The position numbers and the translations under genes were made by a program. A model generated the notes under the pieces. It was not told the DNA's origin. It saw only the letters and a program-made list of their open reading frames with translations, and made no database searches. Positions 1 to 40,053 of a stretch of 40,053 bases of DNA are shown here, piece by piece; within the stretch, counting starts at the first letter, position 1; every line of letters starts with the position of its first letter. Source of the stretch: a virus (Duplodnaviria; Heunggongvirae; Uroviricota; Caudoviricetes); the IMG/VR virus record IMGVR_UViG_3300042922_000906, positions 1 to 40,053 of that record; one strand, 5' to 3'.

Positions 1-103
1 AAGAGGTGGCATAAGATATGTACCTCTCAAAAAATAATCTATTATAAAATTTTAATTAATTTTCATTGTTAGGAATTACTAAGAATTTTTTGAAAACATA
101 AGA

Positions 104-143
104 AAAACAGGGAGGAGATATATAATCTCAACCCTGTTTTTTA
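104..143. terminator. bidirectional intrinsic terminator
   Basis: aaaaacaggg-aggagatatataatctca-accctgtttttt inverted repeat with A/T tails. Confidence 0.65.
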
Positions 144-283
144 GAAAATTGATTCATGAATACTAATTTGACTTCCATATGTTCGTTATACTGTTCTTCT
201 GTTATTTTACCGCAAACTTTCAAATTATGTAAAATAGTTATCATATCTTCACATAACTCAAACAATTCTTTCTCAATATTCAC
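128..283 (-). CDS. small hypothetical protein (51 aa, MNIEKELFELCEDMITILHNLKVCGKITEEQYNEHMEVKLVFMNQFSKKQG), moron-like; below ORF-track cutoff
   Basis: GTG at 283 after AGGAGAG RBS; own promoter-like TTGTAA-17-TATAAT upstream; stop overlaps a hairpin terminator. Confidence 0.6.
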   Translation of the reverse strand: MNIEKELFELCEDMITILHNLKVCGKITEEQYNEHMEVKLVFMNQFSKKQG

Positions 284-384
284 TCTAACCACTCTCCTAA
301 ATACTTTTTATATGATGACTTCCTTATGTATACATATATTTGGGAGAATAACGACATTATATAACAAAATTTGTCGAATTACAA

Positions 385-801
385 TTACTTTATTATGTGA
401 AAGGATTTTGCTATTTCATATAAAATAGTTAGTAATCCAGTTAAACCAGCAATAGATAATCCAACTGTAGATAATTTCATTTTTCCTTTTTCTTTAGCAA
501 CTTCTCGTAAATCAATTTTTGATTTTTCTTCACTAGATTCAAACTTTTCTTCAAGGGTTTCAATCTTTTCATTAACCCTACCTTCAAGATTATCTATCTT
601 TTTATTTGTATCATCATTTTTTTTATTTAAACTATCAAGATTCTCATTAATTTTTGTTAATGTATCACCAAAATTATTTAGAGCTTGAGCAAATTCTTTA
701 CGATTACCATAATCTTCTCTATCGTTATCTTCTAAGCGCCCAACGCGTTTAGTTAAGTCTGTGAACATTTCTGTTCTAATACAAGTATGGCTGTCACTCA
801 T
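385..801 (-). CDS. coiled-coil protein with C-terminal transmembrane helix (XhlA/holin-accessory-like, uncertain)
   Basis: Heptad-rich body, hydrophobic C-terminus (VGLSIAGLTGLLTILYEIA), GGAGG RBS. Confidence 0.55.
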   Translation of the reverse strand: MSDSHTCIRTEMFTDLTKRVGRLEDNDREDYGNRKEFAQALNNFGDTLTKINENLDSLNKKNDDTNKKIDNLEGRVNEKIETLEEKFESSEEKSKIDLREVAKEKGKMKLSTVGLSIAGLTGLLTILYEIAKSFHIIK

Positions 802-865
802 ATTATTTCACCTTCTCACTTCCTCCAGAATAATAGGGTAGGGAAGTACCCTTAAAATATGTGTT

Positions 866-1882
866 TTATTGAACGGATTGATCTATTTTAATACCGAACA
901 TTTCTTGAAGTTTTTCATCTTTCTTATCCTTTAAATAAGACGAAGTTACTTCACTTGACTCATGATGAGCTATTAATTGCAATTCATCAAGTAAGAATCC
1001 ATTTTCTTTACCTAGTTTTTTGCACATATAATGTTCACCAGTAGAATAATTTTCAAGAGCAGAATGCCTGAAACTATGTACATTAAAACCAATTTTCTTA
1101 CCTTCAAGTTTTTCAAGAATGTTATTCATACAAATAAACCAATCATAAATTGCTTCAACTGATACAGGTTTTTTATTTTCATCTTTGCCTGTAATCCACA
1201 TTTCTCTAAAATCATCTGAACCGCGCTGATCTAGATATAGCTTTACACATCTTTTCGTTTCATCGAAATAAAGTAAGGGGAATTTCTTTGCTCTTTTGCC
1301 AATTACAATATTTGTGTGATTTCTATTTTCATCAAAAAAACAATCTTTATTCACTTGATATAATTCATTTTTTCGTCCTGCGGAATCATATGCAAGAAGA
1401 AGTAATGTAGCTTTCTGATAATCTTCTAACCTAATCAATTCGTCTTTAAGTTTCATGACTTGTTCATCTGATACAAAAACAATGTCTCGTACTGGGTCTT
1501 TAACCAGTCCTTTTACCTTACGGGCAACATTATTATCATATTCAATTTCATCGTCTTCCTCACAAAAAGTTAATAAACTTCTCAAGGCACTCATAAGTCT
1601 ATTATGGCGAGCATTTGAAACTTTTAAATCATCAGTAATCCAAAGACTAAATTTTCTAAAATCTTTCTTTCCTAATTCAAGAATATATTTATTATTAAGT
1701 TTTCTATAAATATAAAGCATAATTATTCGCCAATCGTTATAATATTGATCAATAGTACCTTTTGACTTTTTCTTTTGCTTTAACTCCATTTTATAATCTT
1801 CCATTATTTCTTTATTTAATGGATTAACCAATTCCCATTCTTGAGCATCAAATATATTATTATATACTTTTCCTCGTTTCAT
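866..1882 (-). CDS. tyrosine recombinase/integrase (YomM-like position in tail module)
   Basis: Catalytic set present: SAGRKNE (R), HSFRH (HxxR), AHHES (H), TSSY (Y); ATG at 1882 follows GGAGGTG RBS (track start 1894 lies in the RBS). Confidence 0.93.
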   Translation of the reverse strand: MKRGKVYNNIFDAQEWELVNPLNKEIMEDYKMELKQKKKSKGTIDQYYNDWRIIMLYIYRKLNNKYILELGKKDFRKFSLWITDDLKVSNARHNRLMSALRSLLTFCEEDDEIEYDNNVARKVKGLVKDPVRDIVFVSDEQVMKLKDELIRLEDYQKATLLLLAYDSAGRKNELYQVNKDCFFDENRNHTNIVIGKRAKKFPLLYFDETKRCVKLYLDQRGSDDFREMWITGKDENKKPVSVEAIYDWFICMNNILEKLEGKKIGFNVHSFRHSALENYSTGEHYMCKKLGKENGFLLDELQLIAHHESSEVTSSYLKDKKDEKLQEMFGIKIDQSVQ

Positions 1883-1912
1883 ATTTTGTTTCACCTCCAG
1901 TTGCTTAATGTT

Positions 1913-1970
1913 TTATTGCACAAAAATATCCACTAATTAGTTAATTAGTGGATACAATCTACAATAAATA
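1913..1970 (-). terminator. terminator-like repeat, copy A
   Basis: atccactaatt/aattagtggat hairpin; flanks near-identical to the 2319-2372 element. Confidence 0.65.
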
Positions 1971-2270
1971 TTAATCTTTATTAGCTATTTTCCAAACCTT
2001 ATGATTTCTTATTTGACTATCGTGATTCTGTTCCCAAACCGAAATCATTGCAATTTCTTCTCCAAATTCTACAGTTTTATATTCAGAATAATTTAACTTC
2101 CAATCATATTTATTAATTAACTCTAATGTTTCCCTTAAAGATTTTAATGTTGCTATGTAGTCGTTATTTACATTTTGATGTTCTCTAAGCTTTGTAAGTC
2201 TTTCATTCAATTTATTTGCTTCTTTTTTGAGATTCGAAACAATTTCATCATAAAAATTTATATTTTCCAT
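1971..2270 (-). CDS. hypothetical protein (moron-like)
   Basis: ATG (MENINF) after GGAGG; flanked by duplicated terminator elements. Confidence 0.7.
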   Translation of the reverse strand: MENINFYDEIVSNLKKEANKLNERLTKLREHQNVNNDYIATLKSLRETLELINKYDWKLNYSEYKTVEFGEEIAMISVWEQNHDSQIRNHKVWKIANKD

Positions 2271-2318
2271 AATAAATACCTCCAGTGATCGGTCACTACC
2301 CAATAATTAATTTGTGCC

Positions 2319-2372
2319 TTACTGCACAATAAAAGCCACTCAAAATTGAGTGGCTTCAATCTACAGTAAATA
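2319..2372 (-). terminator. terminator-like repeat, copy B
   Basis: aagccactca/tgagtggctt hairpin with T-rich tail on the minus strand. Confidence 0.7.
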
Positions 2373-2588
2373 TCATTTAGTTGGTAAAATAGACATCAAA
2401 ATATTTCTTAAATCTATATCTCCAATATCTTTACCAGTTGCAACTTCTCTTATAGTTAAATTACTTTTAGGATTTAATTTACCTTCAATAGTAACTATTT
2501 TTCCTAACGCTGTATCCCAAACAATCCCCATAAAACCGTCATGATCGGTAAATCCATACATTGGAACACTATCTTTCATTTTAAACAT
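2373..2588 (-). CDS. hypothetical protein
   Basis: ORF track, co-oriented, AAAGGGA RBS. Confidence 0.6.
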   Translation of the reverse strand: MFKMKDSVPMYGFTDHDGFMGIVWDTALGKIVTIEGKLNPKSNLTIREVATGKDIGDIDLRNILMSILPTK

Positions 2589-2624
2589 CCCTTTCTTTTA
2601 CAAATAAAATGCTTCTTTTAACGA

Positions 2625-3116
2625 CTAAATACACTTAATTCCTTTTATCGCAAATAATTCTCTAAATCTTGTTAATAGATGATTGTCACTCAAAAGTTGT
2701 TTATATGTATTTTCTACTGGATGAGTTCCTTCAAATTGATATACAAGAGAATCACCATTACCATATTCAACAAAGTAAGGAATAGCATCACTCCAGTCAG
2801 AACCATCTATAATACTCATATGTCTAGACCAAGGTTTATCCGCAGTTCCGTCTAAAGGTATGATCTTGTCTGTATCGTAATATATTTCTACTTGATATTC
2901 TCCATTTATCTTTTTAACTGGACTTACAGTAATAGAATGAAGGAGCTGCATGGTTCTTTCGTACTGTTGAGGTGTATATGCTCTTTGATACCAGCCCACA
3001 TTGACCTCTGCGTAAAGAATATCAAATACCTCTTTACCAATACGAGTCATAAAATCAATCATATACTGCTTCTCAAGAAAATCGTTAAGAGATTTTAAGT
3101 CATGAAATTCAGGCAT
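2625..3116 (-). CDS. putative tail completion/neck protein (HK97 gp10-like)
   Basis: Position in tail module; YxRTxQL motif and YFVEYG typical of this family. Confidence 0.55.
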   Translation of the reverse strand: MPEFHDLKSLNDFLEKQYMIDFMTRIGKEVFDILYAEVNVGWYQRAYTPQQYERTMQLLHSITVSPVKKINGEYQVEIYYDTDKIIPLDGTADKPWSRHMSIIDGSDWSDAIPYFVEYGNGDSLVYQFEGTHPVENTYKQLLSDNHLLTRFRELFAIKGIKCI

Positions 3117-3439
3117 TAATTAATACCTCTAATCTTTATATTTTTATTCAGTTCTGATATGACTTTCTCAACGTCACAATCTTCTGTCAGCTTAATATTT
3201 AAATTAACAGTAACTGTTTTGATTGATTTTTCGAATTCTGAAAATCTTTTTAAAACGTTAGACAACTTATCTTTTAAGTCATTTAATTCTTTAATTGTGC
3301 TTAATGGAGAAATATTTTCTGGTTCGGTGAAAATGCGTAAATTATTTAGAGTGGGCAGACCACCTGAAACATAATTATTTAATCTTTGTGAACATTTTTC
3401 ACAGGCGTTTGAGCTAGCTAGTGAACAACAGCATATCAT
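3116..3439 (-). CDS. hypothetical protein with Cys-rich N-terminus
   Basis: ORF track; translationally coupled to neighbours. Confidence 0.55.
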   Translation of the reverse strand: MICCCSLASSNACEKCSQRLNNYVSGGLPTLNNLRIFTEPENISPLSTIKELNDLKDKLSNVLKRFSEFEKSIKTVTVNLNIKLTEDCDVEKVISELNKNIKIRGIN

Positions 3440-3441
3440 AA

Positions 3442-3888
3442 TTATTCACCTATGCTTTCATCTGTATTATCAGATTCATTCTTTAAATCTTCAAGTAATT
3501 TATCCATATTATTTTTATAAACTTTCATTTTTTCAGTAAACTTTTTAATTTCATCTTGATTAAATGCATTAATGATAGTTTCAAAATAACCTAAATCTAC
3601 AAGTATGTTATAGAATTGTATTTGTTCATCAAAAGAATCTGAAATATCAATATCAGTAAAATGTTTTATAAATAATATATAAGAAAAATCAGAGAGTTCC
3701 ATTTTAATATTATTTTCTTTCATATATCTAGATTTTTCTAAAACTTCTTGAACCAATTCAATTATTTTTGTTTCACGAAATACCTCATCTACTAAGATAG
3801 TAAAATCTCCAACAATTATTTTCTTCTGTGTAAATTTCTTATTTTCCAGAGTCTTAAGACTACCTAAATTCATTTTTTTATTTGACAT
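3442..3888 (-). CDS. putative tail assembly chaperone
   Basis: Size, acidic C-terminus, position downstream of tail tube. Confidence 0.45.
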   Translation of the reverse strand: MSNKKMNLGSLKTLENKKFTQKKIIVGDFTILVDEVFRETKIIELVQEVLEKSRYMKENNIKMELSDFSYILFIKHFTDIDISDSFDEQIQFYNILVDLGYFETIINAFNQDEIKKFTEKMKVYKNNMDKLLEDLKNESDNTDESIGE

Positions 3889-3912
3889 AGTATTAACCTC
3901 ACTTATATTATA

Positions 3913-4500
3913 TTATTTTAATTTTGAATACTTATTGCACTTAAAATCAGAAATTTCTTCCTGAATTCGTCCTTCAATAGCCTTATTTAATATAGAACAT
4001 TTTCCATCCTTATATCTTTTACATGCGATGCAATTAGATTTAAAATCCTCTAATTGTTCGACTGTAGGGAAAATACCTACATAGTCAACAGGATAAATGA
4101 TGATATCTATATGAGGATTTGCACTATCATAAAATACACCGTTTACTCTTTCACATGTTACATTATCATCTAGCCATATTAATTGTGTTTCTGTTATAGA
4201 ATCAAGTAACAATTTAAAATAGTTATTTGCATCCTTATCTATTCTGTCAAAATAAAAAACACAATCAATATAGAAGTGTTGTGTTTTATTTGGAATCAGA
4301 TTCCACTGTTGCAACTTAACTTGCTCTTTAATATATTTTGTAAATTCTTTCTTATATTTTTTTGCTTCAGCAGTTTCATACATAGTAACTTGCGCTATTG
4401 GTTTTCCCTTTATTTTTGTGATAAAACCCCTCGGCTTTATGTAATGATTTACACTGACAGGAATAGGAGATATAAGTTTTAATGTATTTAATATTATAAT
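3913..4500 (-). CDS. RusA-family Holliday junction resolvase
   Basis: Frame is open upstream of the track start to an ATT/ATA at about 4500 after AGGAAGTG, adding the PIPVSVNHY motif; also DANNYFKLLLDSI and WLDDN, matching RusA DxDN..K...D. Confidence 0.75.
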   Translation of the reverse strand: MIILNTLKLISPIPVSVNHYIKPRGFITKIKGKPIAQVTMYETAEAKKYKKEFTKYIKEQVKLQQWNLIPNKTQHFYIDCVFYFDRIDKDANNYFKLLLDSITETQLIWLDDNVTCERVNGVFYDSANPHIDIIIYPVDYVGIFPTVEQLEDFKSNCIACKRYKDGKCSILNKAIEGRIQEEISDFKCNKYSKLK

Positions 4501-4509
4501 TCACTTCCT

Positions 4510-4797
4510 TTACTTTGATATTTGTTTTGTAAATTCTTTAATTATTGATAATAGGTTTCTTGCATCCTGTTTTTGAAATTTTAAAGTAATTTCATTTGGA
4601 GTTTCAGAAGAATTATCAATTGATTTTAACTGAAGATATTGAGTAGTTATAGATGTTTCAGTAGGTGGAGTTGTTGATTCATCGGTAGTTGTTGTCGTTT
4701 CTGAAAATATTGAAATTTCAAGACTTGTAGCATCTGATTCAGGAATAGTTGCATCATGTAAGACTTCAGGAAATTGAGTATAGGATATATTAAGCAT
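4510..4797 (-). CDS. hypothetical protein, Thr/acidic low-complexity linker
   Basis: ORF track; GGAG RBS. Confidence 0.6.
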   Translation of the reverse strand: MLNISYTQFPEVLHDATIPESDATSLEISIFSETTTTTDESTTPPTETSITTQYLQLKSIDNSSETPNEITLKFQKQDARNLLSIIKEFTKQISK

Positions 4798-4890
4798 TTA
4801 AATACTCCATTCTTTAATTTTTAAATAAACGAAAAACAAGATAAAAAAGGGAAGGAGGGAGGCAAATTATTTCTCCGACCTTCCCAATTT

Positions 4891-5133
4891 TTATTTAGAT
4901 TTGGATTGTTTAACTTCATCGGAAAAATCAACATCTTTCCATATAATATCATTGTCTTTGGGACTAAGAAAATTAGTAATACAAAACTCATCAAATGCTA
5001 TTTCTGCATTTCCATCTGTTATGTATAGCTTACCATTCTTCTTAAAGATTGAATAAATTCTATCCATGTAAATACCATCACATGGACATGCTGGCGAAGT
5101 CCAGATAGCCTTTACATTGTTATATTTAACCAT
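4891..5133 (-). CDS. hypothetical protein
   Basis: ORF track; GGAGG RBS; followed by hairpin at 4848-4884. Confidence 0.65.
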   Translation of the reverse strand: MVKYNNVKAIWTSPACPCDGIYMDRIYSIFKKNGKLYITDGNAEIAFDEFCITNFLSPKDNDIIWKDVDFSDEVKQSKSK

Positions 5134-5151
5134 AAGAATTCCTCCATATAA

Positions 5152-5910
5152 TTAAACTTCAACATAATTCATCATATCGCCAGCGTTATCAGCAAGGATA
5201 TCCCATTCAATACTTAACTTTGCAACATTATTAACATCCATTGTTAAGCTAACATTTGATTTAGGCTTAACATTAAGTAATTGATACTGAACGAATTTAT
5301 CAACCTGATCTGTACCTCTAATAGCGCTGTCAGCGTAAATTTTGTATCCCCCTGGGAAAGATACATTATCAACAGTAAACTTAGTCTTATTTGCTGAATT
5401 TACTAAATAATAGCAAACAACAAATCCAGCACTTGCAAAAGTGGTAGCATTAAAGGTTAATGCATTCGAACCGTCAATTGAGAAAGCATTTTGAGTCGTA
5501 GTAGGATTTCCACTAACCTGCTCAGTATCATGTGCTGTTTCACCTTTAGATGCAATTTTAAAAATCACTAATGAGCCACTTTTAGGAGCAGCAGATAATG
5601 GATTTGCACCTGCACCACCAGCATTTACAGCAATTACTTCACGTTTTGCTATATCAATAGCTCCAGTACCTAATGTAGTTCCAAAAAGCATCGCTAACCA
5701 TTTTGTTTCAAAAACTTCCATCTCTGTCTTAAAAGTACCTTCACGCTGAGAGTCAAATCTAACTGATTTAACACTTTTATTCATCGCATAAACACTGTTA
5801 GCTGTAAAGTCAATTGATGAGGTAAGCGCATAGTTTGCATACAATACAGGCTTGCCTGTTGCTTGCGAAATGATTTGCATATTTGCTGCATCTTTTATTG
5901 CATAAAGCAT
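5152..5910 (-). CDS. major tail tube protein
   Basis: Gly/Ala/Thr-rich 252 aa; C-terminal LTMDVNNVAKLSIEWDILAD typical of SPbeta-like tail tubes; synteny. Confidence 0.75.
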   Translation of the reverse strand: MLYAIKDAANMQIISQATGKPVLYANYALTSSIDFTANSVYAMNKSVKSVRFDSQREGTFKTEMEVFETKWLAMLFGTTLGTGAIDIAKREVIAVNAGGAGANPLSAAPKSGSLVIFKIASKGETAHDTEQVSGNPTTTQNAFSIDGSNALTFNATTFASAGFVVCYYLVNSANKTKFTVDNVSFPGGYKIYADSAIRGTDQVDKFVQYQLLNVKPKSNVSLTMDVNNVAKLSIEWDILADNAGDMMNYVEV

Positions 5911-5977
5911 ATTTATGATCTCCTTCCGAAACTTCTATAATATTTTACTTAATAAAAATAAAAAGCCTTTCGGCTTA

Positions 5978-6694
5978 TTACTCTTTTGACATATTTTCAA
6001 TTTTAATTAGTTCAGTCCAATGTTTATCTTCAATTAGTGATTTTTCACCACTAATTAAATATATACTGAAGCTATCTTTATAATTTGACATTCCAACTTT
6101 GGCTTTATAGCAATTCATTATCTCCCAAAGGGTAAAACTACGAATAATATCCTTTGATATATAATATTCACCACCATATTCACAAACCTGTAAAACATCT
6201 TCCAACCTTAATTCATTTCTTCTAGAATTACGTTTTCTACCTTCTTGAAGCTTAAGCCAGATATCTTTTTGCCTTTCATTAGCGAACACTGGAATCTTCT
6301 CTTTTTCAGGTCTTTTTCTAGCACATATATCAAGAATTATTTCAGCAAATTCATCAAAATTATCTCTGTTTAATCGACCTTTAAAGCCTTCCATATATAA
6401 TCCATAAGAATCATGTCTGATTCTTGATTTGGTAAAAAACTTTAACGATTTATACAATAATCTTACTATGCCAAAAGAACTCATCACGATATCAAAACTT
6501 TTGATTTGATTTTTTTGCTCTTCAGATAATTCAACATTCAGACTATCTATAGTAATGTAATAGGGAAGAAGTAACTGTTCAAATTTGGGAATTTTATATT
6601 TTAAGATTTCTCCAAAACTTGGTTGGTGAATAATACAAATATCATGGAAATCTATTGGTTCTTGCATTTTATAGTATATTATATTATTTTGCAT
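5978..6694 (-). CDS. conserved virion-module protein of unknown function
   Basis: Synteny between tail terminator and tail tube. Confidence 0.55.
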   Translation of the reverse strand: MQNNIIYYKMQEPIDFHDICIIHQPSFGEILKYKIPKFEQLLLPYYITIDSLNVELSEEQKNQIKSFDIVMSSFGIVRLLYKSLKFFTKSRIRHDSYGLYMEGFKGRLNRDNFDEFAEIILDICARKRPEKEKIPVFANERQKDIWLKLQEGRKRNSRRNELRLEDVLQVCEYGGEYYISKDIIRSFTLWEIMNCYKAKVGMSNYKDSFSIYLISGEKSLIEDKHWTELIKIENMSKE

Positions 6695-6706
6695 TAAATC
6701 ACCAGC

Positions 6707-7195
6707 CTACTTAGCAAAATCAGTAATATGATATTGTAAAAAAACACCAATATAATCCGTACCAATAATAATTTCTTCAATTCGCTTATCACTAATTTTA
6801 CCAATACCAAATCCGCTTGTACTAAACATCATATTATCTATCTCATTTGCAATAAAACCATGTCTTTGACCACTTTCAGTTTGTACTAAACCCATATGAC
6901 AAATGACATAAATTCTTATCCATCCATTGGTAATAGAGGCACTTGACGAATCAACTATTCCTAATGAAACTGTAATATAACTTTTTTCTTCTTTAAAAGT
7001 TGTTGTTACAGGCATATATGGGTATAATTGCTTATATAATAACGAATCACGAAAATTTTGATCGTTCAATTGTGGATTAACGTTATCAATAAAATGTGGT
7101 GTATTATCAATAAGAGCTTTTATAATATTCTCATTAAGTAGCATTTTATTTAGTGCATCTGATTTATAGTTAAATAATTTCTGAACAGAATTCAA
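6707..7195 (-). CDS. putative tail terminator protein
   Basis: Size and position; IYVICHMGLV / GFGIGK motifs; TTG start after GAGGTG. Confidence 0.55.
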   Translation of the reverse strand: MNSVQKLFNYKSDALNKMLLNENIIKALIDNTPHFIDNVNPQLNDQNFRDSLLYKQLYPYMPVTTTFKEEKSYITVSLGIVDSSSASITNGWIRIYVICHMGLVQTESGQRHGFIANEIDNMMFSTSGFGIGKISDKRIEEIIIGTDYIGVFLQYHITDFAK

Positions 7196-7211
7196 TTATA
7201 TACACCTCACT

Positions 7212-8429
7212 CTATATCAAACTAATTATTTTTATTTGTCTTTCAATATAAATATCAGGGTAAGCTAACATGTATACCTTTAGTTTAATGTATTTGTTAT
7301 AGACAGACGCTGCTGTAATGACTATGGAATTGTTATTTATGGTATATGTCGCATACTGAATAGCAGAACCATCAACATTTGTTATTTCGAAGCCAACTTG
7401 TTTCAATGGGTCAGTTATTCCATTATTTGTTACCATAACACTTAAAGAAATTGAACGGCTTGATTTTATAAAAGAATCAGACGGAGTTAAAACAATATTA
7501 TAGTAATCTTGTGTAATTACATCTGATTGAATTTGAATAATAGTTTCAGCATTACCAAATTTCACTTTAATATTCGTTATACCTGTTCCAACCAAGGTAA
7601 TAAGGCCAGTAGGGGAGACAGTGCAAATCATTTCATTTTCTGATATATATGTAACCTGTGAGTTATCAACTATTTCTCCATTTGCTTTACAAGAAACATC
7701 CAATTGAAACGGCGTATCGCCAAAGAATTTCTTAATTAAAGTACCATTTAGTACAATTACTTCATAAATATTTTGATGACTGTTAAAGTTAGCAATTCCT
7801 TCTACAAGATTATCATCAACTTCATCAATTTCACATAAACTTAATTTAATTGTCTTCAGGCCAACATTGCTTAAATCATCATAACCTTCACATTTGAATG
7901 CTCTGTTATTAAGTATAAATCTTGTACCAACATCAATTACTTTTGTTAACGAATTATCTGGAATAATAACCTGATAATCTGTTGTAATGGTCGTAATCAA
8001 TTTATTACTGTTTTCACCCATATTTGTTTTAAATGGAGTAGTTATAATACATGGAGTCTCAACAAGCACCCATAAAATACCGTTTTCATTGTCTTTAATA
8101 TAGAATTTTAATGTATTGTTTGACTGTTGGACTGTAGCTTTTTTATAAACAAAGTTATCTTCAATTTTTGATGTTACGATGTAACTATCATTATCCACTT
8201 TTATAATTGAGCCAGTTTGAATATTTAGTGATTTCTTACATATTACATAATATTCCCCTTGTCCTTGCGCCAAAGCATTAGAATGTTTTTGAAATAGAAA
8301 ACGTGTTTCTAGAGTATCAATTAAACCATCTACTCCTTCAATGCCGCTCAATTGATATTCAAAAACTCTTTGTCCATCTGTAATCAGCTTATCATTGTAA
8401 GAGGGGTAATAATTTGAATAATCTTTCAT
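7212..8429 (-). CDS. head-closure-like protein with C-terminal Ig-like (Big_2-type) domain
   Basis: Synteny; VTYISENEMICTVSPTGLITLVGTGITNIKVKF resembles a Big_2 Ig fold. Confidence 0.55.
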   Translation of the reverse strand: MKDYSNYYPSYNDKLITDGQRVFEYQLSGIEGVDGLIDTLETRFLFQKHSNALAQGQGEYYVICKKSLNIQTGSIIKVDNDSYIVTSKIEDNFVYKKATVQQSNNTLKFYIKDNENGILWVLVETPCIITTPFKTNMGENSNKLITTITTDYQVIIPDNSLTKVIDVGTRFILNNRAFKCEGYDDLSNVGLKTIKLSLCEIDEVDDNLVEGIANFNSHQNIYEVIVLNGTLIKKFFGDTPFQLDVSCKANGEIVDNSQVTYISENEMICTVSPTGLITLVGTGITNIKVKFGNAETIIQIQSDVITQDYYNIVLTPSDSFIKSSRSISLSVMVTNNGITDPLKQVGFEITNVDGSAIQYATYTINNNSIVITAASVYNKYIKLKVYMLAYPDIYIERQIKIISLI

Positions 8430-8441
8430 ATTACTGTCCTC

Positions 8442-8837
8442 CTATATATAATCTTCCGATGAGTTTAATATCAATTCTTCAATGGTTGCTTTCTCGAAAT
8501 TTATTAAATCTTTTAAAGCAGATATTTGAGCCTGTATATTCTTGACACCAACATCTTTACTAAATGGATTCCATGTTGTTGAAAAGTCAACCAACTGTTT
8601 TTCTAAAAATGAGAGTTTAATATAATGAGCTATTAATATTATTTTGTCATCATTTAAGTTCTCATTTATTATTTCAACCGTATCATCACAGGTAATCAAA
8701 TCTTGTAATCTATTATTATAATGCCTAACACCAGAACGAATTGCGTTGTATTTTCCTTCGTCTGTTCTTGGTAAATTTATTTCACTTGTCTTATTTATTT
8801 CTAAAAACTGTATCCAAATCTCATCATAGGCAGTCAT
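8442..8837 (-). CDS. head-tail adaptor/connector
   Basis: 131 aa helical protein downstream of capsid; synteny. Confidence 0.6.
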   Translation of the reverse strand: MTAYDEIWIQFLEINKTSEINLPRTDEGKYNAIRSGVRHYNNRLQDLITCDDTVEIINENLNDDKIILIAHYIKLSFLEKQLVDFSTTWNPFSKDVGVKNIQAQISALKDLINFEKATIEELILNSSEDYI

Positions 8838-8852
8838 ATAACCACCTCACTT

Positions 8853-9323
8853 TTATTCATCTTCATTTGCAAATAATATATCCTGTGGCATTTTCATAAT
8901 TTCGGCAAGATATGCTAATTTACTATTTGAATCCAATTTAATTTCTTTTGCAACATCGCAAATATATGACAACTCTTGCTTATTTGTTATCTTTCCTATT
9001 TCTGCTTTCATTTTCATAAAATTACCTTCAAGTAATTTTACAATTTCTTCTCTGGAATGAGCATTATTTTTATACTCTTCGTTTATATTTGATATAATTT
9101 CTTTCGCGTCTTCACTATCTTCAATAATTACGAGTTCACCATCTGTAAATGTAACAGTATTCATCATAAGATACTGAACAATTTCTTCAGGTACATCTTT
9201 TATATCAACCTTGCCATTTTTGCTACCAGACCATTCAAAAACTCTTCTCATACCATCATTCATATTATAATTGACAGTAAAGCCATAATTTCTATAGCGA
9301 GCCAATTTAATCATTTTTGACAT
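8853..9323 (-). CDS. conserved virion-module protein (YonA-like position)
   Basis: Immediately downstream of capsid; GGAGG RBS; exact start uncertain. Confidence 0.55.
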   Translation of the reverse strand: MSKMIKLARYRNYGFTVNYNMNDGMRRVFEWSGSKNGKVDIKDVPEEIVQYLMMNTVTFTDGELVIIEDSEDAKEIISNINEEYKNNAHSREEIVKLLEGNFMKMKAEIGKITNKQELSYICDVAKEIKLDSNSKLAYLAEIMKMPQDILFANEDE

Positions 9324-9354
9324 AAAGCAAAACATCCTCCCTGTTTTATATATA

Positions 9355-9385
9355 ATAAAAGGGAGGGGTGTTTCACCCCTTCCCG
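9355..9385 (-). terminator. intrinsic terminator after major capsid gene
   Basis: gggaggggtg-tttc-acccct(t)ccc hairpin with T-tail on the minus strand. Confidence 0.75.
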
Positions 9386-9400
9386 TTATTATTGAAACTA

Positions 9401-10447
9401 TTACAGACCAACTTTACTTGTATTTGTTTCTTTTACATACCCTATAGCTGCTCCATACACTAATTCAATAGCAGCCTCCTGCTTAATTATCATCTTAATT
9501 CTTTCATCTTCAGGGTCTTGTTCGGTAGATTGTCTTAATCCACCATATTCTACAACAACTAAAGGTTTTAGAGAAACAGCAGAACTGAAGAAATAACCTT
9601 CGTTGACAGGTAGTTCAACTGCACTATTTGTATCATCAGTAAATGGATTAACAAGATTAACCGCAGTTGATCTTCCAATATTCGTAATATTAAGAGCATT
9701 TAACAATTCGTCTTTTGTCTTGTCTGATAGTAACTTACTAGCTATTGAGTCAGTAGTTTGTTGCATAGCAAAATAGTCAATTAAAAGAGTATCAGCAACA
9801 AATATTGGTTTACCACCATATCCAAGCCTTGCAATTGTGGATGCAACCTTATTAAAATCAGTAAGAGTCAAATCAGCACCAGTCTTAACATTCTTTGCAG
9901 GAATCTTTCCAGATGATATTGCAGCAGCTATTACCTTATTAGCAGCAGTTAAATACAGTCTTAATTTAGCATTTGCAACATCATTAACAAGGTTTCTATA
10001 ATTTTCTACGGAGTCCTGAACCATAGCTAATGGCTCATAATAAAAACCAGTTGAAAATGTTTTAGGAATAGCAACTGTTTTCTTACCAGTTTCAATTCTT
10101 ACAAGGTCTGCACCTGTACCATTTGCAGCCCATTTTACTTTTGCCTTTGTTTTTTCAGGAACATTATAAGCATAAATATCCCCAGGCTTTGAAGGTTTAA
10201 AATCTGCAAATAAATTAAGAAGTTCAGTAGCCATAGGTTTTGCTATTTCATTTGCATTCAAAACTACTACATTATTAAACTGATGAAGCATGGAGGGGTC
10301 GGGTGATACACTACCATCACCAAAGACCTTTGAACAATACTCTCTAATATCATTTTCATCTGATACTCCTGTTGCTTTATCTTCAAGCATTTTATTATTT
10401 ACAACTCTTGAACCGAGTTCTGTAATTTTCCTTATATCGAACGCCAT
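9401..10447 (-). CDS. major capsid protein
   Basis: About 350 aa, follows protease and decoration genes, strong GGAGG RBS before MAFDIR, followed by terminator. Confidence 0.82.
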   Translation of the reverse strand: MAFDIRKITELGSRVVNNKMLEDKATGVSDENDIREYCSKVFGDGSVSPDPSMLHQFNNVVVLNANEIAKPMATELLNLFADFKPSKPGDIYAYNVPEKTKAKVKWAANGTGADLVRIETGKKTVAIPKTFSTGFYYEPLAMVQDSVENYRNLVNDVANAKLRLYLTAANKVIAAAISSGKIPAKNVKTGADLTLTDFNKVASTIARLGYGGKPIFVADTLLIDYFAMQQTTDSIASKLLSDKTKDELLNALNITNIGRSTAVNLVNPFTDDTNSAVELPVNEGYFFSSAVSLKPLVVVEYGGLRQSTEQDPEDERIKMIIKQEAAIELVYGAAIGYVKETNTSKVGL

Positions 10448-10475
10448 ATTAAATACCTCCAATTATGTATTATAT

Positions 10476-11009
10476 TTATTTAGTTACTTCTAGACGAACC
10501 AGAGTTTGCCCATCAATTGTCATTGTCTCATCGTCATTAGCTACAACTAAAAATTGATTTGCAGAAGTAGCGTAATCAGCATGAGCAGTACCAGCAGTTG
10601 AGATTATGAACTTCTTGGTTGTTACATCAAAATGTGCAACCTGTCCATTAATAAGATCAGTCACACCAGCATTTAACGTAAAAGCAGAAGTTTCAAATCT
10701 TACTCCTAACTCTAGGAATATAATTCTAGCTGCTTCTCCAACCTCATTATAAAAATCACACATCTGTTCACCATCAACATAACGTCTTTCTGGTGCGGCT
10801 ATAAGATAACCTTTTGTTGTCTTGTTAGAGAGTTGCTTTGCAATTCTTTCACCATTTGCATTGAATCCTAATTCTACAATTGTAAAATTATCAACATCTG
10901 CTGTATCAATTATTGCTCCATAGGGGAGAGTTCTTATTTTCCAACTATTTATTGAACCCACAGAGTGAGTTCCTTTAGTAATTAATGCTTTAACTAATCT
11001 TGAAGCCAT
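10476..11009 (-). CDS. capsid decoration/cement protein
   Basis: 177 aa between scaffold and capsid; DNFTIVELG motif. Confidence 0.65.
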   Translation of the reverse strand: MASRLVKALITKGTHSVGSINSWKIRTLPYGAIIDTADVDNFTIVELGFNANGERIAKQLSNKTTKGYLIAAPERRYVDGEQMCDFYNEVGEAARIIFLELGVRFETSAFTLNAGVTDLINGQVAHFDVTTKKFIISTAGTAHADYATSANQFLVVANDDETMTIDGQTLVRLEVTK

Positions 11010-11041
11010 ATTATATTACCTCCTAATATTATAATGTTTAG

Positions 11042-12544
11042 TTAAATACCATATCTACTCTCAAAATCTGAGTTTGTTGGTATTAAATTTTGTTGTTTAC
11101 TTGCCACTTCTTTTACTACTAGTTGTCTATCATCTGATTTAATTTGAACCATATCAACCAATATAGTATTAAGAGATAGAATCGCACTCGTTCCTTCTTC
11201 ATTTTCATTAATGGATTTTTTAATTAAATCTTGGATTTCATCAGAGTCAAATTTATCCATAGCATTTACAGCTTTAAACTTAGTAGAATAATATTCTTTC
11301 TTTGAATTAACGGCTTTTTCTATTGATTCAGAATTAAACTGATCGACAATGGGCGCCATTTCATCAATTTTTGTATTTAATGACGTGATTTTTCCTGTAG
11401 CATCATTAAGCTGTTTCGTGATGTCATTGTTGTTAATAGTAAGAGAAGCAACTGTTTCATTTGCTGTATTTAGCTGAGTAGTTAAATCATCAACTTTAAT
11501 ATTAAGTTCATTAATAGATTGTTCCATGACTCCAACTTCAACCCATACAGTATCTCTTTCAACCTGTGTTTGATTAGCCAAATCAATGAAAACTTCTGTT
11601 TCTGTTTTGGTATAAGATAATTTAAAATTGACGTATTTATCACTTACATAGTTTTCATAAACAAAGTAAGTATCATAAATAGCATAATTTGAAACCCATA
11701 CATATCTAAACTCATCAGCAGTCATTGTTTTGGATAATGCAGTCATTATTTGTTCTCTTATATCTCCATGTGATAGCTCACACAAAGCTTTATAAAACAT
11801 ATTTTCATTCACCGATTTATCCTCCTTTTGGATGTTATTTATATAATCAACATCGTTTGATGTTTTTTGATTATTTTGTTTAATTGATTGTGCAATAGCC
11901 TTTTGCCATCTTTCATTTAATGACATTAATTTTGAAGAATCATAAGCAGGAGGTATTATTTTTGAACCATTCTCTCCTGAACCAAGAACTGCATGTCCTG
12001 AAAAAAGTAATGGGCTTTTAATAATTTGAACACCATCATTAACCTCATAATTTTTATAGTAATATTCACATGAACTAAATAACGGTAATCCACTATCGTA
12101 AATCTCGTTAATTAGCTGTAAAATTTCAACATTTCTATCTTTCCAACAATAAAAATCTGCCATTAATAATTCGATATCATTTCCTTGCTCATCTTTGATT
12201 GTTTCAAAGTAACCACATTCTAAAGCAGTTCCTATAGCAGTTGAATTCGAACCAACATATTCATTACCATATCTATCTATTTTTATTGCTTCACCATGAT
12301 CTCCAAAATGATCATCAGGATTATTAATATCAATAGTTGGATAATAAACGCAAACAAGAGGCTTACCTTTTACAGATGGAGCAGCTTCAATGGCCAATTC
12401 TTTTGGAATTATTTGTTTATTTCCGCTAACATTAAAATCAATCATACTAAATGTTAATTTTAATAATAGGGGGTCGTTATCAACTGATTTAATTGAATTT
12501 AATTGGAGTTTACATATACCTTTTGTCATTTCATCAATGTTCAT
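11042..12544 (-). CDS. prohead maturation protease fused to scaffold
   Basis: N-terminal FGDHG..SCEY..FSGHAVLG..PAY protease-like domain, C-terminal coiled coil; synteny. Confidence 0.75.
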   Translation of the reverse strand: MNIDEMTKGICKLQLNSIKSVDNDPLLLKLTFSMIDFNVSGNKQIIPKELAIEAAPSVKGKPLVCVYYPTIDINNPDDHFGDHGEAIKIDRYGNEYVGSNSTAIGTALECGYFETIKDEQGNDIELLMADFYCWKDRNVEILQLINEIYDSGLPLFSSCEYYYKNYEVNDGVQIIKSPLLFSGHAVLGSGENGSKIIPPAYDSSKLMSLNERWQKAIAQSIKQNNQKTSNDVDYINNIQKEDKSVNENMFYKALCELSHGDIREQIMTALSKTMTADEFRYVWVSNYAIYDTYFVYENYVSDKYVNFKLSYTKTETEVFIDLANQTQVERDTVWVEVGVMEQSINELNIKVDDLTTQLNTANETVASLTINNNDITKQLNDATGKITSLNTKIDEMAPIVDQFNSESIEKAVNSKKEYYSTKFKAVNAMDKFDSDEIQDLIKKSINENEEGTSAILSLNTILVDMVQIKSDDRQLVVKEVASKQQNLIPTNSDFESRYGI

Positions 12545-12716
12545 TATTTGTTGTCACCTCCAATCTCTTTCCAAAACAGGTCTGTAATTTCTATAATTGA
12601 CATTTTTTCAAACCCATCAATAGGCTTAATTAATCTACAACCATTAAAAGATATAATTACGTTACATTTATTTTTGAATACTAAAATATCACTTTTCTTA
12701 ATCATTATGTCACCAC

Positions 12717-14249
12717 CTACGATTGAGGAATTGCATTTCCATCGTTCGTTTTACTTCTTTGAGTATTTTCGTTATCAGGATTGTCAATAGCTGTCCTGCC
12801 ATTATTTGTGTCAGTTTTGCTTATTGTTGAAAAAGTTTGTGGTGGTATAATTTTTTCACGTAATTTAAGTGTTTCAATCTCATATAAGGATTGTAGATAA
12901 TATTCTTCCCATGAAATATCACTAATGCAATCAATAATGGCTTTTGTAGAATATCCCTGTCCCTGAAGAGATTTCAATGCATCAAGTTTATCTTTTAGGC
13001 TTAAAGGGGCTTCTTTATCAAAGACAATTCTATAATCATCTGAAGTATAATTAGGTAAAATTATGTTCAGAAATTTGCTCCATATTTGATCTTCAATTTC
13101 TTCAAGCAAAACAGCAATTTTCTTGTAGAAAACTTCAAAATTGATCTTACCTGAAGCAAAATTGCCACCTGTACCATCTTTCATCGTTCCACCAGTACCA
13201 AGACTTGAATTAATATCGGAGTTTATTGTCTCGAACTTTTTAGGGTCAAGTGCATCCGCTTTTGTATCATTAAATTCCAAATCTGACCACTCGGGAATAG
13301 CTATTACTGGAGTACCCGTTTTTTCATTATCAGATAATGCGTTTTTAACACCTGCAACAACTTTCTTTTTAAGTGGGGAAGGAGGATTTGGCGTTTTTTC
13401 ATTGCCAAGTTTAAGTATTGCAACAGCGCGAATAATTTTATTAGCAATTGCGACTTCCATATCTTTAAGTTTTTTCTTATGAGTTATATCCATCAGTCCT
13501 TGCGTAGCCCAAGGTATACCTAATCTTTGATTTCTCTTTGTGGTATGGGTTCTTATTACACAAGTTCTTTCTTGAGGTAATTCAATATATCTATAATTTT
13601 GATTATCAATTAAATATTTTTCATAATCCGATTTATCAACATATGGAGATAAATTTCCCCAAATATCTTCTCGTTCGTCTTCTTTCATATTTGAGAACCA
13701 AGATAAATCTAACCATGCTATCCATTCACCATTTTTTCTATATGCAGGAAATATATATTCAAGATTATCAAAAGTATAAAAGTAAGGATTTTTCTTATCT
13801 CCAAGCCACATTCCAACCAAAGTTCCAGCTGTAATTTCTTGTCCAATTATATCTCTTGTTAAGGTACGATATTTGACTTTATTAAGCATCTTATTAATAA
13901 GAAGAATATTTTTTTCATAACTTTTTGACTTATTATAGACTTCAATTTTATGATTAAGGGTAGGAAGTACTTTTGCCAGATCAAATTGTTGGAAGACATC
14001 ACCATTAGAAATATAAAAATATTGAGAAATATTTTCTAATTGCTGATGATACCTGTCTGGATTAGCAAACCATTTAACTAAATCTTCTGTTTTAACTTCT
14101 TTTATAATTCCATCATAAAATACTTTACTTATAAACCCTTCAACTACATTATGCGTGTAATCTTGATATGTGTTATTTTGTTTTTCAACTTCTTGCTCAG
14201 GGAGCAGAGGAGAAGTAACTTTTTTTGTTCTTGACAAGTGAAATGTCAC
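12717..14249 (-). CDS. portal protein
   Basis: 510 aa directly downstream of terminase. Confidence 0.82.
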   Translation of the reverse strand: MTFHLSRTKKVTSPLLPEQEVEKQNNTYQDYTHNVVEGFISKVFYDGIIKEVKTEDLVKWFANPDRYHQQLENISQYFYISNGDVFQQFDLAKVLPTLNHKIEVYNKSKSYEKNILLINKMLNKVKYRTLTRDIIGQEITAGTLVGMWLGDKKNPYFYTFDNLEYIFPAYRKNGEWIAWLDLSWFSNMKEDEREDIWGNLSPYVDKSDYEKYLIDNQNYRYIELPQERTCVIRTHTTKRNQRLGIPWATQGLMDITHKKKLKDMEVAIANKIIRAVAILKLGNEKTPNPPSPLKKKVVAGVKNALSDNEKTGTPVIAIPEWSDLEFNDTKADALDPKKFETINSDINSSLGTGGTMKDGTGGNFASGKINFEVFYKKIAVLLEEIEDQIWSKFLNIILPNYTSDDYRIVFDKEAPLSLKDKLDALKSLQGQGYSTKAIIDCISDISWEEYYLQSLYEIETLKLREKIIPPQTFSTISKTDTNNGRTAIDNPDNENTQRSKTNDGNAIPQS

Positions 14250-14285
14250 CTCCTTTGTGCATATTATTTATTATAATATTTTATT

Positions 14286-16091
14286 TTACCAATAGACCAT
14301 TGGGTCGTCCTCATCATATTCATCCATAGGTTTTAACAAATCTAATTCTAATAATGAAATAAAATAATTACCATATGAACTACTTGTATAACGGTCTTTT
14401 CTTGCAGTACCCACTGTTTCTAATTTAATATATCCACCAGAAAAAGAATACTCAAGATTAATAGATTCATTTACTAATAGCATTGTTTCAATATACGGTT
14501 TAATAAACCATGCATTTAAATTAACATCTTGACTACGTGAATATTCTTTATTATATTTTGATAAGTATTCTTCGGCATCACTGTCTTCAATTAAAAAACT
14601 GCACATACTTCTCTGTAATTTATCTCGAAAATCAACTGCTATATCATTATTCAATTTAGAATTTGCCAATATAGGATATATAATCGGTTTTGCGTTTACC
14701 GCTAATGTTTTCTGCTGTAATTCATCGATTAATTTTTTGTCAAGCGATTTGTGTTCGAAAACTGTAAAAGCCTCATATTCAATTCCGCGCTCCTCATCTT
14801 TAGTGATGGTTGCTAATCTTTCAAATACTGTAATACCTGCTTGTTGAAGGTCAAGTACTATGTAATCTGCTTCAAAATCATAATAGATTTGTTTTATTCG
14901 TAATGACTGTTTCCCTGTATGCTCACCTTGATGCGATTCGATATAAACAAATTCTCTTTCATAACCTTTGGCTGTTGGTAATCCTCTGATACACGATATA
15001 ATAGTATTATCGTTATTTGACCCTTTTCGTGTTGCTATATCTACACTAACAATCCGTATCTCACCATCAACTTTTTTTATATCATATGGATTTTTCTTTT
15101 TATCAAGTATATCACTTCGCAAAGGATAGAATGACTTTTTTAGATTTCTATTTTTTTTAAACATGTCAAGTTTAAAATAGGAATTACTATTTTCACCCCA
15201 AGGGATATTTTCATACTCTTCAAGAAAAGTAATTTCATCCATAGTTGATCTGTCTCTTGCGATAGCTTTTTTTGTTTTAATATTGTGCTTAATTGCAAGT
15301 AGATAATCAAAAGCAATAAAGCCAGCTTCTTCACCTTTTAACATCATTTTTATGGTATCCAAAGTTTCTTTATACCACCATAAACCTTTATGGTATGCTG
15401 AAGATATTAATACCTGTCTTGGCTCTTCAACCAATTCTTTAACATTTTCATATTTGGGATTTTTTAAAAAAGGTGCTTGTCTAGCATATGCAAATGGTTT
15501 TACTATACTATCAAACTTTTGCTTATCCATAATTCGAAATTCTTCACCAATAGTAAAAGTTGAACGCTCTCCACGGCCACTTTCTTGACAAGCAACGACC
15601 TTAACTGTAGAACCATTATGTAATACGCACTTACAATTATTTTGAGTATCCGAAAAATCCTGAACTTCTCTTGCAATATTTGGATAATCGTCTTTCAATC
15701 TTGCCATTTTTCCAAATATAATTGCTGCCTGTTTCATAGAAGCTGCAACAATTACTATTTCAGAATTGGGATACAGACATGCTCTGGCATAAGCTAATAA
15801 TGCTATTAACCATGATTTGGCTGAAGCCCTCGAAGCAATTGTAACAAAACTTTCGCATATACTCATAAAGTATATCCAAACAATCTGATACCAAAATAAT
15901 TGAACTCCAAAATAGTGTTGAATAAATCTATGAATATTTCGTCTATAGAAAGTAATCCAATCTATAAGGTTATCTTGCCATTGCTCATTTCTGTCTTTTT
16001 CTTTTGTCATAGATTTTGGAGCTTTAAATAGATTAGAATGACCTGCATATTTTTTAAAATTATTTTCATAATTAGTGTACGATCTAGCCAT
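14286..16091 (-). CDS. terL: terminase large subunit
   Basis: Walker A-like ASRASAKSW, RGERSTFTIGEEFR Walker B, ISSAY coupling motif, SVDIA and RKDRYTS nuclease motifs. Confidence 0.92.
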   Translation of the reverse strand: MARSYTNYENNFKKYAGHSNLFKAPKSMTKEKDRNEQWQDNLIDWITFYRRNIHRFIQHYFGVQLFWYQIVWIYFMSICESFVTIASRASAKSWLIALLAYARACLYPNSEIVIVAASMKQAAIIFGKMARLKDDYPNIAREVQDFSDTQNNCKCVLHNGSTVKVVACQESGRGERSTFTIGEEFRIMDKQKFDSIVKPFAYARQAPFLKNPKYENVKELVEEPRQVLISSAYHKGLWWYKETLDTIKMMLKGEEAGFIAFDYLLAIKHNIKTKKAIARDRSTMDEITFLEEYENIPWGENSNSYFKLDMFKKNRNLKKSFYPLRSDILDKKKNPYDIKKVDGEIRIVSVDIATRKGSNNDNTIISCIRGLPTAKGYEREFVYIESHQGEHTGKQSLRIKQIYYDFEADYIVLDLQQAGITVFERLATITKDEERGIEYEAFTVFEHKSLDKKLIDELQQKTLAVNAKPIIYPILANSKLNNDIAVDFRDKLQRSMCSFLIEDSDAEEYLSKYNKEYSRSQDVNLNAWFIKPYIETMLLVNESINLEYSFSGGYIKLETVGTARKDRYTSSSYGNYFISLLELDLLKPMDEYDEDDPMVYW

Positions 16092-17064
16092 TAGTATCAC
16101 CTTCTACATTGCCAACATCGACACTATCCAAATCAGCATCAATGTTATCATCAACAAGGAAATTCCTCACTCCAGTTAAGAAATTTTCTATTGGGCGAAC
16201 AATGTAGTTTTTTATATAAGGTATAAATCCATCCATATCCTTATATTTCTCTTGTTGGTCAAACCATTCAGCAGGTCTAAATTGTTCTATATCTTTAACC
16301 CATATTCCAAATGCATCGTGTGATTTTCCAGCACTTGCAGCATTAGCTTTGGCAGGGTCGACCGAAGCTGTCTTCATTAAGTCTTGAAGTTCTTTTTGAA
16401 GATTCCCAACAGAATCTTTGTTTTCTCTCGCTTTTCGAATTTCTAGGATTTTAATGCAAATTTCTCTTAAAAGAGTTAGTTCTGCTTGATTGTCACATTT
16501 ATGAGTTTTCTTCCAGTTTGATAATTCTGTTTCGAGGAAAATATAATCATCTATATCATCAAAACCTTTACCCCAAAATAAAAGGAAATCTTCATCAATG
16601 TTTTCATCAATAAAGATTTCTTTATCATCAATCAAATAATCACTATCTTTGTATCTAAAGGATTGCATGCCTGAGTTTTTCTTTCCAGTTGAGCTAAGTT
16701 TACTTTTGTATGTACCAAATACTTTATCTATATTTTTACCTTTGGTCATAGCAGTTTCAAGTTGCGATTGAACCTGTTTAATTGCCTCTTTACTTAATCT
16801 AACATCTAAATCTTGACAAGTAAGCTGCAATGCAACTTCAAAATTATTATAAATTTTAAAATAATCATCAAATAAGCCATTACAACAATCGCTGCATATA
16901 GACATTTTCCCATTTGCATCTAGTACGGCATTCGTAGCATCGTAGAATTTATCAAGACTAATTGTTCTTTGACATTTTCTACAATATCCTTGACCAGACA
17001 CAGGTTTATTAAGTCTGGAATTATTACTTTGTCTAGCCAATTTATTCAACTCCTTTAATTCCAT
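16084..17064 (-). CDS. putative terminase small subunit (YonG-like) with N-terminal Zn-finger
   Basis: CRKC...CSDC; overlaps terL start; true start may be the TTG at 17043. Confidence 0.6.
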   Translation of the reverse strand: MELKELNKLARQSNNSRLNKPVSGQGYCRKCQRTISLDKFYDATNAVLDANGKMSICSDCCNGLFDDYFKIYNNFEVALQLTCQDLDVRLSKEAIKQVQSQLETAMTKGKNIDKVFGTYKSKLSSTGKKNSGMQSFRYKDSDYLIDDKEIFIDENIDEDFLLFWGKGFDDIDDYIFLETELSNWKKTHKCDNQAELTLLREICIKILEIRKARENKDSVGNLQKELQDLMKTASVDPAKANAASAGKSHDAFGIWVKDIEQFRPAEWFDQQEKYKDMDGFIPYIKNYIVRPIENFLTGVRNFLVDDNIDADLDSVDVGNVEGDTNG

Positions 17065-17103
17065 TTTTGCATTCAGGATATAAAATCAACCTTTTATATT
17101 CTT

Positions 17104-17295
17104 TTAGTTTAATTTTAAATTATATAAATGATAATTCTGATCTTTACGAATTTCTGACCAAAATATTTTACGACACTCAGTATCGCAAAACTCACCAGAA
17201 TTAATTATAGTTCCACATTGTTTACATATTTTAATTTTTATATCTTCCATAACTTTATCTCCATTAATTATTTTAGCGCCATTTTCAAGGCACAA
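17104..17295 (-). CDS. small Zn-ribbon hypothetical protein
   Basis: CKQCG..FCDTEC. Confidence 0.45.
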   Translation of the reverse strand: MCLENGAKIINGDKVMEDIKIKICKQCGTIINSGEFCDTECRKIFWSEIRKDQNYHLYNLKLN

Positions 17296-17341
17296 TAAAA
17301 CCCCTACAAAAATGAATAGGGGTTCAATCTACTTTGAAATA

Positions 17342-17668
17342 TTACTCTTCAAGCAAGTTAACAATCTCTTCAAAAAATTCTTCAAGAATTCTTTGTATAC
17401 ATGATTCGCAGCCCTCTGTAGCTATAATCATATCTTTGTAATCTTCAATGATATCTGAAATAGTTTCATCTTCTTCACCGAATTCACACTGATCACAATT
17501 TCCTTCACATTCAAAATCTATATCAGCTTCTTCATCAAGAATCTCAACTTGATCACCTGATACATCTTCAAAATCTTCCGCAGAGACTTCTTCACCGTTA
17601 ATAAAATATCTTTGAGCAACTAACTCATGAGTTTCATTATCATAATAGAACTTAATCGACGTTTCCAT
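17342..17668 (-). CDS. highly acidic hypothetical protein with Cys pairs
   Basis: ORF track; D/E-rich; CEGNCDQC. Confidence 0.65.
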   Translation of the reverse strand: METSIKFYYDNETHELVAQRYFINGEEVSAEDFEDVSGDQVEILDEEADIDFECEGNCDQCEFGEEDETISDIIEDYKDMIIATEGCESCIQRILEEFFEEIVNLLEE

Positions 17669-17702
17669 ATATGTGCCGTTTAACCTTTCAGTTTATAATG
17701 TT

Positions 17703-18941
17703 TTAGTTTAAAAATTTCAAATCATTAATATATTTCTTACCATAACCCTTACGTACAATAAACATAGTAGCACCTGCATCGGAAGTCTTTTTAATGTCTT
17801 TAGAAAAATCATTAATTCCCATTAATGATCTAACTTGAATGACTTCCTTACCTTTAGCTACTTCAAATTCATTTTTACTATGAAGATGTCCAACACAGAA
17901 ATAATCTACAGAAATTTTATAGGTATCCTCATAATCAGATATACTATTTTTTAAATTTCCTTCTTTATTTCCATGTGCTGTTAAAAAGCTAAATCCGTTG
18001 ATACTAAAATAATTTAAACCATCAAGACTATCATGTATTGTTACATTAGGATTATTTTTAAACATTTTCTTTAGACTTCTTGTATAGACTCTTTCTAAGT
18101 TCTCATGTGGAAAATCACCTTTTTTACCTGTAAGTAACCTTAAATCAGAATGATTTCCTTCAGATGTGTAGAAGTCTATTACAAAACCAGATTTGCTTAA
18201 AGAAAACAACCACTCTTCAATAAAATCAGCATAATCCATAATATCGTCAACAATATTACCTTTTACTGATTTTAACTGACTTATATGCAGTAACCCTTCG
18301 ATAGAGTCACCCAAATCAACCAAAGACAAATGTTTTGTATTATATTTTTTACCAAAATCAATTAATTCATCTCTATATTCAATCATTCGTTTCTTAAATA
18401 TATCTGGATTATATTCATTAATTATTTCGCCCAAAAATCCTTTAATAGAAAACTCACAACCATAATGAGGGTCGGCAAAAGCACTAAACATTTTATCTGT
18501 ATCATCATTAATAGTAATAGGTAAGGGAAGTGGCCTATTTTTCTTTAGAATCAACTTATCAACCGCTTCATCAATTCTTTCAAAAAATAATTCCATTCTT
18601 GATTGTTCTCTCAACCATGTACTATATTCATTCTTTTCATCTCTAAGTTTTTGACGTTCCTTAAAAATATCTCTTTGTGCCAAATTTATTTGTTTTACAA
18701 TATTATCTTCTGATAGTTGACTAGAAACCAGCCTATCTTTTAAATATTTGTAAATTGCATACCCACCATACTCGGAAGGCTGCATAGCTTTCCTTAGAGA
18801 ATCATAATGGCATGTGAATCCACAATAATTTACAATATCAGACCAATCTAAATCTTCAGGCTTTTCTTCTATTTTGATTTCTGTTAACCTCAGTAAGTAA
18901 TCTATTGTAGATTCGTCCTCTTTTCGTAGAAATCTACTCAA
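17703..18941 (-). CDS. calcineurin-like metallophosphoesterase
   Basis: Motifs ADPH (DxH), LGD, EGNH, AHG, VGHLH. Confidence 0.88.
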   Translation of the reverse strand: MSRFLRKEDESTIDYLLRLTEIKIEEKPEDLDWSDIVNYCGFTCHYDSLRKAMQPSEYGGYAIYKYLKDRLVSSQLSEDNIVKQINLAQRDIFKERQKLRDEKNEYSTWLREQSRMELFFERIDEAVDKLILKKNRPLPLPITINDDTDKMFSAFADPHYGCEFSIKGFLGEIINEYNPDIFKKRMIEYRDELIDFGKKYNTKHLSLVDLGDSIEGLLHISQLKSVKGNIVDDIMDYADFIEEWLFSLSKSGFVIDFYTSEGNHSDLRLLTGKKGDFPHENLERVYTRSLKKMFKNNPNVTIHDSLDGLNYFSINGFSFLTAHGNKEGNLKNSISDYEDTYKISVDYFCVGHLHSKNEFEVAKGKEVIQVRSLMGINDFSKDIKKTSDAGATMFIVRKGYGKKYINDLKFLN

Positions 18942-19011
18942 ATATTTATACCTCGTAATTATTTTTAAAACCCCATCATCGACCAGTAAAATAGGGGAGG
19001 AGAGCTTTAAA

Positions 19012-19326
19012 TTACTTAATCTCTTTCGAATTAATACTTGACTTACCCTTGATTTTTATAGTGGCATCTGCTGCACCATTTGCTGTTAAACTAATCACGA
19101 TACTAGATATTAGATACAAAACAACATCAAATAAGTTAAAGGTTCCGCTTTGAATATTTACTAATATCTGTAATACAAACGCAACTAAGATACTCACTAA
19201 TCTTGTAGGGACATTTATTAATTTAGGTAATTCTTTTATTACCTGCACAATCAAAAATGTTATACCAACAAACATTGAGTAATTTGCAAGCATATCCCAT
19301 GTAATAAAGCCATTAATTTCTTGCAT
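19012..19326 (-). CDS. holin
   Basis: 104 aa, three hydrophobic segments, FITWDML..VQVIKEL..PTRLVS..SLTANG pattern of clostridial phage holins. Confidence 0.7.
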   Translation of the reverse strand: MQEINGFITWDMLANYSMFVGITFLIVQVIKELPKLINVPTRLVSILVAFVLQILVNIQSGTFNLFDVVLYLISSIVISLTANGAADATIKIKGKSSINSKEIK

Positions 19327-19371
19327 ACGTATTACCTTCTTTCTTAAATCAAAAAACTTTTGAATAAAAAT

Positions 19372-19397
19372 AGGGAACTGGTAGTTTACCGTTCCCG
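19372..19397 (-). terminator. intrinsic terminator
   Basis: gggaac-tggtagtttacc-gttccc hairpin with T-tail on the minus strand. Confidence 0.65.
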
Positions 19398-19416
19398 TTA
19401 AAATTGATTTTTTATA

Positions 19417-20853
19417 CTATAGATTTATTTTGGTTTCTTTATTAACTACAATAACCCTACTTGTTTTATTCTTTTTGCTGATCATTTCTTGTAATTCTTG
19501 TGAAAATTCGCATTTGTTTTTAAAGTTGCTATGCACTAATGCTATCTTTTCAGCTTGAATATTAGAATAATAATTCAATAAATCTTGTTGTTGCATATGT
19601 CCAGAAAAAGAATGTAAATCAACAATTGCACATTTATTTTTAAATGATTTACCATCTATAAAAATCGTTTTTTGTTTGTTTCCACTTTTAATTTTGCTTG
19701 CCAGAGTATTTAAAGCTGAATATCCAATAAATAATATAGTTGAATATGGATTGGGTAAAATTACCTTTGACCAAGATTTTGATCTTCCTTGATTCATCAT
19801 CCCTGAAGATGAAATTACAATCTTTGGCCTATTATCATTCATACATGCTTTACTATCATTGATATCTTTTATAAATCTTACATTTTTCCAACCGCATACT
19901 TTTTTAAATAATTCTAATTCTTCTCCACATAATACCTGTCCATATATTTCTGTTATTGCACAGGTTAAAGGGCTGTCAATTATTACAGGAACTTCAAATA
20001 CAGGATTATTACCAAACAATTCATATAAAATTGTAAGAATAGATTGTGTTCTATCTAAACTAAAGGAGGGTATAAGAACCTGTCCATGTTTATCATAACA
20101 TGTTTCCAAAATTACACTTTTTATTTTCTCAATATCTTTTTGACGATCTTTATCAGTAATGTTGTCATTTCTGCCTGAATATGTACATTCACCTATAACC
20201 AAACTGGCGTTTTTACAGTGTTCAAATTGTTCAACATAATGTTTATTTTTTATGGCCACATTTCCTAGATCACCAGTGTATAAAATTTTTTCAGTATGAT
20301 TACCTTGCTTAATATACAGTTCAATTTGCGCTGACCGTATAATATGATAAGCCGATATGAATTTAAATGATATTTCGTTATCAAGTTGTATAATTTGACC
20401 GTAATTATATTCTTCAATATGTTCAACAGTTTTATTAACATCTTCTTCAAAATATATTGGTTTGTATTCAACATCAGATGATTTTTTATTTAACATTTCA
20501 CAATCACGTTGCATAATAAAAGCTGAATCTTTAAGCATTGGATAAATAAATTTGGAACTATCCTTAACACAAATAATTCTTGCCATACATCCTTCTTTAT
20601 ACAATTTAGGCAAAAGACCAATATGATCTATATGGAAATGAGAAATAAAAATAAAATCAATTTCTTTTGGTTTAAAATCAAACTTTCTGCTATTAAATTT
20701 ATAATCCTCTTTTAACGAATTACTTTGAAATAAACCAGCTTCTAGTAAAATTTTCTTATTACCAAATTCAATTAAGGTCATTGAACCAGTAACTTCATAG
20801 GCATTTCCTCCGACAAAACTGACTTTTATCTGATTTTCTTTTTTCTTAGCCAT
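19417..20853 (-). CDS. metallo-beta-lactamase/beta-CASP ribonuclease (CPSF73/Ysh1-like family)
   Basis: SHFHIDH (HxHxDH), AYHI, YTGD, IGECTY, FSLDRTQ, SSGMM, FSGH, LVH motifs. Confidence 0.9.
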   Translation of the reverse strand: MAKKKENQIKVSFVGGNAYEVTGSMTLIEFGNKKILLEAGLFQSNSLKEDYKFNSRKFDFKPKEIDFIFISHFHIDHIGLLPKLYKEGCMARIICVKDSSKFIYPMLKDSAFIMQRDCEMLNKKSSDVEYKPIYFEEDVNKTVEHIEEYNYGQIIQLDNEISFKFISAYHIIRSAQIELYIKQGNHTEKILYTGDLGNVAIKNKHYVEQFEHCKNASLVIGECTYSGRNDNITDKDRQKDIEKIKSVILETCYDKHGQVLIPSFSLDRTQSILTILYELFGNNPVFEVPVIIDSPLTCAITEIYGQVLCGEELELFKKVCGWKNVRFIKDINDSKACMNDNRPKIVISSSGMMNQGRSKSWSKVILPNPYSTILFIGYSALNTLASKIKSGNKQKTIFIDGKSFKNKCAIVDLHSFSGHMQQQDLLNYYSNIQAEKIALVHSNFKNKCEFSQELQEMISKKNKTSRVIVVNKETKINL

Positions 20854-20899
20854 AGACTTCACCAAGTATCATCTTATCAAACCCTTCTATGGTTTATTT

Positions 20900-21070
20900 T
20901 TATTTCTGATTAGTTTTCCAGTATTGCTCAACTTCTTTTTGCCAGGTATTAACCAAAAATCTTTTTCTACCTGTACATTCCCAAAGCTTTGCCTGATGAT
21001 TACTATGATTATAGATTTCTTCTATAATGGGGAAGATAGAGTCAAAATAGTTTCTATTAACTGATTTCAC
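20900..21070 (-). CDS. small hypothetical protein (56 aa, MKSVNRNYFDSIFPIIEEIY...); not in ORF track
   Basis: GTG start; open frame in the intergenic gap; RBS weak or distant. Confidence 0.4.
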   Translation of the reverse strand: MKSVNRNYFDSIFPIIEEIYNHSNHQAKLWECTGRKRFLVNTWQKEVEQYWKTNQK

Positions 21071-21309
21071 GTGTTAGGTACACATCCTTCTGCCGTTGTT
21101 GATATTATAATATTTGAGTTGAATAAAAATAAGGGTACAATTTCTTATACCCTTATCAGAGAAAACACACTCTTTTACGTGTACATTAGTAGTGCTCCCC
21201 TTAAATACCATTAAGGACATTTAGACATGATTTTAAAACCCTAGTATTTCAAGGGTTTTAAAATTCCAGTAATATTTGTGTGTTAAAAAATGTAGCAGAA
21301 TCAAGACTT

Positions 21310-23913
21310 CTAGCTCTGATTACATTTTTTTCTTTTCCTAAAATTTTCTACATTTTTTCTTACTTTTTCCTTTCTATTTATCATCGAACATACTTGGCAA
21401 TATTCTTGTGAATGATTTTTATTATTGGTAATTTCAACTAAATCTCCACATCGCTTACAATAAATATTGCCAGTTAATATATTACCTTTCAAATTTTCAA
21501 CAATAATGTCTCCAAAACTAGACCACAATGTTGTTTTATAACTACTTTTCTTTTGTTCATATAAATATTCTATCAATACATCTACAACATAATAAACATC
21601 AGAGTTAACTTCTAAAAGTTGTTTTCTAATATCTTTATAGATATAGATATTGTCACTAGTATCATCTTCTTCAGATTCAATAGTAATAAATCTTTTACTT
21701 AGGTCTAATTGTTTGTACTTATTAACAATATCTTGATCAATTAGAATCTGTTTATTTTTCATTAACATTCTATAATTAAATTCGCCAATATCTTTAGTTT
21801 CAAATTTAATTCTAGGATTCTTAATGATTTTTTCCAATCTATTAACCAAACTATTATTAATTGGTTCAACTTTATTTTTTTCTTTATCTTTTGCATATAT
21901 AAAGAAATGGGGAACTTTTGCTTTGGTATATGAGGTAATAAGCTTCTTCTTATCGGCGGGTCTAGTAGGCTTATATAAAGTTTTAGCAAAATCAATTGTA
22001 AAATTGTTTTCCATACATAAAAGCTTAATTACATTAAGGTTTATATTATGACTATTCCATATTTTAGTTATGTCATTACTGATCATGCCAATATTCCCAC
22101 CAGTATATGCCGATACAAGTCCATTATAGATAGAATGTTTATCAACCTTTTCGGCTTTTGCTTTTCTCATGTTGTAATACAGCGGCACTACATTATTCAT
22201 ATGCCTTTCTGCAACAGAAATTAAGGTTTTTTCTGCACAAACAAGGCTTTTATCTCCGTCTACATCAAATTGAAGTATCTTTGAAATTAAATCATGGCAG
22301 CTTGTATATAATCCATTTGTTGTAAGCCATTGGCCTTTCTCATCATCAACAACATTTTTTCTTATGGCATGTTCCCGATACAAATGTGGACTCCTTAAAC
22401 AATCTAACTTATCCGTATCTCTATAAAGGTTGCAAAAAACTTCTCCATTCATTAGAAGTCCGTCGGGATCTTTATTATCTAAAAACAAATATTCGCAAAA
22501 TGCATATAGATCAGGAATTATAAATGTATATTTACCTTTAATTTCAAGCTTGCCAGCTCTAGCTTCTTTAACCATACTCTTTTTGGTTTGTTTAATTATT
22601 TCTTTACTGTAAGTGTCACATAATAATTGAGGATATAATTCAAGGGCTTGTTGGAAATAGTTTTTATTAACATTTGATTTAGTCACCCCTAATATTTTAA
22701 GCATTGTTCTTCTATCTGAACCAGCTCTGTAAATATCATTTATTGTTTTCGTAGCTAATAATTCTATTTCGCTATCTTCCATTTCAGTCAGGGTTTGAAG
22801 CATTTGATAATTGATCTTTGCATCTGAAAATGTATCTTCCTCAATATTACATATTCCTGCATGGCACTTATATTTTTCAAATTTATCTTTATAATCTTGC
22901 CATGAATTATAATACTTCCACATTTTAAACTGAGACTTGGTAAATATAATGCGGATATCATCTTCAAATATATCCCATTCTTTGCCATAAATATCTTTGA
23001 TTTTCGAATCACCATTATTAATTTTAATAAATTTATCAAAGGCAAAAGGAGATAATAAACCTTTTATCCAAGGCAATCTTGTCATAAAATTTTTATTACT
23101 TACTGAGGTTAACATGATTCCGCAGCCATCGGTATGGGTTATTGGTACAAGCATTTCACCCCTATGGATTAAATATGTGCTGTCATCGATAAAATCAACT
23201 TGACCTTTAACAAATGTTTCAAAATCATCAACTACAATACTTCTGTTAATATCAAAAGTATCCCAATTATCTGTTGCACTATTACATAAAGCTAAGTAAG
23301 CTAAATATTTATTTATATTTACTCCACCTAAATTATTTATATCATCAATAGTCAGACCGCACATTAAAGTTTTTTGATGTTTATTTAATAAATTTTCTTT
23401 AATAAATACAGTTTTCTTTGTTCTTATCTGTCCAGCACTTGCGGTTAAACAGACATACCTCTCTCCGTTAAACAAGTAACCTTCTAGAATAATATCTTCG
23501 ATCACATCAAAAAAATATGTTTGAACAATCATTAAGTCAGTAATAAGAGTATTTTCAGGTATGCTCATTGTTCTTGTTAAAACCGATTCAAAAACAGATA
23601 CAACATTATATTTATTTATATATGTGCCATCTAACTCTCTAATAGACTTATTATCCTTAAATTGTTTACACAGTTTTCCTTTTTGAAATTTTAGATATTT
23701 ATTAATATTTGTTATATATTTTCCATATTTATCTTTGTTTTCTTGCGAAAATAAACTATTTTTCTTTTTAAGGAATAATTGAACCTTTTTTCTTAAAATA
23801 TATAGTTTGTTCATGTATTGATGAATTTCTTTTTCATTTTCATTGTAAAAAGCGGAAGTATCAACACTGTAAATATGTATCTGTTTATTAAGAGCTATAT
23901 CACATTCCTCCAA
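21310..23913 (-). CDS. yonO: YonO-like single-subunit DNA-dependent RNA polymerase (RdRP-fold two-barrel)
   Basis: 867 aa; catalytic QFDVDGD (DxDGD), CLRSPHL, TDGCG, SAGQIRTKK; located upstream of late genes. Confidence 0.9.
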   Translation of the reverse strand: MEECDIALNKQIHIYSVDTSAFYNENEKEIHQYMNKLYILRKKVQLFLKKKNSLFSQENKDKYGKYITNINKYLKFQKGKLCKQFKDNKSIRELDGTYINKYNVVSVFESVLTRTMSIPENTLITDLMIVQTYFFDVIEDIILEGYLFNGERYVCLTASAGQIRTKKTVFIKENLLNKHQKTLMCGLTIDDINNLGGVNINKYLAYLALCNSATDNWDTFDINRSIVVDDFETFVKGQVDFIDDSTYLIHRGEMLVPITHTDGCGIMLTSVSNKNFMTRLPWIKGLLSPFAFDKFIKINNGDSKIKDIYGKEWDIFEDDIRIIFTKSQFKMWKYYNSWQDYKDKFEKYKCHAGICNIEEDTFSDAKINYQMLQTLTEMEDSEIELLATKTINDIYRAGSDRRTMLKILGVTKSNVNKNYFQQALELYPQLLCDTYSKEIIKQTKKSMVKEARAGKLEIKGKYTFIIPDLYAFCEYLFLDNKDPDGLLMNGEVFCNLYRDTDKLDCLRSPHLYREHAIRKNVVDDEKGQWLTTNGLYTSCHDLISKILQFDVDGDKSLVCAEKTLISVAERHMNNVVPLYYNMRKAKAEKVDKHSIYNGLVSAYTGGNIGMISNDITKIWNSHNINLNVIKLLCMENNFTIDFAKTLYKPTRPADKKKLITSYTKAKVPHFFIYAKDKEKNKVEPINNSLVNRLEKIIKNPRIKFETKDIGEFNYRMLMKNKQILIDQDIVNKYKQLDLSKRFITIESEEDDTSDNIYIYKDIRKQLLEVNSDVYYVVDVLIEYLYEQKKSSYKTTLWSSFGDIIVENLKGNILTGNIYCKRCGDLVEITNNKNHSQEYCQVCSMINRKEKVRKNVENFRKRKKCNQS

Positions 23914-23931
23914 TCCTTGTTGTTAATATCT

Positions 23932-24156
23932 CTATTCACCAAAATAAGCTCCTCTATAAACTTCTTCAGACAACTTTCTATTTTCAGCAAAAAACTCACG
24001 TTTACAAAAGCTTGTTCCGTTTTCTTCCTTACAGAAACCATCACTTGTTCCATTATCCATGAGAGGGGTGAGACACTTTCTGCAATAATAATATTTTTCT
24101 TCCTTATGTATTTTTTCGTTGTTAGCATTAACTTCTGTTGAATTCTGTAGTTCCAT
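23932..24156 (-). CDS. small Zn-finger-like hypothetical protein
   Basis: YYYCRKC..FC..FC; GGAG RBS. Confidence 0.55.
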   Translation of the reverse strand: MELQNSTEVNANNEKIHKEEKYYYCRKCLTPLMDNGTSDGFCKEENGTSFCKREFFAENRKLSEEVYRGAYFGE

Positions 24157-24356
24157 AAATGATCTCCGTTTCAGTAATTAAATAATTTTTTAATTTCATA
24201 TTCTTCAACCTTTCGAATAAACCAATAATAAAATGGATTTATATTATAATATTTTAGTTATAACTCTTTGATATTAAGTATCAATTTTCTCACCTCGCTT
24301 TAACAATGTATCAGATGCGTGATTTCTGCCACAGATTATTGTTTTTCCACAAGTTT

Positions 24357-24385
24357 ATTATAGCAGGAGAAACAATTTAAGTCAA
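24357..24385 (-). promoter_or_regulatory. sigma-A promoter driving the RNAP operon
   Basis: TTGACT-17-TATAAT with extended TG on the minus strand. Confidence 0.8.
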
Positions 24386-24406
24386 TAAAATATTATAATA
24401 TTGTAG

Positions 24407-25414
24407 TTATATTTTTAATAAGTACTCTGCTAATTTTTTCTGAGAATATAAATACACATCATTGTACTTAAAAAAGTCCTTTTTAGACATTTCATTTGGT
24501 TGCCCGATCACAGTTTTATCTATTAATTTTGCAACATTGTTATTGTACTGCAATTGGTTTCTTTCATAATTCTTTTCTGCTTGATTATTAATAACATCAA
24601 TAATTTTATCATTAAGAAGAATGCGCTGCATCTTTAATTCGGCTTTTTCTAAAGCATCTACAATATGTTGGTGCGTAAACATGATATTTATGTTGTTAAA
24701 ATAGTAAGTTATATCGTGCTTACCTAATAAATTATAGACCTTATCATAAAATTCCTTGTTTTTAAATTTCAGGTGTATTTGAACCATAGATTCAAGACCC
24801 ATGTCAATTAAGACTTCTCTTTCAATATCTCGAATAATATTAATCTCATTTTCATCAGCTCTCCTAACGTTACCATTTGTTAATCTAACCATTATAAAAG
24901 TATCGACAGTTATTAACCGTCTATTTGAAAGATTACGCAGAGCATCAAAAAGAGTTCTGTTTAATTTAGCATAAGAGCGCTGATAGAAATGATTCACTTG
25001 GAACTGGGTAATATCTTCATTAGATTTCATAAGGCCGTAATAATTTTCATTAGTATAATTTTCATTTACCATACCCAACATTAGAAATAGACTCTTATTA
25101 GTAAAATCTGATTTATTACCATCTTTCCTGGAGAGATAATTAAGCAAAAGTAACTCAATGTGCTGAACATATTCATTATTGTTTCCATGACTACGCAAAT
25201 CTTGTTTGGATAGGGGAGTCTCATATACATTTGTGATGATATATTTCTGACCATCCTTTTCAAATGAAAAATAGCGTTCCCATTCTTTATGTTGAGATTT
25301 TTTTGAACAACCTCCCAGTATAGGCTCATCAAGCAACTTGCATAGTTCCTTGTAATTTCTAATTGCAGAACCTTCTGTTAAAACTTCGCTATATTTTTTT
25401 ATTTCATTAAGCAT
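24407..25414 (-). CDS. hypothetical protein, possibly a replication initiator or DNA-binding protein
   Basis: 335 aa; NYKELCKLL..GG.SKKSQ.KEWERYF N-terminus; adjacent to origin-like hairpins; function inferred only. Confidence 0.5.
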   Translation of the reverse strand: MLNEIKKYSEVLTEGSAIRNYKELCKLLDEPILGGCSKKSQHKEWERYFSFEKDGQKYIITNVYETPLSKQDLRSHGNNNEYVQHIELLLLNYLSRKDGNKSDFTNKSLFLMLGMVNENYTNENYYGLMKSNEDITQFQVNHFYQRSYAKLNRTLFDALRNLSNRRLITVDTFIMVRLTNGNVRRADENEINIIRDIEREVLIDMGLESMVQIHLKFKNKEFYDKVYNLLGKHDITYYFNNINIMFTHQHIVDALEKAELKMQRILLNDKIIDVINNQAEKNYERNQLQYNNNVAKLIDKTVIGQPNEMSKKDFFKYNDVYLYSQKKLAEYLLKI

Positions 25415-25620
25415 AAATTAATCCTTTCTCAATTCTTTCAAATTTGACTTTTCACTGGAATTATAAAAATTTGACTGTTTAAAAGGACATATATAAATAT
25501 ATATTATATAGTATTTTAATTAGTCAACTTTTTTCAAACCCTACAACTATTGATATTACTATGTTTGAAACATATGTTACAAAATAATTACATTCATTTC
25601 AGAATTTAAGGTATAAATTT

Positions 25621-25703
25621 CGTGCGCAAGCACGAGCAATTGTCGAGTTGGCTTTTGTCTTTTCGAAGCGTAGCGTAGAAAAACAAAAACAACCGTCAAT
25701 TGC
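25621..25703. other. GC-rich hairpin cluster (origin/ssi-like)
   Basis: cgtgc-GCAA-gcacg, plus long stem gcaattg...caattgc with loop cgaagcgTAGCGTag. Confidence 0.55.
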
Positions 25704-27082
25704 ACTTAATCACTATTATCTATATTGATTATACTATCTCTATTAATAAAAGTAAATAATATATTATAATAATTTAGTTAATATTGATTTAATCTATATC
25801 AAATTAATTATCAAAGTTTCAATTAAAAGGGAAGATTACTGACAATTATATATTAAGTGAGCTTGTGATAGTGGATGATCAGTAACCTTCCAATATATAA
25901 ATTTTTCTAATGATTAATATAACCTAATAGATTTAATATTATTTATTGTTGATTCAGATAATATTTACCTCAAAGTTATTCGGTTAGACAAAATGATAGA
26001 TATAAATAAGTGTTGAAAATTATGTGTAAATACTGAAATTAGTGAGTTTGCATTGTGTTTCAATTATATTAATGAGTTAAGCATATATTACGTTCGGTGA
26101 GAGCGCATAAATTATTGAATTTTTGAGTAAGAGAGATGTCGTGAAAGTATTGATGTTATTGAGCTAGAGTAGGGTAGGGGATAGGTGAATTTTAATAAAT
26201 GATGTAAAATATGCCCCCATGTAAGTAAATACATGTGTCTTGAAAGTGCTGATATAAGCTGATTCTACGAATGGCTATCGAATGAGTTTTTTAGTGAATT
26301 GGGGTAGTTTTGAGTGGAAATAAGATAATTTATTTTGACAGTTATGAGATAGATTTTAAATTGTTTGAAAATAAATACAATTTATATGTATATGATTATG
26401 AATGAAATGTTCGGTGTGGGTGAATGGGAAGAATAAGGTAATAATCTTGTGATTCGCTGTTCGTAATGGGTTGAGGGTGTGGATGGAAGTGCTATAGGTG
26501 TTTTGAGCGGAACAGGGATTTTCCTTGATGTAAACATACCCCCACTATGGGTTAGTGCCTTGTAGATTATTGTATCATTAGTCCTGTAATATGCGGTATT
26601 ACTGCATTATAAGCCAATAAATTAATCATATAAAAAGTATAAAATAATACTACTATTATTTTATAGTCTAAAGGTCTATTGATATGAATTAAGGTATATT
26701 TTGGCACATAGATACAGATAATATATTAGTATTAAAATGCTTAAAGTGTGCTATTTGTCTCTATTTGATAGTTATTAACCATTACTGTATAGGTGTACTA
26801 CTTACATATTGTACAAATGGCAGATATCCTATATAATATACAAGTGAACAATACGTGCTATTACGAACGTAATATTCGAAGCTTATAACATTTAGCTGAT
26901 TATAGAAGTATTCATAATCAATATTATATCAACTCCTACATACAACCATATCACCTAGAGTTAAAAACTAGATGAACTAATAATCAATACTGAATCCATT
27001 TTCTCTACTCACAATTGTATTTCCATCAAACCATTATAATAATATAATAGTTATAAATACATAACTAAATACAACCAAAATA

Positions 27083-27103
27083 AAAAGAGGTTATTAACCT
27101 CTT
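27083..27103. terminator. hairpin terminator of the 27147-27509 gene
   Basis: aaagagg-ttattaa-cctcttt. Confidence 0.6.
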
Positions 27104-27146
27104 TAATATTATTAATACCAATATCAAATCAATATCAAATTACTAT

Positions 27147-27509
27147 CTACTTTACAATGAATCCATTCCATTCATTAATACACTCATTAACCTTATTCAT
27201 ACAATCAACACTATCTATATCCTTTATACATATCACATTAACACTCTTAAAGTTATCTATACTAATCATCCTATCAACAACAATCACCTTACATTCATAT
27301 CCAATATAATTACTATCTACCTTATATCCTACCTCATACCGTTCCCAAGTATCATTAACCTTTAAATACACATTGCATTGCTCACCATTACCATTAACTA
27401 TTCCATAATATTCATATGTCTTGTTACCTTCACTATTAGCCATTGCATTACTGCTCATACTACACAACACAACCAAACATACATAGGCAACTATTAACTT
27501 TTTAATCAT
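27147..27509 (-). CDS. secreted/exported Cys-containing protein with signal peptide
   Basis: MIKKLIVAYVCLVVLCSMSSNAMA (KK + hydrophobic + AxA); AAGGAG RBS. Confidence 0.65.
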   Translation of the reverse strand: MIKKLIVAYVCLVVLCSMSSNAMANSEGNKTYEYYGIVNGNGEQCNVYLKVNDTWERYEVGYKVDSNYIGYECKVIVVDRMISIDNFKSVNVICIKDIDSVDCMNKVNECINEWNGFIVK

Positions 27510-27941
27510 AATAAAAACGCTCCTTATTAATTTATTTATATTATAATATCACAGCATAAACACCTAAACAATACATATTATATTATTTTAATTAAATCAA
27601 TCTATTTACCCTCTATTACGCTCAAATATGCCCTAGAATCAATTAAACGCCACTTACTTATATAATCTCTTATCTATCTTAAATAATTGCCATATGATCA
27701 AATAGCTGGCTATACATTCTATCAATAAGTAAGGAATACATATTTTACAACAAATACTATTCTAACCAATCCAATTAATCAAAACTTTTATATCTCATTT
27801 TTCTTATTATATAGTAGAAACATATTTAATCTAAAAATATTTTACAATTTCTTTTAATCCCAAAACCCTTACACGCTCTGTCTCTTAGACCTTAACACAA
27901 CACAAATAAACAAATAATAAAAAATATTTAAAAAAAACATG

Positions 27942-27970
27942 TTGACATTATTTAACTACAATATTATAAT
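27942..27970 (+). promoter_or_regulatory. consensus sigma-A early promoter with A-tract UP element
   Basis: TTGACA-17-TATAAT; A-tracts at 27905-27938. Confidence 0.88.
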
Positions 27971-27976
27971 AGAAAA

Positions 27977-28243
27977 TGTAATACAGCAATACAACAACAA
28001 ACACACAGCACTACTGATACTTGACAGGTTAATATTAATCCTTGACTTGCTACCATAGCAAGGGTAACATTCTTACAAGGCGTTTAGCACGTTATAGCTT
28101 CCAGTCAAGTATTCGCTGTGACTTATATAATGCAACGTTATATAATAGCGAATAGAAGCCTGAAAAATGGACATGGATACATACTAATAAATAAACTACT
28201 TTATAAAGATATATAATAAATTTAAATGTATATATCTTTTTTT
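27977..28243 (+). ncRNA. putative structured leader/sRNA ending in an intrinsic terminator
   Basis: Stems tacttgac/gtcaagta, ccttg/caagg, cttgcta/tagcaag, tattcgct/agcgaata; terminator aaagatatata/tatatatcttt + T7. Confidence 0.55.
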
Positions 28244-28287
28244 AATATCCTATACACAATACTATAATAAATAGGAGAGTGTATAAT

Positions 28288-28551
28288 ATGAATAAATACG
28301 GTTACAAAGAAATAAGAAAACTACATTGGCATGATTTAAGAAATCTATGTATATCAAAAAATTGGTATATGCTAGGCAACAATGAAGAATATGAACAACT
28401 TGAAAGTTTAACGAATAAAGATAATATTACCACTGATAATATAGTCGAAATTGCTACAGACATTTATAGTCATAGTAATACAGAATATGAAATAACAAAC
28501 ATCTGTTTTGAAATTGCAAGAATTTGTAATGCTTACTTTGAAGAAGTTTGA
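28288..28551 (+). CDS. hypothetical early protein
   Basis: AGGAGAG RBS. Confidence 0.75.
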   Translation: MNKYGYKEIRKLHWHDLRNLCISKNWYMLGNNEEYEQLESLTNKDNITTDNIVEIATDIYSHSNTEYEITNICFEIARICNAYFEEV

Positions 28552-28635
28552 TAAAATAACAGTATAGGATATTGGAAAAGGATATATATTACAACAACAA
28601 ATATATCCTTAATTTATTTATGGAGGTATAAAGAA

Positions 28636-28869
28636 ATGATTAAAGTATGGTTAAAAGATGACAAAACAGGAATTGAATGCGGAATTAATTCAGACGGTAA
28701 TTTATTTTTAGGAGATGATAAAAGCGGATATAATTTAAGAGACACAGAAGAAAATAGAGAATATATAATAAATGATTTTTGCAGGTATACAGGCAGACAA
28801 AAACCTGTAATAATGGCAAATGGTGAACCATATCAAGGTAATGAGACTTTATTAGAATTTAGCAGATAA
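28636..28869 (+). CDS. hypothetical early protein
   Basis: GGAGG RBS; stop begins boundary motif. Confidence 0.75.
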   Translation: MIKVWLKDDKTGIECGINSDGNLFLGDDKSGYNLRDTEENREYIINDFCRYTGRQKPVIMANGEPYQGNETLLEFSR

Positions 28870-28917
28870 AAAACTGATTTTATCACCCAAAAAATTTTAT
28901 TATAGGAGGTTAAAAGT

Positions 28918-29109
28918 ATGTATAATATACCTAAATTCAAAATTGGAGAAACAATTGAAGCCAACTGGGCAGGTGGACACGTTACAAGGCATGTTATTAC
29001 AGGAATAAAAAATACAAACCATGGGTTTTGGTATACTTGGGAAGATAGTAACAACGGCTCTGGAAGTGGTTTACATGAAGAGTACTTAAATAAATATACT
29101 AACAAATAA
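28918..29109 (+). CDS. small hypothetical protein (KOW/SH3-like pattern)
   Basis: KFKIGETIEA; GGAGG RBS; stop begins boundary motif. Confidence 0.7.
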   Translation: MYNIPKFKIGETIEANWAGGHVTRHVITGIKNTNHGFWYTWEDSNNGSGSGLHEEYLNKYTNK

Positions 29110-29156
29110 AATAACATTTTTAAAGACTATAAATTAAAAAAGGAGATAAAAAAACT

Positions 29157-29366
29157 ATGTTAAGACCTGAACACAAAAAGGAAATTCAAGAAAAAGGTTT
29201 ATATGATTTTATCTGCAATAACTATTGGAAATTATCAAAGGAAGATATGAAAGACCTGTTTAAAGAATTCAACCATGCAGTACATTCACTTGATAAAGAT
29301 ATTTGCAAAGAAGCTGAAAAAAATATGTTTGATGAACTTGAAATTGATGAATCAGAAGAAGAATAA
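29157..29366 (+). CDS. hypothetical early protein
   Basis: AAGGAG RBS. Confidence 0.7.
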   Translation: MLRPEHKKEIQEKGLYDFICNNYWKLSKEDMKDLFKEFNHAVHSLDKDICKEAEKNMFDELEIDESEEE

Positions 29367-29368
29367 CA

Positions 29369-29429
29369 GCAGAGGACTAGCCGACATAACAGTCTGCTAG
29401 TAATGCACTGGTAGCCGTTCCAAGTCGGC
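29369..29429 (+). ncRNA. twister self-cleaving ribozyme, type-P5 permutation
   Basis: GCA-GA-GGA-CUAGC..GCUAG-UAA-UGC-ACU-GGUA-GCCG-UUCCAAGU-CGGC: P1, P2, P4 plus pseudoknots UCC/GGA and ACU/AGU. Confidence 0.7.
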
Positions 29430-29470
29430 ACTATGTAAAATATTATAATAACTTGAAAGGATGATTTACT

Positions 29471-29830
29471 ATGTTAGCTACAGTAAACGGCGGAGTAATA
29501 CAAAATATTGAAGGACTTGAAATTGAAATATTATCACACAATTTTCATAATCCATATTGTGATATAGTTTGTACATATTTTACTAACGAAAACGGAAACA
29601 AAGTGGAACTGACTTATTACAAATACATTGATAAATACAACAATGCAGATGGAACAATAAGAAGCGGAAATGAAGTTTATATGTTTAAAAACGCAGACGA
29701 ATTACAACATTACAAAAGCTACAATTATAGAAATGGTATGAACTTACCAAGTAAATATATTGATTTAGCAAATTTACTAAAAAATATTCACAGCAAAATA
29801 GATTTTAACCAATATCAAGTTTCTCATTAA
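29471..29830 (+). CDS. hypothetical early protein
   Basis: GAAAGGA RBS. Confidence 0.75.
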   Translation: MLATVNGGVIQNIEGLEIEILSHNFHNPYCDIVCTYFTNENGNKVELTYYKYIDKYNNADGTIRSGNEVYMFKNADELQHYKSYNYRNGMNLPSKYIDLANLLKNIHSKIDFNQYQVSH

Positions 29831-29879
29831 AATTAAGTTTTAACTACAATATAATAACAAAGAAAGGAAAACAAAAACC

Positions 29880-29939
29880 ATGCATAATTTAAAACAGTGG
29901 GAAATTGATGAACTAGTAAAACGGTTGCTGAATGAATAA
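29880..29939 (+). CDS. 19-aa peptide ORF (MHNLKQWEIDELVKRLLNE)
   Basis: AGAAAGGA RBS; upstream of hairpin and relE. Confidence 0.3.
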   Translation: MHNLKQWEIDELVKRLLNE

Positions 29940-30031
29940 TATGTTGTGTTAGACTACATTATTATAAAACAAATAGTGTAGTTTATAGATAACATATAAA
30001 TGTTTAAAATATATAAAAAGAAGGTGACAAC

Positions 30032-30280
30032 ATGAAACAAATATACATAACAAAAACAGCTCAAAAACAACTTTTAAAATTAGAGAAGAAACTCCAAGTA
30101 AGATTATTAAATGCAATTGAAGGTTTAAAAAATATACCAATGATAGGAGATATAGACACATTCAAAACTGAAAAGGGAACTTTTAGGTTACGTGTTGGGG
30201 AATATCGAATATTATTTAGCATAGAATCTGATATAATATATGTAAAAGATATTGATACTAGAGGGGGTATATATAAATGA
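30032..30280 (+). CDS. relE: RelE/ParE-family toxin
   Basis: YITKTAQKQLLKL..GTFRLRVGEYRILF..IIYVKDIDTRG. Confidence 0.85.
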   Translation: MKQIYITKTAQKQLLKLEKKLQVRLLNAIEGLKNIPMIGDIDTFKTEKGTFRLRVGEYRILFSIESDIIYVKDIDTRGGIYK

Positions 30281-30492
30281 GTGCTAAAACTGAACTATTA
30301 GAATATATAAAAAACACTATAACAGAGGAACAGGCAGGAAAATTATTGATGCTTATTAAAAACGATTTGGTTTATATTGACAATTCACCGTTAACAGAGG
30401 ATGAACAAAGAGCAATTGAAAAAGCAGATCAAGAAATATTAAACGGTGAATTTATCTCACTGAATGAGGTAAGAAAACAAATTGAGGGTTAA
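30277..30492 (+). CDS. putative cognate antitoxin (acidic; downstream of toxin)
   Basis: ATGA overlap with toxin; PLTEDEQRAIEKADQEILNGEFISLNEV pattern. Confidence 0.65.
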   Translation: MSAKTELLEYIKNTITEEQAGKLLMLIKNDLVYIDNSPLTEDEQRAIEKADQEILNGEFISLNEVRKQIEG

Positions 30493-30507
30493 CGGGAGGT
30501 GTAATTT

Positions 30508-30699
30508 ATGAAAAAGGTAAAACAACTAAAAGGCTGGGGGATCTTTCAGAATAACAAAAAGGAAATAAAAGAATACGGTTTTAGTCATACAGTTTTACAT
30601 CCTAATAACATGGATTATTCATATATGTGTAGTCCTTCAGATAGTGACATGGAGTGTAATAGTTTGAATCAGGCTATAGATTGGATAAAAAATTATTAA
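30508..30699 (+). CDS. hypothetical early protein
   Basis: GGAGGTG RBS. Confidence 0.7.
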   Translation: MKKVKQLKGWGIFQNNKKEIKEYGFSHTVLHPNNMDYSYMCSPSDSDMECNSLNQAIDWIKNY

Positions 30700-30717
30700 T
30701 GGATGGAGGTTATAAAA

Positions 30718-30993
30718 ATGATTAATAAAGATTGGGCTATAACAAAATGGTGTAAATCAATAACGGATGATGACAAAGATTTATATACTAAAAAAACAAT
30801 AGAAAGTAAAGATACAGTGGATTTTAGGCTTTTAGATGATGATAAAATTATTTATGCCTATGGAATTATGGATAAAGAATATTTTAATGAGGGAGAAAAT
30901 GGTTTTATGCCACTTGATTATTATACAAACGATTATGGTTGTACTGAAATACAGTTTAAAAATTCTATAACAAAAGTATGGGAAACACTATAA
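30718..30993 (+). CDS. hypothetical early protein
   Basis: GGAGG RBS; start revised from track. Confidence 0.7.
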   Translation: MINKDWAITKWCKSITDDDKDLYTKKTIESKDTVDFRLLDDDKIIYAYGIMDKEYFNEGENGFMPLDYYTNDYGCTEIQFKNSITKVWETL

Positions 30994-31028
30994 CAGTTAG
31001 GTGTAAATAGTATGGAGGGTTTAAAAGT

Positions 31029-31193
31029 ATGCTTGAAAATAAAAAGAATTACTGGATTAACAGAATAACAAAGGAATTACAAAAGAACAATGCACCTATT
31101 TGGTATGATACTACGTTAATAAAGGAATTAGATTATTTTAAAATATTGGAGACAGATATAAATTATATGTCATTAATAACATTCAGGTTTTAA
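31029..31193 (+). CDS. small hypothetical protein (54 aa, MLENKKNYWINRITKELQ...); not in ORF track
   Basis: GGAGGG RBS; stop begins a perfect boundary motif. Confidence 0.6.
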   Translation: MLENKKNYWINRITKELQKNNAPIWYDTTLIKELDYFKILETDINYMSLITFRF

Positions 31194-31230
31194 AATATAA
31201 CTTTTATTGACATTTAAGGAGGATTGTAAA

Positions 31231-31770
31231 ATGATAGAATATGAAATATTAGTTAGTTATTTAAGGGAGAGTAATTTTAATGAGGATGGCTCACCTTCTG
31301 ATGATGATGATTATTTTAAAGTAATTAGAATTAGTGCAACTTCTAAAGAAGAAGCACTCAAAAATGTAGAAGAATTTATTTTTAATACTGATGGTTGGTG
31401 CGGTATTGAGGAAGATTATGTCGAAGGTACTCTAGACATAATAAAAATGTTATCAGCAGTAGGGCATAACATAAAACAATATATAACAAACAGAATAGGA
31501 GTAATAAAAATGGAGCATTTAAGAAAAGAATATGAAAATATAATCAATGCTGAATCAAATATTTTAAAAGAGATAGAAAAAGAAGTTTCACAAATGAATG
31601 AAATAGCATTACATAATTATGCAAATTCTATAGTCAGAAATTGTAGTATTGATAATATTAATAGAAATAAAGCAAAAGCCACAGGAACAACACTTGTATA
31701 TGATTTAATAATGGAAATTATTTATAGGCAAAATCAAGAAGAAAACCAAAAAAACCAATGTTTTAAGTGA
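31231..31770 (+). CDS. hypothetical protein, apparent fusion of two ORFs
   Basis: AAGGAGG RBS; internal AGGAG RBS + in-frame ATG at 31510. Confidence 0.65.
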   Translation: MIEYEILVSYLRESNFNEDGSPSDDDDYFKVIRISATSKEEALKNVEEFIFNTDGWCGIEEDYVEGTLDIIKMLSAVGHNIKQYITNRIGVIKMEHLRKEYENIINAESNILKEIEKEVSQMNEIALHNYANSIVRNCSIDNINRNKAKATGTTLVYDLIMEIIYRQNQEENQKNQCFK

Positions 31771-31819
31771 AATAATATAATAATTTAAAAGCGTGTATAA
31801 CAGACAGAAGGGGTATTTT

Positions 31820-31963
31820 ATGAGTGATAATAAAAAATCGGTAAAAATAACTTGGATAGATAAAAAGGTTGAGACTTTGACGGATTTAAATGAAAAGCAA
31901 ATAGCAATAATTGAGAGAGAAAGAGAAAATGGAAACATATTAATAATTGAATACATGGAATGA
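31820..31963 (+). CDS. small hypothetical protein (47 aa); not in ORF track
   Basis: GAAGGGG RBS, MSDNKKSVKITW... Confidence 0.5.
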   Translation: MSDNKKSVKITWIDKKVETLTDLNEKQIAIIERERENGNILIIEYME

Positions 31964-32004
31964 AAACCGTATTATGTTTAGGCAATAAAAGCAACGTTTT
32001 AAAG

Positions 32005-32120
32005 CCTTATAGTTTTAATAGAAACTCTAAATTACTATAGAACTTGATAAACTGGTTTCAAGTCAGTATAAAGTCCTGTCTTTATATGATAGATTTAGGG
32101 TTTCCACTAAGACTATAAGG
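32005..32120. ncRNA. putative structured RNA (three-way junction) between two boundary motifs
   Basis: Stems ccttatagtttta/taagactataagg, gaaactctaaat/atttagggtttc (G-U wobbles), acttga/tcaagt, tataaag/ctttata. Confidence 0.55.
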
Positions 32121-32175
32121 TGATAAAAGTAACATTTTAAGTTCTATAATACACAATAACAGGAGGTAATATATA

Positions 32176-32562
32176 ATGAGAGAATTTACTGAACAGGAAA
32201 TCAAACAAATTTCAAAAGATTTAGGTTGGAGCGAAGAACAAGTAAGAAAAGGTTATGATAAATTTGAAGTTTATAGTAGTTCCACCGTCATTGATAGAGC
32301 AATAGTAATTGAAGCTATCGCAGATGTTGAAAAATTTGATTCAGATTGGGAAGCCTGTAGACAAGCCGAAAAAGATGGTATTGAGTTTATTAATGATGTT
32401 GACGGATTAGAAAAAGGTTGTTACATAGATACACCCGAAAACAGAAAACATTGTATTGAAATGCTTAACAAATATCCAGAATATAGGATTGAAAGTTTAA
32501 TGAAAGAAAATCCAGAAAATGAGTATTGGAAAACATATAGAAAATATTTTGGTACTAAATAA
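32176..32562 (+). CDS. hypothetical early protein
   Basis: AGGAGG RBS; stop begins boundary motif. Confidence 0.78.
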   Translation: MREFTEQEIKQISKDLGWSEEQVRKGYDKFEVYSSSTVIDRAIVIEAIADVEKFDSDWEACRQAEKDGIEFINDVDGLEKGCYIDTPENRKHCIEMLNKYPEYRIESLMKENPENEYWKTYRKYFGTK

Positions 32563-32620
32563 AAGAAATATTTTAATACCTATAACAACAATATTATAAT
32601 ATTATGGAGGGTTTTATTTT

Positions 32621-32959
32621 ATGAATAATTGGATTAGAACAGACGGAACACAATTTATTAAAAAAATTAATAATACGACATTTGAAGTTGTGGAAGTAGT
32701 TGGTGCAGATGTATGCGGCTTTAAAATATCTCAACAAACAATTGATATTGAAGATTTAACAGAAGAAGATATTCAAGACGTTATAACAGGCTTTGGATAC
32801 GAGAGTATCGATGATGTTAAAAATATTTACGGTGATGATTACGCACAGATAATTGCAGAATGTGAAGCAGAGACAAATTGGAATACTATAGATAATTTAA
32901 ATTTTGATACAGAGGATGAAGCAATTATATACATTGAAAACAATATCATAAGCCTTTAA
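32621..32959 (+). CDS. acidic hypothetical early protein
   Basis: GGAGGG RBS. Confidence 0.78.
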   Translation: MNNWIRTDGTQFIKKINNTTFEVVEVVGADVCGFKISQQTIDIEDLTEEDIQDVITGFGYESIDDVKNIYGDDYAQIIAECEAETNWNTIDNLNFDTEDEAIIYIENNIISL

Positions 32960-33010
32960 AACTGGTATTTCAAACAAAGTCAAAAAATAATTTCATGGAG
33001 GTAATATATT

Positions 33011-33199
33011 ATGATTACAATTAAAGAGTATTATTCTGATACTATTTCATCGGGAGACATGAAAAAGAAAACAACATGTAAACATTGCAATGGAACATAT
33101 AGAACAGTAGACACACTTTTAGAAATTCCAGAAGATGATGACTATAATTCAGACGATATTATTGAACATTGCCCATTATGTAATCATTTGAATCATTAA
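33011..33199 (+). CDS. Zn-ribbon hypothetical protein
   Basis: CKHC...CPLC. Confidence 0.7.
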   Translation: MITIKEYYSDTISSGDMKKKTTCKHCNGTYRTVDTLLEIPEDDDYNSDDIIEHCPLCNHLNH

Positions 33200-33264
33200 A
33201 GAATGATTATGTGATAAAATGGCGAATTTGTTAATATAATTTACATTAAGGAGGTTAAACAGTT

Positions 33265-33519
33265 ATGAGTATACAAGAAATTGTTTATATTGCAGAAGAT
33301 GAAACAAAGTACACAAAAGGAAATATAGAAAAAGAAATAAATGAATTTATAGAGTCAAGATATATTAAATCATTTGACAATTTAAATAAAGAACTATTAG
33401 CTATGGTACTTTATAACTATGTGTTAGGAATACTTACTTGGGAACACCCAAATACTATACTTAACCAAATTGATAAAGACGAAGAAAAAGCAATTATTGA
33501 AATGTATAATAGACATTAA
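33265..33519 (+). CDS. hypothetical early protein
   Basis: AAGGAGG RBS. Confidence 0.72.
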   Translation: MSIQEIVYIAEDETKYTKGNIEKEINEFIESRYIKSFDNLNKELLAMVLYNYVLGILTWEHPNTILNQIDKDEEKAIIEMYNRH

Positions 33520-33655
33520 TATAATTCTAGTTTGCTGATATGAAGCAAACAAACTGGTTTAATCTTTACCAGTATAAAGAAAAGCTGTATATTACATATT
33601 TGTGGTGAAAAATTGAATTAAAAACTAAATAATTATAATAAGGAGTGTGTTTTAT

Positions 33656-33991
33656 ATGTATGAAAAATATATTAATATTTCTGAATTAAATACAGAAATC
33701 GAAACTGCAAGAGAAAAAAGAAATACAAGATTGTTACAGGAGCTTGAGCAAGATAAGAAAGAAGCTTTAAAAATCAATGACAAACAATATGAAATTGATA
33801 TGATGGAAAACAGAATAGTAGTTTCTGAGATACCAAAAATGCTATTATACACTATCGAATTGTGTAATATGAGAATGTGTAATATGAATAAATTTCATAA
33901 TTGCTTAACTGGTTTTTTAGAATGGAAAGAAGGAACACCAGACTACATAAAAAAGTCTGAATTAATTGGAAATCAATTATTTAGATTTTGA
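33656..33991 (+). CDS. hypothetical early protein
   Basis: AAGGAG RBS; start revised from track. Confidence 0.7.
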   Translation: MYEKYINISELNTEIETAREKRNTRLLQELEQDKKEALKINDKQYEIDMMENRIVVSEIPKMLLYTIELCNMRMCNMNKFHNCLTGFLEWKEGTPDYIKKSELIGNQLFRF

Positions 33992-34014
33992 CAAAATAAT
34001 TGGAGGTAAATATA

Positions 34015-34260
34015 TTGTCAAATAAAGTTACTTGTCAATCCTGCAAAGAGGACACTACAGAATATTTATTTTATACATTAATAGCAAAAGACGGTAGTAA
34101 AATAATTATTTGTGATAGCTGCTATCAAGAAATTAGCCGAATACAATTATTAGGGAATAAACGGCATTTAGAATATGTTGAACAGGGTAATAAAAGGTAT
34201 TTTAACACTATTCATTGGAAAAAATTAAAAATATCATGGGAGGATGTAACCGAATGTTAG
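34015..34260 (+). CDS. Zn-finger hypothetical protein
   Basis: CQSC...ICDSC; TTG start after GGAGG. Confidence 0.65.
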   Translation: MSNKVTCQSCKEDTTEYLFYTLIAKDGSKIIICDSCYQEISRIQLLGNKRHLEYVEQGNKRYFNTIHWKKLKISWEDVTEC

Positions 34261-34331
34261 ACTATGTTTTACTAATAACTATATCAGCAGGACTAATATA
34301 CAAACTAATACATAAGGTGGTTATCGAATAA
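34254..34331 (+). CDS. 25-aa hydrophobic peptide (MLDYVLLITISAGLIYKLIHKVVIE)
   Basis: GGGAGG RBS within previous gene; single TM-like segment. Confidence 0.35.
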   Translation: MLDYVLLITISAGLIYKLIHKVVIE

Positions 34332-34444
34332 ATTAAAATATTATAATATAATTATATGTTGATATGAAACATATAAACAGTTTTATAACCTTTTCTGAAA
34401 TTGAAAAAAAGATGTCAAACAAAAATACATAAGGAGTATGAAAA

Positions 34445-34558
34445 ATGAATTTAAAGGATTTTAGAAAGTTTATGCAATATTATAAAGACATCGGAATTAC
34501 TCCAACAGTGGGAGACTTACAGGATTTTAAAAAAGCATTGCAAATATTAAGAGGATAA
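34445..34558 (+). CDS. 37-aa hypothetical peptide
   Basis: AAGGAG RBS; MNLKDFRKFMQYYKDIGITPTVGDLQDFKK. Confidence 0.5.
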   Translation: MNLKDFRKFMQYYKDIGITPTVGDLQDFKKALQILRG

Positions 34559-34594
34559 ATTGTATATAATTAATTAAAGGAGCGTGTATTTATT

Positions 34595-35761
34595 ATGTTA
34601 AAGAAAGCAAATATAAACTGGACAGCTAAACAACTTGTAAAAATGACTGAAAAGGGAACTTTAAATTTTAACAACAGTGTGCAACGTGGTCTAGTTTGGG
34701 ATATTGAACGGAAAAGTTTATTAATTCATTCTATGATTGAAGGTTTTCCAATACCTGCATTTTTTGCAGCCAAAAACGACAATGGCTATGATATGCTTGA
34801 CGGAAAACAACGTTCAGATACAATTAGGGGATTTATAAATAATGAATATAAGTTGACAGATATTCCAGAGATATCGTGTGAAGGAGAAGAAACAACAGAT
34901 ATAAATGGATCAATGTTTACCGAACTTTCAGAAGAATTACAAGACAGAATAAAAGACTATTCATTAACTATCTATTATTTTGACGGTATTACAGAAGATG
35001 AAATTTCAGAAATGTTTTTCAGGCTTAACAATGGAAAACCATTGACAGCAATTGAATTAACAAGAGTTAAGGCAAAAAGCATAGAAAAAATAAAAGAAAT
35101 TGGCAAGCATGAATTGTTTAATTCTGCTTTAACAGTAAAGGCTATAAATAAATATACAAATGAGGATATAGTTATAAAGTCATGGGCATTACTGAATTGT
35201 GATAATCCCAGTTTTGAAACAAAATACATAAGACCATTAATAGAATCAGCTGAAATTACTGAACAACAAGAGCAGGACATTAAAACAGTATATAGTAGAA
35301 TCTTAGAAGTATATACCGATATTAAAGCCGTTGAAGATAAAGAAAGTAATAAAATTGCAAAAAGAATTATCACTCGTACTCACTTATTATCAATTGTTCC
35401 AGTTGCTTTATTATCAATTCAAAACAATATTAATAAAGATAGCTTTGCAGAGTTTGTACACTACTTTTTTAATGGTAAAAAATCAGCTTCAATTAATGAC
35501 ATTTATAATATTGCTAGCGGAAGTCATTCAGCTAGTGCAGACAATGTTAAAAAAAGAATAGATACTATCATGAGAGCATATAAGGATTATTTTAAAAAGG
35601 ATAGTATTAAAGATAATAAAATAAATAATGACCCCAAAATTGAAGTTAAAAAGGAAATAAAAAAAGAATCTAAAGGCGGCACTATAAGTATATTTGAAGA
35701 TTGGGAACAACCGCAAGTAATGCCGCATGAAGCTATAAAAAGCTTCTCAGGAATGTATTAA
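34595..35761 (+). CDS. DUF262 (ParB/Srx-like, GmrSD N-terminal) domain protein
   Basis: VQRGLVW..KSLLIHSMIEGFPIP..MLDGKQRS (QR and DGxQR motifs). Confidence 0.85.
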   Translation: MLKKANINWTAKQLVKMTEKGTLNFNNSVQRGLVWDIERKSLLIHSMIEGFPIPAFFAAKNDNGYDMLDGKQRSDTIRGFINNEYKLTDIPEISCEGEETTDINGSMFTELSEELQDRIKDYSLTIYYFDGITEDEISEMFFRLNNGKPLTAIELTRVKAKSIEKIKEIGKHELFNSALTVKAINKYTNEDIVIKSWALLNCDNPSFETKYIRPLIESAEITEQQEQDIKTVYSRILEVYTDIKAVEDKESNKIAKRIITRTHLLSIVPVALLSIQNNINKDSFAEFVHYFFNGKKSASINDIYNIASGSHSASADNVKKRIDTIMRAYKDYFKKDSIKDNKINNDPKIEVKKEIKKESKGGTISIFEDWEQPQVMPHEAIKSFSGMY

Positions 35762-35845
35762 TGATAAACAAAACAAAGTAGGACTATAGTATAGAAATAT
35801 ATTATAGTCCTTAATAATTTAAAGTATGGATAGGAGTATAAAACC

Positions 35846-36022
35846 ATGAAAAGTATAATATTAACTATAGATAATCTGATCACAAGGCTAAAGGCTAAAA
35901 ACCTATTTAAAACTGCTCAACGGCTGCTACAGGTTAAGACATTGATTATTAAATATAATCAGATTAAAAGTGATTTGTTGGCTGAAATAGAGCAAGCTAA
36001 GTTTGTTTTAAATATGTCATAA
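35846..36022 (+). CDS. small basic hypothetical protein (58 aa); not in ORF track
   Basis: AGGAG RBS. Confidence 0.55.
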   Translation: MKSIILTIDNLITRLKAKNLFKTAQRLLQVKTLIIKYNQIKSDLLAEIEQAKFVLNMS

Positions 36023-36087
36023 TGGTAGTCCTTAAAATCACAATTTCATTCACCGAAAAGACAAAAATATTTTCCAGAATATTTAAA

Positions 36088-36123
36088 ATTAATGTTGACA
36101 ACATTAATGGTATAGTGTAATAT
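36088..36123 (+). promoter_or_regulatory. sigma-A promoter with palindromic operator over the -35
   Basis: TTGACA-17-TAATAT; ATTAATGTTG-A-CAACATTAAT perfect inverted repeat. Confidence 0.7.
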
Positions 36124-36158
36124 TGTATTATAATAATTCAGTTAAAGGAGTGTTTAAA

Positions 36159-37877
36159 ATGTCAAATATAAAAAAATTTATCGGGGAATACGCTTACAGA
36201 CAAATTGAAAATATGGCATATAATACAGATGCATTGCGTACTGCATTGGTAACTCCTGCGAATGCAAGAGCCGTATTTTCAGATTTATCAGAATATGAAA
36301 TTAAATCAATTGTTTCAGATATTAGTAATAGCGGAACAATTGGAACGGTTAGAAATACCACTCAAGAAGAAATTAGAAAAGCATTTGCAGAAAGTGGATA
36401 TACAACTGTAATATTTGACGATGAACAAGCAATTACAGAATGTAAAAAATATTATAGTGCTGGTGAAGTAATTTGCACATATAACAATCTTACAAAACGT
36501 ATGCAAGAATATCACATGATAGTAGCTATTAAAAAAGATATTGATAATATAAAACGTTCCGAAAATCCACAAAGGGACGATGAATACGGAACAAGTATAT
36601 TAAATATTCAAATTGCACGTAACGGCTCACACATGAGTATTAAAAACAGATATAACCATACAGTAAGTCAATGTGATAGCACTTTTGACAATGATTTAAA
36701 CCATATAACAATGGGATTACAAAGCATGGTATTAGGATATTACGGATTTGCTGGAATAACAAAGGAAAATAACAAACAATATAATCATGTAGTGAATATA
36801 GGAGGAATATATTTAAAATATCACACTGAAAGAAATAATATATATTTCGGCAATTTTGTGCTTGATGGGGTAAACGGTGCAAGGTTTACAGATTCATCAA
36901 GATATTATATAACAAAAGGAGTAGAAGGCTACTATCATAAAATACCAATGGTACTTGATTTTAAAAATAAAATAGTAATTGATTTAATTGGTAATAATGG
37001 TAAAATTCCTTTAGTGTCAAGAGCAATGAAAGAAGGTATATTACACAGTGGCAATAAAGAACAGGCTGAAGAAATATGTACAGTATTTACAGAAGCAAAA
37101 AAGGAATTATTACAGGCTAATCCAAAAGCATTAAAATATATAGCAGAAGTATTTAGTTATGACTTCCAAAAACCATATAAAATAATAGGTATTTTGGGGA
37201 AGTTTACAGCAAATAGTATTGAAAAAATAACAGGCAGCACAAGAGCATTATTGTTTATAACTAATGATGATGATTTAAACATCGTTAAATTAAACAATGG
37301 AAAATTTGAAGCTAAAGATTTAAAGGGAGGACATAATTACAATATATCAAACTTTTATAGTCAAGGTGATTTTGAAGAAAAGCGCAAAAGTGGAAAAACA
37401 GCAACATATATTGTTCAGCAGGATAAACAATATCATAGAAAAATAAAAGAAAAAAACACTGGCAGAACTGGTATATATGTTAATAACAGAATGAAATATT
37501 TTGACGAAATGAGCGAATCAGAAATAGCACAGATTAATTTAAAAAAACGATTAGAAATTTACAAAGCTGATCAGCGTAAAAACGAAGTACAAGCAACAGA
37601 CTACACAACGGAAATAATGAAGATTGATAGTGAATTTATTACACTAAAAACTGAAATTATTTCAAGGCTTATGAATGCAAATATATACGAAGAATATGAA
37701 ATGCTTTCTAAGGTAATAAATTATAAATTAGCATGGTTGGTACGTGATATAGCAAAATTTAAAAATAGTGCAATTACAAAAGATTTTACAAGTAATAAAC
37801 AAGCACAAGATTCAATAAACAGTATAAACTCGGTAATTGCTCAATTATGGGAACATTTGAATAAAACACATAACTAA
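36159..37877 (+). CDS. large hypothetical protein (about 572 aa)
   Basis: AAAGGAG RBS before ATG 36159; contains QRDDEYGTSILNIQ..SIKNRYNH; function unknown. Confidence 0.8.
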   Translation: MSNIKKFIGEYAYRQIENMAYNTDALRTALVTPANARAVFSDLSEYEIKSIVSDISNSGTIGTVRNTTQEEIRKAFAESGYTTVIFDDEQAITECKKYYSAGEVICTYNNLTKRMQEYHMIVAIKKDIDNIKRSENPQRDDEYGTSILNIQIARNGSHMSIKNRYNHTVSQCDSTFDNDLNHITMGLQSMVLGYYGFAGITKENNKQYNHVVNIGGIYLKYHTERNNIYFGNFVLDGVNGARFTDSSRYYITKGVEGYYHKIPMVLDFKNKIVIDLIGNNGKIPLVSRAMKEGILHSGNKEQAEEICTVFTEAKKELLQANPKALKYIAEVFSYDFQKPYKIIGILGKFTANSIEKITGSTRALLFITNDDDLNIVKLNNGKFEAKDLKGGHNYNISNFYSQGDFEEKRKSGKTATYIVQQDKQYHRKIKEKNTGRTGIYVNNRMKYFDEMSESEIAQINLKKRLEIYKADQRKNEVQATDYTTEIMKIDSEFITLKTEIISRLMNANIYEEYEMLSKVINYKLAWLVRDIAKFKNSAITKDFTSNKQAQDSINSINSVIAQLWEHLNKTHN

Positions 37878-37956
37878 AATATTATAATAAACAGAACTTA
37901 AAAAGTTTACAGTAATCCTTCAAAACCGTAATAATATAATAATAGGAGTGCTTATA

Positions 37957-38250
37957 ATGAAAATATTACAAAAAGGTATAACACCAAACAGAACACATAT
38001 TCAAACAGAAGAATGGAATGAAAATTATTCATTTATGCCATATGGTAGCACTATGGCGAGCTATCCAAAATCAAAAGTAAGTCACGAAGGAACTTATGCA
38101 CCAAAGGGAAATCAAGTATACAGATTTGATTTTAATTTTAATTCAGAGACAGAAGCAAAGGACGCATTTAATAGTTTAATTAATGGAGAAAAAACTTTAG
38201 CTGATTTTAAAGCTAATTTGAATAAAAAAGAATATGCAGATTGTATATAA
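37957..38250 (+). CDS. hypothetical early protein
   Basis: AGGAG RBS; start revised from track. Confidence 0.72.
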   Translation: MKILQKGITPNRTHIQTEEWNENYSFMPYGSTMASYPKSKVSHEGTYAPKGNQVYRFDFNFNSETEAKDAFNSLINGEKTLADFKANLNKKEYADCI

Positions 38251-38331
38251 CAGAGGGCTTCTAAGGGATTGAGCCTATCAGCCTTATTCTAGCTATAACA
38301 GCGAATGATTTTTATATAGAGGGATTTTATT

Positions 38332-38535
38332 ATGAAGTATATTATGGAAGTTTGTCATTCAATTAAAATGAAAAGAAAAGATGGAGCAAATGCTTTTTGG
38401 TGTTTGTTTGGATTTATAGAACAGAATAAAAACGAAGAATATTTTTATACTGAATATGCAATAGAAAATCCTAGAACAATTGCAGTTAAAGAAATGCCTG
38501 AAGAGTGTAAACAGTGTATTATATCATTATTATAA
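38332..38535 (+). CDS. hypothetical early protein
   Basis: GAGGG RBS. Confidence 0.65.
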   Translation: MKYIMEVCHSIKMKRKDGANAFWCLFGFIEQNKNEEYFYTEYAIENPRTIAVKEMPEECKQCIISLL

Positions 38536-38548
38536 AGAGGGTTATACA

Positions 38549-38860
38549 ATGAGTTATGGAAAAGCAATGAAACATGCTAATAATCACAGAAAAGATAGGT
38601 TTTTTCAACCAATTTTAGGAATGCCCTTTAATGGATTGAAAGAAGGAGAACATATAGAGAGTCATTACAGTTTTGCCAAAAGAACTGCAACTGGATATAA
38701 TGTGAGAGTTTATGATAAAGAGAAACGAGAGTATGTTCAAGCATCAGAAGAATTTTTAACAGAAGACGAAGCAGTTGAGTTCATTAAAACACTTTCAGAA
38801 TATGATCAATTAGGTTCTAGAATATATAGCACTGAAGGAATGCATATAAGTGGCTGGTAA
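38549..38860 (+). CDS. hypothetical early protein
   Basis: AGAGGG RBS before MSYGKAM. Confidence 0.7.
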   Translation: MSYGKAMKHANNHRKDRFFQPILGMPFNGLKEGEHIESHYSFAKRTATGYNVRVYDKEKREYVQASEEFLTEDEAVEFIKTLSEYDQLGSRIYSTEGMHISGW

Positions 38861-38895
38861 TTAATGTTTACAGCATTAATTTACCATGATATGCT
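38860..38895 (+). promoter_or_regulatory. promoter/operator of the XRE gene
   Basis: ATTAATGTTTACAGCATTAAT (19/21 identical to 36088 palindrome); TTTACA-17-TATGCT with extended TG. Confidence 0.65.
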
Positions 38896-38904
38896 ATAAC
38901 AGAG

Positions 38905-39162
38905 GTGATGTCATTGAATCAAAATGAAATATTAGATTTAATAAACCAGTATAACAGTACAGACCGACAAATAATAAAAAATAATTTAAGGCGTTTAATG
39001 GATGATCACAATATAAGGCCAATTGACATAATGGAATTAGGATTTGCACGTAATAATGTATATGCCTGGACTAATCAAACTTCTGTAAATATACCTCTGT
39101 TTGAACAGGCATTACAAATAGCTTGTAAGTGGGAATTTACTATAGAAGAATTTTTGAAATAA
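38905..39162 (+). CDS. XRE/Cro-like helix-turn-helix regulator
   Basis: LRRLMDDHNIRPIDIMELGFARNNVYAWTN..PLFEQALQIA..TIEEFL pattern. Confidence 0.7.
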   Translation: MMSLNQNEILDLINQYNSTDRQIIKNNLRRLMDDHNIRPIDIMELGFARNNVYAWTNQTSVNIPLFEQALQIACKWEFTIEEFLK

Positions 39163-39215
39163 AGCAATAACAGATACGAGAACTTAAAACTATTATTTTA
39201 ATGGAGGTTATTAAA

Positions 39216-39542
39216 ATGACATATCAAGAAATACACAATATTATTTATAGTCCAGAACATAATTATACTTTAGTACAATCAACAGGGGATTTTCAATGTC
39301 CTGATACCGGATGGGGTTGTGTAATACATTGGAATACAGATAATAACAATATGTGGGCAGAAATATGCGAAGATGGAATTTGGGATATAACAAAATGTGA
39401 TGAACAAGTTAAACTTGATACAATTAAGTGGTGTGAAAATTTCGGTATAAAAAAAATAATTGATGTACAACACGCAAACATGACTTTAACAAACATATTA
39501 GGAATAGAAGAAGCGAAATTATACTATTTCGATGAATATTGA
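39216..39542 (+). CDS. hypothetical early protein
   Basis: GGAGG RBS; flanked by perfect boundary motifs at 39185 and 39550. Confidence 0.72.
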   Translation: MTYQEIHNIIYSPEHNYTLVQSTGDFQCPDTGWGCVIHWNTDNNNMWAEICEDGIWDITKCDEQVKLDTIKWCENFGIKKIIDVQHANMTLTNILGIEEAKLYYFDEY

Positions 39543-39609
39543 AAGCACTTAAAACAAGGATTTTAAGGGTTAAGACCAATACTACATTTCATGAAAAGCG
39601 AAAGGAAGA

Positions 39610-39867
39610 TTGATTATGAATCAAAATATTAAAGAAATTTCAGATAGTGATTTAATTCAAATATGTAAAGAAATATATATTTGGAGAAAAACGGGAGATT
39701 TAAAACTTGATGGATTATTCAAAAAGTTTTTTGATGAGCATGAAAAGGATTTTATCAGTAATATTAGAAATTGTGAGGATGATTTGATTATTGAATCTCA
39801 CAAAAGATATGAAGATATGGTTAAGCTTTTATTTATATCTCAGCCGAATATGTATATAAGTAGATAA
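39610..39867 (+). CDS. hypothetical early protein
   Basis: AAAGGAAG RBS. Confidence 0.7.
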   Translation: MIMNQNIKEISDSDLIQICKEIYIWRKTGDLKLDGLFKKFFDEHEKDFISNIRNCEDDLIIESHKRYEDMVKLLFISQPNMYISR

Positions 39868-39904
39868 AAGGTGAATTGGTGTTAACAGAAAGGACAGTAT
39901 TAGA

Positions 39905-40053
39905 ATGAATATGTATGAAAAAGAATACAGTTTTATTTTTGAGGTCTGGGAAATTGTAACAAACCCAACTATGAAAACAATAATGGGTGGGAAATTAGTA
40001 GGTACAAAAGAAATAAAGCTAAGTGCCGAAGATGATAAAATAGCAATTAAAAA
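39905..40053 (+). CDS. partial hypothetical ORF running off the window
   Basis: AGAAAGGA RBS, ATG 39905, no stop before window end. Confidence 0.5.
   Translation, partial: MNMYEKEYSFIFEVWEIVTNPTMKTIMGGKLVGTKEIKLSAEDDKIAIK

What the first reader, a model, noticed from the sequence alone, without database searches (positions are those of the whole stretch)
28867..39565. Accessory genes punctuated by a palindromic TAAAA-N6-TTTTA element: candidate phage gene-cassette system
Seen: perfect 16-bp copies at 28867, 29107, 31191, 31986, 32124, 32560, 39185 and 39550, and near-perfect copies at 29828 (N5), 31750, 32957 and 36033. At 28867, 29107, 29828, 31191, 32560 and 32957 the first three bases are the stop codon of the upstream ORF. 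A short spacer and GGAGG RBS follow. The 6-nt spacers all differ, but the last base is usually A in the transcription direction. Copies at 853, 2605 and 19399 mark gene ends on the minus arm. Established: inverted arms around a 6-bp core are the geometry of tyrosine-recombinase crossover sites (Xer/dif; Tn916-type Int tolerates heterologous 6-bp cores). Inference: the ORF+site units may be exchangeable cassettes (integron-like shuffling of anti-host genes). Alternatively the element is a binding site for a phage activator or antiterminator, since TATAAT-like hexamers lie about 5 nt downstream of several copies. A few chance copies are expected in AT-rich DNA; the positional coincidence with stop codons is the real signal.
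Basis: partly seen in the sequence, partly recalled or inferred. Interest (0 to 1): 0.85.

Follow-up and report, generated by a model that had tools for sequence, protein, structure and literature searches.

The report
Dif-like junction sites between phage genes
A strict AT-rich palindrome, really a 28-base site shaped like a recombinase crossover site, sits between genes 43 times in this large SPbeta-like Clostridium phage; it probably gives related phages individually addressed joints for swapping genes, but no enzyme has been shown to act on it.

Summary
TAAAA-N6-TTTTA occurs 12 times in the window (1.4 expected) and 43 times in the 140.8-kb phage record, against 1-7 at any other spacing. 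Nearly all copies lie between a stop codon and the next ribosome-binding site.

The phage is SPbeta-like (YonO RNA polymerase homologue). SPbeta, phi3T, SPR, SPbetaL1 and BUCT082 carry 30-37 copies each. In the Bacillus phages the site is a 28-bp palindrome, 11-bp arm, 6-bp core, 11-bp arm, which is the geometry of Xer/dif sites.

There is no arm covariation and no stable hairpin, so this looks like a protein-binding DNA site. The window's recombinase (866-1894) is the YomM homologue and the best candidate binder. The association has exceptions.

In Bacillus relatives, homology blocks end exactly at these sites, and identical cores stay collinear while both flanking genes differ. Within a genome, cores are more unlike each other than chance predicts, and none is palindromic.

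Most likely reading (about 45%): core-addressed crossover joints for like-for-like gene exchange. It does not behave like an integron or a promoter. This phage has no close relative, so nothing was tested on it directly.

This scan had already flagged the same element on other SPbeta-like DNA.

The parts
853..868 (.). Perfect site. On the minus strand its TAA is the stop codon of the recombinase gene.
866..1894 (-). YomM-family tyrosine recombinase (342 aa), last gene of the late/lysis arm. Candidate site-binding enzyme.
   Evidence: PHROG integrase E 3.8e-27. Pfam Phage_integrase 25 bits, below the 27.1 cut-off. NCBIfam XerC E 6e-12. Homologue of SPbeta yomM. R, K, HxxR, H, Y present.
2605..2620 (.). 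Perfect site, 4 nt after the stop of ORF 2625-3116(-)
17081..17096 (.).
19399..19414 (.). Perfect site, 2 nt after the stop of the beta-CASP gene and followed by a terminator-like hairpin
21310..23913 (-). YonO-type single-chain RNA polymerase homologue. Marks the phage as SPbeta-like; not part of the element.
   Evidence: 50% identity to SPbeta YonO over 97% of its length
27942..27970 (+). Canonical 12/12 sigma-A-type promoter that starts the early (plus) arm. Context only.
28867..28882 (.). Perfect site; its TAA is the stop of ORF 28636-28869
29107..29122 (.). Perfect site; its TAA is the stop of ORF 28918-29109
29828..29843 (.). Near copy (N5 spacing, or one mismatch at N6); its TAA is the stop of ORF 29471-29830
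31191..31206 (.). Perfect site; its TAA is the stop of ORF 31029-31193
31750..31765 (.). One-mismatch copy (first T replaced by A); weak member
31986..32001 (.). Perfect site; left border of a 122-nt interval without an ORF
32124..32139 (.). Perfect site; right border of the ORF-less interval, upstream of ORF 32176-32562
32560..32575 (.). Perfect site; its TAA is the stop of ORF 32176-32562
32957..32972 (.). TTTCA-arm variant; its TAA is the stop of ORF 32621-32959
36033..36048 (.). TTTCA-arm variant after ORF 35846-36022
39185..39200 (.). Perfect site upstream of ORF 39201/39216-39542
39550..39565 (.). Perfect site, 7 nt after the stop of ORF 39201-39542

Best explanation
Each copy is a double-stranded DNA site of about 28 bp. 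It has two inverted arms with an invariant inner TAAAA and lineage-specific outer bases, around a 6-bp core that is different at every junction. This is the layout of a Xer/dif-type tyrosine-recombinase crossover site.

I propose that a phage tyrosine recombinase binds the two arms as a dimer. The best candidate is the YomM-family enzyme encoded at 866-1894, at the end of the late operon. Strand exchange would be completed only between two sites with the same core. Sites within one genome would then not recombine with each other, so there would be no deletions or inversions. The same-numbered junctions of two related phages, or of a phage and a resident prophage, could cross over. That would replace the genes between joints like-for-like and keep gene order.

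Shown here:
- the site, its strict spacing and its junction position
- the 11-6-11 palindrome in Bacillus relatives
- the lack of hairpin covariation
- mosaic boundaries exactly at sites, with cores retained
- depletion of near-identical and palindromic cores within genomes
- co-occurrence with the recombinase family in two otherwise unrelated phage groups

Inferred only:
- that the recombinase binds these sites
- that it cuts them
- that core identity gates exchange
- that any of this happens in this particular phage
For: (1) Strict spacing. There are 43 copies at N6 against 1-7 at other spacings in this genome. The same holds for SPbeta (34), phi3T (30), SPbetaL1 (33), SPR (35), BUCT082 (37) and Perkons (17).

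(2) Geometry. In 61 distinct Bacillus-phage sites both arms extend symmetrically: T(-5) 48/61 mirrors A(22) 55/61, Y(-4) mirrors R(21), and T(-3) mirrors A(20). This gives 11-6-11 = 28 bp.

(3) DNA site rather than hairpin. The arms match the consensus independently, with no covariation. The RNA fold is about -0.1 kcal/mol for four of eight window sites, and five of eight are no better than shuffles.

(4) Candidate enzyme.
- The window's recombinase is the yomM homologue.
- It has the R, K, HxxR, H, Y residues.
- It is the only strongly conserved protein (40-47% identity) shared with the otherwise unrelated phages phiLM33_01, GR1 and 6ec.
- Those three phages also carry N6-specific excess of the motif: 28, 8 and 14 copies.
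- In the five homologue-bearing phages whose locus I opened (phiLM33_01, GR1, 6ec, VPE25, Ldl1), four have the gene directly after the lysin at the operon end; GR1's upstream neighbour is unannotated.

(5) Controls. Large AT-rich Firmicute phages without the recombinase show no excess: K 4/4, SPO1 0/0, LP65 4/0, A511 0/1. The same is true of the distant YonO phages TR-TP1 (4/5) and PMBT24 (0/6).

(6) Mosaic boundaries among SPbeta, phi3T, SPbetaL1 and SPR.
- 15.8% of homology-block ends have a perfect site within 30 bp, against 1.8% of random positions and 11% of all gene junctions.
- Junctions with a site are about three times more often breakpoints (odds ratio 1.5-5.2).
- Block ends map to the site edges.

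(7) Core retention.
- Summed over the six pairs of Bacillus phages, 54 site pairs share the identical 16-mer while both 150-bp flanks are unrelated.
- The six such sites of SPbeta versus phi3T are collinear, and several have no protein-level similarity in 900-bp flanks.
- The chance rate of identical cores between unrelated genomes is 0.17%.

(8) Core dispersion.
- Within-genome core pairs differing by one base or none number 24 against 43.5 expected (P = 0.00025).
- The within-genome rate is 1.13% against 2.13% between genomes (P = 0.002).
- Palindromic cores number 0 against 4.0 expected (P = 0.016).
- A binding-only site does not predict either depletion.
Against: No relative close enough for a breakpoint test of this phage exists in the collections searched. 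All recombination evidence is therefore borrowed from Bacillus phages.

The recombinase association has exceptions:
- Phage c-st has 31 copies (5-10 at other spacings) but no detectable YomM homologue.
- VPE25 and Ldl1 have the recombinase but only 7 and 4 copies.
- Human-gut YonO loci with a 24%-identical homologue have no copy within 10 kb.
- Across 80 metagenomic YonO loci (1.0 Mb) the N6 form is not enriched at all: 28 against 13-40 at other spacings.

The SPbeta, SPbetaL1 and Perkons YomM proteins carry HxxK instead of HxxR. That may mean poor or no catalysis in exactly the phages where the mosaic evidence was found.

Only about 16% of breakpoints lie at sites. Sites are concentrated in variable regions, which inflates the odds ratio.

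Cores of sites with both flanks conserved diverge at 3.5% against 5-6% for the flanks, which is not significantly slower.

Crossovers in laboratory phi3T-SPbeta hybrids fall in long identical blocks and cannot be assigned to sites.

In this phage the outer arms are asymmetric and tied to the direction of transcription: AG upstream, GG downstream. The GG partly coincides with the ribosome-binding site.
Confidence: 0.45

Rival explanations
1. The sites are docking sites for a dimeric DNA-binding protein whose job is not recombination. One possibility is a roadblock or silencer placed between genes, like mycobacteriophage stoperators. Another is a late-expressed, recombinase-derived protein that shuts off the early arm. 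Mosaic boundaries at the sites would then be a passive by-product: a conserved 16-28-bp island is one of the few identical stretches in variable regions, so ordinary short-homology recombination uses it.
For: - SPbeta already has a tyrosine-recombinase-fold protein, MrpR/YopR, that has lost catalysis and works as a repressor on a repeated element (PMC10516654).
- SPbeta-type YomM has Lys in place of the second catalytic Arg.
- The sites are intergenic. The 12.5-kb early arm from its promoter to the window's end has no intrinsic terminator-like site.
- Only about 16% of breakpoints are at sites.
- Cores are not measurably more conserved than flanks.
- Phage c-st has the sites without a YomM homologue.
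Against: - A spacer that a binding protein does not read should not be selected to differ between sites or to avoid symmetry, yet near-identical and palindromic cores are depleted.
- The window's own recombinase has all catalytic residues.
- MrpR ChAP-seq gave only ten peaks, all at SPBRE promoters, so the known repressor does not occupy these 34 sites.
- The element is also abundant in phiLM33_01 and present in 6ec, phages not known to be temperate (my knowledge for 6ec).
Confidence: 0.3
2. The element acts in the mRNA, between cistrons. It would be a weak AU hairpin or an AU-rich protein-binding signal that guides RNA processing, or that controls translation of the next gene, in the manner of T4 RegA or RegB targets.
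For: - In this phage the site always lies between a stop codon and the next ribosome-binding site.
- The flanks are oriented with transcription: AG at -5/-4 and GG at +19/+20.
- The start codon follows 14-46 nt later in most copies.
- The phage encodes a beta-CASP RNase-like protein, and a twister ribozyme lies in the same operon.
Against: - There is no covariation between arms, and the 0/17 pair is depleted in complementarity in this phage.
- The folds are about -0.1 kcal/mol for four of eight sites, and five of eight are no better than shuffles.
- In Bacillus phages the outer arms are a true palindrome, a property of double-stranded protein sites.
- An RNA role predicts neither the core-dispersion signal nor the mosaic-boundary signal.
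Confidence: 0.07
3. The element is part of a promoter: an activator, sigma-factor or UP-like site that gives each accessory gene its own start of transcription.
For: - Five window copies have a TATAAT-like box 5-6 nt downstream.
- A few copies abut a TTGACA box: window 31191 and phiLM33_01 24072 and 45448.
- In c-st several copies (five by my count) are followed 11-12 nt later by an ATTAAATTAAA box.
Against: - -10-like boxes after the site occur in 4/43 copies against 34/181 controls.
- In nine copies an SD-like sequence starts 2-5 nt after the site, leaving no room for a -10 box and a transcribed leader.
- Promoter-like matches in the region equal the shuffled expectation, 100 against 94.
- YonO uses a single start site for the late operon (PMC5467207).
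- The real early promoters look different: TTGACA, 17 nt, TATAAT, with a CTACAATA block.
Confidence: 0.05
4. Integron-like system: each ORF plus site is a cassette that is excised as a circle and reinserted at other sites.
For: - The flanked ORFs are small, mostly of unknown function and all in one orientation.
- A recombinase is encoded in the phage.
Against: - No precise loss of a cassette between two sites was found among five Bacillus phages: 0 events against 115 conserved site matches.
- Cores of neighbouring sites all differ, and similar cores are selected against.
- The site is 28 bp, not a 57-141-bp attC. There is no attI next to the recombinase. The recombinase matches XerC/XerA models and gives no hit to the integron-integrase models.
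Confidence: 0.05

Closest known systems
dif modules flanked by pdif (XerC/XerD) sites on Acinetobacter plasmids (PMC6449649)
   Same: - 28-bp sites with two about 11-bp inverted arms around a 6-bp centre.
- Many copies per replicon, concentrated in accessory regions.
- The sites bracket gene modules that differ between related replicons.
- In both systems the recombination step itself is inferred from comparative genomics.
   Different: - pdif sites resemble the host dif and are assumed to use host XerC/XerD. These arms (TAAAA inner half) do not resemble Bacillus dif as I recall it, and a phage-encoded recombinase is the candidate.
- These sites sit at single-gene junctions in a virus, 30-45 per genome.
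- Each has a unique core kept in order between relatives.
PeSL (promoter-early stem-loop) cassettes of T4-type phages (PMC2839356)
   Same: - A short repeated intergenic element in hyperplastic regions full of small ORFs.
- Gene replacements between related phages have their ends in the element.
   Different: - PeSLs are a sigma-70 promoter plus a terminator hairpin. They recombine by homology and yield mini-circles.
- Here there is no promoter, no stable hairpin and no precise cassette loss.
- The middle of the element differs at every copy.
Stoperators of cluster A mycobacteriophages (L5 gp71 repressor sites; from my own knowledge, not read here)
   Same: Dozens of copies of one short site in short intergenic gaps, often touching stop codons, spread over a temperate phage genome.
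   Different: - Stoperators are asymmetric 13-bp sites without a variable centre, bound by the immunity repressor.
- These sites are dyad-symmetric with a free 6-bp core.
- The known SPbeta repressor does not map to them.
SPBRE, the MrpR/YopR operator of SPbeta (PMC10516654)
   Same: - A repeated element of SPbeta-like phages.
- It is bound by a protein with a tyrosine-recombinase fold.
   Different: - SPBRE is a 15-bp motif at about ten promoters, and gave all ten ChAP-seq peaks.
- TAAAA-N6-TTTTA has 34 copies in SPbeta, at gene ends.
- The promoter-associated repeat in this phage is a different sequence next to TATAAT.
Integron attC/attI with IntI
   Same: Promoterless small genes in one orientation, each followed by an imperfect palindrome recognised by a tyrosine recombinase.
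   Different: See the membership test: site size, the lack of attI, recombinase type and the lack of precise cassette gain or loss all differ.

Membership tests
Xer/dif-type tyrosine-recombinase core site | Two inverted binding arms of about 11 bp | tested here: met
   Met for Bacillus SPbeta-like phages: 61 distinct sites give T-Y-T-N-N-W-TAAAA ... TTTTA-W-N-N-A-R-A. In this phage only the inner 5-6 bp are symmetric; the outer bases are conserved but asymmetric.
Xer/dif-type tyrosine-recombinase core site | Central region of fixed length (6-8 bp) that is not sequence-specific for binding | tested here: met
   N6 gives 43 copies against 1-7 at N2-N11. Core positions are near-random except for R at the last base.
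Xer/dif-type tyrosine-recombinase core site | A cognate tyrosine recombinase with a complete catalytic set | tested here: inconclusive
   The candidate at 866-1894 has R, K, HxxR, H, Y and co-occurs with the site in two unrelated phage groups. The exceptions are c-st, VPE25, Ldl1 and the gut loci. SPbeta-type YomM has HxxK.
Xer/dif-type tyrosine-recombinase core site | Binding, cleavage at the core borders and strand exchange at the site | not testable with these tools
   Only indirect evidence is available: homology blocks end at the site edges, cores are retained with both flanks replaced, and cores are dispersed.
Integron (IntI, attI, attC cassettes) | attC of 57-141 bp with paired core sites, and an attI next to intI | tested here: not met
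   The site is 16-28 bp. No distinct entry site lies beside either recombinase gene.
Integron (IntI, attI, attC cassettes) | Integron-type integrase | tested here: not met
   For 866-1894 the NCBIfam matches are XerC and XerA models only, with no hit to the integron-integrase models at E <= 0.01.
Integron (IntI, attI, attC cassettes) | Precise gain or loss of single cassettes between sites | tested here: not met
   0 cases in ordered comparisons of five Bacillus phages, against 115 conserved site matches.
PeSL regulatory cassettes | A strong sigma-70-type promoter within the element | tested here: not met
   -10-like boxes in 4/43 copies against 34/181 controls.
PeSL regulatory cassettes | A terminator stem-loop | tested here: not met
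   Four of eight sites fold at about -0.1 kcal/mol. No terminator-like sites are found in 27.5-40 kb.
SPBRE / MrpR operator | About ten promoter-located copies bound by MrpR | tested here: not met
   SPbeta has 34 copies at gene ends, against ten ChAP-seq peaks at promoters. The SPBRE sequence itself was not available to me.
Stoperator-type repressor sites | Bound by the phage immunity repressor and blocking elongation | not testable with these tools
   The distribution is similar. The published MrpR peaks do not include these sites.
Tyrosine recombinase (protein 866-1894) | Phage_integrase catalytic domain with R-K-H-R-H/W-Y | tested here: met
   All residues align with homologues. PHROG integrase E 3.8e-27. 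XerC model E 6e-12. Pfam scores 25.0 bits, just under the 27.1 cut-off. No PDB sequence match.

The most novel reading that the evidence does not exclude
SPbeta-like phages, and a second group of large Firmicute siphoviruses that share the YomM-family recombinase, carry a built-in, core-addressed site-specific recombination system. Dozens of dif-like joints, each with its own 6-bp address, would let the late-expressed recombinase exchange single genes or gene blocks between co-resident relatives at matching joints only. Accessory genes would be shuffled while gene order is preserved. This would be programmed modular exchange, distinct from integrons, dif modules and homology-driven mosaicism.
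Probability: 0.35. Interest if true: 0.9.

Novelty: new variant of a known kind. Interest (0 to 1): 0.7.

Why it matters
Phage genomes are mosaics, and how exchange so often lands neatly at gene borders is a long-standing question. A virus-encoded set of individually addressed crossover sites would be a concrete mechanism for it.

It would also help explain how anti-defence and other accessory genes move between SPbeta-like phages.

The element is present 30-37 times in SPbeta and phi3T, which grow in Bacillus subtilis. The idea can therefore be tested directly with existing genetics: delete or mutate yomM, change a core, and score crossovers.

If the sites instead prove to be roadblock or silencing sites, they would be a second recombinase-shaped regulatory system in this family, beside MrpR.

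I found no paper naming the element.

Tried and rejected
(1) Chance or composition: rejected.

(2) By-product of a TAA stop plus a T-rich leader: rejected by the N6 specificity.

(3) YonO promoter: rejected. YonO uses one start site for the late operon, and the sites are rarer there: 4 of 36 junctions against 35 of 167 in the early arm.

(4) Identity with SPBRE: rejected on copy number and location.

(5) Extended hairpin: rejected.

(6) Close relatives of this phage for a direct breakpoint test: none found.
- Megablast against phages found nothing.
- IMG/VR protein-seeded loci L002-L006 share only single genes.
- Two exact junction patterns had no match.
- The neighbour-gene seed found nothing.
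- The metagenome YonO loci are at most 63% identical.

(7) L003 carries the same core (TATAAC) as window site 31191, at a similar distance from a shared gene. About 0.4 such matches are expected by chance, so I do not count it.

(8) The Xer-like recombinase at 52217-53116 as the conserved partner: rejected, because it is absent from the Bacillus phages and from c-st.

(9) Laboratory phi3T-SPbeta hybrids as a live test: crossovers lie in identical blocks of 1.4-18 kb. Several of those blocks begin or end at a site, but the crossover point cannot be resolved.

(10) Core conservation against flanks: not significant.

(11) Whole-record motif counts for metagenome contigs: the tool does not hold those records.

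No read-level evidence for variants, circles or RNA ends could be sought, and read laying was not used.

Full report
**What is in the window.** The window is the first 40 kb of a 140,832-bp IMG/VR virus record with 29% G+C, estimated about 72% complete.
- Bases 1-27,500 are a minus-strand arm. It carries a recombinase, virion, portal and terminase genes, an exonuclease, a beta-CASP hydrolase and an 867-aa protein.
- The 867-aa protein is 50% identical to SPbeta YonO, the single-chain RNA polymerase of that phage. The phage is therefore SPbeta-like, with a Clostridia-type composition.
- A largely non-coding stretch (25.4-28.2 kb) ends in a perfect sigma-A-type promoter at 27942-27970.
- That promoter starts a plus-strand arm of small, mostly unrecognisable ORFs. 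The arm runs on to about 121 kb.

TAAAA-N6-TTTTA occurs 12 times in the window against 1.39 expected, and 43 times in the record.
- Every other spacing from N2 to N11 gives 1-7 copies. Rearranged arms also give 1-7.
- 35 of 43 copies are intergenic by crude ORF calls, although only 12% of the genome is non-coding.
- The typical order is stop codon, 0-7 nt, site, then a ribosome-binding site. The start codon follows 14-46 nt after the site.
- The TAA of the site is the stop codon in about 12 of 43 copies. That is the one-in-three a random frame gives, so the junction position is the signal, not the stop codon.
- One-mismatch copies are not enriched, apart from a recurrent TTTCA arm that includes 32957 and 36033.

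**The site is longer than 16 bp.** I oriented the 43 copies by the direction of transcription.
- They share W at positions 0 and 17, A-G at -5/-4, a purine at the last core base, and G-G at +19/+20.
- The G-G is conserved even where the real ribosome-binding site lies further on.

In four Bacillus SPbeta-like phages I fetched whole, 61 distinct sites give a clean palindrome: T-Y-T-N-N-W-TAAAA-N6-TTTTA-W-N-N-A-R-A. That is two 11-bp arms around a 6-bp core.

Several results point to a double-stranded DNA site for a dimeric protein rather than an RNA element:
- The arms match their consensus independently, with no covariation. In this phage the 0/17 pair is even depleted in complementarity.
- As RNA, four of eight window sites fold at about -0.1 kcal/mol, and five of eight are no better than shuffled sequence.

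**It is not a promoter, SPBRE or a YonO signal.**
- -10-like boxes after the site are rarer than at motif-less junctions: 4/43 against 34/181.
- In nine copies an SD-like sequence starts 2-5 nt after the site, so there is no room for a -10 box.
- SPBRE, the known repeated element of SPbeta, is a 15-bp promoter-located operator of the MrpR repressor. It gave ten ChAP-seq peaks (PMC10516654), whereas SPbeta has 34 copies of the present site.
- YonO starts the late operon at a single site (PMC5467207). The sites are rarer in the late arm: 4 of 36 junctions against 35 of 167 in the early arm.
- Three full-text searches found no paper naming the element.

**Which protein?** The ORF at 866-1894 is a tyrosine recombinase.
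- PHROG integrase E 3.8e-27, XerC model E 6e-12, and Pfam just under its cut-off.
- It is the homologue of SPbeta yomM, which holds the same position in the tail/lysis module.
- Its nearest relatives (40-48% identity) are not SPbeta-like. They are large Firmicute siphoviruses of 75-95 kb: Leuconostoc phiLM33_01, Geobacillus GR1, Staphylococcus 6ec-like, Enterococcus VPE25-like and Lactobacillus Ldl1.
- In the five I opened, four have the gene directly after the lysin at the end of the late operon; GR1's upstream neighbour is unannotated.
- It is the only strongly conserved protein this phage shares with them.

Three of those phages also show N6-specific excess of the site: phiLM33_01 28 copies, GR1 8 and 6ec 14. 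Large AT-rich phages without the gene show none: K, SPO1, LP65 and A511. The distant YonO phages TR-TP1 and PMBT24 also show none.

The association is imperfect:
- VPE25 and Ldl1 have the gene but few sites.
- c-st has 31 sites and no detectable homologue.
- 80 metagenomic YonO loci (1.0 Mb) show no N6 excess.
- Gut loci with a 24%-identical homologue have no TAAAA sites within 10 kb. They do carry a TGGAA-N6-TTCCA palindrome of the same geometry.

All catalytic residues are present in this phage's enzyme. SPbeta, SPbetaL1 and Perkons have HxxK in place of HxxR.

A second, Xer-like recombinase at 52217-53116 is absent from the Bacillus phages and from c-st.

**Do the sites mark exchange points?** This phage has no relative close enough to ask. 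I therefore used SPbeta, phi3T, SPbetaL1 and SPR, which align in 30-44 blocks of 93-96% identity per pair.
- Of 526 collapsed block ends, 15.8% have a perfect site within 30 bp. The figure is 1.8% for random positions and 11% for all gene junctions.
- Junctions with a site are breakpoints about three times as often as those without (odds ratio 1.5-5.2).
- At such junctions the homology stops at the edge of the site, and the site itself is shared.
- Many sites keep the identical 16-mer in two phages although both 150-bp flanks are unrelated: 6-11 per pair, 54 in all. The chance rate of identical cores is 0.17% per site pair.
- The six SPbeta/phi3T cases are collinear. Several have no protein-level similarity within 900 bp on either side.
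- SPR shares the left flank of one site with SPbeta and the right flank with phi3T.

The limits of this evidence:
- Most breakpoints are not at sites.
- Sites cluster in variable regions.
- Cores with both flanks conserved diverge at 3.5% against 5-6% for the flanks, which is not significant.
- Crossovers in laboratory hybrids fall in long identical blocks and cannot be placed.
- No precise cassette loss between two neighbouring sites was found. This argues against integron-like excision and for replacement.

**A test that separates active recombination from mere binding.** If sites with equal cores recombine, selection should keep the cores within one genome apart and should avoid symmetric cores. 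I tested this in six genomes: this phage, SPR, Perkons, phiLM33_01, 6ec and GR1.
- Core pairs differing by one base or none, in either orientation, number 24 against 43.5 expected from column shuffles (P = 0.00025).
- No core is palindromic, against 4.0 expected (P = 0.016).
- Against an empirical between-genome baseline, the within-genome rate is 1.13% against 2.13% (P = 0.002). Identical cores number 0 of 2131 pairs within genomes and 14 of 8309 between them.
- Pairs differing by two bases or fewer are not depleted, so the effect is short-range.

A protein that merely binds the arms gives no reason for either depletion.

**Verdict.** The element is real and family-wide. It is best read as a dif-like protein-binding DNA site.
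- Most likely (about 0.45) it is a set of core-addressed crossover joints served by the YomM-family recombinase.
- The main rival (about 0.3) is a non-recombining docking or roadblock site whose conservation makes it a passive crossover point.
- RNA-level, promoter and integron-like readings are each unlikely.

Nothing was shown directly for this phage.

The same element had already been flagged and followed up by this scan on other SPbeta-like genomes. I re-derived the main claims independently.
- the link to a recombinase shared with a second phage group
- the exceptions to that link
- the HxxK observation
- the core-dispersion test
- the negative test for cassette excision

Noticed in passing
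window 29368-29429 (+): Full-length match to the Type-P5 twister self-cleaving ribozyme (RF02684): 39.9 bits against a gathering score of 37.6, with the conserved GCAGAGG, GUAAUGC and CCAAG blocks present. It lies between ORFs 29157-29366 and 29471-29830 in the early operon.
   Followed up: partly
window 25400-28250: A 2.8-kb stretch almost free of ORFs between the two divergent arms. It has a sharp strand-composition switch: GC skew +0.31 at 26-27 kb and -0.66 at 27-28 kb. It holds one 120-aa minus-strand ORF with a hydrophobic N-terminus (27147-27509) and the 12/12 promoter at 27942-27970. It could hold an origin or non-coding RNAs.
   Followed up: no
window 19417-20865 (-): A beta-CASP / metallo-beta-lactamase protein with an RMMBL RNA-specificity domain (RNase J/CPSF-like) lies 445 nt downstream of the YonO polymerase gene.
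   Followed up: no
window 30032-30492 (+): A RelE-like toxin ORF (phrog_1213, E 4.6e-15) overlaps by 4 nt a following 71-aa ORF with no family match. This may be a reversed toxin-antitoxin pair.
   Followed up: no
window 36123-37877 (+) and L002:9977-11734: A 584-aa ORF with no family match is shared at 81% DNA identity with an otherwise unrelated IMG/VR contig. Homology stops inside the gene ends, and L002 has no junction site there. This is gene-sized mosaicism without the element. In the window the gene has its own TTGACA promoter at 36095.
   Followed up: partly
G000:C1:52217-53116 (outside the window): A second, XerC/XerD-like tyrosine recombinase (299 aa; XerD structure E 9e-32). Its stop lies 4 nt before a junction site. 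It is absent from the Bacillus SPbeta-like phages and may be this phage's integrase.
   Followed up: partly
SPbeta yomM (L047:1802-2803) and the SPbetaL1 and Perkons homologues: These YomM proteins have HxxK where the window's enzyme and its closer relatives have the catalytic HxxR. The activity may be altered or lost.
   Followed up: partly
Clostridium phage c-st, loci L132-L141: 31 junction-type sites and no YomM homologue. Several are followed 11-12 nt later by a conserved ATTAAATTAAA box, which suggests a composite with a promoter-like element in that phage.
   Followed up: no
L208-L215 (human-gut YonO loci): No TAAAA sites, but a TGGAA-N6-TTCCA palindrome occurs 14 times in eight near-identical loci and never at other spacings. 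A 24%-identical YomM-like gene lies about 2.5 kb from yonO. Perkons has a TGAAA-N6-TTTCA variant (10 copies). The arms may co-vary with the recombinase lineage.
   Followed up: no
Geobacillus phage GR1, loci L100-L103: Seven of the eight sites are preceded by a T-rich run ending in TTAT(T/C/A)A. The site seems embedded in a longer repeat there.
   Followed up: no
window 31986-32139: Two perfect sites bracket 122 nt without any ORF. A first-stage note proposes a structured RNA here. The Rfam gathering search of the window found nothing at this position.
   Followed up: partly
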